Source: an uncultured Woeseiaceae bacterium
GTDB taxonomy: Bacteria > Pseudomonadota > Gammaproteobacteria > Steroidobacterales > Woeseiaceae
NCBI GenBank assembly: GCA_964605635.1
Contig: CAZSDL010000001.1
Location: 3,944 to 67,943, forward strand
Direction of reading: 5' to 3'
Length of the DNA: 64,000 bases
Shown here: in pieces, positions 1 through 64,000 of the stretch
How positions within the stretch are numbered: the first letter of the stretch is position 1
How the letters are laid out: the number at the start of each line of letters is the position of its first letter
Notes under the pieces: model-generated
Databases searched by the model: none
What the model was told of the DNA's origin: nothing
What the model saw: only the letters and a program-made list of their open reading frames with translations
Translations under genes and position numbers: made by a program

Positions 1-359
1 GACTGGCAACTCTGGAGGGTGTTTCGGCTGCGGGCTTTTACGCCGCATTGACAAACAAGACACGTCAACTGGCGGATGGATTGCAGTCGCTGGCCGCGGA
101 AGCGGGTGTACCGCTGGTCACGCAAAGCTGCGGCGGAATGTTCGGTTTTGTTTTTTCGGCAGACGACCCCGTACGTCGCTTTTCACAAGTTGCAGCCGCA
201 GACATCGGCCGGTTCCGTAAGTTCTTCCACGGCATGCTGGGTGAAGATATTTACCTGGCTCCATCCGCTTTCGAAGCCGGATTCGTTTCATCCGCCCACG
301 GTGAGGCAGAACTGTCCCGCACCCTGGAGGCCGCGCGGAAGGTACTGGCAACCCTCTGA
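1..359 (+). CDS. hemL: glutamate-1-semialdehyde 2,1-aminomutase, C-terminal fragment (5' end outside window)
   Basis: Frame is open from the window edge to the stop at 357-359. The tail ...CGGMFGFVFSADDPV...YLAPSAFEAGFVSSAHGEAELSRTLEAARKVL matches the conserved GSA-aminomutase C-terminus. Confidence 0.85.
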   Translation, partial: LATLEGVSAAGFYAALTNKTRQLADGLQSLAAEAGVPLVTQSCGGMFGFVFSADDPVRRFSQVAAADIGRFRKFFHGMLGEDIYLAPSAFEAGFVSSAHGEAELSRTLEAARKVLATL

Positions 360-376
360 AGGCGAGTCACCCGGCG

Positions 377-970
377 TCAGTCAATATCGACGCCCCGCAC
401 GGAATTCAGTACTTTTCGAATGAGCTGCAGGCGTTCGAACGGGTCCTCGATCTCAAGGCATTTCTGCTTTTCCTCGGGACTGATCGGCAGGATCTCGGCA
501 AACCGGTAACCGACCCACACTGCATCGTCGTAACGGCGTTCGAGCGACTCGTACAGGCGACCAAGATCATCGAGTACACCGGCGAGAATCGTTGCGAGCG
601 GCCTGTATTCGTCCGGCAGCGGCTGAAATGGTTGCTCCGGCAATACTTCAATGTCGCCAACGTTCAGTCCGTCGGGACGGCGCTCGCTCGAAATAAGGCG
701 AAAACGTTGCTCGCCAACTGCAGTAACGCCGAGCAAACCGTCGCTACCCTGGTACCAGTCCGCGATGCGCGCCAGCGTGCCGAGGTCGCAGGTTGTCGCC
801 TGCCCGCTTTCTTCGCCGCTCTTTATCAGTAGCACACCGAATGGCCGGTCGGCCTTCAGGCATTCGCTGATCATATCGAGATAGCGCGCCTCGAATATAC
901 GCAATGGCAAGGGCCCGCCGGGATACAGGACGGTACGCAACGGAAACAACGGCGTTTTCTCGCTGCTCAT
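377..970 (-). CDS. LON N-terminal (substrate-binding) domain protein
   Basis: 197 aa. The N-terminus LFPLRTVLYPGGPLPLRIFEARYLDMI is the typical start of stand-alone Lon-N/PUA-like domain proteins. Confidence 0.8.
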   Translation of the reverse strand: MSSEKTPLFPLRTVLYPGGPLPLRIFEARYLDMISECLKADRPFGVLLIKSGEESGQATTCDLGTLARIADWYQGSDGLLGVTAVGEQRFRLISSERRPDGLNVGDIEVLPEQPFQPLPDEYRPLATILAGVLDDLGRLYESLERRYDDAVWVGYRFAEILPISPEEKQKCLEIEDPFERLQLIRKVLNSVRGVDID

Positions 971-2346
971 GACCTTGGCGGGGCTTGCGACTCGCGCAAC
1001 GCTGCAGTCAATTGCTGTCGCGCACCACCGAATGCCCCGTTGCTCATGAACACGAGAAGATCACCGGCACGCACTGTCTTTGCCAATGCCGAAACGAGAT
1101 CGGTGTATCCAGTAAAGAAGTGCACCTTGTCACCGAGCGATTGCAGGACTTCTTCAAAGTCCGGACCCAACTCCGGCGGCCGATATACGAACACCCCATG
1201 CGCATCCTGAAGTGAATCGGCAAGTGACTTGTTATGAACTCCGAGCTTCATGGTATTGGAACGTGGCTCGAGCGCAACGATCAGGTGCTGGCTTGGAAAG
1301 CGCTTGCGTAAACCCTCGAGTGAGCGACGGATTGCTGTCGGATGGTGCGCAAAATCGTCATAGATGGCGACGTCGCCGACTGTCGCGGTGCGCTCCATGC
1401 GTCGTTTCACACCATCGAAGGTGGTCAACCCGTCGAGTGCCTGCGGCAGCGATACGCCGGCACGGCACGACGCGGCTACAGCAGCCAGCGCATTCTCCAG
1501 GTTATGCCGGCCTCCCAGTTTCCAGTTGCATTCATGACTTTCCCCGTCCGGGCCCTTGATCACGAAATGCTTCTCGGCAGAATCCAGGAACGCCGCAGTC
1601 CAGTCGGCAGCTCCGTCGAGCCTGAAAGTCTCAATCGGCGTCCAGCACCCGCCGGCTATCAGCTTCTGAAGATTCGCGTCTGCGCCATTGACAATCAGGC
1701 AGCCGGTGCCGGGAACCGTGCGCAATAGCTGATGGAACTGCCAGATGATGGCCTCCAGATCCCGATAGATGTCTGCATGATCGAACTCGAGATTGCCCAT
1801 AATCAGCGTCTGCGGCCGATAGTGCACAAACTTTGCTCGCTTGTCGAAAAACGCCGTGTCGTACTCGTCAGCCTCGACAACAAAGTATTTCGAGCTGCCG
1901 AGCCGTGCCGACGACTCAAAGTTCGCCGGTACCCCTCCAATCAGGAAGCCGCAATCATTGCCGGCGTGCTCGAGTATCCAGGCCAGCATACTTGCCGTTG
2001 TGGTTTTGCCATGCGTACCGGAAACGGCGATGACATGTCTTTCAGCCAGCACATTCTCGGCCAGCCACTGCGGGCCCGAGATATACGGCAAGCCTTGATC
2101 GAGTACGGCTTCGACGGCGGGATTGCCACGGCTCATCGCATTACCGATGACAACGACGTCGGGTGACGGTATCAGCTGCTCGATAGCGAAGCCTTCGTGG
2201 ATCTCAATGCCAAGCGCTTTGAGCTGCGTACTCATCGGTGGATAGACGTTGCGGTCGCTGCCTGTGACACGATGGCCGAGCGCTGTAGCAAGCCCGGCAA
2301 TGCCGCCCATGAACGTCCCGCATATACCCAGAATGTGCAAATGCAT
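967..2346 (-). CDS. mpl: UDP-N-acetylmuramate:L-alanyl-gamma-D-glutamyl-meso-DAP ligase (murein peptide ligase)
   Basis: The conserved N-terminus MHLHILGICGTFMGGIAGLA starts at ATG 2346, and the GTHGKTTT Mur-ligase ATP motif is present. The 607-aa track ORF (to 2790) is an over-extension into the next gene. Confidence 0.9.
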   Translation of the reverse strand: MHLHILGICGTFMGGIAGLATALGHRVTGSDRNVYPPMSTQLKALGIEIHEGFAIEQLIPSPDVVVIGNAMSRGNPAVEAVLDQGLPYISGPQWLAENVLAERHVIAVSGTHGKTTTASMLAWILEHAGNDCGFLIGGVPANFESSARLGSSKYFVVEADEYDTAFFDKRAKFVHYRPQTLIMGNLEFDHADIYRDLEAIIWQFHQLLRTVPGTGCLIVNGADANLQKLIAGGCWTPIETFRLDGAADWTAAFLDSAEKHFVIKGPDGESHECNWKLGGRHNLENALAAVAASCRAGVSLPQALDGLTTFDGVKRRMERTATVGDVAIYDDFAHHPTAIRRSLEGLRKRFPSQHLIVALEPRSNTMKLGVHNKSLADSLQDAHGVFVYRPPELGPDFEEVLQSLGDKVHFFTGYTDLVSALAKTVRAGDLLVFMSNGAFGGARQQLTAALRESQAPPRS

Positions 2347-2930
2347 TATTCGGCGTCCGTAACAGGCACCGCGAGCAGCGACTGGAATACGAATTGCAGA
2401 ATGGTTGCGATTACCGCAATCGCAATTCCCACGTACCAGTGCTGACCGATGGATCGTGCCAGGATGTGCCCTTCTACCGGCACGGACCAGAAGCTGATCA
2501 ATACCGCTGCGACACCGGCGAATCCCTGGCCGACAAATGGCCGAAAAAGTACGAACACTGCAATCGACAGAAAGGTCAGGATCGCACCGCAACCAATAAT
2601 GCAGGTAAGTGCCTGCAGGATGCGCCCACTGAATCCGGTTACAAAGAGCACTCCTGCGTAAAATGCGATCGCCAGCATGCTGGTCAACAACGCCAGGCTG
2701 AGATTTCTTTCCTCCAGGCCAGCGATCAAAACCATCCCGCTGGCGGCTGCGGCGACCAGCATTACGATCGACAACAACAGCAACAGCCACGACTCAGGTA
2801 CGTGTGCAGGACCTTTGCGCAGCGCAATAATTTCAAGAAATGTGCGAAGTAGGAGGAACAGTGTTCTGTCACAATGGCAGCAACTGACCATACAATCATC
2901 GCATGATCGCCGTCGCAACCGAAGCTTCAT
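2346..2930 (-). CDS. multi-pass inner-membrane protein of unknown function
   Basis: About 5 hydrophobic helices (LLLLLSIVMLVAAAASGMVLIAGL, LLTSMLAIAFYAGVLFVTGF, etc.). Its stop overlaps the mpl start. The true start is uncertain (ATG 2930 or 2891). Confidence 0.5.
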   Translation of the reverse strand: MKLRLRRRSCDDCMVSCCHCDRTLFLLLRTFLEIIALRKGPAHVPESWLLLLLSIVMLVAAAASGMVLIAGLEERNLSLALLTSMLAIAFYAGVLFVTGFSGRILQALTCIIGCGAILTFLSIAVFVLFRPFVGQGFAGVAAVLISFWSVPVEGHILARSIGQHWYVGIAIAVIATILQFVFQSLLAVPVTDAE

Positions 2931-2973
2931 TCGAACGCCCGGACTGGCGGGGCACTATCAGGAAAAAATCTAC

Positions 2974-4059
2974 GTGAAGCCCACCGAATACCTGGATAGC
3001 AAGTCGCTGGACAGTCTCTGCGACAAGCTGGTCGACGGCGAGCGCATAGCACTCGACACAGAGTTCATGCGTGAGAAGACCTATTTTCCACAACTATGCC
3101 TTGTGCAGATAGCAACCGAGAACCATATCTGGTGCGCCGATCCGCTGGGGGCGGGCAATTTCGATCGAGTCTGGCAGGCGTTGATGGAACGACCCTGGGT
3201 AGTGCACTCCGGCCGCCAGGACATTGAAGTGATTTTTCAGGCGGCCGGGCGAATGCCCGGCGAACTGTTCGATACCCAGGTCGCAGCCGGCTTGCTCGGC
3301 TACGCGCCGCAACTCGGCTACGCCGCGCTGGTGGCCGAGTTGTTCGGCGTCGAGCTGGCCAAATCGCATACCCGCGCTGACTGGACGAGACGCCCATTGG
3401 CGCCCGAACTGATCGAGTACGCGGCCGAGGACGTCGAATACCTGCTGCCGGCAGCGGAGTTGCTTGCCGCGAGGCTGGAAGAATCGGGGCGCCTCGCATG
3501 GGCAATCGAAGATTCGCAGGACTTGCTTCAGGCGTCACTCTATACGCCTGACCCTGGTGCTGCCGTGCATCGCCTGAAGGGCGCTCGCTACTTGTCCGGC
3601 CGTGCCCGTGCCGCGGCGCGCAATCTTGCAATCTGGCGGGAAGGCGAAGCCGTACGTCGAGATCGGCCGCGGCAATGGATTCTGAGTGACGCGGTTCTAT
3701 TGGAACTTGCGTCGTCGCCCCCGGACAACGAGGAATCGCTCGCTGGCGTTCGTGGGCTACAACCTGGCATCGTGCGTCGCGCGGGTCCGGAACTGCTCGC
3801 CGTGCTGGCCGATAGCAGCATCGGCGCTGAAGACACAGAACCGCATTCCCGCCCGGATGAGAGACAACGCGCACTGCTTGCAGAAATGCAGGCTGGTGTC
3901 GCTGCATGCGCAGGCAAACTGAGCCTGCTGCCCGAGGTCATCGCATCGAAAAAGGAGCTGAGCGCTGCGCTCGCCGGAGAGCGAAATCTGCGCGTGTTCA
4001 GGGGCTGGCGGCGAGAGCTGATCGGCGATGCGTTGCTCGAAATGCTGGCAGCCGGGTGA
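2974..4059 (+). CDS. rnd: ribonuclease D
   Basis: DEDDy exonuclease motifs are present (IALDTEFMRE, HSGRQDIEV, EYAAEDVEYL) with an HRDC-like tail. The track ORF start at 2677 would overlap the divergent gene. The in-frame GTG at 2974 gives a typical length of 361 aa. Confidence 0.85.
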   Translation: MKPTEYLDSKSLDSLCDKLVDGERIALDTEFMREKTYFPQLCLVQIATENHIWCADPLGAGNFDRVWQALMERPWVVHSGRQDIEVIFQAAGRMPGELFDTQVAAGLLGYAPQLGYAALVAELFGVELAKSHTRADWTRRPLAPELIEYAAEDVEYLLPAAELLAARLEESGRLAWAIEDSQDLLQASLYTPDPGAAVHRLKGARYLSGRARAAARNLAIWREGEAVRRDRPRQWILSDAVLLELASSPPDNEESLAGVRGLQPGIVRRAGPELLAVLADSSIGAEDTEPHSRPDERQRALLAEMQAGVAACAGKLSLLPEVIASKKELSAALAGERNLRVFRGWRRELIGDALLEMLAAG

Positions 4060-4066
4060 AATTACC

Positions 4067-4148
4067 GTAGGAGCGCGCCCTGCGCGCGAATGCGGTGACG
4101 ATCAACCTATTGCCGCGTTGTTTATTCGCGCGCGGGGCGCGCTCCTAC
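4067..4148. repeat. REP-like inverted-repeat element (copy 1)
   Basis: GTAGGAGCGCGCCCTGCGCGCGAATGCG (4067-4094) faces its reverse complement ATTCGCGCGCGGGGCGCGCTCCTAC (4124-4148), between convergent rnd and adk. The same arms recur at 37451-37533. Confidence 0.8.
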
Positions 4149-4152
4149 AGCG

Positions 4153-4794
4153 CTAGTCCAGGACTTTCAACAGCCGGTCGTAGACTTCGTCCATGGTTGC
4201 ATCGGCATTGATCGTCTTTAGAACGCCCTTCGCTCGATAGTAGTCCACGACCGGCTCGGTCTGCTGGCGATAAACTTCGAGACGCTTGCCAATCGTTTCT
4301 TCGTTATCGTCTTCACGCTGCACGAGTTCACCGCCCTTTGCGGCGCATTCATCGAGCGCTTCGCGGGACGAAAAGTAAATATTCAGCAGTTTGCCGGTCG
4401 CTGAACAAGTACGCCGACCTGTCAAACGCTTCATGAGAACCGCGGAATCAATATCGAGCAGAACAGCTGCGTCGAGAGGCTGATCAGCCTGCTCGAGCAG
4501 TTCTTCCAGGTCAGCCGCCTGTTTGCGGGTGCGCGGGAAACCGTCCAGGATGAAGCCGTCGTCGGCATCTTCTTCTGTCAGGCGTTCACTGATTATTCCC
4601 AGCATGACGTCGTCCGGTACCAGTCCGCCCTCCTCCATGATTGCCTTGGCCTGCCTGCCGAAGCGCGTGTCCGCCACCACTGCCGCACGCAACATGTCGC
4701 CGGTGGAAATTTGCGGAATATTTTGCTGCTCCATGAGGCGGCGCGCCTGTGTACCCTTGCCCGAACCCGGAGCTCCCAATAACACTATACGCAT
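4153..4794 (-). CDS. adk: adenylate kinase
   Basis: The canonical N-terminus MRIVLLGAPGSGKGTQ starts at ATG 4794, giving 213 aa. The 275-aa track ORF is over-extended into the upstream repeat array. Confidence 0.95.
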   Translation of the reverse strand: MRIVLLGAPGSGKGTQARRLMEQQNIPQISTGDMLRAAVVADTRFGRQAKAIMEEGGLVPDDVMLGIISERLTEEDADDGFILDGFPRTRKQAADLEELLEQADQPLDAAVLLDIDSAVLMKRLTGRRTCSATGKLLNIYFSSREALDECAAKGGELVQREDDNEETIGKRLEVYRQQTEPVVDYYRAKGVLKTINADATMDEVYDRLLKVLD

Positions 4795-4831
4795 GCGTTT
4801 GTCTCTGATTCGTTGCCACCGCAACCGGCAC

Positions 4832-4955
4832 GGAGGGACCCTGTCCAGAAGAATCGGGTCCGTCCGGACCGGGTCCCGGCGGACCGGGTCCCGGCGGATC
4901 GGGTCCCGCCGGACCGGGTCCCGCCAGACGGGGCCCCTCCAGACCGGGACCGAAA
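4832..4955. repeat. 15-bp tandem repeat array (about 7-8 units, each containing the palindrome GGACCGGGTCC)
   Basis: Units: GGACCGGGTCCCGGC at 4866-4880 and 4881-4895, GGATCGGGTCCCGCC at 4896-4910, GGACCGGGTCCCGCC at 4911-4925, with degenerate units on both sides. The array lies between the adk start (4794) and the pfp start (5100). Confidence 0.85.
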
Positions 4956-5099
4956 ATACTTCGGCCCCAGCGGGCCGCATACGCTACCGGCAATCCCCGG
5001 GCAGGTCAAACCCGGGAAAATCGATGCTGCGATGAAGGTGCCTGCTGATTCCGTTATGCTTGCACGCATTGTCAGCCAATTAACAAGGTGTGCAGTTCC

Positions 5100-6362
5100 A
5101 TGACCAGATTGAATGCTTTTTACGCGCAGTCCGGAGGTGTTACCGCGGTCATCAATGCCAGCGCTTGCGCAGTGATCGAGACGGCGCGCAAGCATAAAAA
5201 GGCTATCGGCAAGGTCTATGCCGGACGCAACGGCATCCTGGGAGCCCTTACCGAGGATCTGATCGACACCAGCAAGGAATCCGCTCGCGACATCGCCGCG
5301 TTGCGACACACACCCGGCGGGGCTTTTGGTTCAGCACGTTACAAACTCAAGGGAATCGAGGAAAACCGGGCCCAGTACGAGCGCCTGATCGAGGTATTCA
5401 AAGCGCATGATATCGGCTATTTTTTCTATAATGGCGGCAACGATTCGATGGACACCGCGCACAAGGTTTCGTTGATCAGTGAACGTCTCGGTTACCCGGT
5501 CGCTTGCCTTGGTATACCGAAAACCGTCGACAACGATTTGCCAATCACCGACAACTGTCCCGGTTTCGGCTCCGTTGCAAAATACGTCGCAGTGTCAACG
5601 CGCGAAGCCGCATTGGATGTACTGTCGATGTCAGAAACATCAACCAAAGTGTTTATTCTGGAAGTGATGGGCCGTCATGCCGGCTGGATCGCTGCCGCAG
5701 CCGGTCTTGCCGGCGACTCCCGGGGCGATGCGCCGCATATCATCCTGTTCCCGGAAATACCGTTCGACAAGGCGGCGTTTCTGCAGCGGGTCAAGGAGTG
5801 TGTTGCACGCTACACATACTGCGTCGTCGTGGTCAGTGAAGGTGCCAGTGACAAGGACGGCAAATTTCTCGCGGAGGCTGGCACGAAAGACGCATTTGGT
5901 CATGCCCAGCTCGGTGGCGTGGCTCCCGTTATCGCCGGCATGGTCCGTCAGGAACTGGGATTCAAGTACCACTACGCCATTGCCGACTACCTGCAACGCT
6001 CTGCTCGCCACATCGCGTCTGCGGTGGATGTAAAGCAAGCCTACGCAGTCGGACGCGCAGCGGTACTGATGGCCCTGGCCGGCAAGACTGCCGTGATGCC
6101 GATAATCAAACGTATCTCCGACAAACCGTATCGTTGGCGGATTGACGAGGCACCGCTCGAGCGGGTCGCCAACAAGGAGAAAAAGCTGCCACGCAAGTAC
6201 ATTACGGCCGACGGCTTTGGCATTACTACAGCCGCCCGCCGGTACCTGTCCCCGCTAATTCGCGGGGAAGATTACCCTCCATATATCAATGGCTTACCGA
6301 ATTACGTGCAATTGAAAAACGTGTCCGTACCGAAGCGGCTCGGCACTGCGTTTGTGGTATGA
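5100..6362 (+). CDS. pfp: 6-phosphofructokinase, probably pyrophosphate-dependent
   Basis: PFK fold (YAQSGGVTAVINAS, MGRHAGW). GGNDS aligns with E. coli GGDGS, and IPKTVDND aligns with LPGTIDND. These give Asp at the G104 position and Lys at the G124 position, which are the PPi-type signatures. ATG 5100 sits 9 nt after AAGGTG. Confidence 0.85.
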   Translation: MTRLNAFYAQSGGVTAVINASACAVIETARKHKKAIGKVYAGRNGILGALTEDLIDTSKESARDIAALRHTPGGAFGSARYKLKGIEENRAQYERLIEVFKAHDIGYFFYNGGNDSMDTAHKVSLISERLGYPVACLGIPKTVDNDLPITDNCPGFGSVAKYVAVSTREAALDVLSMSETSTKVFILEVMGRHAGWIAAAAGLAGDSRGDAPHIILFPEIPFDKAAFLQRVKECVARYTYCVVVVSEGASDKDGKFLAEAGTKDAFGHAQLGGVAPVIAGMVRQELGFKYHYAIADYLQRSARHIASAVDVKQAYAVGRAAVLMALAGKTAVMPIIKRISDKPYRWRIDEAPLERVANKEKKLPRKYITADGFGITTAARRYLSPLIRGEDYPPYINGLPNYVQLKNVSVPKRLGTAFVV

Positions 6363-6515
6363 TTCGCGCGCTGCCGCGGCTAGCAGCCTGTCGGACCCTG
6401 GGGCACCGGCAGATCGCACAGTAAACAACAACATACTCGGTACGGCACAAAAAGCGCCTTTCTCACAGTCCCGCACCGTCAAGCGATGGATCGGTTACCG
6501 GGAATATTTCTGCAG

Positions 6516-6547
6516 CCCAGAACGCACACGCGTTCGGGCGTTTTTTT
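6516..6547 (+). terminator. intrinsic terminator/attenuator between pfp and hppA
   Basis: CCC-A-GAACGC ACAC GCGTTC-GGG hairpin (6516-6538), followed by CG and T7 (6541-6547). It ends 18 nt before the hppA ATG. Confidence 0.55.
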
Positions 6548-6564
6548 GATCGGGAGACAAACTG

Positions 6565-8604
6565 ATGACAAGTGAGTTTGCACTGTGGCTGGCCATCGGC
6601 GCAGGCGTTCTGGCAATTTTGTACGGCGCGCTTTCCGCGCGGTGGATCCTGAAGCAGCCAGCCGGCAACGAGCGCATGCAGGTTATCGCACAAGCCATTC
6701 AGGAAGGCGCAGGCGCGTACATGAATCGCCAGTATCTGACCATCGGTGTCGTGGGCCTGGTGCTGTTCGTCGCGCTGGTATTAGCGCTCGGCTGGGCGAC
6801 AGGCATAGGGTTTGCCATAGGCGCAGTGTTCTCGGGTCTGGCCGGCTACATCGGCATGTTTGTTTCAGTAAGGGCCAATGTACGGACCGCGGAGGCGGCA
6901 CGGCACGGCGTCAACGCAGCACTGAACATCGCGTTCCGTGGCGGCGCAATTACCGGACTGCTGGTTGTGGGCCTTGGTCTGCTCGGTGTTGCCGGCTATT
7001 ACGCAGTGCTTGGCAGCACGGGCGTCTCAATGGCTGACTCAATACACGCGCTGGTCGGCCTTGCCTTCGGCGGCTCGCTGATCTCCATTTTCGCGCGGTT
7101 GGGCGGCGGCATCTTCACCAAGGGCGCCGACGTCGGCGCGGACCTGGTGGGCAAGGTCGAAGCCGGAATTCCGGAGGACGACCCGCGCAATCCCGGTGTC
7201 ATCGCCGACAACGTCGGGGACAACGTCGGCGACTGCGCCGGCATGGCGGCGGATCTCTTTGAAACCTACGCCGTCACGATTATCGCGACGATGCTCCTTG
7301 GCAGTTTGCTTGTGGGTACATTTGGCATAGCAGCCGTTACCTACCCGCTTGTATTGGGTGCTGTTTCTATCGTTGCTTCCATCATCGGCACTTTCTTCGT
7401 CCGCACGTCGGACGGAGGCAAAATCATGAACGCTCTTTACAAGGGCCTCATCGTGTCGGGCGGACTCGCCGCTGTGGCTTTCTGGTTTGTCACGGATGCG
7501 ATGATGGCCGATTCCGGCAATGTCGGCGGCATTTTCGGATCTGCCCTGATCGGCCTGGCACTGACCGCAGCCATGGTGGTCATCACGGAGTACTACACCG
7601 GCACCGATTACAAACCGGTAAAGACCATCGCCAATGCGTCATTAACCGGGGATGCAACGAACATCATTGCCGGGCTTGGCATCTCCATGAAAGCGACAGC
7701 TTTGCCGGTGCTGGCCGTATGCCTGAGCATCTGGGGAGCTTTCGAGCTGGCGCCGGAGGGTAACTCGCTGGCCGGCCTTTACAACATCGCCATCGCCGCC
7801 ACTGCCATGCTGTCGATGACCGGAGTCATCGTTGCACTCGATGCCTTCGGACCGATCACGGACAATGCCGGCGGCATCGCCGAGATGTCCGACCTGCCAT
7901 CTGATGTTCGTAACATTACGGACCAGCTCGATGCTGTGGGCAACACCACCAAGGCCGTTACCAAGGGCTATGCGATCGGTTCAGCCGGTCTCGCCGCACT
8001 GGTTTTATTTGCCGATTACACGCACGCGCTCGAATCCGCCGGCATCCTTGTCGACTTTGACCTTTCTGATCACCTGGTCATCATCGGGCTGTTCATCGGC
8101 GGTCTCGTGCCCTACCTGTTCGCTTCCATGGCTATGGAAGCCGTCGGTCGGGCCGCCGGTGCCGTCGTCAACGAAGTACGACGGCAGTTCCGCGAAATCC
8201 CCGGCATCATGGAAGGAACCGGCAAACCCGATTACAGCCGTGCCGTGGACCTGCTCACCAAAGCCGCCATCAAGGAGATGATAGTCCCGTCCTTGCTGCC
8301 GATCCTGGTGCCGCTTGCGGTCGGTCTGCTGCTCGGACCCAAGGCGCTGGGTGGCGTACTGCTTGGCACCATCATCACCGGGCTGTTTGTCGCAATTTCG
8401 ATGACCGCCGGTGGCGGCGCCTGGGATAACGCCAAGAAGTACATCGAGGATGGCAACTGCGGCGGCAAAGGCTCCGACGCACACAAGGCCGCCGTGACCG
8501 GCGACACCGTCGGCGACCCTTACAAGGATACCGCCGGACCGGCCATCAACCCGCTGATCAAGATCATCAACATCGTCGCGCTATTGATGGTGCCGTTGCT
8601 CTGA
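6565..8604 (+). CDS. hppA: K+-independent H+-translocating membrane pyrophosphatase
   Basis: 679 aa and highly hydrophobic. Motifs [21 protein letters not shown] and [21 protein letters not shown] are present. [10 protein letters not shown] carries Lys rather than Ala, which marks the K+-independent subfamily. Confidence 0.95.
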
Positions 8605-8640
8605 TTCATTCGCCAACCCGTAAACCAGGCAGGCTGCACG

Positions 8641-8676
8641 CCGCCTTGCACTTGACACGGTGCAAGGCGGTTTTTT
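8641..8676 (+). terminator. intrinsic terminator after hppA
   Basis: 11-bp stem CCGCCTTGCAC/GTGCAAGGCGG (8641-8651 / 8660-8670), 8-nt loop, then T6 (8671-8676). Confidence 0.7.
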
Positions 8677-8690
8677 CCTGGCTTGAGTGA

Positions 8691-11036
8691 TCAGGGCATG
8701 AGCGCGCGAAATGTGGCCGTCTGTGCCGAACCCAGCATCACCGGTGCTTCGATGAAATTGCCTTGCACGAAGTCGACGCCGGCTTCGCGCAACCAGTCGA
8801 AATCTTCCTGGCGCTCGACCTGTTCTGCAACAACGCGGAACTCAAGTGCCCGCGCGAGCTTGATCATGGCGGCCACCATCTCCTGGTTAATCGGCTCCGA
8901 ATCCAGGTTGCGCGTGTAGTTGCCATCGATCTTCAGGTAATCGACCGGCAAGTGCTTCAGGCTTGAGAACGCGCCCAGCCCGTTGCCAAAATCGTCAAGA
9001 GCGAAGTCGCAACCGATGCCGTGCAACACCTCGATGAAACGCTGTGCATACTTCACGTTGGTCGAAATCGCCGCTTCGGTTACTTCGAAGCAAATGCGGG
9101 ATGGCGCTACGCCGCTATGGTCCAGGGCTTCAACGACGAAATCGAGAAATCCTTCGTCGCCAAGTGTCTGTCCGGATACATTGACGGCACAACTGCGTTT
9201 GCCGGGCAACCTGATCTCGCCGGCACTGATCGCTGCGAGGGTCGCCGTCAGCACCCACCGATCGATCTGCGGCATCAACTGGTAACGCTCGGCGGACCGC
9301 AGGAAATCCGCGGAATTGTCGGATCGTCCATGTGCATCGGGCAATCGTATGAGCACCTCGATCGACGGTCCCGTTTCTGCCGGGCTGTTCAGGGCGATAA
9401 TCGGCTGGACTGCCAGTTCGAAACGATTTTCATGCAAGGCGGTCTGTAGCTGGCGAAGCCACTGGATATCGCCTCGCTCCCGTGCGATGGCTTCGTCGCG
9501 TGCAGAATAAACATGTACCTGGCTACGGCCGCGTTGCTTCGCAACGTAACAGGCGGAATCTGCCGCGCTCATCAGGTCCTGGATTGAACTGCTTGCATGT
9601 CCGACCTCGACCAGGCCTATCGAGATACCGATGCTGAAAATCTTGTCCTGCCAGACGAAGCGATAATCGCTGATCGCGTTGCAGATATCTGCTGCGATCT
9701 GTCGCGCCTTGTCGATAGGGCAACCGATCAGCAGTATGCCGAACTCATCTCCGCCCAGGCGACCGACGAAATCCGAATCACGCACCTGATCCCGGATCAG
9801 CGTAGCAACTTCACGCAGCATATTGTCGCCCGCAAGGTGGCCACAACTGTCGTTGACTGCCTTGAAGCGATCGAGGTCCATGTAGGAGAGAATATGCACG
9901 CTACCGTCGGCATGTGCTGAATCGAGGGCCTCCTGCAAACGTCGCTCGAACTCGCGTCGGTTGATCAGGCCGGTCAGCGCATCGTGAGACGCCTGGTAGC
10001 TCATCTGGCGAGTCAGGCCGCGAATCTCGCTGACATCGTGAAATACTACAACCGTGCCGGAAATAGTGTCGCCCGGCCCGCGGATCGGGGAAGCTGTAAT
10101 TTCTACGGAATGCTCGTGTTCGCCATCGCGACTTACCAGCAGCGCTCTCCGGCCCATATTGACGCGTCGACGCATGGACAGACAACGCTCCACCGGGTCG
10201 CCAAGGGGCCGCCTATCGACCTCATCGATTAGCGAGAACAGCTCACCGATCCTGTGGCGAATGCCTTCCTCCCGATTGGCGCCGGTCATCGCTTCGGCGG
10301 CGCGATTCATGTAATCGATGCGGCCTTCGTTGTCTGTCGTAATAACCCCTTCTGCGATCGATTCAAGTGTGTACTGCGCCTGCTGTCTGCTGCGACTTAG
10401 CGAGACCTCCAGGCTCTTGCGATAACTCACGTCGCGGGCGATGGTCAGGATCGCGTTACTACCGCGAAATTCAATCGACGAACTTTGCGCTTCGACCCAC
10501 AAGCCCTGTTCGTTGCCGTTTATTAGCTGGATTTCGAGGCGCCGTGGCGCTGTCTTTCCGGCGAGGCGTTTTGCCGTGGTCTTGCGGAACAATGCCCGGT
10601 AGGCCGGCTTGACGAGATCGACGACATCCCTGCCTTCCAGTTGGTCCGGGGTCAGGCCCAGCAGAGCCGCCGCACTGTCGTTCGCAAGCAGTATACGTTC
10701 ATCATGCAGGAGCACGATCTCCGGGAGGGTGCGCGCAAAATCAGCGAACAGGCGGTCGCGGTCCTGGATTTCTTCGTCGCGCTCTCCCAGCGCATCGAAA
10801 AGCCTGTTGATGGTCCGGGCCAGTGCTGCGATTTCTCCGTTTTCGCCAACGGAGAGTCGCCGCCCCACGTACGCATCGCCAGCAGCGGCGACCAGCTCGA
10901 GATTCAGCCGGGCCAGGCGCTGCAGATTGCGACGACGCTGCAGCCACAGTGCAGCCAGCGCGGCAGCAGCGAGCAGCAAAAGCACTGCAAGGATGGCAAC
11001 GGTCAGAAGCGACGACATGCCAGCCTTGATGTGCAC
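8691..11036 (-). CDS. membrane-anchored PAS/GGDEF/EAL cyclic-di-GMP signalling protein
   Basis: N-terminal TM helix (LLTVAILAVLLLLAAAALAALW), PAS-like segments, a GGDEF motif (RLGGDEFGILL) and an EAL domain (IEVLIRLP..., DDFGNGLGAFSSLKHLPVDYLKIDG). Confidence 0.9.
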   Translation of the reverse strand: MHIKAGMSSLLTVAILAVLLLLAAAALAALWLQRRRNLQRLARLNLELVAAAGDAYVGRRLSVGENGEIAALARTINRLFDALGERDEEIQDRDRLFADFARTLPEIVLLHDERILLANDSAAALLGLTPDQLEGRDVVDLVKPAYRALFRKTTAKRLAGKTAPRRLEIQLINGNEQGLWVEAQSSSIEFRGSNAILTIARDVSYRKSLEVSLSRSRQQAQYTLESIAEGVITTDNEGRIDYMNRAAEAMTGANREEGIRHRIGELFSLIDEVDRRPLGDPVERCLSMRRRVNMGRRALLVSRDGEHEHSVEITASPIRGPGDTISGTVVVFHDVSEIRGLTRQMSYQASHDALTGLINRREFERRLQEALDSAHADGSVHILSYMDLDRFKAVNDSCGHLAGDNMLREVATLIRDQVRDSDFVGRLGGDEFGILLIGCPIDKARQIAADICNAISDYRFVWQDKIFSIGISIGLVEVGHASSSIQDLMSAADSACYVAKQRGRSQVHVYSARDEAIARERGDIQWLRQLQTALHENRFELAVQPIIALNSPAETGPSIEVLIRLPDAHGRSDNSADFLRSAERYQLMPQIDRWVLTATLAAISAGEIRLPGKRSCAVNVSGQTLGDEGFLDFVVEALDHSGVAPSRICFEVTEAAISTNVKYAQRFIEVLHGIGCDFALDDFGNGLGAFSSLKHLPVDYLKIDGNYTRNLDSEPINQEMVAAMIKLARALEFRVVAEQVERQEDFDWLREAGVDFVQGNFIEAPVMLGSAQTATFRALMP

Positions 11037-11373
11037 CCTGCCCTGTGCATGCTCGCGATCGACTGCGATCGATCATTCAGATGATTACGGCGCAAGTCTC
11101 GTTTGTCCCTTTCCGGCCATCTTGCAAATGATGCCGTGAAACGATCATTTGTTATTATTGGTCGCTCCTGGTGATTCTCCGTAAGAGGAGATTCGAGGTG
11201 ATTCAGAGCGTTATGACTGTCCACTGCTAAGCATATCCCAGCGAAACCTGCGCACCGCAACGATTCACCATAATTCGCAATCCGTCCGCTGACGTCGCGT
11301 TGCCCGGCGTCGTGATGGCTGCTGGTTGCGATTGAAATATAATAACTTTCAACAATTTACAGGCTCAGACTTA

Positions 11374-12024
11374 ATGAACATGGATTACGCTCGTCGTCAG
11401 ATGGTGGAACAGCAGGTGCGCACCTGGGACGTCTTCGACAGCGCCGTTCTGGACGTGCTTTTGGAACTGCCGCGGGAGGAGTTCGTGCCTGCCGGATTCG
11501 AGGAACTGGCATTTGCAGAGACCTCGATTCCGCTGCCGCACGGCCAGTTCATGTTGCCGCCGACAGTGGAAGGCCGATTGTTGCAGGCGCTCGAACTCCG
11601 CTCGTCGGATTCGGTACTCGAAATCGGCACCGGATCGGGCTTTTTGACTGCCTGCCTCGGCCGCCTTGCAGCAGCGGTCACGAGCGTCGAACTATTTGCC
11701 GATTTCATTGACGCGGCCGGCCCGCGGCTCAAGGCCGTGGGGATCGATAACGTGACCCTGGTAAACCTGGATGCCATGCGCGAGCTACCGAGCGGTCCGT
11801 TCGATGTCATCGCCGTCGGAGGTTCGCTGCCTGTATTCGACAACCGGCTGTTCGATTTGCTCAATCCGGGTGGACGGATGTTCGTCATTGTGGGCTCGTC
11901 GCCGCTCATGGAAGCACAGCTTGTCGTGCGCGATGCGGAAAACAAACTACGCGTCACAAGCCTTTTCGAGACCGATGTCCCTGCACTCTGCAATGCGCCT
12001 GTGCCTTCCGCATTTGTTTTTTGA
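11374..12024 (+). CDS. protein-L-isoaspartate O-methyltransferase family protein
   Basis: MNMDYARRQMVEQQVRTWDV... with SAM motif VLEIGTGSGFLTA. The start is moved to ATG 11374, because the track ORF begins at a TTG at 11326. Confidence 0.8.
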   Translation: MNMDYARRQMVEQQVRTWDVFDSAVLDVLLELPREEFVPAGFEELAFAETSIPLPHGQFMLPPTVEGRLLQALELRSSDSVLEIGTGSGFLTACLGRLAAAVTSVELFADFIDAAGPRLKAVGIDNVTLVNLDAMRELPSGPFDVIAVGGSLPVFDNRLFDLLNPGGRMFVIVGSSPLMEAQLVVRDAENKLRVTSLFETDVPALCNAPVPSAFVF

Positions 12025-12158
12025 ATGGTTGCAATGCTGGCGAAACCGCACGTGCTTTTGCTGCATCTAATAAAATACTGCGGCAGTGCGCAGCATGAAC
12101 GCTGGGGGCCAGCTTGTGCAGTCGATCGCAGCAATAACGCTGCTGTCCGGGAGGGTCA

Positions 12159-12479
12159 ATGTTCGATAATCTGACACCGGCCGAGTACATCGCACGGCAG
12201 GACGCCGGCGAACTTTGGCAGTTGCTGGACGTCCGAGAATCCTGGGAGAGAGAAATCGCGAAAATTGACCCGAGCCTGTTTATTCCTATGGCTGAAATCC
12301 CGGCCCGCCACAAGGAACTGGACGCCACACGACCGGTTGCAGTGCTTTGTCACTCGGGTGGCCGCAGCGCACGCGTCGCCAGCTTCCTGGTGCAGCAGGG
12401 CTTTGCCAGGGTAGCCAACATCGAGGGCGGTATCGACGCATGGTCCGTGCACTGTGACCGGGCGCTACCCCGCTACTGA
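12159..12479 (+). CDS. single-domain rhodanese sulfurtransferase
   Basis: 106 aa with active-site loop CHSGGRS and IEGGIDAW. Confidence 0.85.
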   Translation: MFDNLTPAEYIARQDAGELWQLLDVRESWEREIAKIDPSLFIPMAEIPARHKELDATRPVAVLCHSGGRSARVASFLVQQGFARVANIEGGIDAWSVHCDRALPRY

Positions 12480-12575
12480 GTTCGGGCGGCCGCCACACGA
12501 GACTTGACTGAGTTAGTGATATAGATGACCATAACACCTATCGGTATCGCCCACCCTTCAGCGGACCTTAATAAC

Positions 12576-14012
12576 ATGAAAAGTAAGAAGATAATGACGG
12601 TACTGGCAATTCTGGGCGTCGCCATGGGCGTGTCACCGGCTGCGCTCGGCGCTTCGCTGCTCGAGGTCTACCAGCGGGCGCTGCAAAGCGACCCGCTCGT
12701 GCACGAAGCCGAATCGCGTCGACTGGCGGCGCAGGAAGCGCTGCCGCAGGCGCGCGGTTTCCTGTTGCCGCAGGTGAGTGCCAGTGGCGCCTGGGTGACC
12801 AGCAACGTGGCCGGCACAAGCGTCGAAGCCGACACCACCGGTAATTTTGCGCCGGTCAATTTCGAAGCCGAAGGCGAAGAAACAAGCTGGAACGTGGGTT
12901 TGCGCCAGTCAATATTTCGCTGGGACCAGGTTGTAAACATGAAACAGGCGAGCAAGATCGTGGCACGAGCGGACGTGGTCTACGAAGCCGCCCAACAGGA
13001 CCTGATGGTGCGCGTCGTGCAGCGCTATTTCGAAGTGCTGGCCTCGGAAGACCGGCTGGCATCGATCCGCGCAGACCGCGAAGCCATCGCCCGGCAACTG
13101 GAGCAAGCCAAGCAGCGGTTCGAGGTCGGGCTCATTGCCATTACCGATGTACAGGAATCACAGGCGGCGTACGACCAGTCGGTAGCATCTGAAATCGCCG
13201 CTCAACGGGAACTCGCGACAGCCGAGGAACTGTTACGAGAGATTACCGGTGAGCATGTGCCCGATCTGGCGGCACCCGGTGAGGATTTCCCGTTGCCACC
13301 GCCGAACCCTGCCGACGAGAGCAGCTGGATCGAAATGGCGATGGACCAGAACCTCGATCTCCTCGCCAGCCGTCTCGACGAACAAATTGCCCGTGACGAA
13401 ATCGCGTACCGTCGCACCGGTCATTATCCGACCATTGACCTGGTCGCCGGACGCAACGGTGTCGAGACTGACAGTGATCGGAGCGTGAATAACAGCCCCT
13501 TCCTTACGGCAGACTCCCAGCGTGACGGGGATTCGATCGGCATCGAGGTGACCATACCGCTGTTTTCCGGCGGACGAACCTCATCGCAGGTGCGCGAAGC
13601 GGTTTATCTGCATCGCGCTTCTCGCGAGCAGTTGCAGCGCGTCGCTCGTGAAACCGAGCGTGCCACTCGCGATGCGTATCTTGGCGTTATCTCGGAGATC
13701 AGCCGCGTCAATGCGCTTGGACAGGCGGTCCGGTCGAGCAGAACGGCGCTGGAAGCGACGCAGGCCGGGTTTGAAGTCGGCACGCGTACGATTGTTGACG
13801 TATTGAACTCGCAACGAGCGCTTTACCAGGCCATCACTAATTACTATCAGGCTCGCTATGTCTATATCGGCAACGTACTGCGACTGAAACAGGCCGCCGG
13901 GTCATTACAGATTCAGGATCTCGAACAGATCGATCGCTGGTTGACGGAACGCGAACCAGCCGAGCGCACCCTCGACCTGCAAGAGGAATCGGAAGGAGAA
14001 TCTGAAGGTTAG
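12576..14012 (+). CDS. tolC: outer-membrane channel TolC
   Basis: Signal peptide MKSKKIMTVLAILGVAMGVSPAALGA followed by LLEVYQRALQSDP. The coiled-coil/OEP architecture is internally duplicated, and the C-terminal tail is acidic. Confidence 0.9.
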   Translation: MKSKKIMTVLAILGVAMGVSPAALGASLLEVYQRALQSDPLVHEAESRRLAAQEALPQARGFLLPQVSASGAWVTSNVAGTSVEADTTGNFAPVNFEAEGEETSWNVGLRQSIFRWDQVVNMKQASKIVARADVVYEAAQQDLMVRVVQRYFEVLASEDRLASIRADREAIARQLEQAKQRFEVGLIAITDVQESQAAYDQSVASEIAAQRELATAEELLREITGEHVPDLAAPGEDFPLPPPNPADESSWIEMAMDQNLDLLASRLDEQIARDEIAYRRTGHYPTIDLVAGRNGVETDSDRSVNNSPFLTADSQRDGDSIGIEVTIPLFSGGRTSSQVREAVYLHRASREQLQRVARETERATRDAYLGVISEISRVNALGQAVRSSRTALEATQAGFEVGTRTIVDVLNSQRALYQAITNYYQARYVYIGNVLRLKQAAGSLQIQDLEQIDRWLTEREPAERTLDLQEESEGESEG

Positions 14013-15334
14013 TCCCGCCGGGAGACCGGGGTGTCGGGCACCTCGCTGCCGCCGCGCTGCCCGTCGATTTGGACGATCAGCGGTTCCAGCACATGCATCA
14101 GGCGCTGCAGGGCACCGCGATTCTCTGCAACGATTTCCCGCCCCAGCCGGCCGAGGCGCCGCGCTTCAATGCCGTCGGCCAGCAGCGCGCTAATCGCCGC
14201 GCCGAGTTCACTGCCGCTTGCCACCCTCGTCAACGCGCCGATGCGCACAAACATTTCCGCGATATCCTGGGTGTTGAAAAGGTGTGGCCCGGTCACGACC
14301 GGCAGACCGAGTGCCGCCGGTTCGAGCAGATTGTGTCCACCGACCGGTACGAGCGTACCGCCAACGAACGCGACATCCGCTGCAGAGTAGAATAACGGCA
14401 CCTCCCCCATGGTATCGCCGAGAAACACGCTGTCAGCGGCGCCAGGGTTCGTGCCGGACGTACGGGACGCAAAGTTGACCTGCTGACGCTGCAGCAATTG
14501 ACGCACAGCCTCGAATCGCTCCGGATGCCGCGGCACGAGGACGAGCAATGTCTCTGGAATCGTTTTGCATATCAGACTGTGTGCTTCAAGGACCTGTTCT
14601 TCCTCGCGCTGGTGGGTACTGGCTGCGATCCAGACCGGCCGCCTGCCGAAAGTCCGTTCGCGCAGCACGCGGCCGCGCGCGACGAGATCCGGCGGAATCT
14701 CTACATCGAACTTGATATTACCGGTAACACGAGTTCGTTCCGGACGTGCGCCCAGTGCACGGAAGCGCTCTGCATCCGCTTCGCTTTGCGCGGCTATGAC
14801 GATACCGTGCGACAGTGTTTCGCGAAAAAGTGGCAACAGTTTGCGATAGTTGCGTACGGATTTCGGCGAAATACGCGCACTTACCAGCACCAGCGGAACG
14901 TTCCTGAAACCGCATTCATGATAAAGATTGGGCCAAATCTCCGTCTCCATGATCAGGGCGAGTTGCGGATTGGTGGCAGCGAAGAAATTTCGCACTGCCT
15001 GGGGCGTTTCGAACGGAATGTAGCAGTGCAGAACCGTGTCACCGAACACGCTCTCGACCCGCGCGGCACCGGTCGGAGTGACCGTCGTTAGCAAAATCTG
15101 ACGTTCTGGCAGTCGCCTTGCCAATGCGCGGACCAGCGGAATCGAAGCCTGTACCTCGCCAACCGAAACTGCATGAATCCATATGCTGCCCCCCGGGACA
15201 CGTGGGAAGCCGAATCCGAAACGCTGGCCGACTCGATCGAGGTAGGCCCGATTCACAATGCCGCGAAAGAGCCAGTAAAGCGCGTAAACCGGCAGCAGCA
15301 GGTAGGTCAGTATGGCGTAGAGGATTCGTATCAT
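14009..15334 (-). CDS. waaA: 3-deoxy-D-manno-octulosonic acid (Kdo) transferase
   Basis: N-terminal membrane anchor MIRILYAILTYLLLPVYALYW, the WIHAVSVGE motif and a GT30-like body. The 3' end overlaps tolC by 4 nt (convergent). Confidence 0.9.
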   Translation of the reverse strand: MIRILYAILTYLLLPVYALYWLFRGIVNRAYLDRVGQRFGFGFPRVPGGSIWIHAVSVGEVQASIPLVRALARRLPERQILLTTVTPTGAARVESVFGDTVLHCYIPFETPQAVRNFFAATNPQLALIMETEIWPNLYHECGFRNVPLVLVSARISPKSVRNYRKLLPLFRETLSHGIVIAAQSEADAERFRALGARPERTRVTGNIKFDVEIPPDLVARGRVLRERTFGRRPVWIAASTHQREEEQVLEAHSLICKTIPETLLVLVPRHPERFEAVRQLLQRQQVNFASRTSGTNPGAADSVFLGDTMGEVPLFYSAADVAFVGGTLVPVGGHNLLEPAALGLPVVTGPHLFNTQDIAEMFVRIGALTRVASGSELGAAISALLADGIEARRLGRLGREIVAENRGALQRLMHVLEPLIVQIDGQRGGSEVPDTPVSRRD

Positions 15335-15421
15335 TGGCGTCCGGGCAGGATCAATTGCTTGCCATCGCGCGCGCGTCCGGGCCCGCTCCGGACTCCGGCG
15401 GCTTGTCCGGCAACGGCCTGG

Positions 15422-16843
15422 CTAACCCGACAGCCGGTCGATGATCCGGCTGGTGGAATGCCCATGCCGGAACGCAAGAACCTTTACGTCACCGCCCCGC
15501 GCCAACACGTCCCGCGCACCGGCGATCTCGTTGGCCCGGTAATCGCCCCCTTTCACGAGGACGTCCGGCAACACAGCACTGACAAGTCGCGCCGGCGTGT
15601 CATCGGAGAACGGCACCACCCAATCCACTGCGGCCAGACCAGCCAGCACCGACATACGATCCCGCAAGGCGTTGACCGGCCTGGAGGGGCCCTTGAGCCG
15701 GCGTACTGACTCATCGTCATTGACTGCCACGACAAGTCGCTCGCCGAGTTTCCTCGCCTCTTCAAGGTAGGCGACGTGTCCCGCGTGCAGCACATCGAAG
15801 CAACCATTGGTCATCACAATTCTTTCCTGTCGCGCACGTGCCTCAGCAACCCGGTGCATTAATGCCGCTTCGCTCACCGCTCCGCGACCGCCTGGCTCAC
15901 CTTTGTGCAAGGCAACCTGCAACTCCGTTGGCGTCGCAGAAGCGACGCCGATCTTGCGGACGACGAGCCCTGCAGCCAGGTTGGCAAGCGCGGCGGCGTC
16001 CAGCAAGGTAGCGCCACTGGCAAGAGCAGCTGCCAGTGTCGCAACGACCGTATCGCCGGCGCCGGTCACGTCAAACACCTCGCGGGCCTGGGTCGTCAGA
16101 AAAACAGGTTGCTGGCGCGCCTGCACCAGGAGCATGCCCTTTTCGCTGCGTGTGACCAGCAACGCGTCGAGTTGCAGCGCCTCTATCATCCGGCCGGCTC
16201 GCTCAACAAGCATGTCATCGGTATCGCAGCGACCGGCGACCGCTTCGAATTCGGCCTGGTTGGGCGTAATCAGCGACGCGCCCCGATAGCGCTGGAAGTC
16301 CTGACCTTTCGGATCAATCAGTATCGGCAGGCCGGCGGCACGAGCGGCGGCGATGATCTCGGCAGTGCGGGTCAAGGTACCTTTGCCGTAATCCGATAAT
16401 ACGACAACGTTCATGCCCGCTAAGGCATCGCCCAACATGGCAAGAATCGATGCATCCTGCGTCTCGTCAAGGCTCTCCTCGCGATCGATGCGAATAAGCT
16501 GCTGGCCGCGACTCTGCACACGCGTCTTGGTAATGGTGGGCCAGGACGCCGAGCGGGCAAAACGGCAATCGATGCCGTGCTGTATCACCAGGCGTTCAAG
16601 AATCAGTGCTTCGGCGTCGTCCCCGACAATGCCCAGCAACACGGTATGCGCGCCGAGTGTTGCAAGATTGACTGCCACATTCGCAGCGCCGCCAGGCCTG
16701 TCTTCGCTGGTTCGGAGGTGCACGACGGGAACCGGTGCTTCCGGCGAGGTACGGCTCGTTGCGCCAAACAGGTAGCGATCGAGCATGACGTCGCCAGCAA
16801 CGACTACCCTGGCACGCGCAAAATCGGGAATGGAAAGCGTCAC
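15422..16843 (-). CDS. hldE: bifunctional D-beta-D-heptose 7-phosphate kinase / heptose 1-phosphate adenylyltransferase
   Basis: 473 aa. An N-terminal ribokinase-like domain (VVAGDVMLDRY, DVTGAGDTV) is joined to a C-terminal cytidylyltransferase domain (TNGCFDVLHAGHV). Confidence 0.95.
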   Translation of the reverse strand: MTLSIPDFARARVVVAGDVMLDRYLFGATSRTSPEAPVPVVHLRTSEDRPGGAANVAVNLATLGAHTVLLGIVGDDAEALILERLVIQHGIDCRFARSASWPTITKTRVQSRGQQLIRIDREESLDETQDASILAMLGDALAGMNVVVLSDYGKGTLTRTAEIIAAARAAGLPILIDPKGQDFQRYRGASLITPNQAEFEAVAGRCDTDDMLVERAGRMIEALQLDALLVTRSEKGMLLVQARQQPVFLTTQAREVFDVTGAGDTVVATLAAALASGATLLDAAALANLAAGLVVRKIGVASATPTELQVALHKGEPGGRGAVSEAALMHRVAEARARQERIVMTNGCFDVLHAGHVAYLEEARKLGERLVVAVNDDESVRRLKGPSRPVNALRDRMSVLAGLAAVDWVVPFSDDTPARLVSAVLPDVLVKGGDYRANEIAGARDVLARGGDVKVLAFRHGHSTSRIIDRLSG

Positions 16844-16934
16844 AGGCCGATACTACACCAGACGTCCCTTGCCGGGACTATGCGTTTCGCCGGCCGCTAA
16901 GCCGGCTTCAGACGCACTCGTTCATCCGCACTTG

Positions 16935-17651
16935 TTATCCGCACTTGGAGTCGCCGCAGCTGAGGCAGGTCATGCAGCCATCCATCATGATCGCCGCCGC
17001 CGTGCTGCACTTGGCGCACAGTTGCGCTCCTTCCGGATAGTCGCTCTTGGAAAAGGCATCTTTCTGGCGACTTCGCGATTCGAATTCAGCGCGTTTTTGC
17101 TCGATAAGGCTGATCTGCGCCTGGTCGAGCTGCGGCTGCGCCAGAAGGCCAATGGAGATCAGGTGCTTCTCGACGATATAGCCGAGCTCGGCAATAATTG
17201 ATGGCATGAACCGGCCGCCCGGTTTCCAGTAGCCGCCCCGCGGATCGAAAACCGCCTTCAACTCGTCGACGAGAAAGGTAACGTCGCCGCCCTTGCGGAA
17301 TACTGCCGAGATAATGCGCGTCAGGGCCACTATCCATTGATAGTGATCGAGATTCTTCGAATTGATAAAGATCTCGAACGGCCGTCTTTTCTCATGCTCC
17401 GTTCCTTCATTGAGAACGATATCGTTGATCGTTACGTACATGGCGTGGTCGGAGATCGGCGTCTTGACCTTGTACGTCGAGCCTATGAGCATCTCGGGGC
17501 GTTCGAGTTTTTCGTGCATGCGAATGACTTCCGCCCGGCCGCCCGCGCCACCTTCGCGCGGGTAATCAGGCTTCCGTTCTTCCGCTTCCTTGGCGGGAGG
17601 TGTCTTCACCCCGCAACCAACGATTTTCCTGTCAATCTTAAGTTTGCTCAT
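16935..17651 (-). CDS. nrdJb: class II (B12-dependent) ribonucleotide reductase, C-terminal subunit piece
   Basis: 238 aa. Contains PFEIFINSKNLDHYQWIVALTRIISAVFRKGG and a Cys-rich tail CAKCS...CMTCLSCGDSKCG. It starts 42 nt after the nrdJa stop. Confidence 0.85.
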   Translation of the reverse strand: MSKLKIDRKIVGCGVKTPPAKEAEERKPDYPREGGAGGRAEVIRMHEKLERPEMLIGSTYKVKTPISDHAMYVTINDIVLNEGTEHEKRRPFEIFINSKNLDHYQWIVALTRIISAVFRKGGDVTFLVDELKAVFDPRGGYWKPGGRFMPSIIAELGYIVEKHLISIGLLAQPQLDQAQISLIEQKRAEFESRSRQKDAFSKSDYPEGAQLCAKCSTAAAIMMDGCMTCLSCGDSKCG

Positions 17652-17693
17652 AGCTGATCACTCTGTGCTTGTTACTCTGTATCGAATGGTTGT

Positions 17694-19883
17694 TCAAAAC
17701 TTGCCGTAATAGCCTTCTTTCAAAGCATCGAAGAGATTGGCCGCGGTATGCACTTCACCGTCGTACTCAATCTCCTGGTCGCCCCTGACTTCGACCTCTC
17801 TGCCATCTTCCAGCGTAAACGTGTAGGTGGTGTTCTTGAGATCCTGTTCTTTGACAAGAACACCCTGGAACGCCTCGGGATTGAAGCGAAACGTGGTGCA
17901 ACCCTTCAAACCCTGTTGCCACGCATACAGGTAAATGTCCTTGAAGTCTTCATAGGGATAATCGGTCGGTACGTTGGCAGTCTTGGAAATAGACGAATCG
18001 ATCCATTTCTGCGCCGCTGCCTGGATATCGACGTGGGCCGTAGGCGCAATATCCTCCGCCGTGACAAAGTAGCCAGGCAGCAGATCATCGTCCGAGTCGC
18101 CCGTCGTCTTGTTGCTGGTCGGCAGCGCATTGTGGTTGACCAGCTCGCGATAGGCCAACAATTCGAATGAAAAGACATCGATCTTTTCCTTCGATTTCTT
18201 GCCCTGACGAATCACATTTCGAAAATAGTGGTGCGCGAAACTGGGCTCGATGCCGTTGCTCGCATTGTTCGCCAACGACAATGAAATAGTGCCGGTCGGC
18301 GCGATCGAGCTATGGTGCGTAAACCGCGCCCCGACTTCCGCCAGCCGATCTACCAGCTCCGGCGCCTCCGCGGCGATGCGCTGCATGTAACGACTGTATC
18401 GGCAATGCAGAATGCGGCCCGGCACCTTGTCACCGACGCGGTAGCCGTCGTTTGTCATTTCGGGGCGTTTTGCCAGCATTTCCGGCGTCACTTCGAACAA
18501 CTCGGTCATGATCGGCGCCGGCCCTTTCTCCTCTGCAAGCTCCAGTGCCGCTTCCCAGCCGGCCAGAGCCAATTGTCTGGACACCTCTTCGGTGAACTGC
18601 ACGGCTGTCGCTTCACCGTACTTCATGCGCAGCATGGTGATTGTGGAACCCAGCCCCAGGAAGCCCATACCGTGACGCCGCTTACGATTGATCTCGCGCC
18701 GCTGCAGTGGCAGCGGCAGACCATTAATCTCGACAACGTTATCGAGCATGCGGGTGAAAACCTTGACGACGCGACGAAACTCTTCCCAGTCGAAGCGTGC
18801 TTTCTCGGTAAACGGATCGATGACAAAGCGGGTCAGGTTGACTGACCCCAGCAGGCACGAGCCGTACGGTGGCAGTGGTTGCTCGCCACAGGGATTAGTG
18901 GCGCGGATTTTCTCGGCAAACCAGTTGTTGTTCATCTCATTGACTTTGTCGATCAGCACAAAGCCAGGCTCGGCAAAATCATAGGTCGAGGCCATGATCA
19001 CGTCCCACACGCGCCGTGCGGGCAATCGTCGATAGATCTTGCAAGCAACAAGCCCCTTTTCGTTGCGCACGTAATTATCGGGTTCCGGCCATTCCCGCCA
19101 TACGAACTGAGAGTCATCGCTGACATCGTGGCGGTCCAGCTCGTGTTCTTTCGGGGTGATGGGAAAAGCGAGCTGCCAGTCTGCATCGCTGGTCACGGCC
19201 TGCATGAATTCATCGGTGATGAGCAATGAGAGATTGAACTGCCGCAGCCGGCCGTCTTCGCGCTTGGCGCGAATGAAATCCATGACGTCCGGGTGCCCGA
19301 TATCGAAGGTGCCCATCTGGGCGCCGCGCCGCCCGCCGGCGGACGACACCGTGAAACACATCTTGTCGTAGATATCCATGAAGGACAGCGGACCCGACGT
19401 GTACGCGCCTGCCCCGGTCACGTAAGCGCCTTTGGGTCGCAGCGTGGAAAACTCGTAACCAATACCGCAGCCGGCCTTGAGCGTCAGTCCCGCTTCATGA
19501 ACCTTGTTGAGAATGTTATCCATCGAATCGCCGACGGTCCCCGACACGGTGCAATTAATGGTTGAGGTGGCAGGCTTGTGTTCAAGCGCACCTGCGTTGG
19601 AAATAATCCGGCCGGCCGGTATCGCCCCGCTGCGCAGTGCCCAGAGGAACTGCTCGTAGCAACTTTCCCGCAACGACTCTTTCTCCACATTGGCAAGCGC
19701 TCGCGCCACACGTTTGTAGGTGTCGTCAATCGTCGCATCGAGTGGCTCGCCATCCTTGGCCGTCAGTCGATATTTTGCTTTCCAGATATCCAGCGATGCC
19801 GGCTGGAGTTTGATGTCACTGATCGTGCTGGCGCGAAAATTCACCGCGGACTTCATGTGGTCCTGTACTCCCCTGAATTGCAC
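17694..19883 (-). CDS. nrdJa: class II (B12-dependent) ribonucleotide reductase, large N-terminal piece
   Basis: 729 aa. Contains the active-site loop TNPCGEQPLPPYGSCLLGSVNL. The start is either GTG 19883 or ATG 19856. Confidence 0.9.
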   Translation of the reverse strand: MQFRGVQDHMKSAVNFRASTISDIKLQPASLDIWKAKYRLTAKDGEPLDATIDDTYKRVARALANVEKESLRESCYEQFLWALRSGAIPAGRIISNAGALEHKPATSTINCTVSGTVGDSMDNILNKVHEAGLTLKAGCGIGYEFSTLRPKGAYVTGAGAYTSGPLSFMDIYDKMCFTVSSAGGRRGAQMGTFDIGHPDVMDFIRAKREDGRLRQFNLSLLITDEFMQAVTSDADWQLAFPITPKEHELDRHDVSDDSQFVWREWPEPDNYVRNEKGLVACKIYRRLPARRVWDVIMASTYDFAEPGFVLIDKVNEMNNNWFAEKIRATNPCGEQPLPPYGSCLLGSVNLTRFVIDPFTEKARFDWEEFRRVVKVFTRMLDNVVEINGLPLPLQRREINRKRRHGMGFLGLGSTITMLRMKYGEATAVQFTEEVSRQLALAGWEAALELAEEKGPAPIMTELFEVTPEMLAKRPEMTNDGYRVGDKVPGRILHCRYSRYMQRIAAEAPELVDRLAEVGARFTHHSSIAPTGTISLSLANNASNGIEPSFAHHYFRNVIRQGKKSKEKIDVFSFELLAYRELVNHNALPTSNKTTGDSDDDLLPGYFVTAEDIAPTAHVDIQAAAQKWIDSSISKTANVPTDYPYEDFKDIYLYAWQQGLKGCTTFRFNPEAFQGVLVKEQDLKNTTYTFTLEDGREVEVRGDQEIEYDGEVHTAANLFDALKEGYYGKF

Positions 19884-19920
19884 TTCTTAACCGGCCTCGC
19901 GACCTGCCCTTGCGCACATC

Positions 19921-19956
19921 TTGGCGAACATATTGGCGAACATATTGGCGAATAAC
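19921..19956. repeat. 3 x 12-bp tandem repeat in the nrdJa leader
   Basis: TTGGCGAACATA at 19921-19932 and 19933-19944, then TTGGCGAATAAC at 19945-19956. The array lies 38-73 nt upstream of the nrdJa GTG. Confidence 0.85.
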
Positions 19957-20126
19957 TCGCGCGACATTGCTGGCACACGGCGCGCGCGGTTTTCCTCGCG
20001 AATTCCCAAGGTGGACCCCAAGTCCCTTACTCCCGTCGCTTTGCCCAGCGAAAAGCGCCCCGCTCACCGCTAATTGGATAATTCAGCGACGAGTGCCTAA
20101 ACGGCCCCAGATCATCGTTTTGGCAG

Positions 20127-20142
20127 GCACAAGATGTTGTGT
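20127..20142. promoter_or_regulatory. NrdR-box-like palindrome 1
   Basis: The reverse complement ACACAACATCTTGTGC fits the remembered NrdR consensus acaCwAnAtnTwGtgt. It lies about 245 nt upstream of nrdJa. Confidence 0.45.
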
Positions 20143-20305
20143 CTGATAGCTTGCAAGATTATGCCCGGAACGGCCGACTGTCAAGGTTTTATACGATTTT
20201 TTCGACTGTATTTTATTATAGCAAAATCAATTATTTATATATATAATCGCAGTAAGTCGTTTAAATTATTGCGGAAAAAAATGACAGTTTTGTGAAGGCC
20301 GCGTC

Positions 20306-20321
20306 GCACAACATCTAGTGG
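20306..20321. promoter_or_regulatory. NrdR-box-like palindrome 2
   Basis: GCACAACATCTAGTGG is 13/16 identical to box 1. The two box centres are 179 bp apart. Confidence 0.4.
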
Positions 20322-20399
20322 CCCTTGAAATGCTCGTCGAGAGCCCGCGGTACGGTGCTTTCAGGCTCTGCGTCACGCTGCGGAGTGCCAGAAGCAACG

Positions 20400-20427
20400 C
20401 TTGAAATGGCCGTGAACGACCCCATCA
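20400..20427 (+). promoter_or_regulatory. sigma-32 (RpoH)-type heat-shock promoter
   Basis: CTTGAAA-N13-CCCCATCA matches the CTTGAAA/CCCCATnT consensus. It lies 32 nt upstream of the sHSP ATG. AAGGAGA is the RBS. Confidence 0.6.
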
Positions 20428-20458
20428 AGGCCGCACCAGTACTTGCAAGGAGACAGAC

Positions 20459-20911
20459 ATGAATGTGACCCGATATGAGCCGTGGACGCTCCTGAACCTG
20501 TTGCACCGCGATCTGGACCAGATTGCCGGTCGGCGTCTTGGTATCGGACAGGAATCCGCTGACGGCAGCAACTCCGTTGCCGACTGGATTCCGCCGGTTG
20601 ACATCGTCGAGGAAAAAGATCGCTTCGTTTTGCGGGCCGACCTGCCAGGTGTGAATCCCGAGCAGATCGATATCAGCATGGAACACGGGGTTTTGAGCAT
20701 CGCCGGCGAGCGGCGTGAGGAACGCTCCGAACAGGTTGAAGGGATGCAGCGAGTGGAGCGGATTTCCGGCAAGTTTTACCGCCGGTTCAGTCTGCCGGAG
20801 ACAGCCGATGCGGAACACATTTCCGCAAAAAGCTCGAACGGCATTCTCGAAGTGACTATTCCGAAACAGGCCCAGGTGCAGGCACGACGAATTGCTGTGC
20901 AGGCAAGTTGA
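20459..20911 (+). CDS. small heat-shock protein (Hsp20/alpha-crystallin family)
   Basis: 150 aa with an alpha-crystallin domain: WIPPVDIVEEKDRFVLRADLPGV...GVLSIAGER...FYRRFSLPE...NGILEVTIPK. Confidence 0.9.
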   Translation: MNVTRYEPWTLLNLLHRDLDQIAGRRLGIGQESADGSNSVADWIPPVDIVEEKDRFVLRADLPGVNPEQIDISMEHGVLSIAGERREERSEQVEGMQRVERISGKFYRRFSLPETADAEHISAKSSNGILEVTIPKQAQVQARRIAVQAS

Positions 20912-21026
20912 CCGGCCCATTGGGAAGACATAGGCGACCATAAGGCGACGACAAGCAGTGGGGTGTCGCCCGGCAGCAACCGCTGCTGGTCGGGCGACAC
21001 CAGCAGCGCAAGTTGCAAAGAGTCCG

Positions 21027-21054
21027 GAACTTTGTACAGTTCCGGCTGGTCAGC
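21027..21054 (+). promoter_or_regulatory. possible sigma-E/AlgU-type promoter for the Deg protease gene
   Basis: GAACTT-N17-TCAGC, compared with GAACTT-N16/17-TCtgA. It lies about 90 nt upstream of ATG 21144. The -10 element matches only partly. Confidence 0.3.
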
Positions 21055-21143
21055 GGAGTGGGGCTGTGTTTTCTGCAGCCCCAGCGAACTAGCAGCCGGA
21101 CCATTAGCCTGTACGCCGGAAAATCGAGAGGACCTGTCAAAAA

Positions 21144-22490
21144 ATGAAAAAAATGTTCCCGACTTTGTCAATGGCCGCGATTATGTTGCTGGCAACCGTG
21201 GCGCATGGCCAGCTGCCGGACCAGGTCAATGGCCAGCCGCTGCCCAGCCTGGCGCCGCTGGTGAAAAAAGCCGCACCGGCCGTCGTGAACATTCGCGTCA
21301 GCCAGACAATCCGCTCGCAATCATCGCCGTATTCTGACGAAATGTTTCGCCGCTTTTTCGGGCTGCCGGATATGCCCGGCGGCTCGCGCGAGGTAGCTAG
21401 CGCAGGATCCGGCGTCATTGTCGATGCAGAAAACGGCTATATCCTGACCAATCACCACGTGGTGGAGAACGCCGAGAAGATCGAGGTTTATTTGTTCAAC
21501 GAAGATTCACTGGAAGCCGAGGTGATAGGGTCGGACGCGGCAACGGACATCGCCGTTTTGAAAGTCGACCCGGAGAATCTGGTCGAAATTCCGATTGGTG
21601 ACTCGACCTCGGTGGAGGTCGGCGACTTCGTCATCGCAATCGGCAACCCGTTCGGCCTCGGTCACACCGTGACCTCGGGCATTGTCAGCGCACTGGGACG
21701 CTACGGCATCAGTCGGGACGGCCTGGAAGATTTCATTCAAACAGACGCCTCGATCAATCCGGGTAATTCCGGCGGGGCGCTGGTCAATATGCGCGGTGAA
21801 CTGGTCGGCATCAACTCCGCCATTATCAGCCGCACAGGCGGCAATATCGGGATTGGATTCGCCGTGCCCTCGGAAATCGCAAGTTCGATCATGGGCCAGA
21901 TTCTCGATTTTGGCGAAGTCCGGCGAGGCTTGCTCGGTGTCACCATTGCGACGATTGATGCGGAGAGTGCCAAGGCACTCGGTGCCGAGGTCAATCGCGG
22001 CGCGCTAATATCGAATATCGAGCCGGAATCGGCGGCCGAAAAAGCCGGCCTGCAGGTTGACGATATCATTACCAAGGTCGACAACCGGAGAATCAACAAC
22101 AGTCGTGAACTTGCCAACGCGATCGGCCTCAAGGGCTCCGGCGAGGACGTAACGATCGAGTACATTCGCGAGGGCCGAACCCGCACTCTCAAGGCGACAC
22201 TGGACTCACGGGACCAGGTGCAAAGCGCAGGCGCGGAAATACATCCGGGGCTGGCGGGCGCCCGGTTTTCCGCCAGATCAGCCACGTCCGGTGACGGTAT
22301 CGAAGTCAGCGACGTGGAACCGGACAGCCCGGCGGCGCAACGCGGATTGCGGGCCGGTGACGTTATCATTGCCGTCAATCGCAGCCGGGTTCGCAATCTC
22401 CAGGAGCTGCAGGAGATCGCGTCGCGCAACCAGATTCTGTTCCTGATGGTGCGCCGCGCCGATCGGCAGCTGATGCTGCAAATCCGGTGA
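21144..22490 (+). CDS. periplasmic serine endoprotease, DegP/DegQ/MucD family (two PDZ domains)
   Basis: Signal peptide present. Catalytic-triad contexts TNHHVVENA and INPGNSGGALVN are followed by two PDZ-like segments. Confidence 0.9.
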   Translation: MKKMFPTLSMAAIMLLATVAHGQLPDQVNGQPLPSLAPLVKKAAPAVVNIRVSQTIRSQSSPYSDEMFRRFFGLPDMPGGSREVASAGSGVIVDAENGYILTNHHVVENAEKIEVYLFNEDSLEAEVIGSDAATDIAVLKVDPENLVEIPIGDSTSVEVGDFVIAIGNPFGLGHTVTSGIVSALGRYGISRDGLEDFIQTDASINPGNSGGALVNMRGELVGINSAIISRTGGNIGIGFAVPSEIASSIMGQILDFGEVRRGLLGVTIATIDAESAKALGAEVNRGALISNIEPESAAEKAGLQVDDIITKVDNRRINNSRELANAIGLKGSGEDVTIEYIREGRTRTLKATLDSRDQVQSAGAEIHPGLAGARFSARSATSGDGIEVSDVEPDSPAAQRGLRAGDVIIAVNRSRVRNLQELQEIASRNQILFLMVRRADRQLMLQIR

Positions 22491-24511
22491 CTGCGTGGTG
22501 CGTAGCCGCGCTGCGACTTCTCACTGCTTTACTGGCCAGCTTGACCTGCGGCACGGCTTTCGCCGACCCCACCCCATTGCTGGAGCAACAGCGCCAGGCC
22601 TTTCGCGAGGCCTACCCGGCTGCTGAGTTAGGCAACTGGGCGCCCGCCGCCGAGCGGGCGAGCATGCTCGAGCGATACATTCTGTGGCCCGACCTGCGCG
22701 CCGTGTACCTCCGAACCCGCGCGGGCACTGTCGAGCCAGCCGCGGTAGAGGCTTTTCTGGAGCGCTACGGAGCGCTCAAAGCCGGCCGCGAGCTGCGCTA
22801 TCGACACGTCGTGCAGCTCGCCGCCGCGCAGCAGATGTCGGCTTATCTCGATATTTACAAGGGTTTTTACCAGGGACTCGGCATCGCCAGGCTCGATTGC
22901 CTGGCAGCTCACGCTGAAATACTGAACGGCAATGGCGCGCGAATTGCATCCAGAGCGATGGATTTGTGGCTGACGGGCTATAGCCAGGCCAATGAATGCG
23001 ATCCGGTTTTCGACTACCTGCGTGGCGCCGGGCTGTTGCATGAGGGCGCGTATCGTGAACGTTTCGATCTGGCATTGTCAGCCCGGCAGTTCTCGCTGGC
23101 CCGCTACCTGGCGCGTTCGATTGATGATGAGGCCTTCGCGCAAGCCGATCAGTGGCTCTCGGCACAGAGCCGGCCGCTGGCGTTTCTGGACAGCGAGAAG
23201 CAGTACGCAGACGACCTTCCGCATCGCGAACGCGTTCTGCTTGCATTGGAGCGGGTCGCCTACACGGACGCCCGTCTCGCGGACGAGCACTGGCATGAAA
23301 TCCGCGGGCAACGCGCATTCTCGCAAGCACAGATTGCCGGCATGTCACGGCACATCGCGTTATGGCTCGCACGGCAGCACGAAGCGGATGCCGCGCGGCG
23401 CCTGGGCGAGCTGGACGAGGAGGCGCGGGACGCCGAAGTCAGGCGCTGGCTCTTGCGCGCCTTGTTGCGTCAGCATGCCTGGGACGACGTTGTTGCCGTC
23501 ATCAGGTCGATGCCGTCTGACGAGCAGGATAGCGAGGAGTCGCAATACTGGCTCGCAATAGCATTGTTGCAGAGGGGGGATGAAACAACCGCACGGACGA
23601 GCCTCGAAACTCTCGCGATCGGCCGCAGTTACTACGGCTTTTTGGCCGCTGACGAACTCGGCCAGGCATACGCGTTTGCGCACGCCTCACTGACCGAGGA
23701 CGAAGAAATCCTGAGCTTGCTGGAAAAGCGCGACGCCGTTATCCGTGCACGTGAACTCTTTCATGTCGGTCTTGAAAGTCGCGGTCGCTCTGAATGGGAC
23801 GATGCCGTCAGTTTGTTGGGCCCTGAAGAAAAAGCTCAAGCCGCGATCCTCGCACAGCGTTGGGGCTGGCATTCGCGAGCCATTGCCACCGCCGCGTCGA
23901 TCGGATTGTACGATGATCTCGTACTCCGTTATCCGCTCGCGTATCAGGAGGAATTCGCAGAACATTCGACGACTGCCGGCATTCCGCGCGCCTGGGCCTA
24001 CGGGGTAGCCCGTAGCGAGAGCCTGTTTATCCCGGACATTCGCTCGAGCGCGGGCGCCATCGGCATAATGCAGCTCATGCCGGCTACGGGACGCCGCACT
24101 GCCAGTGACTTGAATCTCCCGTGGCAAGGTCTTGCCACGCTGACCGACCCCGCGAGCAACATACGACTCGGTACATCCTACCTGGGCCAAATGCTGCAAC
24201 AGTTCGCTGACAATCGAGTGGCGGCGACGGCAGCGTACAACGCCGGTCCGGCCCGGGTTGAGAAGTGGTTGTCTGACTCCGCCGAGCTCGATGTGCGGAT
24301 CTGGATCGAAAACATTCCCTTCAACGAGACACGCGATTACGTTCGTCGCGTCGTTGTCGCCGATGCCATATTCAACTGGCGACTGACCGGCCGTACGCAA
24401 CGTTTGACCCACTTCCTCGGCTCGATCGATCCGGCCGTCCAGCAACTGGCAATAGCGGGTAAGGATCGTGCGGGCAACGACTGTGATATGCCGGATGAGG
24501 GCTATTGCTGA
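22487..24511 (+). CDS. slt: soluble lytic murein transglycosylase
   Basis: Signal peptide present. A long alpha-superhelical N-terminal region precedes a C-terminal SLT domain (ARSESLFIP, AIGIMQLMPATG, AAYNAGPARV). The GTG start overlaps the preceding stop. Confidence 0.9.
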   Translation: MTAWCVAALRLLTALLASLTCGTAFADPTPLLEQQRQAFREAYPAAELGNWAPAAERASMLERYILWPDLRAVYLRTRAGTVEPAAVEAFLERYGALKAGRELRYRHVVQLAAAQQMSAYLDIYKGFYQGLGIARLDCLAAHAEILNGNGARIASRAMDLWLTGYSQANECDPVFDYLRGAGLLHEGAYRERFDLALSARQFSLARYLARSIDDEAFAQADQWLSAQSRPLAFLDSEKQYADDLPHRERVLLALERVAYTDARLADEHWHEIRGQRAFSQAQIAGMSRHIALWLARQHEADAARRLGELDEEARDAEVRRWLLRALLRQHAWDDVVAVIRSMPSDEQDSEESQYWLAIALLQRGDETTARTSLETLAIGRSYYGFLAADELGQAYAFAHASLTEDEEILSLLEKRDAVIRARELFHVGLESRGRSEWDDAVSLLGPEEKAQAAILAQRWGWHSRAIATAASIGLYDDLVLRYPLAYQEEFAEHSTTAGIPRAWAYGVARSESLFIPDIRSSAGAIGIMQLMPATGRRTASDLNLPWQGLATLTDPASNIRLGTSYLGQMLQQFADNRVAATAAYNAGPARVEKWLSDSAELDVRIWIENIPFNETRDYVRRVVVADAIFNWRLTGRTQRLTHFLGSIDPAVQQLAIAGKDRAGNDCDMPDEGYC

Positions 24512-24521
24512 GGTAGTCCTT

Positions 24522-25586
24522 CTATTGCTCGTTCAGCAGGGTCATTTGAGCGAGACGTTCTTCATGTGACAAGTCAGCCAGTTCGCGGGACCGGCTGTAA
24601 AAGCATTCGAGTTCCTGGCCGCATTCGTCATAGATGTTCCGGAAAGCTTCGGACCAGCCTTCGTAGAGTCCGAGCGAGACCAACCGGGCATTGTTGAGCG
24701 GCTCGGCCAGTGCAATGCGACCGGGCGCGGCGCTTTGCTCATTGAGTGCCTCGACGTCCCGGACCAGCGTGGCAAAAATCCGCTCCTTGTCGTTGCGCAT
24801 GACTTGTGGTTCGATATCCGAATCGTACAACGCGGCGAGATCGGACCTGGCTTGTTCGACTACTCTCACCAACGCACGCTGGCGCTCGCGGGAGTTACGG
24901 TAGTTGCGCAAAATCTCGTCCTCATTGCGCATTACGAGCCAGCGCCGGATGCCGATATCGGCGACTGCCGTCGCAAACGATTCGTTAAAGCGGCTGTCGC
25001 CCTTGACGTACAGCACCTGGTGCGCGAGTTCGTGAAAAATTACCGCCACGAGCTGCGTATCACTCCACCGCATCATTGTATTGAGTACCGGGTCGGCGAA
25101 ACGACCGAGAGTTGAATAGGCCGCCACACCGCCGACTGCCACATCGTAGCCGTCCTTTTGTAAAAACTCGGCCGATGTTTCCGCGGAGTCCTGCGAAAAG
25201 TAGCCTCGATAGGCAACGCAACCTGCCACCGGGAAGCACCACTGCTTCGCGTCCATGGAGAATTCCGGCGCTGCGAAGACATTCCACACCACGTAGTCGC
25301 GCTCGAGGTCTGCGTAACTGCTGTAACTGTCATTGTCCGGCAAGCGCAACTGCTCAGTTGCAAACTGGCGAGCCTCCTGCACCAGGCGCAGCTTGTCTTT
25401 CAGCTCGTTGCTGATCTCGGGATTCGCCAGGACTTCATCGATGGGCTGTCGACTTTTCATGACATCCCGGTGCCCGTTGATCGCCTGGACGTAGTAGCAA
25501 CCCTGCAGAAGCAGGAGCGCCGCGACTGCGGACAACGCCAGCACCAGGCGCCGCCTGTTCAAGTTGGTCTGGCTAAGTGAATACAT
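24522..25586 (-). CDS. predicted zinc aminopeptidase lipoprotein (DUF2265-like)
   Basis: Lipobox LLLLQGC follows MYSLSQTNLNRRRL, and the zinc motif FHELAHQ is present. The start is moved to ATG 25586. Confidence 0.75.
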   Translation of the reverse strand: MYSLSQTNLNRRRLVLALSAVAALLLLQGCYYVQAINGHRDVMKSRQPIDEVLANPEISNELKDKLRLVQEARQFATEQLRLPDNDSYSSYADLERDYVVWNVFAAPEFSMDAKQWCFPVAGCVAYRGYFSQDSAETSAEFLQKDGYDVAVGGVAAYSTLGRFADPVLNTMMRWSDTQLVAVIFHELAHQVLYVKGDSRFNESFATAVADIGIRRWLVMRNEDEILRNYRNSRERQRALVRVVEQARSDLAALYDSDIEPQVMRNDKERIFATLVRDVEALNEQSAAPGRIALAEPLNNARLVSLGLYEGWSEAFRNIYDECGQELECFYSRSRELADLSHEERLAQMTLLNEQ

Positions 25587-25660
25587 CGTAGGTTTCGACC
25601 TTCGCTGCCCGTGCCGGTTGGCGGCAGACGTCTGAACAAGCGATTCTGTAGAATCGCACC

Positions 25661-26896
25661 ATGGAAGTTTACCTTGTTGGTGGCGCCGTCCGTGACGAGC
25701 AGCTTGGCCTGGTCCCGGCAGAGCGTGATTGGTGCGTCGTTGGCGCAACGCCCGAGGAGTTGCGAACGCTCGGTTATCGCCAGGTCGGCAAGGATTTCCC
25801 GGTATTTTTGCACCCGGAAACCGGTGAGGAGTATGCGCTGGCGAGAACGGAGCGCAAGACCGGCCCCGGCTACACCGGCTTCTCGTTTAACACTTCGCCG
25901 GATGTCACAATCGAAGACGATCTGGCCCGCCGGGACCTGACCATCAATGCGATGGCCCGCAGCGCTGCCGGCGTCCTCATCGATCCGCACAACGGGCTGG
26001 CTGACCTCGAGGCCGGCAATCTGCGCCATGTGTCGGATGCCTTTGCCGAGGATCCGGTGCGTATTCTGCGAACTGCGAAATTTGCGGCCCGCTACGCCGC
26101 TCGGGGTTTTCGAATCGCCGATGAAACGCTGCAACTGATGAAACGCATGGTCAACGACGGGGAAGCGGATGCCCTCGTCCCGCATCGGGTCTGGAAGGAA
26201 ACCGAGCAGGCGCTCGGAGGTCCGGCACCCCGCCGGTATTTCGAGGTATTGCGATACTGTGGCGCCCTCGCCGCGGTTTTTCCGGAAATTGACGCCTTGT
26301 TCGGCGTCCCGCAACCCGAGAAATGGCATCCGGAAGTCGACTGCGGCATTCACGCACTCATGGTTCTCGATCAGGCGACGATGCTTAGCCCGGACGTTGA
26401 CGTGCGCTTCGCCGCGCTCGTACACGATCTCGGCAAAGCGACGACACCAGCGGCATCGTTGCCGAGCCATCCGGGACATGAACGGCGCAGCGTCAAATTG
26501 ATCAAGTCAATGGCGGAACGCTTCCCGGTGCCCTCGCCATGCCGCGAACTGGCGCTGCTGGTGGCAGAGTTTCACGGCCACTGCCACAAGGCCTTTGATT
26601 TAAAGGCAGTGACGATTCTAAAGGTACTGGAACGGACTGATGCATTCCGGCGCCCCGAGCGATTTCGCAAATTTCTCCTTGCCTGCGAAGCCGATTCGCG
26701 AGGCCGCACAGGCTTCGAGGAACGGCCATACCCGCAAGCTGCGTTCCTCCTGGGCGCGTTCGCGGCAGCCGCGGGCATCGCCGCCAAAGATGTGGTCACG
26801 CCCGATCTCAGCGGAGCGCGCATCGGCGATGCGATCCGCCGTAAACGCCTGCAGGCGATCGGCGCTTTCAGAGGCGGCGCCGACCGCACGTCATAA
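25661..26896 (+). CDS. cca: multifunctional CCA-adding tRNA nucleotidyltransferase
   Basis: MEVYLVGGAVRDEQLG, ERDWCVVGATPEEL and YALARTERKTGPGYTGF are present, with a C-terminal HD domain. Confidence 0.95.
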   Translation: MEVYLVGGAVRDEQLGLVPAERDWCVVGATPEELRTLGYRQVGKDFPVFLHPETGEEYALARTERKTGPGYTGFSFNTSPDVTIEDDLARRDLTINAMARSAAGVLIDPHNGLADLEAGNLRHVSDAFAEDPVRILRTAKFAARYAARGFRIADETLQLMKRMVNDGEADALVPHRVWKETEQALGGPAPRRYFEVLRYCGALAAVFPEIDALFGVPQPEKWHPEVDCGIHALMVLDQATMLSPDVDVRFAALVHDLGKATTPAASLPSHPGHERRSVKLIKSMAERFPVPSPCRELALLVAEFHGHCHKAFDLKAVTILKVLERTDAFRRPERFRKFLLACEADSRGRTGFEERPYPQAAFLLGAFAAAAGIAAKDVVTPDLSGARIGDAIRRKRLQAIGAFRGGADRTS

Positions 26897-27739
26897 ACCG
26901 CCGAAGAAATACCCGAACACGGAAAATACGGTGGAATTGCCGTAGTTCGCCGAGTCGTCGAAGGCCAGGCGGAACTCTATGTCACTTGCTTTGCCGAGTG
27001 GCGTCAGGAAGCCCAGGCTGATCGAGTCAACCTGCCCCTGGTCCACGGCCGTTCGCCAGCGACTGAAGCCGACATCGATGGCTTTCAGCCCGAACTCAAT
27101 TTCCATGCCGGCGTGCCACCGTTCATCGAGCACGCTGTTCATAAGCGTAAGTCGCGAACGGGACAGGAAGCGCAAGGAATCGATATATTGCTGCAGGCGT
27201 ACATCGCGCGAATAGTCGTACCACATGCCACCGGCGAAGAAGCTCACGCGCTTGCCGGTACGTAACCGTCCGGCAAGACCGATGCCGTCCGCGGTGAACT
27301 CGATCGTGCGGGCTTCCGGTAACAGCGGTGACTGCAGTGTAAAATCGAAATCCCGCCGCTCGAGATCGACCGAGAGCCGCCAGGCATCCTGCCTGAGATA
27401 AATCGACGCTGTTAAGTCGATCGAATCCAGCACCTCGGCATTGTCCCAGTAAGCCGCACCAACGCGAATACCGACCGGGCTGAACATGTGGTCGACTTCA
27501 ATATCGGCATAGCGGGACTCGCTTCCGCCCGCGAGCCCGTCGCTGTGGTGCGCCACTGCGACACTTAGCCAGGTATTGCTGCCGGCAGCGATATCCAGTG
27601 CGGCGGACAACGCTCGCCCATCTTCGCTGTCCAGTTCGGCGCCCAGGCCGACGACGAAACCGTCATTGGCTCCTTGCGCAGTACCGCAGGCCAGTAATAA
27701 AGCCGCTGGCCGCCAGCCGCATGCTTTAAACGAGAACAT
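26891..27739 (-). CDS. hypothetical exported protein, probably an outer-membrane beta-barrel
   Basis: Signal peptide MFSFKACGWRPAALLLACGTAQG. The sequence alternates in a beta-strand-like pattern and has an aromatic-rich C-terminus ...VFSVFGYFFGGL. The start is set at ATG 27739. Confidence 0.5.
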   Translation of the reverse strand: MFSFKACGWRPAALLLACGTAQGANDGFVVGLGAELDSEDGRALSAALDIAAGSNTWLSVAVAHHSDGLAGGSESRYADIEVDHMFSPVGIRVGAAYWDNAEVLDSIDLTASIYLRQDAWRLSVDLERRDFDFTLQSPLLPEARTIEFTADGIGLAGRLRTGKRVSFFAGGMWYDYSRDVRLQQYIDSLRFLSRSRLTLMNSVLDERWHAGMEIEFGLKAIDVGFSRWRTAVDQGQVDSISLGFLTPLGKASDIEFRLAFDDSANYGNSTVFSVFGYFFGGL

Positions 27740-28523
27740 ACAGAATGACGCCCGCGAGCAAGAGCCGGTAGATGACGAACGGCAGCAAGCCGCGCGTAGT
27801 GATGAAGCGCATGAAGAACGCGATACTGAAATAGGCCACGAGTCCGGAAACCAGCGCGCCGGCGGCCAGTTCGCCCCAGGATACGTTACCGCCTTCGAGC
27901 AGCAGTGTGGTCCCTTCGTACGCCGCGGCAAGCAGGATGACGGGCGCGGACAGGAGAAACGAGAACCGGGCTGCGTCCTGACGCTTGAAACCGAGCAGCA
28001 TGCCTGCGGTGATAGTGACTCCCGAGCGCGAAGTACCCGGTACCAATGCCAGGGCCTGGGCACAGCCGATTACGATGGCATCGCGCAGGCGAACTTCCGT
28101 GATGATCCGCTCCTGCCGACCGAAGCGGTCCGCAAACCCGAGCAACAACCCGAAAGCGGACAATGTTACGACCACCACCAGCGGGTCGCGAAGGTTATCG
28201 CTGATCCACCCCGCGAGCAGCAAGCCGACAATTGCCGCCGGCACCGTGCCGATGCCGATCGCCAGCGCCAAACGGGATTCGAGCGTGTCTGTGCGTCCAG
28301 CCAGCAATTGCAGGCCGCCCCGTGCTGCAGCAATGAGGTCATTACGAAAATAGAGGCAAACGGCGCCCAGTGATCCGAAATGCACCGCGACATCGAAGAC
28401 CAGGCCCTGATCGGTCCAACCGACGAGATAAGGCACCAGCACCAGGTGTCCTGAACTCGATATCGGCAGGATCTCGGTCAGCCCCTGGATGACCGCGAGC
28501 ACCACGATCTGCAACCATGTCAT
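27726..28523 (-). CDS. uppP: undecaprenyl-diphosphate phosphatase
   Basis: MTWLQIVVLAVIQGLTEILPISSSGHL and PGTSRSGVTI motifs. The start is ATG 28523, and the track ORF is over-extended. Confidence 0.95.
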   Translation of the reverse strand: MTWLQIVVLAVIQGLTEILPISSSGHLVLVPYLVGWTDQGLVFDVAVHFGSLGAVCLYFRNDLIAAARGGLQLLAGRTDTLESRLALAIGIGTVPAAIVGLLLAGWISDNLRDPLVVVVTLSAFGLLLGFADRFGRQERIITEVRLRDAIVIGCAQALALVPGTSRSGVTITAGMLLGFKRQDAARFSFLLSAPVILLAAAYEGTTLLLEGGNVSWGELAAGALVSGLVAYFSIAFFMRFITTRGLLPFVIYRLLLAGVILYVLV

Positions 28524-28563
28524 GCCGGACTCCGCGGCAATGGGCAAGCACTCGCGTGGAATG

Positions 28564-29754
28564 TCACAGGATGTGCGTCCTGTCCAGGTTTGCAAACGAC
28601 GACAGTGTCGGCATATCGCCGCGCGCCAATCCCATACATTTGAAGTTCTCTCCCATCTCGTCCGGCAGTGTGAGTATTTTGACCTGTCTCGACAGGTCGA
28701 TCTGTGAGGCGGTCGGCAATCGATCGAAATCCTCGAGCTCCTCGCTGAGCCCGCCATTCAACAGGAATTGCGCCTGCGACACGAAGCCTGCGATTTCCAT
28801 GCCGGCGCCGGAGGCCGCTTCGGCAACAGCGGTAAAATCGACCCAGGCGGTCAGGTCCTGTAGGCCGGGATAGATCAGCGGATCGTTGTGCGCACGATGC
28901 CTGAAATGACACCGCAACCAGCCATCACGTCGATCCGGCGCGTAGTACTCGCGTCGTGACAGCCCGTAGTCGAACAGGAATAAGAAGCCGGTTTCCACGC
29001 ATGCGGCGATATCACTGACCCATTTCGCCAGTCCGGTCGACACTTCCGATACGAAGCCGTTCGCCAGTTGACGACCGATCGTTTCTTCGATCCGCGTAAC
29101 CGCCTCAGCCAGGAACCGCGGGGCTGCGGCACGGCGCCACGCGAAGGCGTCCTGTTCCCAGCCAACCCGCAATTGAACAACTTCCCGGCCCGACATACTG
29201 AACCGTTCAACCGGCAGCGCATCGGCAACCTCGTTGGCGATGACGACCCCGCGAAATTCCAGCGGCAAACGGTCCAGCCACTCGACGTTCGGCATCAGTT
29301 CGGGTACCTGTGCGTGGATGAGGCGCTGTTGTTGCGCGATCAGGTCCGGCGACACCTCCACAATCAGGTAGCGCTGCAATTTAATGCCGTTCGCTTTCAG
29401 GAACCGCAGAATTTCGACCGCCAATCCGCCGCTGCCGGCACCCAGCTCGAGGACGGCGCCGTCTGGCAAGCGCTGCAGGACGGCGGCGCACTGCCTTGCC
29501 AGCACGCGCCCGAATAAGGGTCCAATCTCGGGTGCCGTCACGAAATCCCCGCCCGGCCCGAACCGGGCGGAACCTGCATTGTAATAACCGAGCCCCGGTG
29601 CATAGAGTGCCTCTTGCATGAACTCAGCGAAGCTGATGCTGCCGCCCGCTTGCGCGATCAATGTGCGAATATGGCCCGCCACTATTTCACTGTGCGCAAG
29701 CCCGGCGGCATCTGGTGCCGGCAAGACGTCTGTGTTGCGGATGTTCGAGTACAT
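28564..29754 (-). CDS. SAM-dependent methyltransferase, MidA/NDUFAF7 (DUF185) family
   Basis: FAEFMQEALYAPGLGYY, GDFVTAPEIGPLFG and LELGAGSGGLA motifs. Confidence 0.8.
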   Translation of the reverse strand: MYSNIRNTDVLPAPDAAGLAHSEIVAGHIRTLIAQAGGSISFAEFMQEALYAPGLGYYNAGSARFGPGGDFVTAPEIGPLFGRVLARQCAAVLQRLPDGAVLELGAGSGGLAVEILRFLKANGIKLQRYLIVEVSPDLIAQQQRLIHAQVPELMPNVEWLDRLPLEFRGVVIANEVADALPVERFSMSGREVVQLRVGWEQDAFAWRRAAAPRFLAEAVTRIEETIGRQLANGFVSEVSTGLAKWVSDIAACVETGFLFLFDYGLSRREYYAPDRRDGWLRCHFRHRAHNDPLIYPGLQDLTAWVDFTAVAEAASGAGMEIAGFVSQAQFLLNGGLSEELEDFDRLPTASQIDLSRQVKILTLPDEMGENFKCMGLARGDMPTLSSFANLDRTHIL

Positions 29755-29852
29755 GGTTCAGCGGGGAGGTAAGTTGCGGCACAATGTAGTGCCCTTGCGA
29801 CTCGATTTCCACGGGCGGTCAGAAAACCTGGCCCTCATTAACAGGTTCGCCA

Positions 29853-30611
29853 TTGTCATCACTGCCTCTCCGTTCGCTGCACGACCAAATCGCGCTGGTA
29901 ACCGGCTCCGCGCGCCGTATCGGTGCGGCGATCGCGCGACGATTGCACGATGCCGGCGCCGGCATCGCGATTCATTACCACAGCTCGGCCGACGAGGCCC
30001 GGCGCCTGAAAGACGAGTTGAACCGCTTACGCCCGGATTCCGCGGAGATATTCCAGGCAGACCTGACAGAATTTGACACACTCACACCGTTGACAGAATG
30101 CGTCGTTCATTGGGGCGGGAGGCTCGACTATCTCGTCAACAATGCCTCCAGTTTCTACCCGACGCCCCTCGGTACTGTGACCGAGTCGCAGTGGCACGAC
30201 CTGATCGGCAGCAACCTCAAAGCGCCGCTTTTTCTTTCGCAGGCCGCCTGGCCACAGCTACGTCGCCACCGCGGTGCCATCGTCAATCTGATCGATATCC
30301 ATGCGCAACGACCGTTACGACAGTACGCAGTTTACGGCTCCGCCAAGGCCGGACTCGCCATGCTTACCCGCGCGCTGGCGAAGGAGATGGCACCGGACGT
30401 TCGCGTCAATGGTATAGCGCCCGGTGCGATTCTCTGGCCGGAAGACGGTATGAGTGACGCGGCGAGAGACAGCATCATCGCCCAGATTCCACTCGGCCGG
30501 CCCGGCAATCCGGACGACATTGCCGGGTGCGTACTGTACCTCGTGCGCGATGCTGTCTACGTGACCGGTCAGATCATCGCGGTCGACGGCGGACGCAGCA
30601 TCGGCTGGTGA
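29853..30611 (+). CDS. short-chain dehydrogenase, pteridine reductase (FolM/PTR1-like)
   Basis: TGSARRIG cofactor motif and catalytic YGSAKAGL. It is adjacent to folK-folB. Confidence 0.75.
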   Translation: MSSLPLRSLHDQIALVTGSARRIGAAIARRLHDAGAGIAIHYHSSADEARRLKDELNRLRPDSAEIFQADLTEFDTLTPLTECVVHWGGRLDYLVNNASSFYPTPLGTVTESQWHDLIGSNLKAPLFLSQAAWPQLRRHRGAIVNLIDIHAQRPLRQYAVYGSAKAGLAMLTRALAKEMAPDVRVNGIAPGAILWPEDGMSDAARDSIIAQIPLGRPGNPDDIAGCVLYLVRDAVYVTGQIIAVDGGRSIGW

Positions 30612-30639
30612 CCCTTGCGGCGCCCGGCCGGGGCGGCGG

Positions 30640-31134
30640 TCATGCGTTAAAATCGATGCACTCTTGCTGCAACGACCGGCCGGAGCCGGGAAATTCCTGC
30701 CAGTGCAGGTCCAATCGTTTACCGGTCAGCGGGTGAACGTAGTCCGGCGCTAGTTCTGCAAGCGGCCGCAACACGAAATCGTAGTCGAGCACATCGCTGC
30801 GGGGCAGTTGCAAGTCGTCCGTATCAACCCGTACCTGATCATACAATAACAGGTCGATGTCCAGTTCCCGCGCCGTCAGGCCAACGCTCATTCGCTGCCG
30901 GCCGGCCAACTCGTGAATGTCGTTAAGCACCCGCAGTACATCGAAAGGTGACAGGTCCGTTCGGGCCCGGACCACCAGATTGAGAAAGTCGTCGCCGTCG
31001 AAGCCAACCGGCGCATTGCGATATACGGTTGACGTTTCCAGGTCCTCGAATCGTCGCCGGAGTTCTGTGATTGCCAGGCGCAGATGCCGGACCGGCTGGA
31101 TGTTGCTGCCAACGCCGAGATAAATGCTGGCCAT
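30640..31134 (-). CDS. folK: 2-amino-4-hydroxy-6-hydroxymethyldihydropteridine diphosphokinase
   Basis: MASIYLGVGSNI..., SxVYxxAPVG and LDIDLLLY motifs. 164 aa. Confidence 0.9.
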   Translation of the reverse strand: MASIYLGVGSNIQPVRHLRLAITELRRRFEDLETSTVYRNAPVGFDGDDFLNLVVRARTDLSPFDVLRVLNDIHELAGRQRMSVGLTARELDIDLLLYDQVRVDTDDLQLPRSDVLDYDFVLRPLAELAPDYVHPLTGKRLDLHWQEFPGSGRSLQQECIDFNA

Positions 31135-31143
31135 TGAACCGGG

Positions 31144-31524
31144 TCAGGCCGGCGCCTTGCTGCGGAATATCACGACGCCGACATCCCGGGCGCCGCGGAT
31201 CGCCCCCGGCTTGCTCACCCGGACGCGTATCCAGGGGACGTCGAATTCATCGAGTACCAGCGCGGCAATCTTCTCAGCCAGCATTTCGACCAATTGAAAG
31301 CTCGAGTCACTGACAAATTGCTGCACCCGTTTGGCAACCGCCTTGTAGTTGAGCGTCGCCTCGATTCGGTCGCTTGCGGCTGCACGCCGCATGTCACCGC
31401 CCATTTCGAGATCGATACTGACGGTCTGGCGAATCTGCCGCTCCCATTCCCAGATGCCGACAACTGTCTCGACTCGCAACTCGTGCAGGAAAATCGTATC
31501 GGAGTTTTCGTGTTGCATCGTCAA
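31144..31524 (-). CDS. folB: dihydroneopterin aldolase
   Basis: 126 aa. Contains [31 protein letters not shown] and LNYKAV. Confidence 0.9.
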
Positions 31525-32549
31525 TCCTGGTGGTGTGTACCGGCCGCCGGTGCCGACAGAGTATCGAGCGGCCAGCGGGCGACCGCCTTGATCGCTCCGG
31601 CGCGCATGCCATCCTGCAGGCGCAACGCACCGGCAAGCGCGATCATTGCCCCATTGTCTGTACAGAATTCGAAGCGCGGATAGAAAACGCGGCCTTCGAA
31701 TTTTCGCGACAGTTCGGCGCGCAACAGCCGATTGGCACCGACGCCGCCGGCCACCACGATACGGCGGCTGCCCTCGTGGCCGGCCGCTTGCAGTGTCCGT
31801 CCGACCAGGGTATCGACGGCGGCGCGCTGGAACGAAGCCGCAATATCAGCCCGGGCGGCAGCCAGGTCTCCGGTTGCCTCCAGTTCGCGCACTTGCATCA
31901 TGACCGCAGTCTTGAGCCCGCTGAAACTGAAGTCAAAACCGGACCGGTTGAGCATCGGCCGTGGTAATGAAAAGGCGTTTTCGTCACCGCTTTCGGCCGC
32001 GCGAGCAAGCGCCGGACCGCCGGGATAGCCAAGACCGAGCAGCTTCGCAGTCTTGTCGAACGCTTCGCCGGCGGCATCGTCCAGGGTGCGGCCGAGAATT
32101 CGATAGCGTCCTATTCCGTCGACACCGACCAGCATCGTATGCCCCCCCGACACCAGCAAGGCGAGGAAGGGAAAGGCAGGTGCATTCGACTCGAGCATAG
32201 GTGCCAGCAAGTGCCCTTCCATGTGATGCACCGGAATTACGGGACAGTTCCAGCCGAGACCGAGGCCGTTCGCCACACCGCTGCCGACCAGCAGGGCGCC
32301 GACCAGGCCGGGGCCCGCCGTATACGCGACGGCGTCAGGGCGCTGCAGCGCAGCAGTTTCGAGGACCTCTTGAACAAGCGGTAAAAGAATCCGTATATGG
32401 TCTCTGGAGGCTATTTCCGGTACCACGCCCCCGTAGCGCGCATGCAGGTCGACCTGGCTGTGCAATGCATGCGCAATGAGGCCGCGGTGCGTGTCAAAGA
32501 GCGCCACCCCGGTTTCATCACAGCTGGTTTCCAGTCCGAGCACTTGCAT
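31521..32549 (-). CDS. tsaD: tRNA N6-adenosine threonylcarbamoyltransferase
   Basis: [19 protein letters not shown] and the HHMEGHL metal site. It is divergent from rpsU, as in many gammaproteobacteria. Confidence 0.95.
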
Positions 32550-32596
32550 AGGCGCCGCATCTTAACTTAGCCGGCCGGAAATGGGCGGCCTTTTCT

Positions 32597-32625
32597 TTGC
32601 ATTATCCGTGTCTTGCCGCTATCAT
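32597..32625 (+). promoter_or_regulatory. candidate sigma-70 promoter of the rpsU operon
   Basis: TTGCAT (32597-32602), N17, then TATCAT (32620-32625). It lies 113 nt upstream of the rpsU ATG. Confidence 0.35.
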
Positions 32626-32737
32626 GCCCGGTCTTGTCCCGGCCTTCGTGCCGGGTTTATTTGTCCTGACCATTGCCCTTATTTTGCATCCCGGTGCAAT
32701 TAATAAGTGCGATTTTTTAGCCGGAACCGAATTTGCC

Positions 32738-32953
32738 ATGCCGAGTGTTCGAATCAAGGAAAACGAGTATTTCGATGCCGCCCTGCGCCGCTTCAAGCGC
32801 GCGTGTGAGAAAGCTGGTGTACTCACCGAATTGCGCCGACGCGAGTTCTACGAAAAGCCCACCCAGGAGCGTAAACGCAAGAAGGCCGCGGCCGTGAAGC
32901 GTCACCTCAAGCGCATTTCACGCGAAGTATCGCGGCGCAAGCGCCTTTACTGA
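32738..32953 (+). CDS. rpsU: 30S ribosomal protein S21
   Basis: [42 protein letters not shown]..., 71 aa. The track ORF is over-extended upstream. Confidence 0.97.
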
Positions 32954-33007
32954 ACACCAGTCAGCAAAACGGACCATGAGAATGGTCCGAGCGGGCCCGG
33001 AGCAGCC

Positions 33008-33457
33008 ATGACGCTTAAAGGGCAGATCCAGAACGATATGAAGGATGCCATGCGCGCCGGTGACAAAGACCGGCTCAAGGCAATCCGTCTTGTCCTGGCC
33101 GCAATCAAACAAGTCGAAGTCGATTCGCGCGCAGAAGTCGACGACGCCGGTGTTCTGCGCATCCTTGACAAAATGCTCAAGCAGCGTCGCGATTCCATCG
33201 AGCAATTTCGCAGCGGGTCGCGAGAGGATCTGGCGCAAATCGAGCTGGCGGAAATCGCCGTACTTGAAACATACACGCCCGAGCCGCTTGCCGACGACGA
33301 ACTGCAAGTTCTCATTGCCGATGCGATTCGTGACAGCGACGCTTCGAGTATCCGGGACATGGGCAAGGTAATGGCCCGTCTCCGCGAAACGACCGGCGGT
33401 CGAGCCGACATGGCCACCGTCAGCAGCAAGGTCAAGGCAAGCTTGTCCGGCCAATGA
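33008..33457 (+). CDS. yqeY: GatB/YqeY domain protein
   Basis: MTLKGQIQNDMKDAMRAGDKDRLKAIRLVLAAIKQVEVD. It sits in the conserved position between rpsU and dnaG. Confidence 0.9.
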   Translation: MTLKGQIQNDMKDAMRAGDKDRLKAIRLVLAAIKQVEVDSRAEVDDAGVLRILDKMLKQRRDSIEQFRSGSREDLAQIELAEIAVLETYTPEPLADDELQVLIADAIRDSDASSIRDMGKVMARLRETTGGRADMATVSSKVKASLSGQ

Positions 33458-33478
33458 CGATGATTAGAATCAAAAGCA

Positions 33479-35248
33479 ATGAGCGGCCTGATACCTCAAC
33501 ATTTCATCGATGACCTGATTGCCCGGGCGGATATCGTTGAGGTGCTCGGCTCGCGTATTCAATTGAAAAAGGCGGGTCGCGAATACAAAGCCAATTGCCC
33601 GTTTCACGATGAGAACACCCCGTCGTTCACCGTCTCCCCGGCTAAAGGTTTCTATCATTGTTTCGGATGCGGAGCGCACGGCACGGCCCTCGGCTTTCTG
33701 ATGGAACATGATCACCTGAGCTTTCCGGACGCAGTGGAAAGCCTCGCCCATCTGATGGGAATTGCGGTACCGCGCGAGGAAAGCCAGCGGCCAGCGCGCC
33801 GTTACGACGAGCTCTTCGATCTCATGCAAGAGGTGGAACGTTTCTACCAGGCCGAGTTGAAGGGTCATCAACCGGCTGTTGAGTATCTGAAAGCACGCGG
33901 TATCGACGGCGCTACGGCAAAGCGCTTCGGCATCGGCTATGCGCCGGCTGGTTGGAGCCGACTGCTCGACAAGTTCGGAACATCGACAGAGGCAATCGAA
34001 CGACTCCTGGCCGTTGGCATGATCATTCGCAAAGACAACGGCAGTCATTACGATCGGTTTCGCGATCGACTGATGTTTCCGATTCGCGATTCTCGCGGCC
34101 GCGCAATCGCGTTCGGCGGGCGTGTGTTCGGCAATGAAGAGCCGAAGTACCTGAACTCGCCTGAGACGGTTTTGTTTCACAAAGGCCGCGAACTCTATGG
34201 CCTTTACGAGGCACGCCAGGCCTTGCGCAATATCGAGCGCCTGGTGGTCGTGGAAGGGTACATGGACGTCGTAGCACTCGCCCGCCACGGCATCGACTTC
34301 GCCGCCGCAACACTCGGCACGGCAACGACTGATGAACACCTCAACCGGCTTTTTCGATTATGCGACGAGATCCTTTTTTGTTTTGATGGTGACCGGGCCG
34401 GCAGAGCGGCTGCCTGGCGAGCGCTGGAGACCGTTCTGCCGCAAGCGAAAGATGGACGACAGATTCGCTTTGTGTTCCTGCCGGACGACCAGGATCCGGA
34501 CACCTTTGTCCGGGCCAACGGCGCAAGTGCCTTCGAAGCCGCGCTCGATCAGGGCGTAGCCATGTCGGACTTCCTGGTCGAGGAGCTTGCCGCGCAGATC
34601 GACCTCGAGTCCGTTGACGGCCGTGCCCGTCTTGCTGAACTGGCCCGGCCCCTGATCGGTCGCGTGCCACAGGGGATTTACCGTGTTTTGCTGACCGAGC
34701 GGCTGGCGGCGGCGATCGACCTGCCGGCCGCCAAACTCGAGGCGCTGCTTTCCTCGGGGAAGCGTCAGGCAACCGATACCAAACGGGGACTGGCTGGTAA
34801 CAGTTCGCGGCGGACCGGAGCACGGCGATCGGCGGGGGCACTGTCCGTTGTGCGGCGGGCGATCACGCTGGTCCTGCATTTTCCGGTCGCGGCGCGAGAC
34901 CTCGATGTCGCCAGGCTGGACGGGGTAATGAGGCCGGGTACCGATCTCCTGCGAGACCTCATTGAAACCGTGCAACAGGAGCCCAATATCACGATGGCAG
35001 GCCTCCTGGAACGCTGGCGACATCACGACCAGGGGCGGCATCTCGGCAAGCTGGCAGCCGGGGAACTGCCGCCGGAGGGCGATTTCGATCCGGCCGCCGA
35101 GCTGGGCGAGTGCCTGCAACAGCTGGCCCGCGCAGGCAGTCGCGCTCGGGTGCAGAATCTGACCGAAAAACAAAGCCTTGAGTCGCTTTCGGACGCCGAA
35201 CGGGCGGAACTCCGGCAGTTGGGTCGAGATTCGCCGAGGAACGGATAA
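33479..35248 (+). CDS. dnaG: DNA primase
   Basis: Zinc finger CPFHDENTPSF...HCFGCGAHG, the RNA polymerase core, and Toprim motifs (VVVEGYMDV and CFDGDRAG). Confidence 0.95.
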   Translation: MSGLIPQHFIDDLIARADIVEVLGSRIQLKKAGREYKANCPFHDENTPSFTVSPAKGFYHCFGCGAHGTALGFLMEHDHLSFPDAVESLAHLMGIAVPREESQRPARRYDELFDLMQEVERFYQAELKGHQPAVEYLKARGIDGATAKRFGIGYAPAGWSRLLDKFGTSTEAIERLLAVGMIIRKDNGSHYDRFRDRLMFPIRDSRGRAIAFGGRVFGNEEPKYLNSPETVLFHKGRELYGLYEARQALRNIERLVVVEGYMDVVALARHGIDFAAATLGTATTDEHLNRLFRLCDEILFCFDGDRAGRAAAWRALETVLPQAKDGRQIRFVFLPDDQDPDTFVRANGASAFEAALDQGVAMSDFLVEELAAQIDLESVDGRARLAELARPLIGRVPQGIYRVLLTERLAAAIDLPAAKLEALLSSGKRQATDTKRGLAGNSSRRTGARRSAGALSVVRRAITLVLHFPVAARDLDVARLDGVMRPGTDLLRDLIETVQQEPNITMAGLLERWRHHDQGRHLGKLAAGELPPEGDFDPAAELGECLQQLARAGSRARVQNLTEKQSLESLSDAERAELRQLGRDSPRNG

Positions 35249-35316
35249 TAATAGTTTGTACAGGGTCATAAGGGTATGATCGGTCGTTTGCATTTTTTGC
35301 ATGGAGGTTCTTAGTC

Positions 35317-37152
35317 TTGAGCGAGAAGCGCGCAGTTATCAGCGGTAACAAGCAGACCCAGCAACTGAAGGATCTGATTGCCCGCGGCAAGGAGCAAGGC
35401 TACCTCACATACGCAGAGGTCAACGATCACCTGCCGAGCGGTATCGTCGACCCCGAACAGATCGAAGACATCGTAAACATGATTAATGACATGGGTATTG
35501 CGGTGCATGAAAAAGCACCCGATGCCGAGTCGCTGGTTCTTTCCGATACTGCTGTATCCAATGACGACGATGACGCTGCTGAAGAAGCCGAAGCAGCACT
35601 CGCCAGCGTCGATGCCGAGTTTGGACGGACAACCGATCCGGTTCGCATGTACATGCGTGAAATGGGTACGGTTGAGCTGCTGACGCGCCAGGGCGAAATC
35701 GAAATCGCCAAACGCATCGAAGACGGTCTCAACCAGGTCAAGTACCACATGGCGCATTTCCCGCCGACACTCGAGCGCATGCTGGAAGTCTATGACGCCG
35801 TAGTCGCCGGCGACACGCGCATGCAGGACTTCGTCGTTGGCTTCATTGACCCGAACGCTCCGGATGAAATCAAGTCTCCGGTAGCCAAGTCTGACAACGA
35901 CGATGACAACGACAGCGAAGAGGAAATCGTCGATACCGGCCCGGATCCTGAGGAAGTTGCCGCACGCGTCAAAGCTATTCGTCGCCTGTACAAGAAAGGA
36001 CTGGTGGCGCTGGAGAAATCCGGCAGCAGGGACAAGAAGACGGCAAAAATTCGCGCGGAACTCGCGGATCAGCTCATGGAACTCAAACTCGCTCCCAAGC
36101 TGACGGATGCGCTTGTTCGCAACCTGCGTGATTCCGTATCAGTTGTCCGTACCCAGGAGCGCCAGGTCATGCAACTCTGTGTGCGTGATGCCGGCATGCC
36201 AAAGAAAGACTTTCTTGCAAGCTTTCCGAAAAGCGAAACGGATCTCAAGTGGATTGAAAAGCATATCCGTGCAAAACGCAAACATTCGTCGACGCTGGGC
36301 AAGCTGAAGGATGATGTCCTGCGCGCACAGCGAAAATTGCTGGCTGTAGAAACGCTCACCAATCTCAAGATTGCCGAGATCAAGGAGATCAATCGGCAGA
36401 TGTCGATCGGTGAGGCGAAAGCCCGCAGGGCCAAGAAGGAAATGGTCGAAGCAAACCTGCGGCTCGTTATCTCTATCGCCAAGAAATACACGAATCGCGG
36501 CTTGCAGTTCCTGGACCTCATCCAGGAAGGTAATATCGGTTTGATGAAAGCCGTCGACAAGTTCGAGTATCGGCGCGGCTACAAGTTTTCGACGTACGCG
36601 ACCTGGTGGATTCGGCAGGCGATAACCCGTTCTATTGCCGATCAGGCCCGCACTATCCGCATTCCGGTGCATATGATCGAAACGATTAACAAGCTGAATC
36701 GCATATCCCGGCAGATGCTCCAGGAAATGGGACGCGAACCGCTGCCTGATGAACTCGCGGAGCGTATGGAAATGCCGGAGGACAAGGTACGTAAAGTACT
36801 GAAGATCGCGAAAGAGCCGATTTCGATGGAGACCCCGATCGGCGACGACGAGGACTCCCACCTCGGCGATTTCATCGAGGACCAGACCGTGCACTCGCCG
36901 GTGGATTCCGCCACCTCGGAAGGCCTCAAGGAGACGACGCATTCGGTACTGGCGGGCCTGACGCCCCGTGAAGCGAAGGTTCTGCGCATGCGCTTCGGTA
37001 TCGACATGAATACCGATCACACTCTTGAAGAAGTGGGCAAGCAGTTCGACGTCACGCGCGAGCGCATTCGCCAGATCGAAGCCAAGGCCCTGCGAAAGCT
37101 GCGCCATCCAACGCGTTCCGACCAGTTGCGCAGTTTCCTGATCGAGGATTGA
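35317..37152 (+). CDS. rpoD: RNA polymerase sigma-70
   Basis: Region 1.1 ([16 protein letters not shown]), region 2 ([52 protein letters not shown]) and region 4 are all present. The start is TTG, 9 nt after GGAGG, and no in-frame ATG or GTG lies upstream of region 1.1. Confidence 0.97.
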
Positions 37153-37233
37153 ACCGGACGCCGGAAGTGGGTCGATCGCGATTCACTTTCGGGCCGGGCA
37201 AGTCGCTCGTTTGCGTTATACTCGCGCGTCCGT

Positions 37234-37310
<77 letters not shown>

Positions 37311-37394
37311 TTACATCCTGCCTTCGGTTGTCGTCACGACCCCGACAGTCAGCAGGCTTCGCCGCTCGGCGAGCACTATGTCTTCGCTCAACGT

Positions 37395-37423
37395 GGTTCA
37401 AGTCCTACCGGGCCCACCATTAC
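37395..37423 (+). repeat. 29-bp direct duplicate of the tRNA 3' end (att-like)
   Basis: GGTTCAAGTCCTACCGGGCCCACCATTAC at 37395-37423 is identical to 37286-37314 (T-arm 3' half, acceptor, CCA and 4 further nt). Confidence 0.85.
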
Positions 37424-37450
37424 TCACTGCCTGCGGTTTCATCACAGCGC

Positions 37451-37533
37451 ATTCGCGCGCGGGGCGCGCTCCAACAGAGTTACCGTAAACCCTCATGCTG
37501 GCACCGTAGGAGCGCGCCTCGCGCGCGAATGCG
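37451..37533. repeat. REP-like inverted-repeat element (copy 2)
   Basis: ATTCGCGCGCGGGGCGCGCTCC (37451-37472) and GTAGGAGCGCGCCTCGCGCGCGAATGCG (37506-37533). These are the same arms as copy 1, in the opposite order. Confidence 0.8.
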
Positions 37534-37539
37534 CTGCGA

Positions 37540-38172
37540 TCAATGCGGTTTCGTACGTCGCCAGTATTGCAGGAGTATGAAGCCGAACAGCATGCCACCA
37601 AGGTGCGCAAAGTTGGCGATACCGGGCGCGCGCCCGCTGACTCCGAGATACAGCTCAAGCAAGCCGTACAGAAGCACAAAGTACTTCGCCTTCATCGGTA
37701 TCGGCGGGATCAGCAATACAACCGTCCGATTCGGAAACGCCATAGCGTAGGCGAGCAGAATGCCGAAGACGCCGCCAGACGCACCAATGGTGGGATAAAC
37801 TCCTCCCTGCAGTTTCGCCACAATCAACTGCACGATTCCGGCGCCAATAATGCAGGTCAGGTAATAGATCAGGAAGCGCTGCGCGCCCATCAGGCGCTCC
37901 AGGTCTCTGCCGAACATCCACAGGCCAAACATGTTGAAAAGGATATGCGTCAGACCCCTCGTGTCGTGCAGAAAACCATACGTGAGCAACTGCCAGGGCC
38001 TGAACTCGGGAAACGGCGACGCGAGCGGCCATAGCTGGAACCATATCTGCATGAGCGCCGGCTGCAGATGCTGCGCGGCGTACGCCAGCCCGTTGCAAAT
38101 GAGCAGTGCGAATATAACGTTGGGTATGAGGCTGGTGTCTTGCGGCTGCCGTCGCTGCGCAAATTGATTCAA
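37540..38172 (-). CDS. rhomboid-family intramembrane serine protease
   Basis: 210 aa with about 6 TM helices. Contains HILFNMFGLWMFG, the catalytic GASGGVFG motif and the downstream His in FAHLGGMLFG. Confidence 0.85.
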   Translation of the reverse strand: MNQFAQRRQPQDTSLIPNVIFALLICNGLAYAAQHLQPALMQIWFQLWPLASPFPEFRPWQLLTYGFLHDTRGLTHILFNMFGLWMFGRDLERLMGAQRFLIYYLTCIIGAGIVQLIVAKLQGGVYPTIGASGGVFGILLAYAMAFPNRTVVLLIPPIPMKAKYFVLLYGLLELYLGVSGRAPGIANFAHLGGMLFGFILLQYWRRTKPH

Positions 38173-38235
38173 TGCTTTAGGTATCCCGTCGAGTGAGTCG
38201 CCCAGCTCCGGATGTTACGCTGCAGTGGCGCCTTG

Positions 38236-39936
38236 CTACCATCCGCCGCCGCCCCCGCCTCCACCACCACCGCCCGAAGAACCTCCGCCGCCCCCGCCGG
38301 ATGACGATCCTGGCGCCGACACGGACGAGCTGATGGCGCTGCCCAGGCCGCTGCTCAGAGAAGATGTGGCCGAACTGAGGTTCAAGCCACTCCATGAACC
38401 GCTGTACCACGAGGGATGATACGGACTGCCGTCCGGAGAGCGCAAACCGGCAAGAATTCGGGCGAATCGCTCGCTCCACTCCTGCTCTACGCCCAGCGCA
38501 AGCGCAAACGGCAGGTAACTTTCAAACAAGGCCGGCGTCTTTTCCGGTGGATTCCGCAGGTTCAGCTCGTCTTTTTCCGCGATCTGCAGAAAATCCTTGA
38601 AACCCTCCATCTCATCGAGAATCTTGCGGCCGAGTCCGGTCGGTTGTTTCATCAGGACGGCAAATACGAAGATCATAACGACCATTGCGGCAATAACCAC
38701 GAAAACCAGCGGCGACGGCCCGCTTCCGACATTCAATGCGACAATGGCAACCACAACCGTAAGTAGTATGCCCGGCAGATTCATCGCGCCGTTTGTTCGA
38801 AAATAGCGATTTGCGTAGTCACGCTTCAGTGATGCCCGATGCAGTGACCGGGCGCGCCCCAGAATCTCATGATTCTTGTTATCGAGAACGATGTCGGATC
38901 CGCCGGAAAAAAGTGCTGACAACAACGCTTTCTCACCCGCCGCGAGCGGTGCGCGAGTCCCGGGAGTTTCCTGCCGCTGCAAAGTATGTTTTTTACCTGA
39001 CTTTTCGATACGCAGATAGCCTTTTACTGCCAGACTGATGATGGCTGCCGTCATGGCCTTGTCGTCGTAGCGCATTTGCCTGATGTATCTCAACGATGCC
39101 GGGGAAAGGTCACGCGGTGGTTCATAGCGAGTGACAATCGGGCCTTTCTCGGGATCACGACCAAAGTGGTGCCATACCGGAATGTAGTAGGCGAAGAGCC
39201 CGAGCAATCCGGCCAGGGCGACCAGTAAATTGGCATTGTCGGACAACAGCCAGGCAATCCTGGTTGCGCGTCCCGGCTCCTCAATGTAGCCCTTGGGCCA
39301 GCCAACAACGATCGTGAGGCCTTGCTGCGGCGCCAGAGGGCGAGTGGTATCGAATCGGGCGCGACCACTCGTATCCGCTTGCGCCGTAAAATCGCTACCC
39401 CGCTCGCCGGAGCCGCCGGTGTACCCGTCAAGGTCGAACATATCCAACGGTACATCGAATTCGAACCAGACCGCCGCCGAGGCCGCATCGATAGTAAAGT
39501 CCCAGCCGAGACCGGTGACGTTCCAGTAAAGCTCGTCATGGTTGTCGAAGAAACCAAGCATGCGCCCGGCGTTGTAGCGATAGGTATAGGTGTAATCACC
39601 CGGACTCAGCAGCCTGTCGGCCGCACCGAAGTAGGTTCGAACGCCGTTTTGTCGTGATTCCGAATGAAAGTCTTCCGGTAAGCCGTCGCGCGACACCGAT
39701 ATCGGCTCGTATTCGACCTGCACATCGTTGCCCAACCGATCCTTGTAGCGCGTCGGATAGTCGCGATAGATACCTCGCCGGATCTGCCGGCCCTCCGCCC
39801 GAACCTTGATGGTTTCAGTCACTTCCATCGTACCGTCCTGGCGAACCAGAATGTCGCTGTGATAGTCGAGAATGCGCTCATCGGCCGCTGCGACGCAGGT
39901 AAGCAAGAGAATCCAAGCAAGCGAATAACGCATCAT
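38236..39936 (-). CDS. DUF2207-family membrane protein with a C-terminal poly-Gly/Ser tail
   Basis: A signal peptide is followed by ILDYHSDILVRQDGTMEVTETIKV...RGIYRDYPTRY, the typical DUF2207 N-domain. Central TM helices are present and the tail ends SSGGGGGGSSGGGGGGGGGGGW. It overlaps lemA by 4 nt. Confidence 0.8.
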   Translation of the reverse strand: MMRYSLAWILLLTCVAAADERILDYHSDILVRQDGTMEVTETIKVRAEGRQIRRGIYRDYPTRYKDRLGNDVQVEYEPISVSRDGLPEDFHSESRQNGVRTYFGAADRLLSPGDYTYTYRYNAGRMLGFFDNHDELYWNVTGLGWDFTIDAASAAVWFEFDVPLDMFDLDGYTGGSGERGSDFTAQADTSGRARFDTTRPLAPQQGLTIVVGWPKGYIEEPGRATRIAWLLSDNANLLVALAGLLGLFAYYIPVWHHFGRDPEKGPIVTRYEPPRDLSPASLRYIRQMRYDDKAMTAAIISLAVKGYLRIEKSGKKHTLQRQETPGTRAPLAAGEKALLSALFSGGSDIVLDNKNHEILGRARSLHRASLKRDYANRYFRTNGAMNLPGILLTVVVAIVALNVGSGPSPLVFVVIAAMVVMIFVFAVLMKQPTGLGRKILDEMEGFKDFLQIAEKDELNLRNPPEKTPALFESYLPFALALGVEQEWSERFARILAGLRSPDGSPYHPSWYSGSWSGLNLSSATSSLSSGLGSAISSSVSAPGSSSGGGGGGSSGGGGGGGGGGGW

Positions 39937-40493
39937 TCGACCGTGCCGAACTTCACAAGTGGCACGGCTGCGGCGTCGTCGGACGTCTTCTGAAAGAAGC
40001 TGCTTTTCTCGAAACTGAACCAGCCGGCGATGACATTGTGCGGCACCGATTCGATTCTCGTGTTGTACTCACGTACGGAACCATTATAGAAGCGCCGCGC
40101 AAACTGCAGATAGTTTTCGCTTTCGACCAGCTCCGCCTGCAGTTTCAGGAAATTCTCACTGGCCTTAAGATCCGGGTACTGCTCGGCAAGCGCCAGCAAT
40201 CGCTGCACGCCGCTGCTCAACGCTTCTTCGGTATCGCCGAGCTTTTCGACATCCGTGGTCTTCATGGCCTCGGCGCGCAAAGCCGTGATAGCCTCGATCG
40301 TCGCACGTTCGTACTTTGCATACTGGTCGACGGCCTTGACCAGTTGCGGAATGAGATCGTGGCGGCGCTGCAGTTGCACGTCAATGTCGCTCCACGCTCC
40401 AGCTACTCGATTGCGATCGCGTACCAGCCGGTTGTACAGAACCGCGACGACAACGACTAGTGCGACCGCGGCGCTCACAAGTACGGCAAGCAT
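39933..40493 (-). CDS. lemA: LemA family protein
   Basis: An N-terminal TM helix is followed by YNRLVRDRNRVAGAWSDIDVQLQRRHDLIPQLV...FYNGSVREYNTRIESVP. Confidence 0.9.
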   Translation of the reverse strand: MLAVLVSAAVALVVVVAVLYNRLVRDRNRVAGAWSDIDVQLQRRHDLIPQLVKAVDQYAKYERATIEAITALRAEAMKTTDVEKLGDTEEALSSGVQRLLALAEQYPDLKASENFLKLQAELVESENYLQFARRFYNGSVREYNTRIESVPHNVIAGWFSFEKSSFFQKTSDDAAAVPLVKFGTVE

Positions 40494-40494
40494 G

Positions 40495-40953
40495 TCAGGC
40501 GCCGTTAACGTGGATTGTCACATTGTCTCCAACGGACACCCGACCACCCTGCAGAATGCTGCAACTCACTCCGCCGCGCCAGTCGGGCTTCAGGGCTTCA
40601 GTCAGGCCGGGGCATTGCTCGTCCATGCGTGAGCATGGCTCGAGTTCTCCCGTGATCATTAACCGAACGGCGCCTATGTGCAGCTCAGCGCCGGGCTGCG
40701 GCGGCAGCTCCAGGCCGTCGATGAGCAGATTGGCACGCCGGGTCGTCCAGGCAACGTCGCGCTGCAGCTCGGCGCATGCTGCCCGCCACGCTGCTGCGGA
40801 AACCACGGAGACCTGGCGATCGCCGGGCTTGCCGCGAAAATCTGCGGCAACGCCTGTGCCGGAAGAAATATCCGCTGTTTCGAGCGTTTGCATCGGCGCT
40901 CTTTTTTTATCGCGCCTCGCGATACCCGCCAGTCGACCCGCTTCACTTGCCAT
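40495..40953 (-). CDS. MOSC domain protein
   Basis: 152 aa from ATG 40953. Contains RQVSVVS..., ANLLIDGL and the conserved Cys in GELEPCSRMDE. Confidence 0.8.
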   Translation of the reverse strand: MASEAGRLAGIARRDKKRAPMQTLETADISSGTGVAADFRGKPGDRQVSVVSAAAWRAACAELQRDVAWTTRRANLLIDGLELPPQPGAELHIGAVRLMITGELEPCSRMDEQCPGLTEALKPDWRGGVSCSILQGGRVSVGDNVTIHVNGA

Positions 40954-41061
40954 CGGACGCTCCCCCCGTTCAGTCGCGGCATTGTACCGGTAAAAACGGA
41001 GCGCGAACCCCTGGTCACCCGGCAAGCGGCTAGCGGCGGATCGCCCCCCGGCTGGCGCTGA

Positions 41062-41265
41062 TCAGTCCTTCAGGACAAATGTGACTTTGAGGGTAACGCG
41101 AAACTCGTCGATTTCACCGCCCTTGATGGTTACTTTCTGCTCCGAAACCCATGCGCCCTGTACTTTGTCAACGGTCTTCGAAAACCGCTTGATCCCCTGC
41201 TTTATCGCATCTTCAAAGCTTTTCGACGACGACGACGTGATTTCCGATACCTTGGCTACGCTCAT
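41062..41265 (-). CDS. dodecin-family flavin-binding protein
   Basis: 67 aa. MSVAKVSEITSSSSKSFEDAIKQGIKRFSKTVDKVQGAWV...FRVTLKVTFVLKD matches the dodecin pattern. GGAGAA is the RBS before ATG 41265. Confidence 0.8.
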   Translation of the reverse strand: MSVAKVSEITSSSSKSFEDAIKQGIKRFSKTVDKVQGAWVSEQKVTIKGGEIDEFRVTLKVTFVLKD

Positions 41266-41393
41266 GTGTTGATTCTCCAAATGTCGGTCTTCAGTTTGCA
41301 AAACGCAATCTGAATTTGAACATTCAAGGATACAGTGTGAAGGAGCCGGGGAACAACCGGTAAGAGCGGCGCGAGGCGACGGATTGAGCTTCG

Positions 41394-42548
41394 TCAGTAC
41401 CAGATAGAGAAAAACAGCTGCACGATATCGGCTTCAAGGGCATACAGCGGCTCTTCACCGACCAACGCGTCCGCCCTCAGGTCGCGAAAGTCGTGATAAT
41501 CCACGGTCAGTAGATCGATGGAAAAATTCACCGAGGCACGATCTATAAAACGCCAGCCACTGCTCAGGAACTCATAACTCGCCGCCAGCTTGATCGTCTG
41601 GCTGGTCAGTGGGCCCATTTCCTTGTCACGGCCACGAAAGCTGGTAGCTTCCGAGCGGGAAAACAGGTCCTGGTAGAAGTGCGCACCGGTCTGGTCGTGC
41701 CAGCGGTACTTGACGGTAAACGTCCAGTCGTCCAACGGGTGGATATAGGAGATCGCCGCGGTGTGCGACTCGATGTCCCAGGTATCCGTAAAGTACCGGT
41801 ACTCGGTCTGCACGGCGGCGCGGTATGGCAGGAAGTACCTGGCACGCAGGCCCACCGCGTTACTTGTCCGCGTGTTCGGATACAACTCCGGCTCGAAACT
41901 GTAGCCAACGGGGCTATCCGGATCCGCGTAACGCACTGAACGATAGGGGTTGTTGAGGAAACCTTCGTCAGTGATGGTTTCAACGTTGAGGGTCGTAATC
42001 AGATTGCGCGTCAAAATCTGCGTCAGGCCAATGCCGTAGTGCTGCCGGGTATTGTCGCGAGCAAACGTTTCATCGTCGGAACGCCCGACTACGTCGTCGC
42101 CGAGCGCATAGGTCAGCGTCAGGGTAGTAAGGTCACCGAACATGTCCTGGCTTACCGAGAAGCTGTAGGTGGTCGCGTCGAAATCGCTTTCGACACTGCT
42201 GGTATATGCCACACTCAAGGTGGTATTGCGATGCAAGTAGTCCATGCCCAAGGACCATTGTTTGCGTTCTTCGGTATACGGACTGGCGGTTGTAACTACA
42301 TCGATTGATGCAGAAGTGACCATGTCCACGTAGTAGTTGCCAACGAGCGAAATGTTCTGGGCAACCTGCTTTCTCACCAGCAGAGACGGGCCATCGATCG
42401 TCACGCCGCCACCGTCGTAAAGATGATAGAGGATATCGCTGCGATCGTCCGGCAGCACTCCCGCGACACTCGCGTGCGTCAATGCCAGCAGAAGGACGCT
42501 CGCAAAAACAGTACGCATCAATCCGGATTTCAAGCACAAGTTCTGCAT
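41394..42548 (-). CDS. DUF3570-like outer-membrane beta-barrel protein
   Basis: Signal peptide present (the start may be ATG 42518, MRTVFASVLLLALTHASVAG). Contains YVDMVTSASIDVVTTAS, and the beta-strand-rich body ends in an aromatic C-terminus FFSIWY. Confidence 0.65.
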   Translation of the reverse strand: MQNLCLKSGLMRTVFASVLLLALTHASVAGVLPDDRSDILYHLYDGGGVTIDGPSLLVRKQVAQNISLVGNYYVDMVTSASIDVVTTASPYTEERKQWSLGMDYLHRNTTLSVAYTSSVESDFDATTYSFSVSQDMFGDLTTLTLTYALGDDVVGRSDDETFARDNTRQHYGIGLTQILTRNLITTLNVETITDEGFLNNPYRSVRYADPDSPVGYSFEPELYPNTRTSNAVGLRARYFLPYRAAVQTEYRYFTDTWDIESHTAAISYIHPLDDWTFTVKYRWHDQTGAHFYQDLFSRSEATSFRGRDKEMGPLTSQTIKLAASYEFLSSGWRFIDRASVNFSIDLLTVDYHDFRDLRADALVGEEPLYALEADIVQLFFSIWY

Positions 42549-42572
42549 CAGGCTTTACTCAACGCCTGCAAT

Positions 42573-42809
42573 TCAATTGCAGCCGCAGCCTCCTCCGGCA
42601 CTGCCTTCTCCGCCTCTGGCTCCCTCACGGGCTTCATACACGTGATGCAGATAGGCGCTCGACACCGGGTCGCCGTCAAGAAACATAATGGGATCAGCCA
42701 GGCGATCGCGATCATAAGGCTTCACCCACGGTTCAACGCTGCTGCAAGCCGACAAAAAGCCCAGCAACGCCAGCGAAGCCAGTATCCGTGATATAGATCG
42801 TGCTTTCAT
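42573..42809 (-). CDS. DUF4266-like small lipoprotein
   Basis: Lipobox LSAC. Contains KPYDRDRLADPIMFLDGDP and ends with the family-typical GGGCGCN. GAGGAGA is the RBS before ATG 42809. Confidence 0.7.
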   Translation of the reverse strand: MKARSISRILASLALLGFLSACSSVEPWVKPYDRDRLADPIMFLDGDPVSSAYLHHVYEAREGARGGEGSAGGGCGCN

Positions 42810-42868
42810 CGCAAGTCTCCTCGATGGAATTTTGCGCAACTTCCAGCGCCGGAAGCGTGACCCCTGCC

Positions 42869-43558
42869 TCAGAAAAACACTGTCAGGCCAAGAACGCCTT
42901 CGAGATTGTGTACGGTCTTTTCCTCGCCGAGCAGGTCCGTGTCGAACAGATGATCGCGAACGTCGAGGTGCAGCGCGATGGAGTCTGTCAGGAGGAAGCG
43001 GAATCCGGCGCCGAAGTTCACTGTAAAACGGTCGTCGCCACCGAAAGTGGTTGAGCCGAGCCCGCCGGTTATATAGAGACTGGTGTTATAGGCCCGACCC
43101 GCGCCGATAAACACTTCGCCGGGAAGCAGGTTGTAACCGAGATTCAGGTTGTAATAGGTAAATTGCCGATCGCTGTCCGACAGTATTGGCGCCCCGCCGC
43201 TCAGCACCTCAAAGCTTGTCAGGCCGGCATCGGACTGCCCGACAGTGCCTTCGACAAAGAGCCCTTCGGTAATGTGATACGCAAGGCGCGCACCGTAGAC
43301 GACATCCGAGCCGAAGTCTTCGATACTGAGAATGCCGGCGAACACACCGACTTCGAAGTTCTCGGTATCAATTTTCGGTTCGCGAACCTCACGCCGTTCG
43401 ACTTGAGGATCGATCACCTGCTCCGGTGTCGGCGCCTCGACGGGCGCCGGAGTCGCTTCATCATTACCGATACCAAACAGGTTCTTTGTCGCCGCACAGC
43501 CCGCCAGGCTCAACGCCATTGGCAGTACTAAAAAAAGAACGCGAAACCGACTTTCCAT
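42869..43558 (-). CDS. outer-membrane beta-barrel lipoprotein
   Basis: Lipobox LSLAGC, then a Pro/Glu-rich linker and an approximately 8-strand barrel-like body ending ...VLGLTVFF. Confidence 0.65.
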   Translation of the reverse strand: MESRFRVLFLVLPMALSLAGCAATKNLFGIGNDEATPAPVEAPTPEQVIDPQVERREVREPKIDTENFEVGVFAGILSIEDFGSDVVYGARLAYHITEGLFVEGTVGQSDAGLTSFEVLSGGAPILSDSDRQFTYYNLNLGYNLLPGEVFIGAGRAYNTSLYITGGLGSTTFGGDDRFTVNFGAGFRFLLTDSIALHLDVRDHLFDTDLLGEEKTVHNLEGVLGLTVFF

Positions 43559-44322
43559 TCTTCTACTTCCTCGTTGTCATCACGACTCGTGAACACCACG
43601 TAACTTTTGTACTCTGCCCTCAGGATAAATCGCCTTGTCGCGTAGATGCGAAGTCCTGCACCGACGTGGCCAACCTGGTCGGTTCGATCATCGCCCTGCA
43701 CTATCGTCGATTTCGGCCGGGTATGGATCACTCCGGTGCCGAGCGTGAAAAAAGGCGAAATGCGCCATTCGGGCCATGTTTCGTGGACGACGTTAACACT
43801 GCCCATCCAGCCATTCGAAAAATTTCCCAGAATCTGTGAACCCCATGCCTCGAAAGAGACGTTCGGGTTGAGTGAGTACCTGCCATAGACCGAAATGATG
43901 TTGGCGCCACCGAAGTCTCCGGCCATTACGCCGGCCTCCCAGCGTGACTCGAGGAGATCTTCCTGACCGGCTGCGGCGAACTCGACGCTTGCGCCATCGG
44001 GCTTCAGGGTGAGTTCGAGTTGTGCGCGATCAACCCAGCCTTCGGCGCTCCCGGCGTCGCGAACGAGGAACCAGTCGGTGCGCCGTTTCATAATCTCGAC
44101 GGTCTCACCGCGGTCGACTACATGGAACTTGGGATAGCCCCGACCGGGACCCGTATGCATTTCCAGATAGGGGTCCGCCACCGCAACAGTGAGATATCGA
44201 TCCGCGGCCCCGGCAGGTCCGGCTGCAAGCATCTGGCTCAGTACAATGAGCAAGAGTGCCAGTGCTGCCGAGTTAGTTATTCGGGACGTCGAATGGATTG
44301 TTGTAATACTGGGCACCGACAT
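43528..44322 (-). CDS. SH3-domain / outer-membrane beta-barrel fusion protein
   Basis: Signal peptide, then a bacterial SH3-like segment (MHTGPGRGYPKFHVVDRGETVEIMKRRTDWFLVRDAGSAEGWVDRAQL), then a barrel-like body ending WKVGFAFFF. The start is uncertain because ATG 44322 overlaps the upstream gene by 50 nt. Confidence 0.65.
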   Translation of the reverse strand: MSVPSITTIHSTSRITNSAALALLLIVLSQMLAAGPAGAADRYLTVAVADPYLEMHTGPGRGYPKFHVVDRGETVEIMKRRTDWFLVRDAGSAEGWVDRAQLELTLKPDGASVEFAAAGQEDLLESRWEAGVMAGDFGGANIISVYGRYSLNPNVSFEAWGSQILGNFSNGWMGSVNVVHETWPEWRISPFFTLGTGVIHTRPKSTIVQGDDRTDQVGHVGAGLRIYATRRFILRAEYKSYVVFTSRDDNEEVEEWKVGFAFFF

Positions 44323-46945
44323 CCAGCCATTCCGCGATCAGGCGTTTTTCCGCAGGCGTCAGATAGCCGTCATGGCTCTCGCCCGCATCGAAACGATTAA
44401 AAAATCGACCCGACGCGTTGGCGCCGGCGACACTCATTGAAGGGTTCACCGTAACGGTGGCAAAAATCGGATCTCCGGTTTCCGGATCGGTGCCAACCTG
44501 CACCAGGACGTCCTGTAACGCGCCCATGTTGAGTTCCTGTTCGTTATCCGGGAACAGCAGCTCACGATAAGAATTTAAGTGATCCGCCTGATCGGGCGAT
44601 TGCCCGTCGGACAAATCCAGCTGCGACGCCGGCACACGCACCTGCATCTGGTCGTCGACCGGGCTGTGGCAATTGACGCAGTCATTGGTAACGGGATTAC
44701 CCATCCCGTCGAGCACCGGATTCATGTCGTCGTCCAGCACCGGTCGCGATGCCGACCATAACGGATGAATATGTGTCTCGTAATTAATGACGATGCGACA
44801 AGTCGCGGACCATTGCTGCATGCAATTGACGTTGGTCGGCGGCGCGGTCGTCAGGGCAGAGTACGCGTACGCAAAGCTCTCATCCCTCGGCCGGCCCGCA
44901 GCAACCTCATCAGTCCATACGTCGTCGTAAATGATGTCGACAGACGGATCGAGCGACACGCAGGTCGTATCGGCGCAACTGATGCGTGCTCGAACTTCGG
45001 CCATCGTTTCACCGACCTCACCGACAAAAAGTGCCGGATCGGTGTTCGGGAATTCGACGCCAGCCATCGCGGCCCCGGCCCACGCTGGTTCGAACGCATC
45101 TCCACGGCCATGGGACAGGCCGCCTTGTGCCTCGTGACAACCGTTGCATTGCAACAGTTGTCCCGGCCGGACCTGTAACCAGTTCTGATGTCGCTGTGTT
45201 ATGCGACGGCCGTCGCTGTCGAGCACACTCACGGCCAGTGCGACGTTGGCCGGCACCTTGACTATGACCGAACCATCCGGTTCGATGGGCGCATAGCCGA
45301 CAATTTCCTTCATGCCCTGCTGAGTACTGCGACCGAACGCCGTATTGTCCAGATCGACGATGTCTTCATCGGGAATCGACACCGCTTTCACAATACGCAA
45401 AAACCTGGCCGGCCTCTCATCTGCCGTGGTCTGCGCCGGATCAGCCAGCGCCGCGATATTTGCCACAGCCCCGCCGTCGAAATCATAGACACTCCGGATA
45501 CTGATCACTCCCGTGCCTTCGGCGACCAGGTCAGGGTCGGCCAGGAAATTGTCGGCGCCATCGAGTATGACGGGAGGTATGGGCCTCGGGTCGGCAGACA
45601 CTACTTCCGTGAACATGAAGCCCTCTACGGGCGGCACAATCGGCAATTGAGTGTTATCCCTCGGATCGTAGATCCAGATGCCGTAGATCGGTGGCGATTC
45701 CTCGACCTGCGGATTGGCGAGTCGCTCGTCCGTGCAAGGCACGTTAAAGATGTCCTCGACGACGCGACACTGGCTCCAGCTCACCAGCATCCTGCCGGTA
45801 CCGTCCTGAATGGGGAAGACGGAGCGGTAGCGTCCTCCACGCGAAGGTACGCCGGCCTCCGTCGAAACGTCGTTGACCGTGGCAGCTTCCTGTGCCGGCC
45901 CGGTCAGGCCAGGGTTGTCCTTGTTGGCTTGCGCATTTTCCAGGTACACCGGTACATCGATGACGGTCAGGTCGCCGCCGTCGTTCGTATCAGTGTACGG
46001 ACGAGTAAGGGCCAGTACGCGTCCGTCCTCCAGTTCGCGCGGCTGCAGGAACTGGATTGTTTCGCCATTCGTACCGGTATCGTGGCTGTTCTGGCCATAG
46101 AGCAATTCGAGATTCGACCCGTCCGGGTTCATTCGATAGAGATTCACAGCATCATTAACGCCCATGTGATCCCAGCGGCTGAACACGATCCTGCCGTCCG
46201 CCAGGACAGACGGATCGAAGTCGTGGCTCTGGTTGTATGAGATTTGCTCGATGTTCGAGCCGTCCGCATCCATGACATGCAGGACGAATGCCGGTTCGTT
46301 CCGGTCCTCGTCCATGGCGGCGAACTGCGGCTTGCCTTCATCCAGCAGCACCGCACTCGAGCGCACCTGGCGGGTCGACGAAAAAACGATGCGGCCATCC
46401 GGCAGATAGTGGGGCGCAAGATCGTGCCCGATTTCAGCGGTCAGGTCCGAGGCAATGACGCGACGCAAGGTTTCTGTTTCGAATTCGTATTCCCAGATGT
46501 TCCAGGTCGGCTGGTCCTCGTCGTCGAGGTCGAGATTCTCGATAGCCGGGCCGCGCATGGCGAACAGGAGTTTGCTGCCATCATAGGCAATCTCGACATC
46601 CCTTACGTCGCCCAGTCCGTTCGTAACGCTTTCAGTTATATTGACATCCAGTGCGCTGGGAGACGCACGGTCACGAAAGAACAGATCGGCTCCGATATTG
46701 AATGTAATCAGTTCACGCAGGTCGGATTGTTCCGTCATGCCCAGGTCATCGACCGGCAATGGTGCCCTGATGTAAGCGATCGGAAAATCGATGACGACCG
46801 GGTCCGCATCCTGCCCCGTACCGATGCTGACGCCATCACCACTTCCATCGCAGCCGGCCAACCCAAGCAAAGCGGACAGCAACAGCGCGCCCTGCACTAC
46901 CGCGTTCCGTGATCCAGCACCATTGCGTTGCGACGCCGTGTTCAT
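44273..46945 (-). CDS. large lipoprotein: PD40/TolB-like beta-propeller plus C-terminal di-CXXCH domain
   Basis: Lipobox LLGLAGC follows ATG 46945 (RBS AAGGTGG). PD40-like repeats are present (LPDGRIVFSSTR, VMDADGSNIEQISYN, LADGRIVFSRWDH, YRMNPDGSNLELLYG). The two CXXCH motifs are CNGCH and CVNCH. Confidence 0.75.
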   Translation of the reverse strand: MNTASQRNGAGSRNAVVQGALLLSALLGLAGCDGSGDGVSIGTGQDADPVVIDFPIAYIRAPLPVDDLGMTEQSDLRELITFNIGADLFFRDRASPSALDVNITESVTNGLGDVRDVEIAYDGSKLLFAMRGPAIENLDLDDEDQPTWNIWEYEFETETLRRVIASDLTAEIGHDLAPHYLPDGRIVFSSTRQVRSSAVLLDEGKPQFAAMDEDRNEPAFVLHVMDADGSNIEQISYNQSHDFDPSVLADGRIVFSRWDHMGVNDAVNLYRMNPDGSNLELLYGQNSHDTGTNGETIQFLQPRELEDGRVLALTRPYTDTNDGGDLTVIDVPVYLENAQANKDNPGLTGPAQEAATVNDVSTEAGVPSRGGRYRSVFPIQDGTGRMLVSWSQCRVVEDIFNVPCTDERLANPQVEESPPIYGIWIYDPRDNTQLPIVPPVEGFMFTEVVSADPRPIPPVILDGADNFLADPDLVAEGTGVISIRSVYDFDGGAVANIAALADPAQTTADERPARFLRIVKAVSIPDEDIVDLDNTAFGRSTQQGMKEIVGYAPIEPDGSVIVKVPANVALAVSVLDSDGRRITQRHQNWLQVRPGQLLQCNGCHEAQGGLSHGRGDAFEPAWAGAAMAGVEFPNTDPALFVGEVGETMAEVRARISCADTTCVSLDPSVDIIYDDVWTDEVAAGRPRDESFAYAYSALTTAPPTNVNCMQQWSATCRIVINYETHIHPLWSASRPVLDDDMNPVLDGMGNPVTNDCVNCHSPVDDQMQVRVPASQLDLSDGQSPDQADHLNSYRELLFPDNEQELNMGALQDVLVQVGTDPETGDPIFATVTVNPSMSVAGANASGRFFNRFDAGESHDGYLTPAEKRLIAEWLDVGAQYYNNPFDVPNN

Positions 46946-47630
46946 AAATGCCACCTTTAATACCTGATGTAGTGATTGGTACGCGCGTTTCGCACCAACT
47001 TGCGTGCGTAGCTCTATGCAATATTCAGACCATTCCCTCTTCGTAGGAAACGATCGAACGCCGCAAAGTAAAATCGCTGTCAGGCGGACTGCCATAGTGG
47101 ACGCGAAGCACCCCCTGTACCGTTAACGCGATCACAAAGATCTGCGAGAACATCTCTTCAGAATCGGTGTTTTACGGATGCTGCGACTTCCTGATCTGTA
47201 GATCGGCAACGAGCCAAATTGCACTGCGAATTATTGCGAGCAACAAAACCCGTCAGAAGTCGTGGCCCGTGTCACTGTTGCCGAAATCGCACCAACTCGG
47301 TAGCTGCCGTGTTTCCTCTGTTGTTTTGCCGCGAATCCTTGTCGGTAACAGACACTGATGTCGGTCTGCGGCGACAGGCTGCCGGGCATTGTGAATCAGC
47401 GGCTTAGAATGTCGTTTGACTTTGTCTTGTGCGGAACGAACGACAATGGCTTGACATATCCTCGCGCGGGCCTGGTCTTCGAAAAATTCTGTAATCGCCT
47501 GTTTCCTAACACGTAAATGGCAGCCAATCGCGTAACGCCGCATTTTGGCACAGCCCTTGCTATGTATTTGTCAGTTAGACAAAGACGGTGCCAAGCGGGA
47601 GTTCGAGAAAGTGTCGGTAAACAGGTGGAG

Positions 47631-47646
47631 TGTGAATGCATTCACG
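47631..47646. promoter_or_regulatory. CRP/Vfr-type palindrome
   Basis: TGTGA-ATGCAT-TCACG compared with the consensus TGTGA-N6-TCACA. Its core, GTGAATGCATTCAC, is a perfect 14-bp palindrome. It lies in the 1-kb divergent gap, about 320 nt upstream of ATG 47969. Confidence 0.3.
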
Positions 47647-47744
47647 GCCTGGATGCGACAACTTAGGCATAGTCTTTTTTGGAACGTCCGCCTGCTCGTT
47701 CGGCAATTGGTGCGCCGGTAAGACTCGGCAAAACCCTAAGGACT

Positions 47745-47850
47745 TCTGAAAAGGGCAAGGCCTCTGCCAGCAGAACCGGCGGTGGCCACGCAAAGCAACC
47801 GATCCGGGAAGTAGCCTCACGGCTACGTCTACGCGACAGCGGGGCCGCCA
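47745..47850 (+). ncRNA. candidate GEMM-I-like (cyclic-dinucleotide) riboswitch aptamer in the operon leader
   Basis: In order: GGGCAAG (47753-59); a 9-bp hairpin GGCCTCTGCC/GGCGGTGGCC (47759-87); ACGCAAAGC (47788-96); the hairpin GTAGCC-TCAC-GGCTAC (47811-26); and GACAGCGGGGCCGCC (47835-49). These parallel GGGCAAA-hairpin-GACGCAAAGCC...GUAGCGGGGUUACC of the V. cholerae Vc2 aptamer as I remember it. This has not been verified with a covariance model. Confidence 0.25.
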
Positions 47851-47968
47851 GGAGTACGTGAGTGACAGGGCTTCTTCTCCCTGCTTCGCTCTTGAAATAA
47901 GCCGGACTCCCGTGCCTGTCAGCTGTAGCTCACGATGTTGAGTCGTACTGGTCACGAGCAGGGATGTT

Positions 47969-49183
47969 ATGAAAGACAGGACGTGGAAAGTTAGTTCAGG
48001 TGCCGGAAACCGCTCATTTGTTGCGCGGCTCGCACAAGTGTTTGCCGTTGGCTTTCTGTCTGCTGCGCTCGCATTGCCTGCCGCCGCGGGTCCGAGAGAG
48101 CAGGCAAAACGCATCCATGACCGACTTGCCGGCGTCCCGCCGTCAGCCTCGGTTCTTGACGCTATGGAAGCTGACGTCGACCCGTTTCAGCCAGGCACGG
48201 CCCTGGATGCCGCTTTCACGGCGATGGACAATCCCAATTTCTACAACGTGACCCTGAAGAACTTTGCAGCGCCGTGGACAAACCGCGAGCGCAGTGTGTT
48301 CGTTCCTCTGAACGATTACATCGCAACTGTTGTCGGCATGATTCGTGACGACGTGCCGTTCAACACCCTGCTTTCTGCCGATCTCGTCTACATCGGCAAT
48401 GGCAGCCTCGGCTTGCCGCCCTACTCCAGCAATAACAACAATCACTACGCGCAGATGGAGCAACGGCAGATCGACATGATGAGCGAACTCACACCGACGG
48501 CGCAGTCGACGGTAAGCGGCCTGCCTTCAAACGCGACGGCAGGCGTGATGACGACCCGCGCAGCCGCCGAGGCGTTCTTTGTCGCCGGCACCAACCGCGC
48601 GATGTTCCGCTTCACGTTGCTGAACCACATGTGTAATGACCTCGAGCAGGTCCACGACGTCAAGCTTTCGCCGGATCGTATTCGCCAGGATGTCGCCCGC
48701 AGCCCGGGGGGTGACAGTCGCCTGTTCCTGAATAATTGCATCGGCTGCCACAACGGTATGGATCCGCTGGCGCAGGCCTTCGCGTATTACAATTTCAACG
48801 TCGACACGGGCAGCATCGAGTACACGCCGGGCCAGGTGCAGCCCAAGTACTTCAACAATGAAGACAACTTTCCGTTCGGCTTTCGTACGCCGGATGACAG
48901 CTGGGACAACTACTGGCGTACCGGGCAGAACCAGTTTCTCGGCTGGGACAGCAGTCTGCCCGGCAGTGGTGCCGGTGCGAAATCGCTTGGCGACGAACTG
49001 GGCAACAGTGCCGCGTTCGCCAGCTGCCAGGTCCGCAAAGTCTTTCAAGCTGTTTGTCTGAGACCGCCGCAAGATGCCGCCGATCGGGCCCAGGTGGATC
49101 AGATGGTCATGTCCTTCACGTCCTCCGGCTATCTCATGAAGCAGGTGTTCGCTGAAACAGCCGTCTATTGCATGGGCGACTAG
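47969..49183 (+). CDS. secreted single-CXXCH protein, DUF1588/DUF1585 (PSCyt3/PSD2)-like
   Basis: Signal peptide FVARLAQVFAVGFLSAALALPAAAG. Contains NNCIGCHNGMDPLAQAF, which is CxxCH followed by xxMDP as in the planctomycete-type DUF1588 domain. The C-terminal region is GAKSLGDELGNSAAFASCQVRKVFQAVC. Confidence 0.7.
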   Translation: MKDRTWKVSSGAGNRSFVARLAQVFAVGFLSAALALPAAAGPREQAKRIHDRLAGVPPSASVLDAMEADVDPFQPGTALDAAFTAMDNPNFYNVTLKNFAAPWTNRERSVFVPLNDYIATVVGMIRDDVPFNTLLSADLVYIGNGSLGLPPYSSNNNNHYAQMEQRQIDMMSELTPTAQSTVSGLPSNATAGVMTTRAAAEAFFVAGTNRAMFRFTLLNHMCNDLEQVHDVKLSPDRIRQDVARSPGGDSRLFLNNCIGCHNGMDPLAQAFAYYNFNVDTGSIEYTPGQVQPKYFNNEDNFPFGFRTPDDSWDNYWRTGQNQFLGWDSSLPGSGAGAKSLGDELGNSAAFASCQVRKVFQAVCLRPPQDAADRAQVDQMVMSFTSSGYLMKQVFAETAVYCMGD

Positions 49184-49187
49184 GGAG

Positions 49188-51707
49188 ATGGCGTCGATGA
49201 ATCGTACAAAAGGAACTGTTATGGCCGACCTCATCGAGAGTGGTCGCAAAGGTGTCGTACGCGCAGGACTGGCGGGCGCATTGTGCATCGCGTTGCTCGC
49301 CGGTTGCGGCGGCGGCGCGCAGACGACGGACAACCCGATAACTGGCGTGACGCCTCCGTCAACCTATTCGGGGCCGCCGCCGGCAACCGAGGACGTGCAA
49401 TCCTTCAAATTGAACGTTTGGGACAACATCCAGGCCAGCAATCGTTGCGGCGGCTGCCACAATGACTCGATCGGTCAGACGCCGATGTTTGCGCGCCACG
49501 ATGACATCAATCTTGCTTACGAGGCCGCCAACACGGTAGCCAACCTGGCGCAGCCATCGGACTCCAGACTGGTTACGAAGGTCGCCACCGGCCATAACTG
49601 CTGGCTGAGCGACAGCCAGGCTTGCGCCGACATCATGACAACGTGGATAGAAGGCTGGGCCGGGGATGCAGCCGGCGGCGGACGCCAGATCGTGCTGGAG
49701 CCACCAGTTGCAAGCGCGCCGGGATCCAGCAAGAGCTATGCAAATGCCACGGAAGCCAATTTCGCGGCCCTGGTGCATGGCCCGGTCCTGACGACCTATT
49801 GCGCCGGATGCCATACCTCGCAGTCACCGAATTCTCAACAACCGTATTTTGCGGAAGACGATGTATCCGTCGCCTACGATGCGGCGAAACCGAGGATGTC
49901 CCTCGACTCACCGGCTGATTCGCGATTCGTGGTGCGCCTCGGTAGCGAGTTCCATAACTGCTGGAACGACAGCTGCACGGCCTCCGCTGCAGAAATGCAG
50001 GCGGCCATTCAGGCATTCGCCGACACGGTTCCGCTGACGGAAATCGATCCCTTGCTGGTCAACAGTAACGCGCTGCGCATTGTCGATGGCGTCGTTGCTT
50101 CCGGCGGCAATCGTTATGAAGGCGCACAGATTGCGTTGTGGGAATTCAAAACAGGCCAGGGCGCCACGGCGTTCGATACCAGCGGCGTGGAACCGGCAAT
50201 CAATCTCACGTTGTCGGGCAACTATGAATGGTTCGGCGGCTGGGGCGTTACCATCAACGACGGCAAGGCACAGGGCTCGACGTCCGCCAGCAAGAAGCTG
50301 CATGACCTCATTCGTGCAACCGGCGAGTACTCGATCGAAGCGTGGGTGGTACCGTCGAACGTATCGCAGGAAATGGCGCGCATCGTAAGCTATTCCGCCG
50401 GCGACGACGCACGCAACTTCACCTTGCAGCAGACCTTGTACGACTACAATTTCCTGCATCGCAGCACCGAGACGAGTCTCAACGGCGATCCCGCATTATC
50501 GACCCCGTCCGCTGCAGAGGTCCTGCAGGCCGTACTGCAACACGTGGTCGCAACTTACAGCCCCGTCGACGGACGCAGAATCTATGTCAATGGCGAGCTT
50601 GTCACGCAGGCCGACCCGGTAGCCGGTGGCTCTCTGGTCGACTGGCAGGACACATTTGCTTTCGTACTCGGCAACGAAGTCTCGAGTTCGGGCCTTTGGC
50701 AGGGCACCTTCCGCCTGGTTGCGATGCATAACCGCGTCCTGACCCCCGAGCAGATCGTGCAGAATTTCGATGTTGGTGTGGGTGAGAAGTTCTACCTGTT
50801 GTTCGGCATCGAAGACATTATCAACGTGCCGACCGCCTACATCCTTTTCGAGGTTGCGCAGTTCGACAGCTACGGCTACCTGTTTACGCAGCCGCACTTC
50901 ATAACGCTCGACGCTGCACAGCAGCCTGACGGTATAGCACTGCAGGGCTTGCGCATCGGCATCAATGGAGTGGAAGCGCCGGTGGGGCAGTCCTACGCCA
51001 ATATGGACCAGACCCTCAGCTATTCGCAATTCGGTGAACTCGGTCAGCCTCTTGCCGATATCGGTGCTGTTATACCGCTGGAGAAAGGTCCGCAGGACGA
51101 TGAGTTCTTCCTGACCTTTGACTTGCTGGGTCAGCAGACCTACGTACGCACCAACGATCCGCCGCTGGTCATCACCCCGTCCGATCTGCCACCGGCGTCC
51201 CGTTTCGGGGTAAGGACCTTCGACGAAATCAATGCCACCATGGCAGCAGTGACGACTGTGGATCCTACTCAGACAAACGTGGACATGACTTACCAGAGTC
51301 TGCGGCAGTCATTGCCGACCATTGAAAGCCCCGAGGCATTTCTCGCTTCGCACCAGGTCGCGATCGCGCAGCTCGCCATCGAATACTGCAATGCGCTGAT
51401 CGACGATTCAGCATTGGCAGCCGCATACTTTCCTGGCTTTGATTTCAACCAGTCAGCCGCTGCTGCTTTTGCCGGGACCAATCGCGACCTGTTGCTCGAG
51501 CCACTGATCGACAGAATGATGGGCTTTGGCATCCAGACACAACCGGACTACGCCGATGTGCGCAACGAACTCGGCTACGTCACATCCGACGGCACGCGGC
51601 CCGACAACCTGATCGATCGCCTGTTGAGCAGCGGCGCAGCGACGCGATCGATTTCCAAGGGCGTATGCGCAGCCGTTCTCGGCAGTGCCGTCACACTCGT
51701 ACAGTAG
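49188..51707 (+). CDS. lipoprotein with two tandem CXXCH...HNCW modules and a LamG-like domain
   Basis: Lipobox LLAGC. Module 1 is CGGCHND...GHNCWLSDSQAC and module 2 is CAGCHTS...FHNCWNDSC. The LamG-like core is EYSIEAWVVPSNVSQEMARIVSYS...RRIYVNGELV. The more likely start is ATG 49197, 9 nt after GGGAG. Confidence 0.75.
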   Translation: MASMNRTKGTVMADLIESGRKGVVRAGLAGALCIALLAGCGGGAQTTDNPITGVTPPSTYSGPPPATEDVQSFKLNVWDNIQASNRCGGCHNDSIGQTPMFARHDDINLAYEAANTVANLAQPSDSRLVTKVATGHNCWLSDSQACADIMTTWIEGWAGDAAGGGRQIVLEPPVASAPGSSKSYANATEANFAALVHGPVLTTYCAGCHTSQSPNSQQPYFAEDDVSVAYDAAKPRMSLDSPADSRFVVRLGSEFHNCWNDSCTASAAEMQAAIQAFADTVPLTEIDPLLVNSNALRIVDGVVASGGNRYEGAQIALWEFKTGQGATAFDTSGVEPAINLTLSGNYEWFGGWGVTINDGKAQGSTSASKKLHDLIRATGEYSIEAWVVPSNVSQEMARIVSYSAGDDARNFTLQQTLYDYNFLHRSTETSLNGDPALSTPSAAEVLQAVLQHVVATYSPVDGRRIYVNGELVTQADPVAGGSLVDWQDTFAFVLGNEVSSSGLWQGTFRLVAMHNRVLTPEQIVQNFDVGVGEKFYLLFGIEDIINVPTAYILFEVAQFDSYGYLFTQPHFITLDAAQQPDGIALQGLRIGINGVEAPVGQSYANMDQTLSYSQFGELGQPLADIGAVIPLEKGPQDDEFFLTFDLLGQQTYVRTNDPPLVITPSDLPPASRFGVRTFDEINATMAAVTTVDPTQTNVDMTYQSLRQSLPTIESPEAFLASHQVAIAQLAIEYCNALIDDSALAAAYFPGFDFNQSAAAAFAGTNRDLLLEPLIDRMMGFGIQTQPDYADVRNELGYVTSDGTRPDNLIDRLLSSGAATRSISKGVCAAVLGSAVTLVQ

Positions 51708-51739
51708 CTCGATCAAGCAAACGGAATGAGGCAAGAGAA

Positions 51740-53365
51740 ATGGCCAGGAAAAGCAAACGTGCCCGGTTCGACTCACCGCAACGCCACGGGGAACACCCGC
51801 GGCCGGTGACCCGGCGTCAATTCGTCGCTCAGGGCTTTCTGGGCGGCTCGGCGTTCCTGGCAGGCGGCGGCGTGATGAGCCTGTTCACGAACCCGCGCGA
51901 GGCATTTGCGGAGCTGTCAGGCGACTTGCGGCCCTTGCTCAGCAATCCGTGCAACGTGGCAACGGAAGGTGCAGGCAAGATCCCGTTTATCTGTTTCGAC
52001 CTGGCGGGCGGAGCCAGCATCGCCGCTTCCAATGTCCTGGTCGGCAAAGAGGGCGGCCAACTCGATTTCCTGAGCACCGCCGGCTACCAGAAACTGGGCT
52101 TGCCCGGCGACATGGTGCCGGGTCTCAATGACCCGATTTCCGGCCTCTCCTTCACCAATACCGATTTCGGGCTGGCGTTTCACTCCGACAGCGCCTTCCT
52201 GCGCGGTATACTTCGCAGCATGGCGCCGACTCGAGCGGCCAACCTCAACGGCGCCATTATCCCGGCACGTTCGGAGAATGACACCGGCAACAATCCACAC
52301 AATCCGCTGTATGGCATTGCGACCGCGGGTGCCGACGGTTCGATCATCACGTTGGCAGGCTCCGAGAATACGGATTCAGGCGGCAACTCGATGATTCCGT
52401 CGATGATGATGAACCCGGAATTGCGGCCAACCAAGGTGGACCAGCCGCGGGATGTGACCGGCCTGGTAGATACCGGCGACCTGGTGGGCATTCTTCAGCC
52501 CGAAGAAGCGACCGCGGTCCTGGAATCCATTTACCGCATCAGCGACCGCAAGATGAGCGTTGCCGAAGCCGGCCAGACGATAAGCTCCGCGGAGGTCGTC
52601 AAGGACATGGTGCGCTGCGGCTACCTGAAATCGGCCGACATTGCCGACCGTTTCGGCGGCGTCCCGCTCGACCCCAGTGAGGACCCGATGATTGTCGGTC
52701 CGGGCGGCATATTTACTGAAGCCGAATTCAATGCCAACGATACCGATGGTCGCGAATTCCGCAAGACGGCATCTGTCATGAAACTGGTGATGAACGGTTT
52801 CGCCGGTGCCGCCTGCATCGAAATGGGCGGCTATGACTACCATGGCGGCCAGCGACGCGAAGGCGAAGTCAAGGACGAGCGCGCCGGGCGCTGCATGGGC
52901 GCTTGCCTGGAGTACGCGGCTCGCATCGGTGTACCCCTGATGCTGTACGTCTTCAGCGATGGTTCGCTGTCCAGCAACGGTGTCATCGACAACTCGCCGG
53001 AGGGTCGCGGCAAAGGTGAATGGGTCAGTGACGATTCGTCGACGGCAGCGTCATTTTTCCTGGTCTACAATCCCAACGGTCGGCCGGCGCTGCGCGGCGG
53101 GACGCCCGAGCAGCAAGCGAGGCACCAGCAGATCGGCTACTTCGACGCCAGCGGCTCGGTACAGCGCGCGTCAACGCCTGCGGCGAACAACGTCAACCTG
53201 CTCGTCAACACGGTGATTCTCAACTATATGGCGCTGCACGGTGAAGAAGGGAACTTCGCCAATCTCTTTCCGAACCACGGGCTCGGCGACACCAGTCTTC
53301 GCGACAGCATGACCGCATTCGATGCCATAGTCTCGGGCACGATCGGACCGCTGAATCCGTCGTAA
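51740..53365 (+). CDS. twin-arginine-signal protein, divergent DUF1501-like (sulfatase/phosphatase-superfamily-like)
   Basis: Tat motif TRRQFVAQGFLGGSAFLAGGG. FICFDLAGGASIAASNV and EMGGYDYHGG...LYVFSDG...GKGEWVSDDS loosely parallel the DUF1501 blocks (GG.D, GG.DTH, SEFGR, DHG). Confidence 0.65.
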   Translation: MARKSKRARFDSPQRHGEHPRPVTRRQFVAQGFLGGSAFLAGGGVMSLFTNPREAFAELSGDLRPLLSNPCNVATEGAGKIPFICFDLAGGASIAASNVLVGKEGGQLDFLSTAGYQKLGLPGDMVPGLNDPISGLSFTNTDFGLAFHSDSAFLRGILRSMAPTRAANLNGAIIPARSENDTGNNPHNPLYGIATAGADGSIITLAGSENTDSGGNSMIPSMMMNPELRPTKVDQPRDVTGLVDTGDLVGILQPEEATAVLESIYRISDRKMSVAEAGQTISSAEVVKDMVRCGYLKSADIADRFGGVPLDPSEDPMIVGPGGIFTEAEFNANDTDGREFRKTASVMKLVMNGFAGAACIEMGGYDYHGGQRREGEVKDERAGRCMGACLEYAARIGVPLMLYVFSDGSLSSNGVIDNSPEGRGKGEWVSDDSSTAASFFLVYNPNGRPALRGGTPEQQARHQQIGYFDASGSVQRASTPAANNVNLLVNTVILNYMALHGEEGNFANLFPNHGLGDTSLRDSMTAFDAIVSGTIGPLNPS

Positions 53366-53387
53366 ACGCTGTTGAGCATAAGAAGCG

Positions 53388-53426
53388 GCGGCCGGCCGGA
53401 CCAGCGTCCCGCCGGCCGCTTTTTTT
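53388..53426 (+). terminator. strong intrinsic terminator closing the 47969-53365 operon
   Basis: 9-bp GC stem GCGGCCGGC/GCCGGCCGC (53388-96 / 53411-19), 14-nt loop, then T7 (53420-26). Confidence 0.75.
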
Positions 53427-53450
53427 GCAGGCGGAGCCTGTCGCGCCATA

Positions 53451-54881
53451 ATGCGCTCACTTTCACCCGGGAAGATCTCCACCATGCCGGATACCGCTCC
53501 GCTACTCGATATCTTCGCCTGTCCACGTTGCGACAAAGCGCCGCTCGAGCAGCTTGCCAATGCCCTGCATTGCGCCGGCTGCAAGACCGAATTTCCCACC
53601 GTCGGCGGCATCCCCTGCTTGTTCGCCGACCCGGCGTCGAGTCTTGGCGAATGGCGCAACCGCCTGCACTTCGAATTGCAACGCCTCGCACACGATAGCG
53701 AACGACTGCGTACCGAATTGCGCGCAGCGGACCTGCGTGCGTTGACCCGACGACGGCTGGAAAGTCTTCTCGCCGCAACCGATAGCCACCGCAAGTCCTT
53801 GCAGCAGCTTCTTGTGCCGCTCGATGTACAGTCGATGCAAGCTTCCTACGAGTCGCATCTCGCGCTACGTACACGCTTACCGATCGACCAGGCCCTGGGC
53901 ACCTACTACGCCAATGTGCACCGGGACTGGGCCTGGGGCGACGAGGAGAACGCGGCCTCACTGCAGCAGGTTAGTCTCGCGCTCGCCGCATCCGCACAAA
54001 CCGGCATTTCAGCCGACGATATCGGGAACACGTTGGTCCTGGGATCCGGTGCATCACGACTGGCGTACGACATGCACATGGCATTCAATCCGCCACGCAC
54101 AGTTGCGGTCGACTTCAACCCCTTGCTGTTACTGATCGCCCAATCGGCCGTTAGCGGTACACCGCTTGATCTTTATGAATTTCCGCTGGCTCCAAAGTCC
54201 ATAGACGACGTCGCGGTGCTGCGGACGTTGCGGGCGCCGGAGCCCGTGCGGGCCGGACTATCGTTTGTGCTCGCTGACGTCTTGCGGGCACCATTCTGTA
54301 ATGGTTCTTTCGATACGGTTGTTACCCCGTGGCTGATCGATATTGTCGGCGAGGACCTGCCGATACTCGCTGCACGCATCAATCGCCTCCTGAAGAAAGG
54401 CGGTCGCTGGGTGAATTTTGGCTCGCTGGCTTTCGACCATCCGCAGCATTCACGCTGCTACAGTGCGCAGGAAATCATTGACATTGTCGAGACCTGTGGC
54501 TTCCGCACGCCTGAGATTCAGGAAGCGATCATTCCCTACATGTGCTCGCCCGCAAGTCGCCATGGCCGGCGCGAACTGAGTTTTACTTTCGCCGCTGTAA
54601 AGTCGGAAGATGCAAGCATACCGCCGCGGAACAAGGCGTTGCCAGACTGGATCGTTACCGGTCGCGAGCCGGTGCCTTTGTTGCCCTCGTTCCGGACACA
54701 GGCGCTTTCGACGCAAATTTATTCTTTTATCATGTCGTTGATCGATGGCCGGCGATCAATCGCCGACATGGCGGCCACTCTCGAAGAACGCAAACTGATG
54801 ACGCGACAGGAGGCGGAGCCTGCCATTCGCAACTTTTTGACACGCATGTACGACGACAGCCAACGACGGCGGGAATTCTGA
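53451..54881 (+). CDS. three-domain protein: Trm112-like zinc ribbon, N2227-like class I methyltransferase, PqqD-like C-terminal domain
   Basis: The zinc ribbon is LLDIFACPRCDKAPL...LHCAGCKTEFPTVGGIPCLFAD. The methyltransferase blocks are LVLGSGASRLAYDM...VAVDFNPLLLLIAQ and FDTVVTPWLIDIVGEDLPILAARINRLLKKGGRWVNFGSLAFDH. The tail is IYSFIMSLIDGRRSIADMAATLEERKLMTRQEAEPAIRNFLTRM. The start is ATG 53451 or 53484. Confidence 0.75.
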   Translation: MRSLSPGKISTMPDTAPLLDIFACPRCDKAPLEQLANALHCAGCKTEFPTVGGIPCLFADPASSLGEWRNRLHFELQRLAHDSERLRTELRAADLRALTRRRLESLLAATDSHRKSLQQLLVPLDVQSMQASYESHLALRTRLPIDQALGTYYANVHRDWAWGDEENAASLQQVSLALAASAQTGISADDIGNTLVLGSGASRLAYDMHMAFNPPRTVAVDFNPLLLLIAQSAVSGTPLDLYEFPLAPKSIDDVAVLRTLRAPEPVRAGLSFVLADVLRAPFCNGSFDTVVTPWLIDIVGEDLPILAARINRLLKKGGRWVNFGSLAFDHPQHSRCYSAQEIIDIVETCGFRTPEIQEAIIPYMCSPASRHGRRELSFTFAAVKSEDASIPPRNKALPDWIVTGREPVPLLPSFRTQALSTQIYSFIMSLIDGRRSIADMAATLEERKLMTRQEAEPAIRNFLTRMYDDSQRRREF

Positions 54882-54941
54882 GAAAGCGAATTGTGCGTGA
54901 CGTTGCCTGCTCGATGTTACTCGCTGTCTGCCGCGATTGGC

Positions 54942-55265
54942 CTAACGCTCGAGGTACTGGAACTTGTCCTTGACCTCGCGCCATTCATCGGCATCTTCGG
55001 GCGCGTCTTTCATTTCGGTAATCACCGGCCACTCCCGGGACAGCTCCTTGTTGAGCTCGAGGAAATGATGCTGATCGGGCGGAACCTCATCCTCTGAAAA
55101 GATCGCCTCGACCGGGCATTCCGGTTCGCAAAGGGTGCAATCGATGCATTCGTCGGGATCGATAACCAGCATGTTCGGGCCTTCATGAAAGCAATCGACC
55201 GGGCATACTTCGACACAATCGGTCAATTTGCACTTGATGCAGGCTTCAGTAACGACGAATGTCAT
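54942..55265 (-). CDS. fdxA: 7Fe ferredoxin (ferredoxin I type)
   Basis: [29 protein letters not shown]...[16 protein letters not shown], 107 aa from ATG 55265. Confidence 0.92.
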
Positions 55266-55441
55266 GTAACGGTTCCTCAACCGGAAAACGGTGCATTTTA
55301 CGCTATTCGATGTAGCCGGGCACATCAAGTCCCGGGTTGACACAATATAGCCGCTCCCTGAGCGACGGATCCTGCATGGATCGAATTCGATCCGCGCTTG
55401 GGCGACAATGTCCTCAATCAGAAAAACCCACAGGAATGTGC

Positions 55442-57520
55442 ATGAACCCCGTAAGCCTGGAAGGCCAGGGTGACGTCTCCGTCATTACCATCGACAATCC
55501 ACCAGTCAATGCCTTGTCGCACGCGGTGCGCAAGGGTCTCGTTGAATGCATCGAGGCTGCCTGCGCCGACAACGAGACGCAAGCAATCGTGCTGCAGTGT
55601 GCTGGTCGCACCTTCATTGCCGGTGCCGATATTCGTGAATTCGGCGTGCCGGCGAAGATGCCCCTCCTTCCGGACGTTGTGGCCGCGATAGAGGCCGCTG
55701 AGAAACCAGTGATCGCAGCCATCCACGGCACGGCGCTCGGCGGAGGCCTGGAAGTGGCGATGGGCTGCCACTATCGCATCGCTCGAAACGACGCCGTCGT
55801 CGGGTTGCCTGAAGTCAAGCTCGGCTTATTGCCCGGTGCAACCGGCACTCAGCGCTTGCCGAGACTGATCGGCGCCGAGCGCGCGCTCGAACTCATGCTG
55901 TCCGGCGAGTCGATCAGCGCAGCGGCAGCGCGTGACGCCGGACTTCTGGATGAAGTGACGGACAGCGACGACCTGCCGGCGGCGGCCGTCACCTTTGCGC
56001 GGGAACGAATCGTCGATGGCCCGCGTCGAGTCCGCGACATGGCAGTCAAAGCGGCCGATGCCGGTGTGTTCGCTGCTGCCCGGGAGACCATCGCGCGGAA
56101 AGCCAGAGGGTTACTGTCACCCGAACTGATTATTCGCTGCGTGGAACAGGCGGTCGGGAAAAGTTTTGACGACGGCTGCCGGGCCGAGCGGGAATATTTT
56201 TTGCAGTGCATGAATTCGCCGCAATCGCGTGGGCTTCGACATGCGTTTTTTGCTGAACGCGAGGCGGCTAAAGTGCCCGGGATCGACAAAGACACGCCGA
56301 GGCGGGACATCCGGCATATCGCAGTGCTCGGCGCAGGTACGATGGGTGCCGGCATTGCCTACGCCTGTCTCGCTGCCGGATACACGGTCCACCTGCTCGA
56401 TAACGATGACGCTGCCCTGGAACGCGGCGCAGAAAGCGTACGCGGCCTGCTCAAAGGCGGCGCAGAGCGCGGCAAGCTGTCGGCGGCGTTCGTACAGGAG
56501 TGTCTGGAGCGTTTCGCAAAAGGCTCCGATTACGCCGACATTCACAATGCCGACCTCGTCATCGAGGCGGTTGTCGAGAGTGTGGCCGTCAAGCACGAGG
56601 TTTTCGCCAAACTGGATGCCATATGCAAGCCGGGTGCGATCCTCGCAAGTAACACGTCAACACTTGATATCGACCGGATTGCGGCTGCAACATCGCGGCC
56701 CGCGGATGTCATCGGCCTGCATTTCTTCAGCCCCGCTCATATCATGCGCCTGCTCGAAATCGTGCGCGGTGCCCGGACCGCGGACGATGTGATTGCGACC
56801 GCGCTGGGTTTTGCCAAATCACTGGGCAAGATCGGCGTGGTCGTCGGCAACTGCTTCGGTTTTGTCGGTAACCGAATGCTTTACAGCTACGGCAGGGAGA
56901 ATCAGCTGTTGCTCCTCGAGGGAGCCGCGCCCGAGCAGATCGACCGCGTTCTTTACGATTGGGGCATGGCAATGGGACCGAACGCGGTGGGTGATCTCGC
57001 GGGACTCGATGTCGGTTACCGGGCTCGCCGGGAGCGGAGCGACCTTCCGGACGATCCTCGCTTCTACCGGGTCGCGGACATGCTGGCTGAGCAGGGTCGA
57101 TACGGACAGAAGACCGGCAAGGGTATGTACCGTTACGAACCCGGATCGCGAACGCCGATCCCCGACCCGCAGGTGCGTGACATGATTCGCAGCGAGGCCG
57201 AAAGACTCGGCGTAGCGCAGCGCGACATCACGGATCAGGAAATTGTGGATCGCTGCATCTATGGCCTCGTCATTGAAGGCGTGCGTATTCTGCAGGAGGG
57301 CATTGCGGCGCGTTCGTCGGACATCGACGTCATCTGGATCAACGGCTATGGCTTTCCGCGACACCGCGGCGGACCAATGCACTTTGCCGAGGCCACAGGC
57401 CTCGCCCAGGTGCTGGAGATTATCACGCAGTTTCGCGAGCGTTTCGGGCCCCTGTATTGGGAGCCGCCCGAACTTCTTCGTAAGCTCGTCGCCGACAACT
57501 CATGTTTTGCCGACCTATAA
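55442..57520 (+). CDS. bifunctional enoyl-CoA hydratase / 3-hydroxyacyl-CoA dehydrogenase (FadB/FadJ-like)
   Basis: An N-terminal crotonase fold ([36 protein letters not shown]) is joined to an NAD-binding segment, [12 protein letters not shown], and a 3-hydroxyacyl-CoA dehydrogenase C-terminal repeat. Confidence 0.9.
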
Positions 57521-58366
57521 GTGGCGCGGCGATTCCGATTCATGCCAGCGATCGCTACGGCATACTACTCGCGAGTCGGCCGCAAGCTTCTCCAGGTGTG
57601 CCAGCAGCGATCGTTCCGCCAGTGGGTGCAGTGACGGATTGACGTCCGAATAGACTACTTTTACCAGTTCGTGCAACGTTGCTCCGGGCGAGTCGGCAAC
57701 CGCCGCAGCGACTTTCGCCTCGCGCCGCAGCCGATGCCGGATGAGATCCTCGATGGCCGTCGCCGGCTCGTGTATGACGTCGCCGTGCCCTGGCGCGATT
57801 GCTGCACAGTCGAGCTGCGCCAGGCGTTCCAGGGAATGCAGATAGTCGGACATGTTGCCGTCCGGAGGATCGATGACAACGGTCGAGCCGTTGATGATGT
57901 GATCGCCCGTAAAAAGCCAGTTCAAGCCCACGTGCCGGTAGCAAAGATGGTTCGAGGCATGCCCCGGCGTAGGTACTATCTCAAGTTCATATTCGCTGCT
58001 GCCGATTCTCTCGCCATCCGCCGGCACCCGGTTGGGGATAAAAGTACGGTCCTGCGGTCCTGTCGCTGGCGCCGGTCTCCCTATGAGTTGTGCGTCGCAC
58101 GCCTCAGCCAGTAAGGCTGCTGCCGGCGAATGATCGGGATGTGTATGAGTAACGAAAACCCAGCGAACAGATGCCTTGACCACGCTCTTGATCGCGTCGA
58201 TATGTGCCTCGATGGCAGGACCGGGATCGATCACCGCGAGTTCGCGAGTACCCACGATGTAGGTATTCGTTCCAGGGCCGGTCATCATGCCGGGGTTCGG
58301 CGCGACGAGTCGACGCACGCCGGGCGACAGGTCGCTCACCTTGCCTGGTGTCAGCTCGCTGCTCAC
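57515..58366 (-). CDS. MBL-fold metallo-hydrolase
   Basis: TNTYIVGT..., the HxHxDH motif THTHPDHS, and the downstream GHASNH and PGHGD motifs. Confidence 0.85.
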   Translation of the reverse strand: MSSELTPGKVSDLSPGVRRLVAPNPGMMTGPGTNTYIVGTRELAVIDPGPAIEAHIDAIKSVVKASVRWVFVTHTHPDHSPAAALLAEACDAQLIGRPAPATGPQDRTFIPNRVPADGERIGSSEYELEIVPTPGHASNHLCYRHVGLNWLFTGDHIINGSTVVIDPPDGNMSDYLHSLERLAQLDCAAIAPGHGDVIHEPATAIEDLIRHRLRREAKVAAAVADSPGATLHELVKVVYSDVNPSLHPLAERSLLAHLEKLAADSRVVCRSDRWHESESPRHL

Positions 58367-59256
58367 CGGCCGTCGTTCCCGGAGCGCGCCGCATGTTCAG
58401 CATAGTCACAATGATCCGGCATCAGGATGGTCTCCTTGCCGTGACGGGACACAATGATCGGCAGGATTTTTGCCACACCGGTCCGGGCGCGCTCATCCGC
58501 CCATGCCTTCACTTCGTCCACCGATTGGAACGCCGCCAGCTCACCAAGCGTTGCCAGTGTGGGCGGCGGCAGTATCAAGTCACCGCGCTTACCGGCCTCC
58601 AGGGCGGCGGCGGCAGTTACCCAACGGCTGTCAGTGAGTTCTATGCCGTCATGGCAAGCGGCTTGTCCATCCGGCATCATCGCCAGAAAAAAACGCGTCG
58701 AAAACCGGCGCGGCCGCGCAGTCGGCGTGATCCACCAGGCGAAATAGCTGATTGCGTCGACCGCCAGCGTCAGCTCATTTTGGGCGAGAAATTCGGGCCA
58801 CCGGGCATCCTGCGAGATAAGCCGATAGCGGCTTGCATGCAGTTCATCGACAGTCGGACGCAACGTCGCCGGGGGCATCCGGCCTTGCGGATCGCGTGCC
58901 AGCAACACGCCGGTTTCCTCGAAAAGCTCGCGAATCGCTGCACTGTAATACTCCAGTGCGCCTTCAGTCATTCCGAGGCAGCGACAGGCATCGTCTGCTG
59001 TCAAGCGAGGATCACATAGCGAATGGCGATCACAGCTTTCGACGAGCCCTCCCGGAAAGACATAGTTCGCGCCGAACGCGGTCTTTGCGTGACGTCTCAC
59101 CAGCAAAATTTCGGGACTGCCTTGATTGCTGCGCACCAGTACCACGGTCGCCGACGGAGCGGGATCTGCGCAGAGTCTGGCGGGGCCTGGCGTGTTGTCG
59201 TGGACCATCGAGACAGCTACCGGGTGGATAAACGGGGTCGATGTCGGACGCTGCAA
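58363..59256 (-). CDS. NUDIX hydrolase
   Basis: Nudix box FPGGLVESCD...AAIRELFEETGVLLA. The start is uncertain (59256 or 59208). Confidence 0.8.
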   Translation of the reverse strand: MQRPTSTPFIHPVAVSMVHDNTPGPARLCADPAPSATVVLVRSNQGSPEILLVRRHAKTAFGANYVFPGGLVESCDRHSLCDPRLTADDACRCLGMTEGALEYYSAAIRELFEETGVLLARDPQGRMPPATLRPTVDELHASRYRLISQDARWPEFLAQNELTLAVDAISYFAWWITPTARPRRFSTRFFLAMMPDGQAACHDGIELTDSRWVTAAAALEAGKRGDLILPPPTLATLGELAAFQSVDEVKAWADERARTGVAKILPIIVSRHGKETILMPDHCDYAEHAARSGNDGR

Positions 59257-59269
59257 GCCGCCAGCCGCA

Positions 59270-59809
59270 TCAACTCGCTGCGCGACTTTCTATGAATGTC
59301 TTGAGCGAGTTAAGTTGGCTGGTCAGGACGCTATCAACTGCCGGCGCAATCTGCAGGAGACCCTGCGGCAGATAGCCACCGACGGCATATTTCCAGGTCA
59401 CGAGCGTGCCTTCGTCACTGTCGTCGAATTCCCAGGTCATGTTGCCATAAACCCCCATCAGGCCGAGCGGACCCAGACCGCCGCTCAGCCGCAAAATGAC
59501 GGAAGGATTGACGAAAGACACGGTCATATGGACCACACCGCCATTGTCACCGAGGGCTTCGCAGAAACAACCCTGCGGCCGGGCTTCGATGTACATGTTG
59601 CTCGCGTCACCGGACATCGTGTGAGCATCGCTCCACCATTCGCCGATATCGGCGACAGCGGCACGATAAACGTCGTGGCGCGATGCATTGATCAGGGCAG
59701 ACTGACTGACTGTAAAGCCGTCGGATCGTGCATCCAGAACGTCGGCCGATGCCAGCTCAGCCAGTAACAGTGCAATTGCCAATACTGCGAAGTGTCGGAA
59801 AAGAGTCAT
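59270..59809 (-). CDS. exported SRPBCC (START/AHSA1-like) family protein
   Basis: A signal peptide (LAIALLLAELASA) is followed by about 150 aa with the SRPBCC-like pattern (V.ASRHDVYRAAV.DIGEWW...G...W). Confidence 0.65.
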   Translation of the reverse strand: MTLFRHFAVLAIALLLAELASADVLDARSDGFTVSQSALINASRHDVYRAAVADIGEWWSDAHTMSGDASNMYIEARPQGCFCEALGDNGGVVHMTVSFVNPSVILRLSGGLGPLGLMGVYGNMTWEFDDSDEGTLVTWKYAVGGYLPQGLLQIAPAVDSVLTSQLNSLKTFIESRAAS

Positions 59810-59924
59810 CGCCGGTCGCTCGTGTTGGAATAATGGGTCAGCCGGCGTACAGATTAACTCAATCGTTAACGCAATCGCACCTTTGACACACTATGAGCGG
59901 CAACGCCATTACGCACGAACAGAC

Positions 59925-60113
59925 TCAAAACAACTGCACCGGCAGCAGCGACTCCAGCAGGAATAACGCGGCGATCAGTGTTACTGCGAGATAGACTCTG
60001 TGCCATCGGCGCATCGCGGGCCTCATCAATGCCATAATCATCGGCGGTAAGTATCGGTGCATCTCCCTGAACGGCAGATGAAACGCGGGCGACCGCAACA
60101 GTCCGCTTTTCAA
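59925..60113 (-). CDS. hypothetical small membrane protein (62 aa)
   Basis: Third codon positions are strongly G/C-biased, as in the neighbouring genes. There is one C-terminal TM segment (VYLAVTLIAALFLLESLL). I recognise no family. Confidence 0.3.
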   Translation of the reverse strand: MKSGLLRSPAFHLPFREMHRYLPPMIMALMRPAMRRWHRVYLAVTLIAALFLLESLLPVQLF

Positions 60114-60172
60114 TAAACATAAAGCATTGATCTATATCGTTTTTTTTGTTTTCCGGATACGGAGAAGAATGC

Positions 60173-61024
60173 ATGGCTGGCGCGCAGGAAAATCTGCTGA
60201 CAGAACCGATCGATTCGCTGCCGGCATTCCTGAAAAGCTATGAACGGCTCGCGGTTCTGACCGGCGCTGGCTGCAGCACGGCGTCCGGCATTCCGGATTA
60301 CCGCGACGATGACGGCAACTGGAAGCAACGGAAGCCGGTTCAGTTCGCCGAGTTTATGACTTGCACCGACGTTCGTCGCCGCTACTGGGCACAAAGCTCC
60401 CATGGTTGGAGCCGTATCGCGGAGGCTCGTCCGAATGGCGCTCATGCAGCGCTGGCAACGCTTGAAGCGGCCGGGCGCGTCATGGGCCTCATCACTCAAA
60501 ATGTTGACAACCTGCATCGGGCAGCGGGTAGTCGAAACGTGATCGATTTACATGGCGTTCTGCACACGACCCGATGTATGCAGTGCAATTGCAAAGTGTC
60601 CCGGCAGGAGTTTCAACACAGGCTGGAGAATCTGAATCCTGACTGGCGTACAACGGTAACAAGCTTCGGTCCGGACGGCGATGCTACTTTGGCAGCAGAC
60701 CACTTCGAGAAATTCACGATACCAGACTGCCTGCATTGCGGCGGCATCGTAAAGCCGGACGTCGTTTTTTTTGGCGAATCGGTTCCGGCGGACAGGGTCG
60801 CAATGGCCCGTCAACTGGTGCAGGACTCTGATGCGCTGCTGGTCGCAGGGACGTCGCTCATGGTTTTTTCCGGGTTTCGATTTGCGCGGCTGGCGGCAGA
60901 ATACGGTAAGCCGATTGCCATCCTGAATCGGGGGAAAACGCGCGCCGACGAATTCGCCTCGCATCGATTCTCCGGGGATTGCTCGAGCCTGCTGCAAATC
61001 GGCGTCGACGCCCTTGCAGCCTGA
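60173..61024 (+). CDS. NAD-dependent protein deacylase (Sir2 family)
   Basis: GAGCSTASGIPDYRDDDG, TQNVDNLH, the zinc ribbon CMQC...CLHCGG, and VVFFGE. GGAGAAG is the RBS before ATG 60173. Confidence 0.9.
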   Translation: MAGAQENLLTEPIDSLPAFLKSYERLAVLTGAGCSTASGIPDYRDDDGNWKQRKPVQFAEFMTCTDVRRRYWAQSSHGWSRIAEARPNGAHAALATLEAAGRVMGLITQNVDNLHRAAGSRNVIDLHGVLHTTRCMQCNCKVSRQEFQHRLENLNPDWRTTVTSFGPDGDATLAADHFEKFTIPDCLHCGGIVKPDVVFFGESVPADRVAMARQLVQDSDALLVAGTSLMVFSGFRFARLAAEYGKPIAILNRGKTRADEFASHRFSGDCSSLLQIGVDALAA

Positions 61025-61074
61025 CAGCACCGCTCGCCACATGTGCAATTACAGGCGTAGTCGCAGGTTCGGGA

Positions 61075-61968
61075 ATGCCTGACGGCTGGGTCATCGTGTT
61101 CGATAGCGAGGTGCTACAGCCCTGCTCGGATCGGGCGCTGGTATTGCTCGCACGAGACATCCCTTACGAGATTCTGCGCGTCGACGGTCGCTCGACGCTT
61201 TGGGTGCCCGAGGCGTTCGGCGAACGGGCGAAATACGAGATCTGGCAATACGAACAGGAGAATCGCAGGACAAGCTCTCCGTCGCCGCCACCGGCACTCG
61301 TTGAGCGTGATGGCGCTCCCGGCGCTATTGCCTACGTTATCGTGATTTGCTTTGTCGCTTGGCTTGCCGGTGAGGGCGCTTTCAACCGGGACTGGCTTGC
61401 CGCCGGCAGAGTCGACGGGGAACGCATTCGTGACGGTGAATGGTGGCGGCTTGTCACAGCGTTGACCTTGCACTCCGGTCTGCGCCATTTGCTCGGCAAC
61501 ATCGGCTTCGGTGCTTTATTCGGGTTTCTGGCGGGCCGACTTGCCGGTTCAGGAATGGCCTGGCTTGTTATTGTGTTGGCGAGCGCTGCAGCCAATGCGC
61601 TGAATACTTTCCTGCTTGATCCCAGTCATCGATCGATCGGTGCATCGACAGCCGTATTCGCTGCGCTCGGAGTCGTTGCCGGTTATGTATGGCGCGGGCG
61701 ATTCATGGCACAGGATCGATGGGCGTACCGGCTTGGACCAATCATTGGCGGCATTGCCCTGCTCGCCTTTACCGGTACCGGCGATGAAAATACGGATATC
61801 GGCGCCCACCTCGCCGGTTTCGTTTGCGGATTTCTTGCTGGTGTCAGCATGATTCGATTGACATCCCTGGGAGCCTTGCGCCACGTTCAACTTGCCTGCG
61901 GCGTCGGCGCTGTGGCAATCGTTATCGCCGCCTGGCTTTTCGCCTTCAACCCCTGGACCGCAGCCTGA
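61075..61968 (+). CDS. rhomboid-family protease with a soluble N-terminal extension of about 70 aa
   Basis: WWRLVTALTLHSGLRHLLGNIGF, catalytic GASTAVFA, and the His in GAHLAGFVCG. The N-terminal part, MPDGWVIVFDSE...YEIWQYEQEN, is non-membrane. Confidence 0.8.
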   Translation: MPDGWVIVFDSEVLQPCSDRALVLLARDIPYEILRVDGRSTLWVPEAFGERAKYEIWQYEQENRRTSSPSPPPALVERDGAPGAIAYVIVICFVAWLAGEGAFNRDWLAAGRVDGERIRDGEWWRLVTALTLHSGLRHLLGNIGFGALFGFLAGRLAGSGMAWLVIVLASAAANALNTFLLDPSHRSIGASTAVFAALGVVAGYVWRGRFMAQDRWAYRLGPIIGGIALLAFTGTGDENTDIGAHLAGFVCGFLAGVSMIRLTSLGALRHVQLACGVGAVAIVIAAWLFAFNPWTAA

Positions 61969-62032
61969 ACTCAACGGTCGAATCTCGGCCACACTTGCGC
62001 ACCAATCAATCAAACCTGAGGAATTGACAACA

Positions 62033-62881
62033 GTGAATGACATGCAACTGCCGAACCTGAACATCGACTGGGTCACCCTGTCCGAACAAATGCAAGCTCT
62101 GGGCGTCGAGTTCGGCATCAACGTCATTGCCGCAATCCTGATTTTCTATATCGGTCGGACAGTCGCGCGGCTTTTGTCACGGGGATTGCGCAACCTTATG
62201 CAAGCGCAGTCGGTGGATCCGATACTCGAATCGTTTGTCAGCAATCTCGTCTACTGGGCATTGATGGCTTTTGTCATCATCGCCGCTATTACCAAGCTCG
62301 GCGTACAGACGGCATCGCTGATAGCGCTGGTCGGTGCAGCCGGCCTTGCTGTCGGTCTGGCAATGCAAGGGGCTCTGGCCAACTTCGCCGCAGGCGTTCT
62401 GATCGTCATGTTCCGGCCCTATCGCGTCGGCGACTGGGTCGAGGCTGCTGGTATTTCGGGCTCCGTCGTACAGGTACAGATTCTCACCACTCTGCTGCGG
62501 ACGGCTGATAACAAACAGATCATCGTGCCGAATGGCCAGATAATGAACAGCATCATTACCAACTATTCAACCAACACCACCCGCCGGGTCGACGTAGTCG
62601 TTGGCGTCAGCTATGACGATGACATCGATGCAGTGCGCGAAACCATCCAGTCATTGGTCGATGCGGATGAAAGAATTCTCAAGGATCCGCCTTGCCAGAT
62701 CGTGGTTGCTGAACTCGCGGACAGCAGTGTCAATTTCTTCGTGCGGCCATGGGTCGCAACCGCCGATTTCTGGCCGGTCAAGTTCGGCCTGACGGAAGCC
62801 GTCAAGAAGCGCTTCGATGAGGTCGGAATCCGTATCCCCTACCCGCAGCGCGACGTGCACATCATCCCCAAGGAGGAATGA
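62033..62881 (+). CDS. small-conductance mechanosensitive channel (MscS family)
   Basis: Three TM helices, then GLAVGLAMQGALANFAAGVLIVMFRPYRVGDWV and NSIITNYS. GTG 62033 lies 10 nt after GAGGA, and ATG 62042 is the alternative start. Confidence 0.9.
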   Translation: MNDMQLPNLNIDWVTLSEQMQALGVEFGINVIAAILIFYIGRTVARLLSRGLRNLMQAQSVDPILESFVSNLVYWALMAFVIIAAITKLGVQTASLIALVGAAGLAVGLAMQGALANFAAGVLIVMFRPYRVGDWVEAAGISGSVVQVQILTTLLRTADNKQIIVPNGQIMNSIITNYSTNTTRRVDVVVGVSYDDDIDAVRETIQSLVDADERILKDPPCQIVVAELADSSVNFFVRPWVATADFWPVKFGLTEAVKKRFDEVGIRIPYPQRDVHIIPKEE

Positions 62882-63014
62882 TCCGCCCTCCGCAGGCGCG
62901 TCCGGCCCGACCGACTGCCGGGCGACCATTGATTCCGCAGCAAGAAGCGGCCCCGGCTGCCATTGACCGGGAAGGCGCGCTTCAGATACTGTATGTTTAT
63001 ACAGTTCCGGAGTC

Positions 63015-64000
63015 ATGATGATGACAGCCCGCAAAAGCGAGCAGGTTGTTGTGCACAAGGGGCGCGGTGCCGTGTCGAATCCCGGCGGACGCTTCGCAGC
63101 CACAGTCGTTCTGCCGAGTGCCGACGAGGAAGACGAACAATCGGCGCCCGCAACGACGCTGCGCCCCATGACCGCCGGGCGAATCATCAGTCGCAACGAG
63201 TCCCCGGACGTGCCTTTCAATCGTTCCATCAATCCCTACATGGGCTGTGAACACGGCTGCATCTACTGCTATGCAAGACCGAGCCACAGCTATCTCGACC
63301 TCTCCCCCGGTATCGATTTCGAAACGCAGATTTTCTACAAACCAAACGCAGTTTCGCGGCTGCTGGAGGAATGGCATAAACCGGGCTATGAGTGCCGGCC
63401 GATTACCATTGGCGCGAATACCGACCCTTACCAGCCTGCAGAGAAGAAACTCCGGCTGACCAGGCAGTTGCTTGAAATCTTCCTGAAACATCGCCATCCG
63501 GTCAGCCTGATCAGCAAGGGAGCTCTCATGCGACGCGATCTCGACTTGCTGGCCGAACTGGCGTCGCAGGGCCTGTGCTCAGTCGCACTCAGCGTCCCAA
63601 CCGCGGACAACGACCTGAAGCGCCGCCTCGAACCACGTGTGCCATCCGCGAATGCGCGTTTCGCACTGATGCAGGCCCTGGCCGCGCGCGGCATACCGGT
63701 AAGCCTGCTGATGGCTCCGATCATCCCGGCCATCAATGACCGCGAAATAGAGGACATCGTGCGCCGGGCGGGCGAATGCGGCGCACGGCACGCAACCTGT
63801 GTGCTGCTGCGCCTGCCGCACGAACTGAAAACACTGTTCAACGACTGGCTCCAGGCCCATTTCCCGGATCGCGCCACTCATGTCATGAGCCTGCTTCGCC
63901 AGGCAAGCGGCGGCCGGGATTATGACAACCGTTTCGGCGTCCGACAGACCGGCCGTGGTGCTTACGCGGAAATGATCGGCAAGCGGTTCCGGGTCGCCTG
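63015..64000 (+). CDS. radical SAM protein (PA0069-like family), 3' end outside window
   Basis: The frame is open from ATG 63015/63018/63021 to the window edge. It is absent from the ORF track because no stop is reached. My translation gives NPYMGCEHGCIYCYARPSH (CxxxCxxC cluster) and ITIGANTDPYQP. Confidence 0.85.
   Translation, partial: MMMTARKSEQVVVHKGRGAVSNPGGRFAATVVLPSADEEDEQSAPATTLRPMTAGRIISRNESPDVPFNRSINPYMGCEHGCIYCYARPSHSYLDLSPGIDFETQIFYKPNAVSRLLEEWHKPGYECRPITIGANTDPYQPAEKKLRLTRQLLEIFLKHRHPVSLISKGALMRRDLDLLAELASQGLCSVALSVPTADNDLKRRLEPRVPSANARFALMQALAARGIPVSLLMAPIIPAINDREIEDIVRRAGECGARHATCVLLRLPHELKTLFNDWLQAHFPDRATHVMSLLRQASGGRDYDNRFGVRQTGRGAYAEMIGKRFRVA

What the first reader, a model, noticed from the sequence alone, without database searches (positions are those of the whole stretch)
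41394..53426. Main candidate: 12-kb divergent, fully exported gene cluster built from planctomycete-type CXXCH-domain proteins, a Tat DUF1501-like protein and three OM barrels
Seen in sequence, minus-strand arm (46945 down to 41394): an 890-aa PD40-propeller lipoprotein with two CXXCH motifs, an SH3-barrel fusion, a barrel lipoprotein, a DUF4266-like lipoprotein and a DUF3570-like barrel. Gaps between these genes are short or they overlap.
Seen in sequence, plus-strand arm (47969 to 53365): a 404-aa secreted DUF1588/DUF1585-like protein with one CXXCH, then 4 nt later an 839-aa lipoprotein with two CXXCH...HNCW modules and a LamG-like domain, then 32 nt later a 541-aa twin-arginine DUF1501-like protein. 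A strong terminator closes this arm.
The arms diverge from a 1,023-bp non-coding region. All eight products carry a Sec, lipoprotein or Tat signal. The cluster contains no regulator, ATPase or inner-membrane transporter gene. There are five CXXCH motifs in three proteins, none in a classical small-cytochrome context.
Established knowledge: PSCyt/PSD-type domain proteins paired with DUF1501/DUF1552 proteins were first noted as abundant families of unknown function in Planctomycetes. I am not aware of a characterised function for them.
Inference: this is a periplasm/outer-membrane redox or substrate-capture machine acquired as a unit by this gammaproteobacterium.
Basis: partly seen in the sequence, partly recalled or inferred. 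Interest (0 to 1): 0.8.

Follow-up and report, generated by a model that had tools for sequence, protein, structure and literature searches.

The report
Conserved exported haem–flavin envelope gene cluster
A marine-sediment Woeseia bacterium carries a strictly conserved set of eight exported genes for haem, flavin-linked and metal-enzyme-like proteins, whose job is unknown but which looks like an electron-transfer machine in the cell envelope, and one half of it sits behind a c-di-GMP-sensing RNA switch.

Summary
All eight ORFs, their gaps, the five CXXCH motifs, the export signals, the 1,023-bp divergent spacer and the terminator are as described. The labels are only partly right.

- The 890-aa protein is a full-length homologue of hydrazine synthase alpha, without beta/gamma partners.
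- The "DUF1501-like" Tat protein hits no Pfam family. It has only a weak alkaline-phosphatase-like fold.
- Only the 404-aa protein shows faint PSD2/PSCyt3 similarity. Its confident model has no PDB relative.

New findings:
1. DUF3570 and DUF4266 form the published ApbE flavinylation module. Orthologous clusters add a TlpA-like thioredoxin, and some carry ApbE at either end.
2. All components co-occur in 50/50 genome loci and 15/15 metagenome loci with enough flank, across several gammaproteobacterial families.
3. The plus arm is an independent module with no Pfam family for three of its parts. It occurs alone in Bdellovibrionota, where the LamG protein is split into two genes.
4. A c-di-GMP-I riboswitch lies about 115 nt upstream of the plus arm. 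It is present in only a few lineages.
5. A conserved operator-like site precedes the minus arm.

There is no compositional sign of recent transfer. The best reading is a periplasm/outer-membrane redox system with an unknown substrate. I class it as a new variant of a known kind.

The parts
41394..42548 (-). DUF3570 protein (384 aa). It has a Sec signal and is a predicted porin-like outer-membrane barrel. The N-terminal region carries tandem flavinylation-type motifs, D-M-V-T-S-A-S and D-V-V-T-T-A-S.
   Evidence: PF12094 at 5.7e-36 and a weak Porin_4 hit. The motif is conserved in 120/120 homologues. The first motif reads SGAS in Alteromonas orthologues. DUF3570 is an experimentally shown ApbE substrate (PMC8238504).
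42573..42809 (-). DUF4266 lipoprotein (78 aa) ending in GCGCN, a C-terminal CXC motif.
   Evidence: PF14086 at 9.5e-22; translation; 78-aa gene call on a 99 %-identical contig.
42869..43558 (-). Outer-membrane beta-barrel lipoprotein (229 aa) of the OMP_myx_plus type.
   Evidence: TIGR04565 at 4e-48; OMP_b-brl at 8.5e-10.
43528..44322 (-). Secreted fusion of a bacterial SH3 domain and a small beta-barrel (264 aa).
   Evidence: SH3_3 at 3.8e-8 and OMP_b-brl at 8e-4; TIGR04565 at 5e-8.
44273..46945 (-). HzsA-like lipoprotein (890 aa). It comprises a PD40/TolB-like beta-propeller, the HZS_alpha middle domain and two c-haem motifs (CNGCH at 600, CVNCH at 756).
   Evidence: PF18582 at 6e-16. Colinear with hydrazine synthase alpha (5c2v_A) across the propeller, the middle domain, both CXXCH motifs and the C-terminal helix, E 1.7e-12. 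Far below the HzsA equivalog cut-off (64.6 against 800 bits).
47118..47136 (-). Conserved cis element TGTGATCGCGTTAACGGTA, followed 21 nt later by CACTAT. It lies about 175 nt upstream of the HzsA-like start codon and is a candidate activator or operator site plus promoter for the minus arm.
   Evidence: One copy per locus, always in this spacer, in 35 loci. Unique in the window; 0.02 copies expected by chance.
47738..47859 (+). c-di-GMP-I (GEMM-I) riboswitch aptamer in the 5' leader of the plus arm, about 115 nt before the ATG at 47969.
   Evidence: Rfam RF03167 at 30 bits, E 3e-5, below the gathering score because of loop insertions. The same position in orthologous loci passes gathering: L054 66.7/59 and L021 43.3/35. 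A model built here finds it in the window, L001, L021, L054, L060, L064, L065, L081 and L082. 92.8 % of cells are paired, against at most 56.5 % when the structure is slid, and 4 pairs show compensatory change.
47969..49183 (+). Secreted 404-aa mono-haem (CIGCH) all-alpha protein, a remote PSD2/PSCyt3 (DUF1585/DUF1588) relative. It is the first gene of the plus-arm module.
   Evidence: PSD2 is sub-threshold in 14/16 orthologues and PSCyt3 in 8/16. Some distant homologues carry PF07624. AF2 gives pLDDT 93.6, and Foldseek finds no PDB relative, best E 4.8.
49188..51707 (+). 839-aa lipoprotein. It has two CxxCH...HNCW haem modules, a LamG (Laminin_G_3) domain, a middle region and a C-terminal domain. 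It is a fusion of two genes that are separate in distant relatives.
   Evidence: Laminin_G_3 at 5e-20, present in 17/17 orthologues. Invariant residues C87/C90/H91/H136/C138/W139 and C205/C208/H209/H256/W259. Its parts match separate ORFs in L163-L166.
51740..53365 (+). 541-aa twin-arginine-exported protein from a family with no Pfam or NCBIfam model. It probably has an alkaline-phosphatase-superfamily core with invariant D87, D181, D366-x-H368 and D407.
   Evidence: No Pfam hit in it or in 59 relatives. No PDB sequence hit. 1,309 50 %-identity clusters at E<=1e-3. AF2 gives pLDDT 85.9. All of the top 50 Foldseek PDB hits are sulfatases, alkaline phosphatases, iPGM, LtaS or ENPP, but weakly so, with best E 1.1e-3 and TM 0.2-0.3.
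53387..53426 (+). Intrinsic terminator, a GC-rich hairpin plus U7, that closes the plus arm.
   Evidence: Sequence. Fold of -42.9 kcal/mol, z -2.9.

Best explanation
The region encodes one conserved, wholly extracytoplasmic redox system made of two joined modules.

Module A (minus arm) is a variant of the published ApbE-linked DUF3570/DUF4266/thioredoxin system. In that system reducing equivalents are thought to pass from a periplasmic TlpA-like thioredoxin to the CXC lipoprotein DUF4266. They then reach FMN bound covalently to the N-terminal motifs of the DUF3570 outer-membrane barrel. Here the relay is extended by two further small barrels and a dihaem HzsA-like propeller cytochrome.

Module B (plus arm) is an independent, widespread module whose parts mostly lack any Pfam family. 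It has a mono-haem protein of unsolved fold, bis-His-type haem modules fused here to a LamG binding domain, and a Tat-exported enzyme that is probably alkaline-phosphatase-like. I infer that Module B binds and transforms a still unknown periplasmic or surface substrate, using electrons exchanged with Module A.

In this Woeseia lineage ApbE and the thioredoxin are not encoded in the cluster, so they would have to be supplied in trans. Transcription of Module B also passes through a c-di-GMP-I riboswitch, which ties its expression to the sessile/biofilm signalling state.

Shown here: gene content, homologies, synteny, and the riboswitch sequence and structure. Inferred: haem and flavin loading, the direction of electron flow, coupling between the two modules, and the substrate.
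For: - The gene set is strictly co-conserved and divergently arranged in 50/50 genome loci (Woeseiaceae, Alteromonas, Paraglaciecola, Aliiglaciecola, Kangiellaceae, Pseudomonadales, Chromatiaceae, Lentisalinibacter) and 15/15 metagenome loci with at least 9 kb of flank.
- DUF3570 and DUF4266 pass their HMM thresholds.
- DUF3570 flavinylation by ApbE has been shown experimentally, and the ApbE/DUF3570/thioredoxin/DUF4266 cluster has been described (PMC8238504).
- A TlpA-like thioredoxin with a WCxPC motif lies between the barrel gene and DUF4266 in non-Woeseiaceae orthologous clusters.
- ApbE (PF02424, about 1e-82) abuts the DUF3570 end in L099-101, L111, L116, L117, L127 and L139, and abuts the Tat-protein end in Alteromonas L073, L076 and L080. 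The nqr operon abuts DUF3570 in L084, L085 and L087.
- A distant copy of Module B lies next to ApbE, a NapH-like polyferredoxin and an FNR-like reductase.
- Five CXXCH motifs and the second-His positions are conserved.
- The HzsA-like protein is colinear with HZS-alpha, including both haem sites.
- The Tat signal and invariant D/D-x-H/D residues fit a metal-dependent enzyme, and every top fold hit is an alkaline-phosphatase-superfamily member.
Against: - No component has been tested in this organism. There is no evidence here for haem attachment, flavinylation or electron transfer.
- The window's DUF3570 motifs read TSAS and TTAS rather than the published [S/T]GA[S/T].
- ApbE and TlpA are absent from the 64-kb window (tblastn).
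- Module B occurs without Module A in Bdellovibrionota and other bacteria, so the two arms need not act together.
- The alkaline-phosphatase-like fold assignment is weak (best E 1.1e-3, TM 0.2-0.3).
- ApbE adjacency is seen in a minority of loci.
- The riboswitch is found in only about 4 lineages, in 9 of the 170 sequences searched, and is absent from Woeseia oceani XK5. c-di-GMP control is therefore not a general property of the system.
- The substrate is unknown.
Confidence: 0.45

Rival explanations
1. The two arms are functionally separate operons that are merely neighbours. The minus arm would be a flavin/thiol/haem envelope redox module. The plus arm would be an unrelated substrate-processing module with its own regulation.
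For: - The plus-arm module occurs alone, with a different gene split, in Bdellovibrionota, Oligoflexales and other contigs that have no HzsA-like or DUF3570 genes nearby.
- The arms are divergent, with separate control elements: a riboswitch on the plus arm only, and the TGTGATCGCGTTAACGGTA site on the minus arm only.
- DUF3570/DUF4266 clusters exist elsewhere without these partners (PMC8238504).
Against: - 65 of 65 loci with enough flank keep both arms head to head across several families, at 45-97 % protein identity.
- ApbE sits at the plus-arm end in Alteromonas, although its known substrate is at the far end of the minus arm.
- A distant copy of the plus-arm module also lies near ApbE and a NapH-like protein.
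Confidence: 0.2
2. The system is a nutrient-scavenging device. The LamG lipoprotein would capture a glycan or an organic ester at the envelope. The Tat-exported alkaline-phosphatase-superfamily enzyme would hydrolyse a phospho-, sulfo- or phosphono-ester. The haem and flavin parts would be accessory or regulatory.
For: - Fold hits are to sulfatases, alkaline phosphatases, ENPP and LtaS.
- The protein has an invariant Asp/His set, and a near-invariant Ser151 at the N-terminus of a helix could be the nucleophile.
- Laminin_G_3 acts as a carbohydrate-binding module in PSCyt proteins of Verrucomicrobia that neighbour sulfatases (PMC5615132).
- From general knowledge, Tat export is typical of PhoD- and PhoX-type phosphatases.
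Against: - The fold match is weak, and no sulfatase, phosphatase or DUF1501 HMM hits the protein.
- Hydrolysis gives no reason for five conserved haem sites, a flavinylation substrate, a thioredoxin and ApbE to be co-conserved with it.
- No transporter or TonB-dependent receptor lies in or next to the cluster.
Confidence: 0.15
3. The system performs periplasmic nitrogen-oxide or hydroxylamine chemistry. The HzsA-like dihaem propeller protein would be the catalytic centre and the other proteins would feed it electrons.
For: The 890-aa protein is a colinear homologue of hydrazine synthase alpha, including the middle domain that holds the catalytic haem alphaI. From general knowledge, Woeseiaceae carry truncated denitrification pathways.
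Against: - There are no HzsB or HzsC partners.
- The protein scores 64.6 bits against the 800-bit equivalog cut-off.
- The residue after the first CXXCH differs from the anammox enzyme.
- No HzsA homologue outside anammox bacteria has an experimentally confirmed function (PMC12758564).
- The carriers are mostly aerobic heterotrophs.
Confidence: 0.08
4. This is the first reader's reading: a planctomycete PSCyt/PSD plus DUF1501 system that the gammaproteobacterium acquired horizontally as one unit.
For: The 404-aa protein has faint PSD2/PSCyt3 similarity and the CxxCH-x3-DP motif. It is paired with a Tat-signal protein, as PSCyt/PSD genes are in Planctomycetes and Verrucomicrobia (PMC5615132).
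Against: - The DUF1501, DUF1552 and PSCyt1/2 HMMs do not hit.
- GC and GC3 are indistinguishable from housekeeping genes.
- The cluster is present in every sufficiently long Woeseiaceae locus and in several other gammaproteobacterial families.
- No mobile-element genes flank it.
Confidence: 0.05

Closest known systems
ApbE-associated DUF3570 / DUF4266 / thioredoxin-like (with or without DsbD) gene clusters (Meheust et al. 2021, eLife, PMC8238504)
   Same: DUF3570 and DUF4266 are adjacent, in the same order and on the same strand. DUF4266 ends in a CXC motif. DUF3570 carries two tandem flavinylation-type motifs. Orthologous clusters contain the TlpA-like thioredoxin, and some contain ApbE.
   Different: This window has no ApbE, thioredoxin or DsbD. 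The motif glycine is replaced (TSAS and TTAS). The module is always joined to an HzsA-like dihaem propeller protein, two extra small barrels and a divergent three-gene haem/LamG/Tat module. None of these partners turned up when the paper's main text was searched for hydrazine, HZS, PD40, Laminin and beta-barrel.
Planctomycete/Verrucomicrobia PSCyt-PSD proteins paired with DUF1501 or DUF1552 Tat proteins
   Same: A secreted CXXCH protein with the CxxCH-x3-DP motif and a DUF1585-like C-terminus lies next to a twin-arginine protein of unknown function. LamG (pfam13385) fusions are also seen in that group. The function is unknown in both cases.
   Different: All PSCyt/PSD hits are below Pfam thresholds. 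The Tat partner hits neither DUF1501 nor any other family. The module has four conserved parts, not two. It is found in Gammaproteobacteria and Bdellovibrionota.
Anammox hydrazine synthase alpha subunit (PDB 5c2v chain A)
   Same: The architecture is the same: a beta-propeller, the HZS_alpha middle domain, two CXXCH haem sites and a C-terminal helix, all colinear.
   Different: There are no beta/gamma subunits. Similarity is low (E 1.7e-12, 64.6 bits against an 800-bit equivalog cut-off). The protein is a lipoprotein in aerobic heterotrophs, so it is not a hydrazine synthase.
GEMM-I riboswitches (Vc2 c-di-GMP-I; Geobacter GEMM-Ib upstream of cytochrome and pilus genes)
   Same: The two-helix aptamer is the same, with GGGCAA...ACGCAAAGC...GCC and a closing P1, in the 5' leader of genes for exported and haem proteins.
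   Different: In the window the aptamer has long loop insertions and scores below the Rfam gathering threshold. It keeps a G at the position that is A in cGAMP-specific variants, so c-di-GMP is the expected ligand (inference). It is present in only a few lineages that carry the cluster.
Porin-cytochrome conduits such as MtrCAB (analogy only)
   Same: Outer-membrane barrels are encoded together with periplasmic or lipoprotein c-haem proteins, and flavin is involved.
   Different: There is no homology. The proteins here carry one or two haems, not ten. No evidence here shows that electrons cross the outer membrane.

Membership tests
Pfam DUF1501 (PF07394) | Match to the family HMM at or above the gathering score | tested here: not met
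   No Pfam hit at E<=1 for the 541-aa protein or for any of 60 family members down to 29 % identity. No NCBIfam hit.
Pfam DUF1501 (PF07394) | Twin-arginine signal and an alkaline-phosphatase-clan fold | tested here: inconclusive
   The TRRQFV Tat motif is present. All of the top 50 Foldseek PDB hits are alkaline-phosphatase-superfamily members, but the best E is 1.1e-3 and TM is 0.2-0.3. No DUF1501 sequence or profile was available for a direct profile-profile comparison.
PSCyt3/PSD2 (DUF1588/DUF1585) | HMM match at or above the gathering score | tested here: not met
   For the window protein, PSD2 scores 16.8 bits (cut-off 25.8) and PSCyt3 scores 12.7 bits (cut-off 27). Sub-threshold PSD2 hits occur in 14/16 orthologues. 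A minority of distant homologues carry a precomputed PF07624 hit. The protein is a remote relative, not a member.
PSCyt3/PSD2 (DUF1588/DUF1585) | CxxCH-x3-DP-x-G haem motif and pairing with a Tat-signal partner gene | tested here: met
   CIGCHNGMDPLAQ is invariant in its core. A Tat-protein gene lies in the same operon in all loci. That the motif defines the family is recalled from memory.
ApbE/DUF3570 flavinylation-associated system (PMC8238504) | DUF3570 and DUF4266 (C-terminal CXC) genes adjacent | tested here: met
   PF12094 at 124.7 bits and PF14086 at 78.1 bits, 24 nt apart. DUF4266 ends in GCGCN.
ApbE/DUF3570 flavinylation-associated system (PMC8238504) | Two [S/T]GA[S/T] flavinylation motifs in DUF3570 | tested here: inconclusive
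   The window has TSAS and TTAS at the aligned positions. Orthologues in Alteromonas and others have SGAS at the first site. The SSAS variant co-occurs with an adjacent ApbE in L099-101 and L116.
ApbE/DUF3570 flavinylation-associated system (PMC8238504) | ApbE and a thioredoxin-like gene in the cluster | tested here: not met
   tblastn finds neither in the 64-kb window. Both are present in orthologous clusters of other lineages.
ApbE/DUF3570 flavinylation-associated system (PMC8238504) | Covalent FMN on DUF3570 | not testable with these tools
   Needs co-expression with ApbE, then UV-fluorescent SDS-PAGE or mass spectrometry.
c-di-GMP-I riboswitch (Rfam RF01051/RF03167, clan CL00126) | Covariance-model score at or above the gathering score | tested here: not met
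   The window scores 30 bits against 59, E 3e-5. The orthologous position passes in L054 (66.7/59) and L021 (43.3/35).
c-di-GMP-I riboswitch (Rfam RF01051/RF03167, clan CL00126) | Conserved three-helix architecture supported by covariation, in a 5' leader on the gene's strand | tested here: met
   92.8 % of cells are paired, against at most 56.5 % for slid controls. Four pairs show compensatory change. The aptamer lies 95-157 nt upstream of the first plus-arm gene in every case.
c-di-GMP-I riboswitch (Rfam RF01051/RF03167, clan CL00126) | Binds c-di-GMP | not testable with these tools
   By inspection, the G before the GC pair, the A in ACGCAAAGC and the C before the 3' strand of P1 are retained. 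Which nucleotides contact the ligand is taken from general knowledge of Vc2.
Hydrazine synthase alpha (NF052339 equivalog) | Equivalog-level score and HzsB/HzsC partners | tested here: not met
   64.6 bits against 800. No beta/gamma homologue in the cluster. The HZS_alpha middle domain itself is present at 59.2 bits against a 26.6-bit cut-off.

The most novel reading that the evidence does not exclude
The cluster encodes a previously unrecognised, roughly nine-component envelope redox enzyme system of marine Gammaproteobacteria. A thiol-to-flavin relay (DsbD/TlpA, then DUF4266, then ApbE-flavinylated DUF3570) would drive an HZS-alpha-like dihaem catalyst. It would also drive a four-part haem/metalloenzyme module with no described family and with at least one fold absent from the PDB. 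The system would carry out a new extracytoplasmic transformation, and in some lineages it would be switched by c-di-GMP. If so, it would give a first function to several large 'unknown' families: HzsA-like proteins outside anammox bacteria, DUF3570/DUF4266, PSD-like haem proteins and their Tat partners.
Probability: 0.2. Interest if true: 0.85.

Novelty: new variant of a known kind. Interest (0 to 1): 0.62.

Why it matters
Several of the protein families here are abundant and have no known function: non-anammox HzsA-like cytochromes, DUF3570/DUF4266, PSCyt/PSD-like haem proteins with Tat partners, and the Pfam-less Tat family with about 1,300 clusters at 50 % identity. This cluster places them in one strictly co-conserved unit.

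The unit occurs in Woeseiaceae, which general knowledge ranks among the most abundant bacteria of marine sediments. It also occurs in cultivable strains of Alteromonas, Aliiglaciecola and Lentisalinibacter and in Woeseia oceani XK5, where experiments are feasible.

The ApbE link, the c-di-GMP riboswitch and the conserved operator-like site give concrete handles. They suggest which cofactor to look for, which signal to vary and which promoter to probe. The question of what these families do therefore becomes directly testable.

Tried and rejected
- **DUF1501 label.** Pfam at E<=1 and NCBIfam were run on the Tat protein and 59 relatives. PDB sequence and profile searches were also run. All were negative. 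A direct profile-profile test against DUF1501 or DUF1552 was not possible, because no sequences of those families were available.
- **Fold of the 404-aa protein.** A Foldseek PDB search of the confident model found nothing. The function cannot be read from the fold.
- **Cross-homology between components.** HMMs of each family were run against all cluster proteins. They share only the bare CXXCH motif.
- **Small ORFs in the spacer.** These are the 179-, 96- and 81-aa ORFs and an 82-aa gene called on a related contig. They have no Pfam hits and are not conserved, and the 179-aa ORF overlaps the riboswitch on the opposite strand. I treated them as spurious.
- **Promoter and terminator scans of the spacer.** The sigma-70 and terminator consensus scans found nothing. 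MFE folding of the whole leader is no better than shuffled sequence, z = 0.21. A hairpin (CAGGG...CCCUG followed by CUUCGCUCUU) downstream of the aptamer could be a weak terminator, but this was not established.
- **Riboswitch as a general feature.** It is present in only 9 of the 170 sequences searched, about 4 lineages.
- **Dodecin, MOSC, LemA and DUF2207 downstream of DUF3570.** They are not conserved with the cluster outside the window's own lineage.
- **Horizontal transfer.** There is no GC or GC3 deviation.
- **Literature.** Searches for DUF3570/DUF4266, DUF1501/PSCyt, HzsA-like proteins, and hydrazine synthase with these genera found no functional study of an orthologous cluster.
- **RNAalifold on five aptamers.** It gave a non-canonical fold. 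The canonical GEMM-I pairing from the Rfam alignment was used instead and checked by pair counts.

Full report
**1. Observation**

Independent gene calls on a 99 %-identical metagenome contig give the same products: 384, 78, 229, 264 and 890 aa on one strand, and 404, 828/839 and 541 aa on the other.

The gaps are 24, 59, -31 and -50 nt on the minus arm and 4 and 32 nt on the plus arm. The spacer is 1,023 nt. There are five CXXCH motifs. Four lipoboxes, three Sec signals and one twin-arginine motif are visible in the translations. A GC-rich hairpin followed by U7 at 53387-53426 closes the plus arm.

**2. Organism and composition**

The closest relatives of every protein are from Woeseia and Woeseiaceae. 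L001, a Woeseia sp. MAG, is 91-96 % identical in protein sequence across the cluster.

GC (0.55-0.62) and GC3 (0.56-0.76) of the cluster genes overlap those of dnaG, rpoD, fadB and other window genes. The flanks are housekeeping genes: tRNA-Met, a rhomboid protease, rpoD-dnaG-rpsU and fadB. Nothing suggests recent acquisition.

**3. Minus arm**

- DUF3570 (124.7 bits) and DUF4266 (78.1 bits, ending in GCGCN) are clear.
- The 229-aa lipoprotein is an OMP_myx_plus barrel (TIGR04565, 163.5 bits).
- The 264-aa protein is a fusion of an SH3 domain and a small barrel.
- The 890-aa lipoprotein is not a PSCyt protein. It carries the HZS_alpha middle domain (PF18582, 59.2 bits). A profile of 17 orthologues aligns colinearly with hydrazine synthase alpha (5c2v_A). 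The alignment covers propeller blades, the middle domain, both CXXCH sites and the C-terminal helix (E 1.7e-12).
- That protein is far below the HzsA equivalog cut-off (64.6 against 800 bits) and has no beta/gamma partners, so it is not a hydrazine synthase. No HzsA homologue outside anammox bacteria has a known function (PMC12758564).

**4. Link to flavinylation**

Meheust et al. (PMC8238504) showed that ApbE flavinylates a DUF3570 protein at two [S/T]GA[S/T] motifs. They also described clusters of ApbE, DUF3570, a thioredoxin-like protein and DUF4266, with or without DsbD.

In the window the aligned motifs read D-M-V-T-S-A-S and D-V-V-T-T-A-S. This pattern is conserved in 120/120 close homologues. 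In orthologues from Alteromonas and some other loci the first motif is the canonical SGAS.

Outside Woeseiaceae, orthologous clusters carry a secreted TlpA-like thioredoxin (WCxPC; AhpC-TSA/Redoxin, about 1e-28) between the barrel gene and DUF4266.

ApbE (PF02424, about 1e-82) lies directly beside DUF3570 in L099-101, L111, L116, L117, L127 and L139. In three Alteromonas loci it lies directly beside the Tat-protein gene, at the opposite end of the cluster. In three Pseudomonadales-type loci the nqr operon follows DUF3570. The window itself has neither ApbE nor TlpA.

The minus arm is therefore a variant of a described, functionally unsolved flavinylation-associated system. A search of that paper's main text for hydrazine, HZS, PD40, Laminin and beta-barrel found none of the extra partners.

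**5. Plus arm**

*The 541-aa Tat protein*
- It has no Pfam, NCBIfam or PDB sequence relative. Neither do 59 diverse family members.
- The family is large: 1,309 clusters at 50 % identity with E<=1e-3. It is annotated 'hypothetical', or wrongly as 'GspF'.
- Its AF2 model is good (pLDDT 85.9). All 50 best Foldseek PDB hits are alkaline-phosphatase-superfamily enzymes, but the matches are weak (best E 1.1e-3, TM 0.2-0.3).
- D87 at the end of the first strand, D181, D366-x-H368 and D407 are invariant. S151 and H148 are near-invariant. This fits a metal site of that superfamily (my inference).
- 'DUF1501-like' is therefore at best a superfamily-level resemblance.

*The 404-aa protein*
- It gives sub-threshold PSD2 hits in 14/16 orthologues and PSCyt3 hits in 8/16. 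Some distant homologues reach PF07624.
- Its AF2 model is very confident (pLDDT 93.6, pTM 0.89), yet Foldseek finds no PDB relative (best E 4.8).
- Across 73 diverse homologues the CxxCH motif is invariant, but no second His or Met is. K293 is invariant and H159 is at least 90 % conserved. This hints at an open or unusual haem site (my inference).

*The 839-aa lipoprotein*
- It has two invariant CxxCH...H-N-C-W modules, which are candidate bis-His haems.
- It has a robust Laminin_G_3 domain and a C-terminal domain.

**6. The plus arm is an independent, wider module**

Distant Tat-protein homologues (31-35 % identity) lie in a four-gene operon. Profile HMMs built here show that the operon consists of:
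- a 404-aa-type protein;
- a 215-256-aa lipoprotein that corresponds to the C-terminal domain of the 839-aa protein;
- the Tat protein;
- a 395-1,375-aa protein that carries the CxxCH...HNCW module or modules.

This was seen in a Bdellovibrionota MAG and other contigs. None of these genes has a precomputed Pfam hit on those contigs, and no HzsA-like or DUF3570 gene is nearby. The 839-aa protein is therefore a gene fusion with a LamG insertion.

One such distant locus sits 1-6 kb from ApbE, a NapH-like polyferredoxin and an FNR-like reductase, and next to tatA. This is a second, independent association of the module with flavinylation machinery.

**7. Co-conservation**

A scan of species-representative genomes seeded on the Tat protein found at least 591 relatives. 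All 50 loci among the best 80 that have at least 9 kb upstream contain every other component in the same divergent order. These loci come from Woeseiaceae, Lentisalinibacter, Alteromonas, Paraglaciecola, Aliiglaciecola, Kangiellaceae, Pseudomonadales and Chromatiaceae.

A metagenome scan seeded on DUF3570 gave the reciprocal result. All 15 loci with at least 9 kb of flank have the full set, and all 23 with at least 5 kb have the HzsA-like gene.

Within this gammaproteobacterial type the two arms form a fixed unit.

**8. Regulation**

*Riboswitch.* An Rfam scan of the spacer finds a GEMM-I clan match at 47745-47853 on the plus strand (RF03167, 30 bits, E 3e-5). It is below the gathering score because of 14- and roughly 30-nt loop insertions. 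At the same position, L054 (Lentisalinibacter salinarum) scores 66.7 bits against a gathering score of 59. L021 scores 43.3 against 35 for RF01051.

A covariance model built from five copies finds the element in nine sequences: the window, L001, L021, L054, L060, L064, L065, L081 and L082. It finds it nowhere else in 170 sequences, and not in W. oceani XK5. The canonical pairing is kept in 92.8 % of cells, against at most 56.5 % for slid controls. Four pairs show compensatory change.

The nucleotides equivalent to G20, A47 and C92 of Vc2 are retained, by inspection and general knowledge. c-di-GMP rather than cGAMP is therefore the expected ligand. The expression platform is not resolved.

*Cis element.* A 19-nt element, TGTGATCGCGTTAACGGTA, lies at 47118-47136 on the minus strand and is followed 21 nt later by CACTAT. 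It occurs exactly once, always upstream of the HzsA-like gene, in 35 loci. The geometry would fit a class-II activator site centred near -41.5 (my inference).

**9. Mechanism**

My best reading, at a confidence of about 0.45, is an extracytoplasmic redox system.

- Module A is a thiol-to-flavin relay at the outer membrane: TlpA, then the DUF4266 CXC lipoprotein, then FMN on DUF3570. ApbE and TlpA would act in trans in Woeseia. The relay is extended by small barrels and a dihaem HzsA-like protein.
- Module B binds an unknown substrate through its LamG domain. It transforms that substrate with its haem sites and the Tat-exported metalloenzyme.
- Electron exchange between the two modules is inferred only from their strict co-conservation and from ApbE lying at either end of the cluster.

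The rivals are two independent neighbouring operons (0.2), ester or glycan scavenging (0.15), N-oxide or hydroxylamine chemistry (0.08), and a horizontally acquired planctomycete system (0.05).

**10. Novelty**

The parts belong to known but functionally unsolved families. One sub-module has been described and partly validated biochemically. The following were not found in the literature searched:
- the fixed combination with an HzsA-like cytochrome and the four-part module that lacks Pfam families;
- the gene-fusion history of the 839-aa protein;
- the fold of the 404-aa protein, which has no PDB relative;
- the c-di-GMP riboswitch;
- the conserved operator-like site.

I class the cluster as a new variant of a known kind. 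It is of moderately high interest because cultivable carriers make these families experimentally approachable.

Noticed in passing
window 41062-41265 (minus strand): A 67-aa dodecin gene (PF07311, 7e-22), encoding a flavin-binding/storage protein, lies 129 nt downstream of DUF3570 on the same strand. It is followed by genes for MOSC, LemA and DUF2207 proteins. The pairing with a flavinylation substrate is suggestive, but it is seen only in the window's own lineage and not in other loci.
   Followed up: partly
window 47118-47136 (minus strand) and 35 loci: A conserved 19-nt element, TGTGATCGCGTTAACGGTA, contains the palindrome CGTTAACG and is followed by a -10-like CACTAT. It occurs once per locus, upstream of the HzsA-like gene. 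The regulator is unknown.
   Followed up: partly
window 53451-54881 (plus strand): A 476-aa protein with a Trm112-like zinc ribbon, a CARME-like SAM methyltransferase domain and a PqqD-like C-terminus lies just after the terminator. It has its own promoter-like site (TTTGCA-17-CATAAT). It is co-located downstream of the Tat-protein gene in most Woeseiaceae and Pseudomonadales loci (36-97 % identity), but not in Alteromonas. In W. oceani XK5 two other genes lie between it and the Tat-protein gene.
   Followed up: partly
L073, L076, L080 (Alteromonas), about 50-100 nt beyond the Tat-protein gene, convergent: ApbE sits at the plus-arm end of the cluster in Alteromonas. In other lineages it sits at the DUF3570 end. 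This is an unusual either-end association.
   Followed up: yes
L084, L085, L087, immediately after DUF3570: The nqrABCDE genes for Na+-NQR, whose subunits are themselves ApbE substrates, follow the cluster in three Pseudomonadales-type loci.
   Followed up: partly
Protein P0046 (Woeseia oceani) and P0054, P0084: Public records name the Tat-exported 541-aa protein 'general secretion pathway protein GspF'. Nothing here supports that name, so it looks like a propagated misannotation.
   Followed up: no
window 47428-47467: A second short stretch of the spacer, containing CTTGACAT, is conserved in L004 and L010. It could belong to the plus-arm promoter, but no consensus promoter was found there.
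   Followed up: no
window 37234-37310 and 33479-37152: tRNA-Met (CAT) and the rpsU-dnaG-rpoD macromolecular-synthesis operon lie about 4-8 kb from the cluster. The cluster therefore sits in a core-genome neighbourhood.
   Followed up: no

Follow-up and report, generated by a model that had tools for sequence, protein, structure and literature searches.

A probable divergent class I c-di-GMP riboswitch in the leader of an exported-CXXCH operon of Woeseiaceae

Class I c-di-GMP riboswitches (GEMM-I; Rfam RF01051), of which Vc2 is the reference RNA, are built on a three-helix junction in which P1 closes P2 and P3. The c-di-GMP contacts of Vc2 are G20, A47, and C92; G20 is the Hoogsteen partner of one guanine of the ligand and C92 the Watson-Crick partner of the other (PMC4744006, PMC5888326), and a Watson-Crick pair between the helices, C44-G83, is universally conserved (PMC4744006). 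The docking of a GNRA tetraloop into a receptor in P3 is a feature of the type I aptamers only and not a requirement of the whole class; type II aptamers have no receptor and usually carry a GYRA tetraloop (PMC11218506). The same Rfam clan, CL00126, also holds the model RF03167 (c-di-GMP-I-GGC). The letters GGC in its name presumably denote the bases at positions 20, 47, and 92, which agrees with the consensus of the model. The GEMM-Ib riboswitches of Geobacter share the GEMM-I scaffold and are associated with c-type-cytochrome-like and extracellular proteins.

The element reported here lies in a 64,000-nt stretch of DNA from an uncultured Woeseiaceae bacterium (the window), where it spans 47742-47855 of the plus strand, 114 to 227 nt upstream of the first start codon of an operon encoding exported proteins with CXXCH haem motifs. 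It has in common with RF01051 and Vc2 the three-helix junction, the blocks AAA-G-GCAA, ACGCAAAGC, and AGCGGGG-Y-N-CC, the G20/A47/C92 contacts with the C44-G83 pair, and the location in a 5' leader that precedes genes encoding exported or envelope proteins. It differs from them in P2, which has 10 stem positions and a 9-nt loop in place of the GNRA tetraloop, and in P3, which contains no receptor-like motif, is extended by about 30 nt, and includes two A.C pairs. The absence of a receptor is shared with the type II aptamers, whose GYRA tetraloop is not found in the window copy. Among the Rfam models, RF03167 scores best for the window, and eight Woeseiaceae leaders exceed its gathering score, yet the window and the Woeseiaceae leaders carry A at the A47 equivalent where the model consensus has G. 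The window organism is a Woeseia-like gammaproteobacterium with G at position 20, whereas the cGAMP signature of the Geobacter GEMM-Ib variants is A20. As in Bc1 of Bacillus thuringiensis, a long stretch (>110 nt in the window) separates the aptamer from the start codon; Bc1 uses two intrinsic terminators, in contrast to the window leader, which has none.

Table 1. Features of the leader and its surroundings (window coordinates)
Feature	Coordinates	Strand	Remarks
Putative promoter region	47546..47673	+	three elements, sequence and spacing conserved in 48 orthologous loci
5' leader hairpin GAACG-UCCGCCUGCU-CGUUC	47682..47701	+	carries anti-SD tract CCUGCUCG
P1 5' strand ACUUCUG	47742..47748	+	7 bp with 47849-55
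J1/2 AAAAGG	47749..47754	+	G 47754 is the Vc2 G20 equivalent, by alignment to RF03167 and the 37-sequence alignment
P2	47755..47791	+	basal pairs GC 47755-56 / GC 47790-91; stem 47759-68 / 47778-87
J2/3 AA	47792..47793	+	A 47792 is the A47 equivalent
P3	47794..47846	+	proximal helix 47794-47804 with 47835-37 and 47840-46; structure from Rfam consensus
J3/1 GC	47847..47848	+	C 47848 is the C92 equivalent
P1 3' strand CAGGAGU	47849..47855	+	pairs with 47742-48
Hairpin GAGUGACAGGG-CUUCUUCU-CCCUGCUUCGCUC	47860..47891	+	present in every MFE, constrained or free
Shine-Dalgarno region CGAGCAGGGA (47955-64) and start codon ATG 47969	47955..47971	+	GAGCAGG-N-ATG conserved in orthologous loci
Downstream operon, four genes	47969..54881	+	intergenic gaps 4, -43, 85 nt

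Scanning the whole window at the Rfam gathering thresholds recovered a tRNA (37234-37307) as the sole match, and no Rfam c-di-GMP model reached its gathering score. A cmscan search of 47500-48000 placed a full-length match to RF03167 (model positions 1-80) at 47745-47853, scoring 30.0 bits where the gathering score is 59; the E value of 3.7e-5 becomes ~5e-3 once the whole 64-kb window is taken as the search space. The above-threshold covariance-model match by which the sequence-only reading of this DNA had proposed to be judged is therefore, formally, missing from the window itself. Three features cost the match its score: 14 inserted nucleotides at the position of the model's GNRA tetraloop, an insertion of ~30 nt in the P3 tip, and a few non-canonical P3 pairs. 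A candidate second copy at 20864-20973 was rejected (12.6 bits and E=0.5 with the lineage model R1 described below; the Rfam search in E-value mode found none there).

The sequence elements listed in the sequence-only reading, which had compared them with a GEMM-I-like cyclic-dinucleotide riboswitch, are all present and correctly placed. The three blocks occupy 47749-47759 (AAAAGGGCAAG), 47787-47796 (CACGCAAAGC), and 47835-47849 (GACAGCGGGGCCGCC). The closing helix that it had been unable to identify does exist, as the 7-bp P1 of Table 1, and the CCAGGAG on its 3' side is nearly invariant in the Woeseiaceae lineage; its observation that the first hairpin does not end in a GNRA loop holds. The P2 stem, GGCCTCTGCC (47759-68) with GGCGGTGGCC (47778-87), comprises 9 pairs (8 Watson-Crick and 1 G.U) and one U.U mismatch, and is capped by the loop AGCAGAACC at 47769-77. 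P3 carries an AG bulge (47838-39), of which G 47839 is the G83 equivalent, and a distal extension (47805-34) that includes the hairpin GTAGCC-TCAC-GGCTAC at 47811-26. Three P3 pairs are non-canonical. The A.C at 47794/47846, which abuts the binding pocket, is confined to this clade, and its equivalent is A-U in 28/28 distinct sequences outside it; the A.G at 47797/47843 is often non-canonical across the family; and the A.C at 47802/47837 is A-U in the close relative L002 and G-C or G.U elsewhere. Folded in isolation, the aptamer has a minimum free energy (MFE) structure of -44.9 kcal/mol that reproduces P1 and P2, and the full consensus fold lies within 1.2 kcal/mol of it. The alternative pairing suggested earlier between 47841-49 and 47778-87 does appear in the unconstrained MFE, as 6 bp (GGCGGU/GCCGCC), but is not kept in relatives: substitutions in the P2 3' arm of the close relatives L001 and L002 are compensated inside P2 and not in 47841-49.

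Orthologues of the open reading frame downstream of the element (47969-49183) were found in 80 species-representative genomes, mostly of Woeseiaceae, the closest being those of L001 and L002 (Woeseia/Woeseiaceae metagenome-assembled genomes; 93% and 92% protein identity). Among the first 20 related loci, 11 have leaders with gathering-level matches to the c-di-GMP-I clan, and every match lies 200 to 300 nt upstream of the orthologous start codon. Eight leaders pass RF03167 (60.4 to 66.7 bits against the gathering score of 59) and three, L011, L016, and L053, pass RF01051 (40.8 to 43.3 bits against 35). The RF03167-passing leaders, which include that of Lentisalinibacter orientalis, all have the textbook first hairpin GGCAAACCCGUCGAAAGGCGGGGACGCAAAGC, and P2 of the sister clade represented by L018 ends in a GAAA loop. 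The window copy aligns block for block with these gathering-level leaders, and the three single-stranded blocks are conserved among the orthologous leaders. Because this homology settles the question of membership, we regard 47742-47855 as almost certainly a divergent GEMM-I homologue. The element adds a divergent member to a well-known riboswitch class and is not a new kind of element; knowledge of the class itself is unchanged by it.

A covariance model built from 16 orthologous leaders (R1) identified the element in exactly those 16 of the 81 sources searched, everything else scoring at most 14 bits. The riboswitch is thus present in about one-fifth of the lineages and absent from 64 of the 80 orthologous loci. 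The loci without it have short leaders and keep the promoter elements and the Shine-Dalgarno (SD) region, so that within this gene family the riboswitch amounts to an insert of ~200 nt. Peripheral structure is graded among the leaders that carry it, from a GAAA tetraloop through the loss of any tetraloop to a remodelled P2, so that the series offers a compact natural test of how much periphery a GEMM-I aptamer can lose. Annotation at Rfam thresholds overlooks the riboswitch in the Woeseia clade, and our literature search found no paper connecting Woeseia with riboswitches.

Covariation was assessed in an alignment of 37 sequences (31 distinct rows), to which a metagenome pattern scan had contributed at least 21 usable relatives. 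At least eight of the scan loci lie in the same operon context, seven of them in the alignment, and the rest are located elsewhere. The alignment was fitted to the GEMM-I model, and its counts therefore lean towards that model: 91.5% of the cells are paired, compared with 79.9% in shuffles and 25 to 47% when partners were slid by 1 to 3 columns; 14/25 pairs show double-sided changes; and the covariation score is 0.332 compared with 0.140. None of 500 shuffles was as good on every measure. Double-sided compensatory changes occur in 6/7 pairs of P1, all six modelled stem pairs of P2 covary, and P3 is mostly invariant, with 90% of its cells paired. A plain MAFFT alignment gave the same picture as the model-fitted one. 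RNAalifold independently recovered P1 and P2 but not P3, a helix that has bulges and some non-canonical pairs across the whole family. The covariation in orthologous leaders that the sequence-only reading had named as a check is accordingly present. A rival explanation is that GC-rich intergenic sequence resembles the aptamer by chance and contains no RNA element, for which one could cite the shuffle-like folding of the leader and the missing gathering-level match in the window. This explanation is extremely improbable, for the covariance-model match runs the full length of the model at a low E value and the sequence is under selective constraint, and it is refuted by the 11 gathering-level matches at the orthologous position and by the covarying helices. 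The proposal that the CXXCH operon has a GEMM-I-like riboswitch in its leader is thereby supported.

All of the nucleotides that contact the ligand in Vc2 have equivalents in the window copy (Table 1), and the inter-helix pair is represented by C 47789 (C44, in the motif CACGC) and the bulged G 47839. The G20 equivalent is G in 35/37 sequences of the alignment, A being found only in L112 and L141, two unrelated metagenomic matches. The region of A47, ACGCAAAGC, is invariant except in L003 and L008, which read ACGGCAAAGC; the C92 equivalent is C throughout; and the C44 and G83 equivalents are conserved in all sequences except L003. The combination of G20/A47/C92 with C44-G83 predicts c-di-GMP, and not cGAMP, as the ligand. 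Position 20 of the window, which is G and not A, argues against the parallel drawn earlier with the cGAMP-binding variants of Geobacter.

Altered specificity for another ligand, such as 3'3'-cGAMP, as for the Geobacter GEMM-Ib variants, or the ligand of the c-di-GMP-I-GGC variants, could be suspected from the unusual peripheral architecture, from the preference for RF03167 over RF01051, and from the CXXCH context, which resembles the cytochrome and exoelectrogenesis context of cGAMP switches. The bases of the pocket argue against it. Position 20 lacks the A of the cGAMP signature, position 47 is A and not the base of the GGC variant, and position 92 is C. The consensus of RF03167 reads ACGC-G-AAGC at A47, while the window and all Woeseiaceae leaders read ACGC-A-AAGC. 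RF03167 evidently wins through overall similarity within the lineage, as judged from the sequences of GAAA-tetraloop relatives, which score above its threshold and also carry A47. We therefore consider a change of ligand highly unlikely. The RF03167 label would mislead here, because the Woeseiaceae leaders carry the canonical G-A-C triad, and Rfam would assign the canonical Woeseiaceae copies to the GGC variant despite their ordinary pocket.

Three copies from the Woeseia clade (the window, L001, and L002) were compared with regard to selection. They are 88 to 92% identical in the aptamer and 90 to 95% identical in the leader downstream of it, far above the 66 to 73% identity at four-fold degenerate sites of the adjacent gene, which served as a neutral proxy. 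The junction core varies at 3/55 positions and the periphery at 14/59 (Fisher p=0.008), the peripheral substitutions affecting the stem and loop of P2 and the distal part of P3. P2 pairing is preserved across these changes, including a compensatory replacement of C-G by U-A in L001. By these sequence comparisons, purifying selection acts on the aptamer and is concentrated on the junction core. Core-sparing substitutions together with maintained P2 pairing are what would be expected of a working aptamer rather than of a generic hairpin.

These data also bear on the reading that the element in the Woeseia clade is a decayed descendant of a GEMM-I aptamer that binds no ligand, with the leader structure retained for another role such as constitutive sequestration or release of the SD, mRNA stability, or protein binding. 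Several observations would fit such a history: the sub-threshold Rfam score, the loss of the tertiary contact between tetraloop and receptor, the clade-specific A.C beside the pocket with a second A.C in P3, the many orthologous loci without a riboswitch, and the models discussed below in which SD pairing in the window is unchanged by the aptamer. The more derived relatives L003 and L008 show that decay does happen among these leaders: P2 is remodelled in both, and the G83 equivalent is gone from L003. In the window copy, however, none of the five pocket and inter-helix nucleotides has been lost, substitutions spare the core while P2 pairing is kept, and aptamer identity far exceeds the neutral proxy. 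We accordingly judge decay to be unlikely, and the window copy is predicted from its sequence to be, probably, still a functional c-di-GMP sensor. The best explanation, which we favor with good confidence, is a GEMM-I c-di-GMP aptamer in the leader of the exported-CXXCH operon.

The operon downstream encodes a 404-amino-acid protein with a signal peptide, one CXXCH motif, and a weak PSD2/DUF1585 match; an 839-amino-acid lipoprotein-like protein with a LamG domain and two CXXCH motifs; a 566-amino-acid protein with a twin-arginine motif and no family match; and a 476-amino-acid protein with methyltransferase and PqqD-like domains. Searches of these proteins against Pfam, NCBIfam, and PDB sequences gave weak or no assignments. 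The divergently transcribed gene upstream encodes a 940-amino-acid protein with HZS-alpha and PD40 domains and two CXXCH motifs. The promoter region consists of a sigma-54-type -24/-12 element, TGGCACagcccTTGCT (47546-61), a TGTGA-N6-TCAC site (47631-46), and a -10-like CATAGT (47668-73), which places the center of the TGTGA-N6-TCAC site at -41.5. From sequence and spacing, we infer a putative sigma-54 promoter and a putative CRP/Clp-type class II site; the predicted start sites are ~47573 for the former and ~47680 for the CRP-type promoter. The RNA-hairpin reading of the conserved palindrome at 47631-46 was rejected and a DNA site preferred: invariance is limited to TGTGA and TCAC, the bases between them change without covarying, and the -10-like hexamer follows at a fixed distance. 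The c-di-GMP enzyme gene noted earlier at 8691-11036 (minus strand) in the same window was confirmed to encode a PAS-GGDEF-EAL protein. If the predicted riboswitch is active, a second messenger would control an exported CXXCH/LamG/TAT-signal operon in a family of very high abundance in marine sediments, and the c-di-GMP level would provide a handle for studying the operon genes.

Two segments of the leader are complementary to the SD region. The 5' tract CCUGCUCG (47691-98) is perfectly complementary to CGAGCAGG in the SD region, and its duplexfold energy, together with AACGUCC/GGACGU, is -21.2 kcal/mol; the full-leader ensembles predict it to be the dominant SD partner. The second is the pyrimidine tract UCCCUGCUU (47878-86), with a duplexfold energy of -17.0 kcal/mol, located in the hairpin at 47860-91. 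The stem of this hairpin is conserved, the substitutions in L001 and L002 falling in its loop. Every orthologous locus keeps GAGCAGG-N-ATG, whether it carries the riboswitch or not. The unconstrained MFE of the full leader (-86.0 kcal/mol) breaks the aptamer; with the aptamer enforced it is -82.1 kcal/mol. The leader, including its downstream part, which had been described as highly self-complementary, folds no better than shuffles (z=0.52).

SD accessibility was modelled at equilibrium on short as well as full leaders. Equilibrium models of canonical sister leaders gave lower SD accessibility with the aptamer enforced in 5/6 cases, and these models suggest that the switch of the canonical sister clade is an OFF switch. 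In those of the window leader, formation of the aptamer made no difference: the SD was sequestered to the same degree (0.10 in both cases) and had the 5' tract as its partner in both. In the L018-type clade, the 3' end of the aptamer, CUGCCAGG, has a perfect downstream complement, CCUGGCAG (~-18 kcal/mol), and 1 to 3 of 200 shuffles had complementarity as good. A model in which the P1 3' strand CAGGAG mimics the SD and competes with it for one anti-SD tract was rejected as a general mechanism, as tests of the overlap against shuffles were negative or inconsistent across clades.

The mechanism that we propose begins with c-di-GMP, produced by enzymes such as the PAS-GGDEF-EAL protein, which would bind the aptamer and lock P1. 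Locking of P1 would in turn change the leader segment that is paired with the SD region, the candidate partners being the 5' tract and the pyrimidine tract that may otherwise be held in the hairpin at 47860-91. Control is most likely translational because the leader contains no intrinsic terminator (no terminator-like site was found in 47100-48100), and translational control by such an exchange of anti-SD partners is the mechanism that we favor, at about even odds. Given a translational mechanism, the OFF direction is slightly favored. Secondary effects through Rho or mRNA decay possibly accompany translational control, and Rho-dependent termination on the C-rich, G-poor tract 47871-47894 is a candidate alternative to it.

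The loss of the clamp, the elongation of P2 and P3, and the A.C beside the pocket make it conceivable that the sensor has been re-tuned in affinity, kinetics, or ligand and that, combined with the unusual tandem promoter and the long-range 5' anti-SD helix, it forms a multi-input switch for the exported CXXCH family. This is a speculative reading to which we give little credence; if true, the switch would adjoin a hydrazine-synthase-alpha-like gene in a bacterial group that ranks among the most abundant in marine sediment.

Separately, the leader downstream of the aptamer is under purifying selection despite folding at the level of shuffled sequences.

Transcription of the CXXCH operon is predicted to start from a tandem promoter, formed by a sigma-54-type element and, downstream of it, a CRP/Clp-type promoter. 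The sigma-54-type element is kept in 48 of the 80 orthologous loci and is overlain by a weak match to the Rfam narK RNA (RF03032; 47547-47591, E=0.012). No enhancer-binding-protein gene was seen in the 37- to 64-kb part of the window. Many orthologous loci also retain a block farther upstream (consensus GCAACGACAAGCGCTTGACATAT), which may be an activator site or a further promoter.

The distance between the CRP/Clp-type site and a -10-like (TG)G-CATAGT is constant and centers the site at -41.5, the class II activator geometry, with a predicted start near 47680. Because only the outer half-sites of the palindrome are invariant and its inner bases do not covary, the sequence is taken to act as a site on the DNA, and folding of the palindrome into an RNA hairpin is rejected. 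If the regulator were Clp-like, the site could, speculatively, provide a second c-di-GMP input.

The 5' leader motif (A)GUCCGYCUG (window 47682-47701) is kept in all long-leader loci. In sister clades (L011, L016, L003, and L008 leaders), it instead pairs with CAGRCGGRC directly 3' of P1, over 8 to 13 bp and at -17 to -22 kcal/mol; from clade to clade this pairing covaries (C/U-G/A), and it gives a predicted outer helix around the aptamer. The window clade carries CCUGCUCG, adjoining the motif and complementary to the Shine-Dalgarno region. A recognizable GEMM is absent from three loci (L015, L021, and L044) that nevertheless carry the motif together with a complement close by.

Features of the window and of the compared loci
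Feature	Position	Strand	Remarks
tRNA gene	37234-37307	+	74.4 bits; sole gathering-level Rfam match in the window
Divergent 940-aa ORF	44273-47095	-	Hydrazine-synthase-alpha middle domain PF18582, E=6e-16
Conserved block ACGACAAtgGCTTGACATAT	47440-47459	+	~90 nt upstream of sigma-54-type element
Sigma-54-type -24/-12 element TGGCACagcccTTGCT	47546-47561	+	Perfect consensus match; ~420 nt upstream of ATG
CRP/Clp-type site TGTGAATGCATTCACG	within 47631-47673	+	Matches consensus TGTGA-N6-TCAC
Derived leader elements	L003 2739-2859; L008 2728-2855		Same leader element as the window's, more derived
RF03167-passing aptamers, eight Woeseiaceae leaders	~200-300 nt upstream of gene
GEMM-I matches with A20 (CUU-A-GCAAGCC)	L112 245-351; L141 5029-5135	-; +	Metagenomic, unrelated context

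The derived L003 and L008 elements carry GCCGGCGAA or GGUCGGCGAA in place of the GGGCAA block and ACGGCAAAGC in place of ACGCAAAGC, and the G83 equivalent is additionally lost in L003; both are probably decaying or re-purposed aptamers. In L002, the second-closest relative, the P1 5' strand is tandemly duplicated (2750-2790; 12 nt, GGACTTCTGAGAAGGACTTCTGAAAAGGGC), giving two alternative P1 5' strands.

Eight Woeseiaceae leaders (L018, L028, L029, L032, L035, L036, L042, and L058) exceed the gathering score of RF03167 and score higher with it than with RF01051. In all eight, however, the variant-defining position is occupied by A instead of G, and automatic annotation would mislabel them as c-di-GMP-I-GGC. 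A20, the signature of the cGAMP-selective GEMM-Ib, is present in the metagenomic loci L112 and L141.

The divergent 940-aa ORF also encodes PD40 beta-propeller repeats and two CXXCH motifs, and it likewise adjoins the operon in metagenomic relatives, in which this neighborhood is kept.
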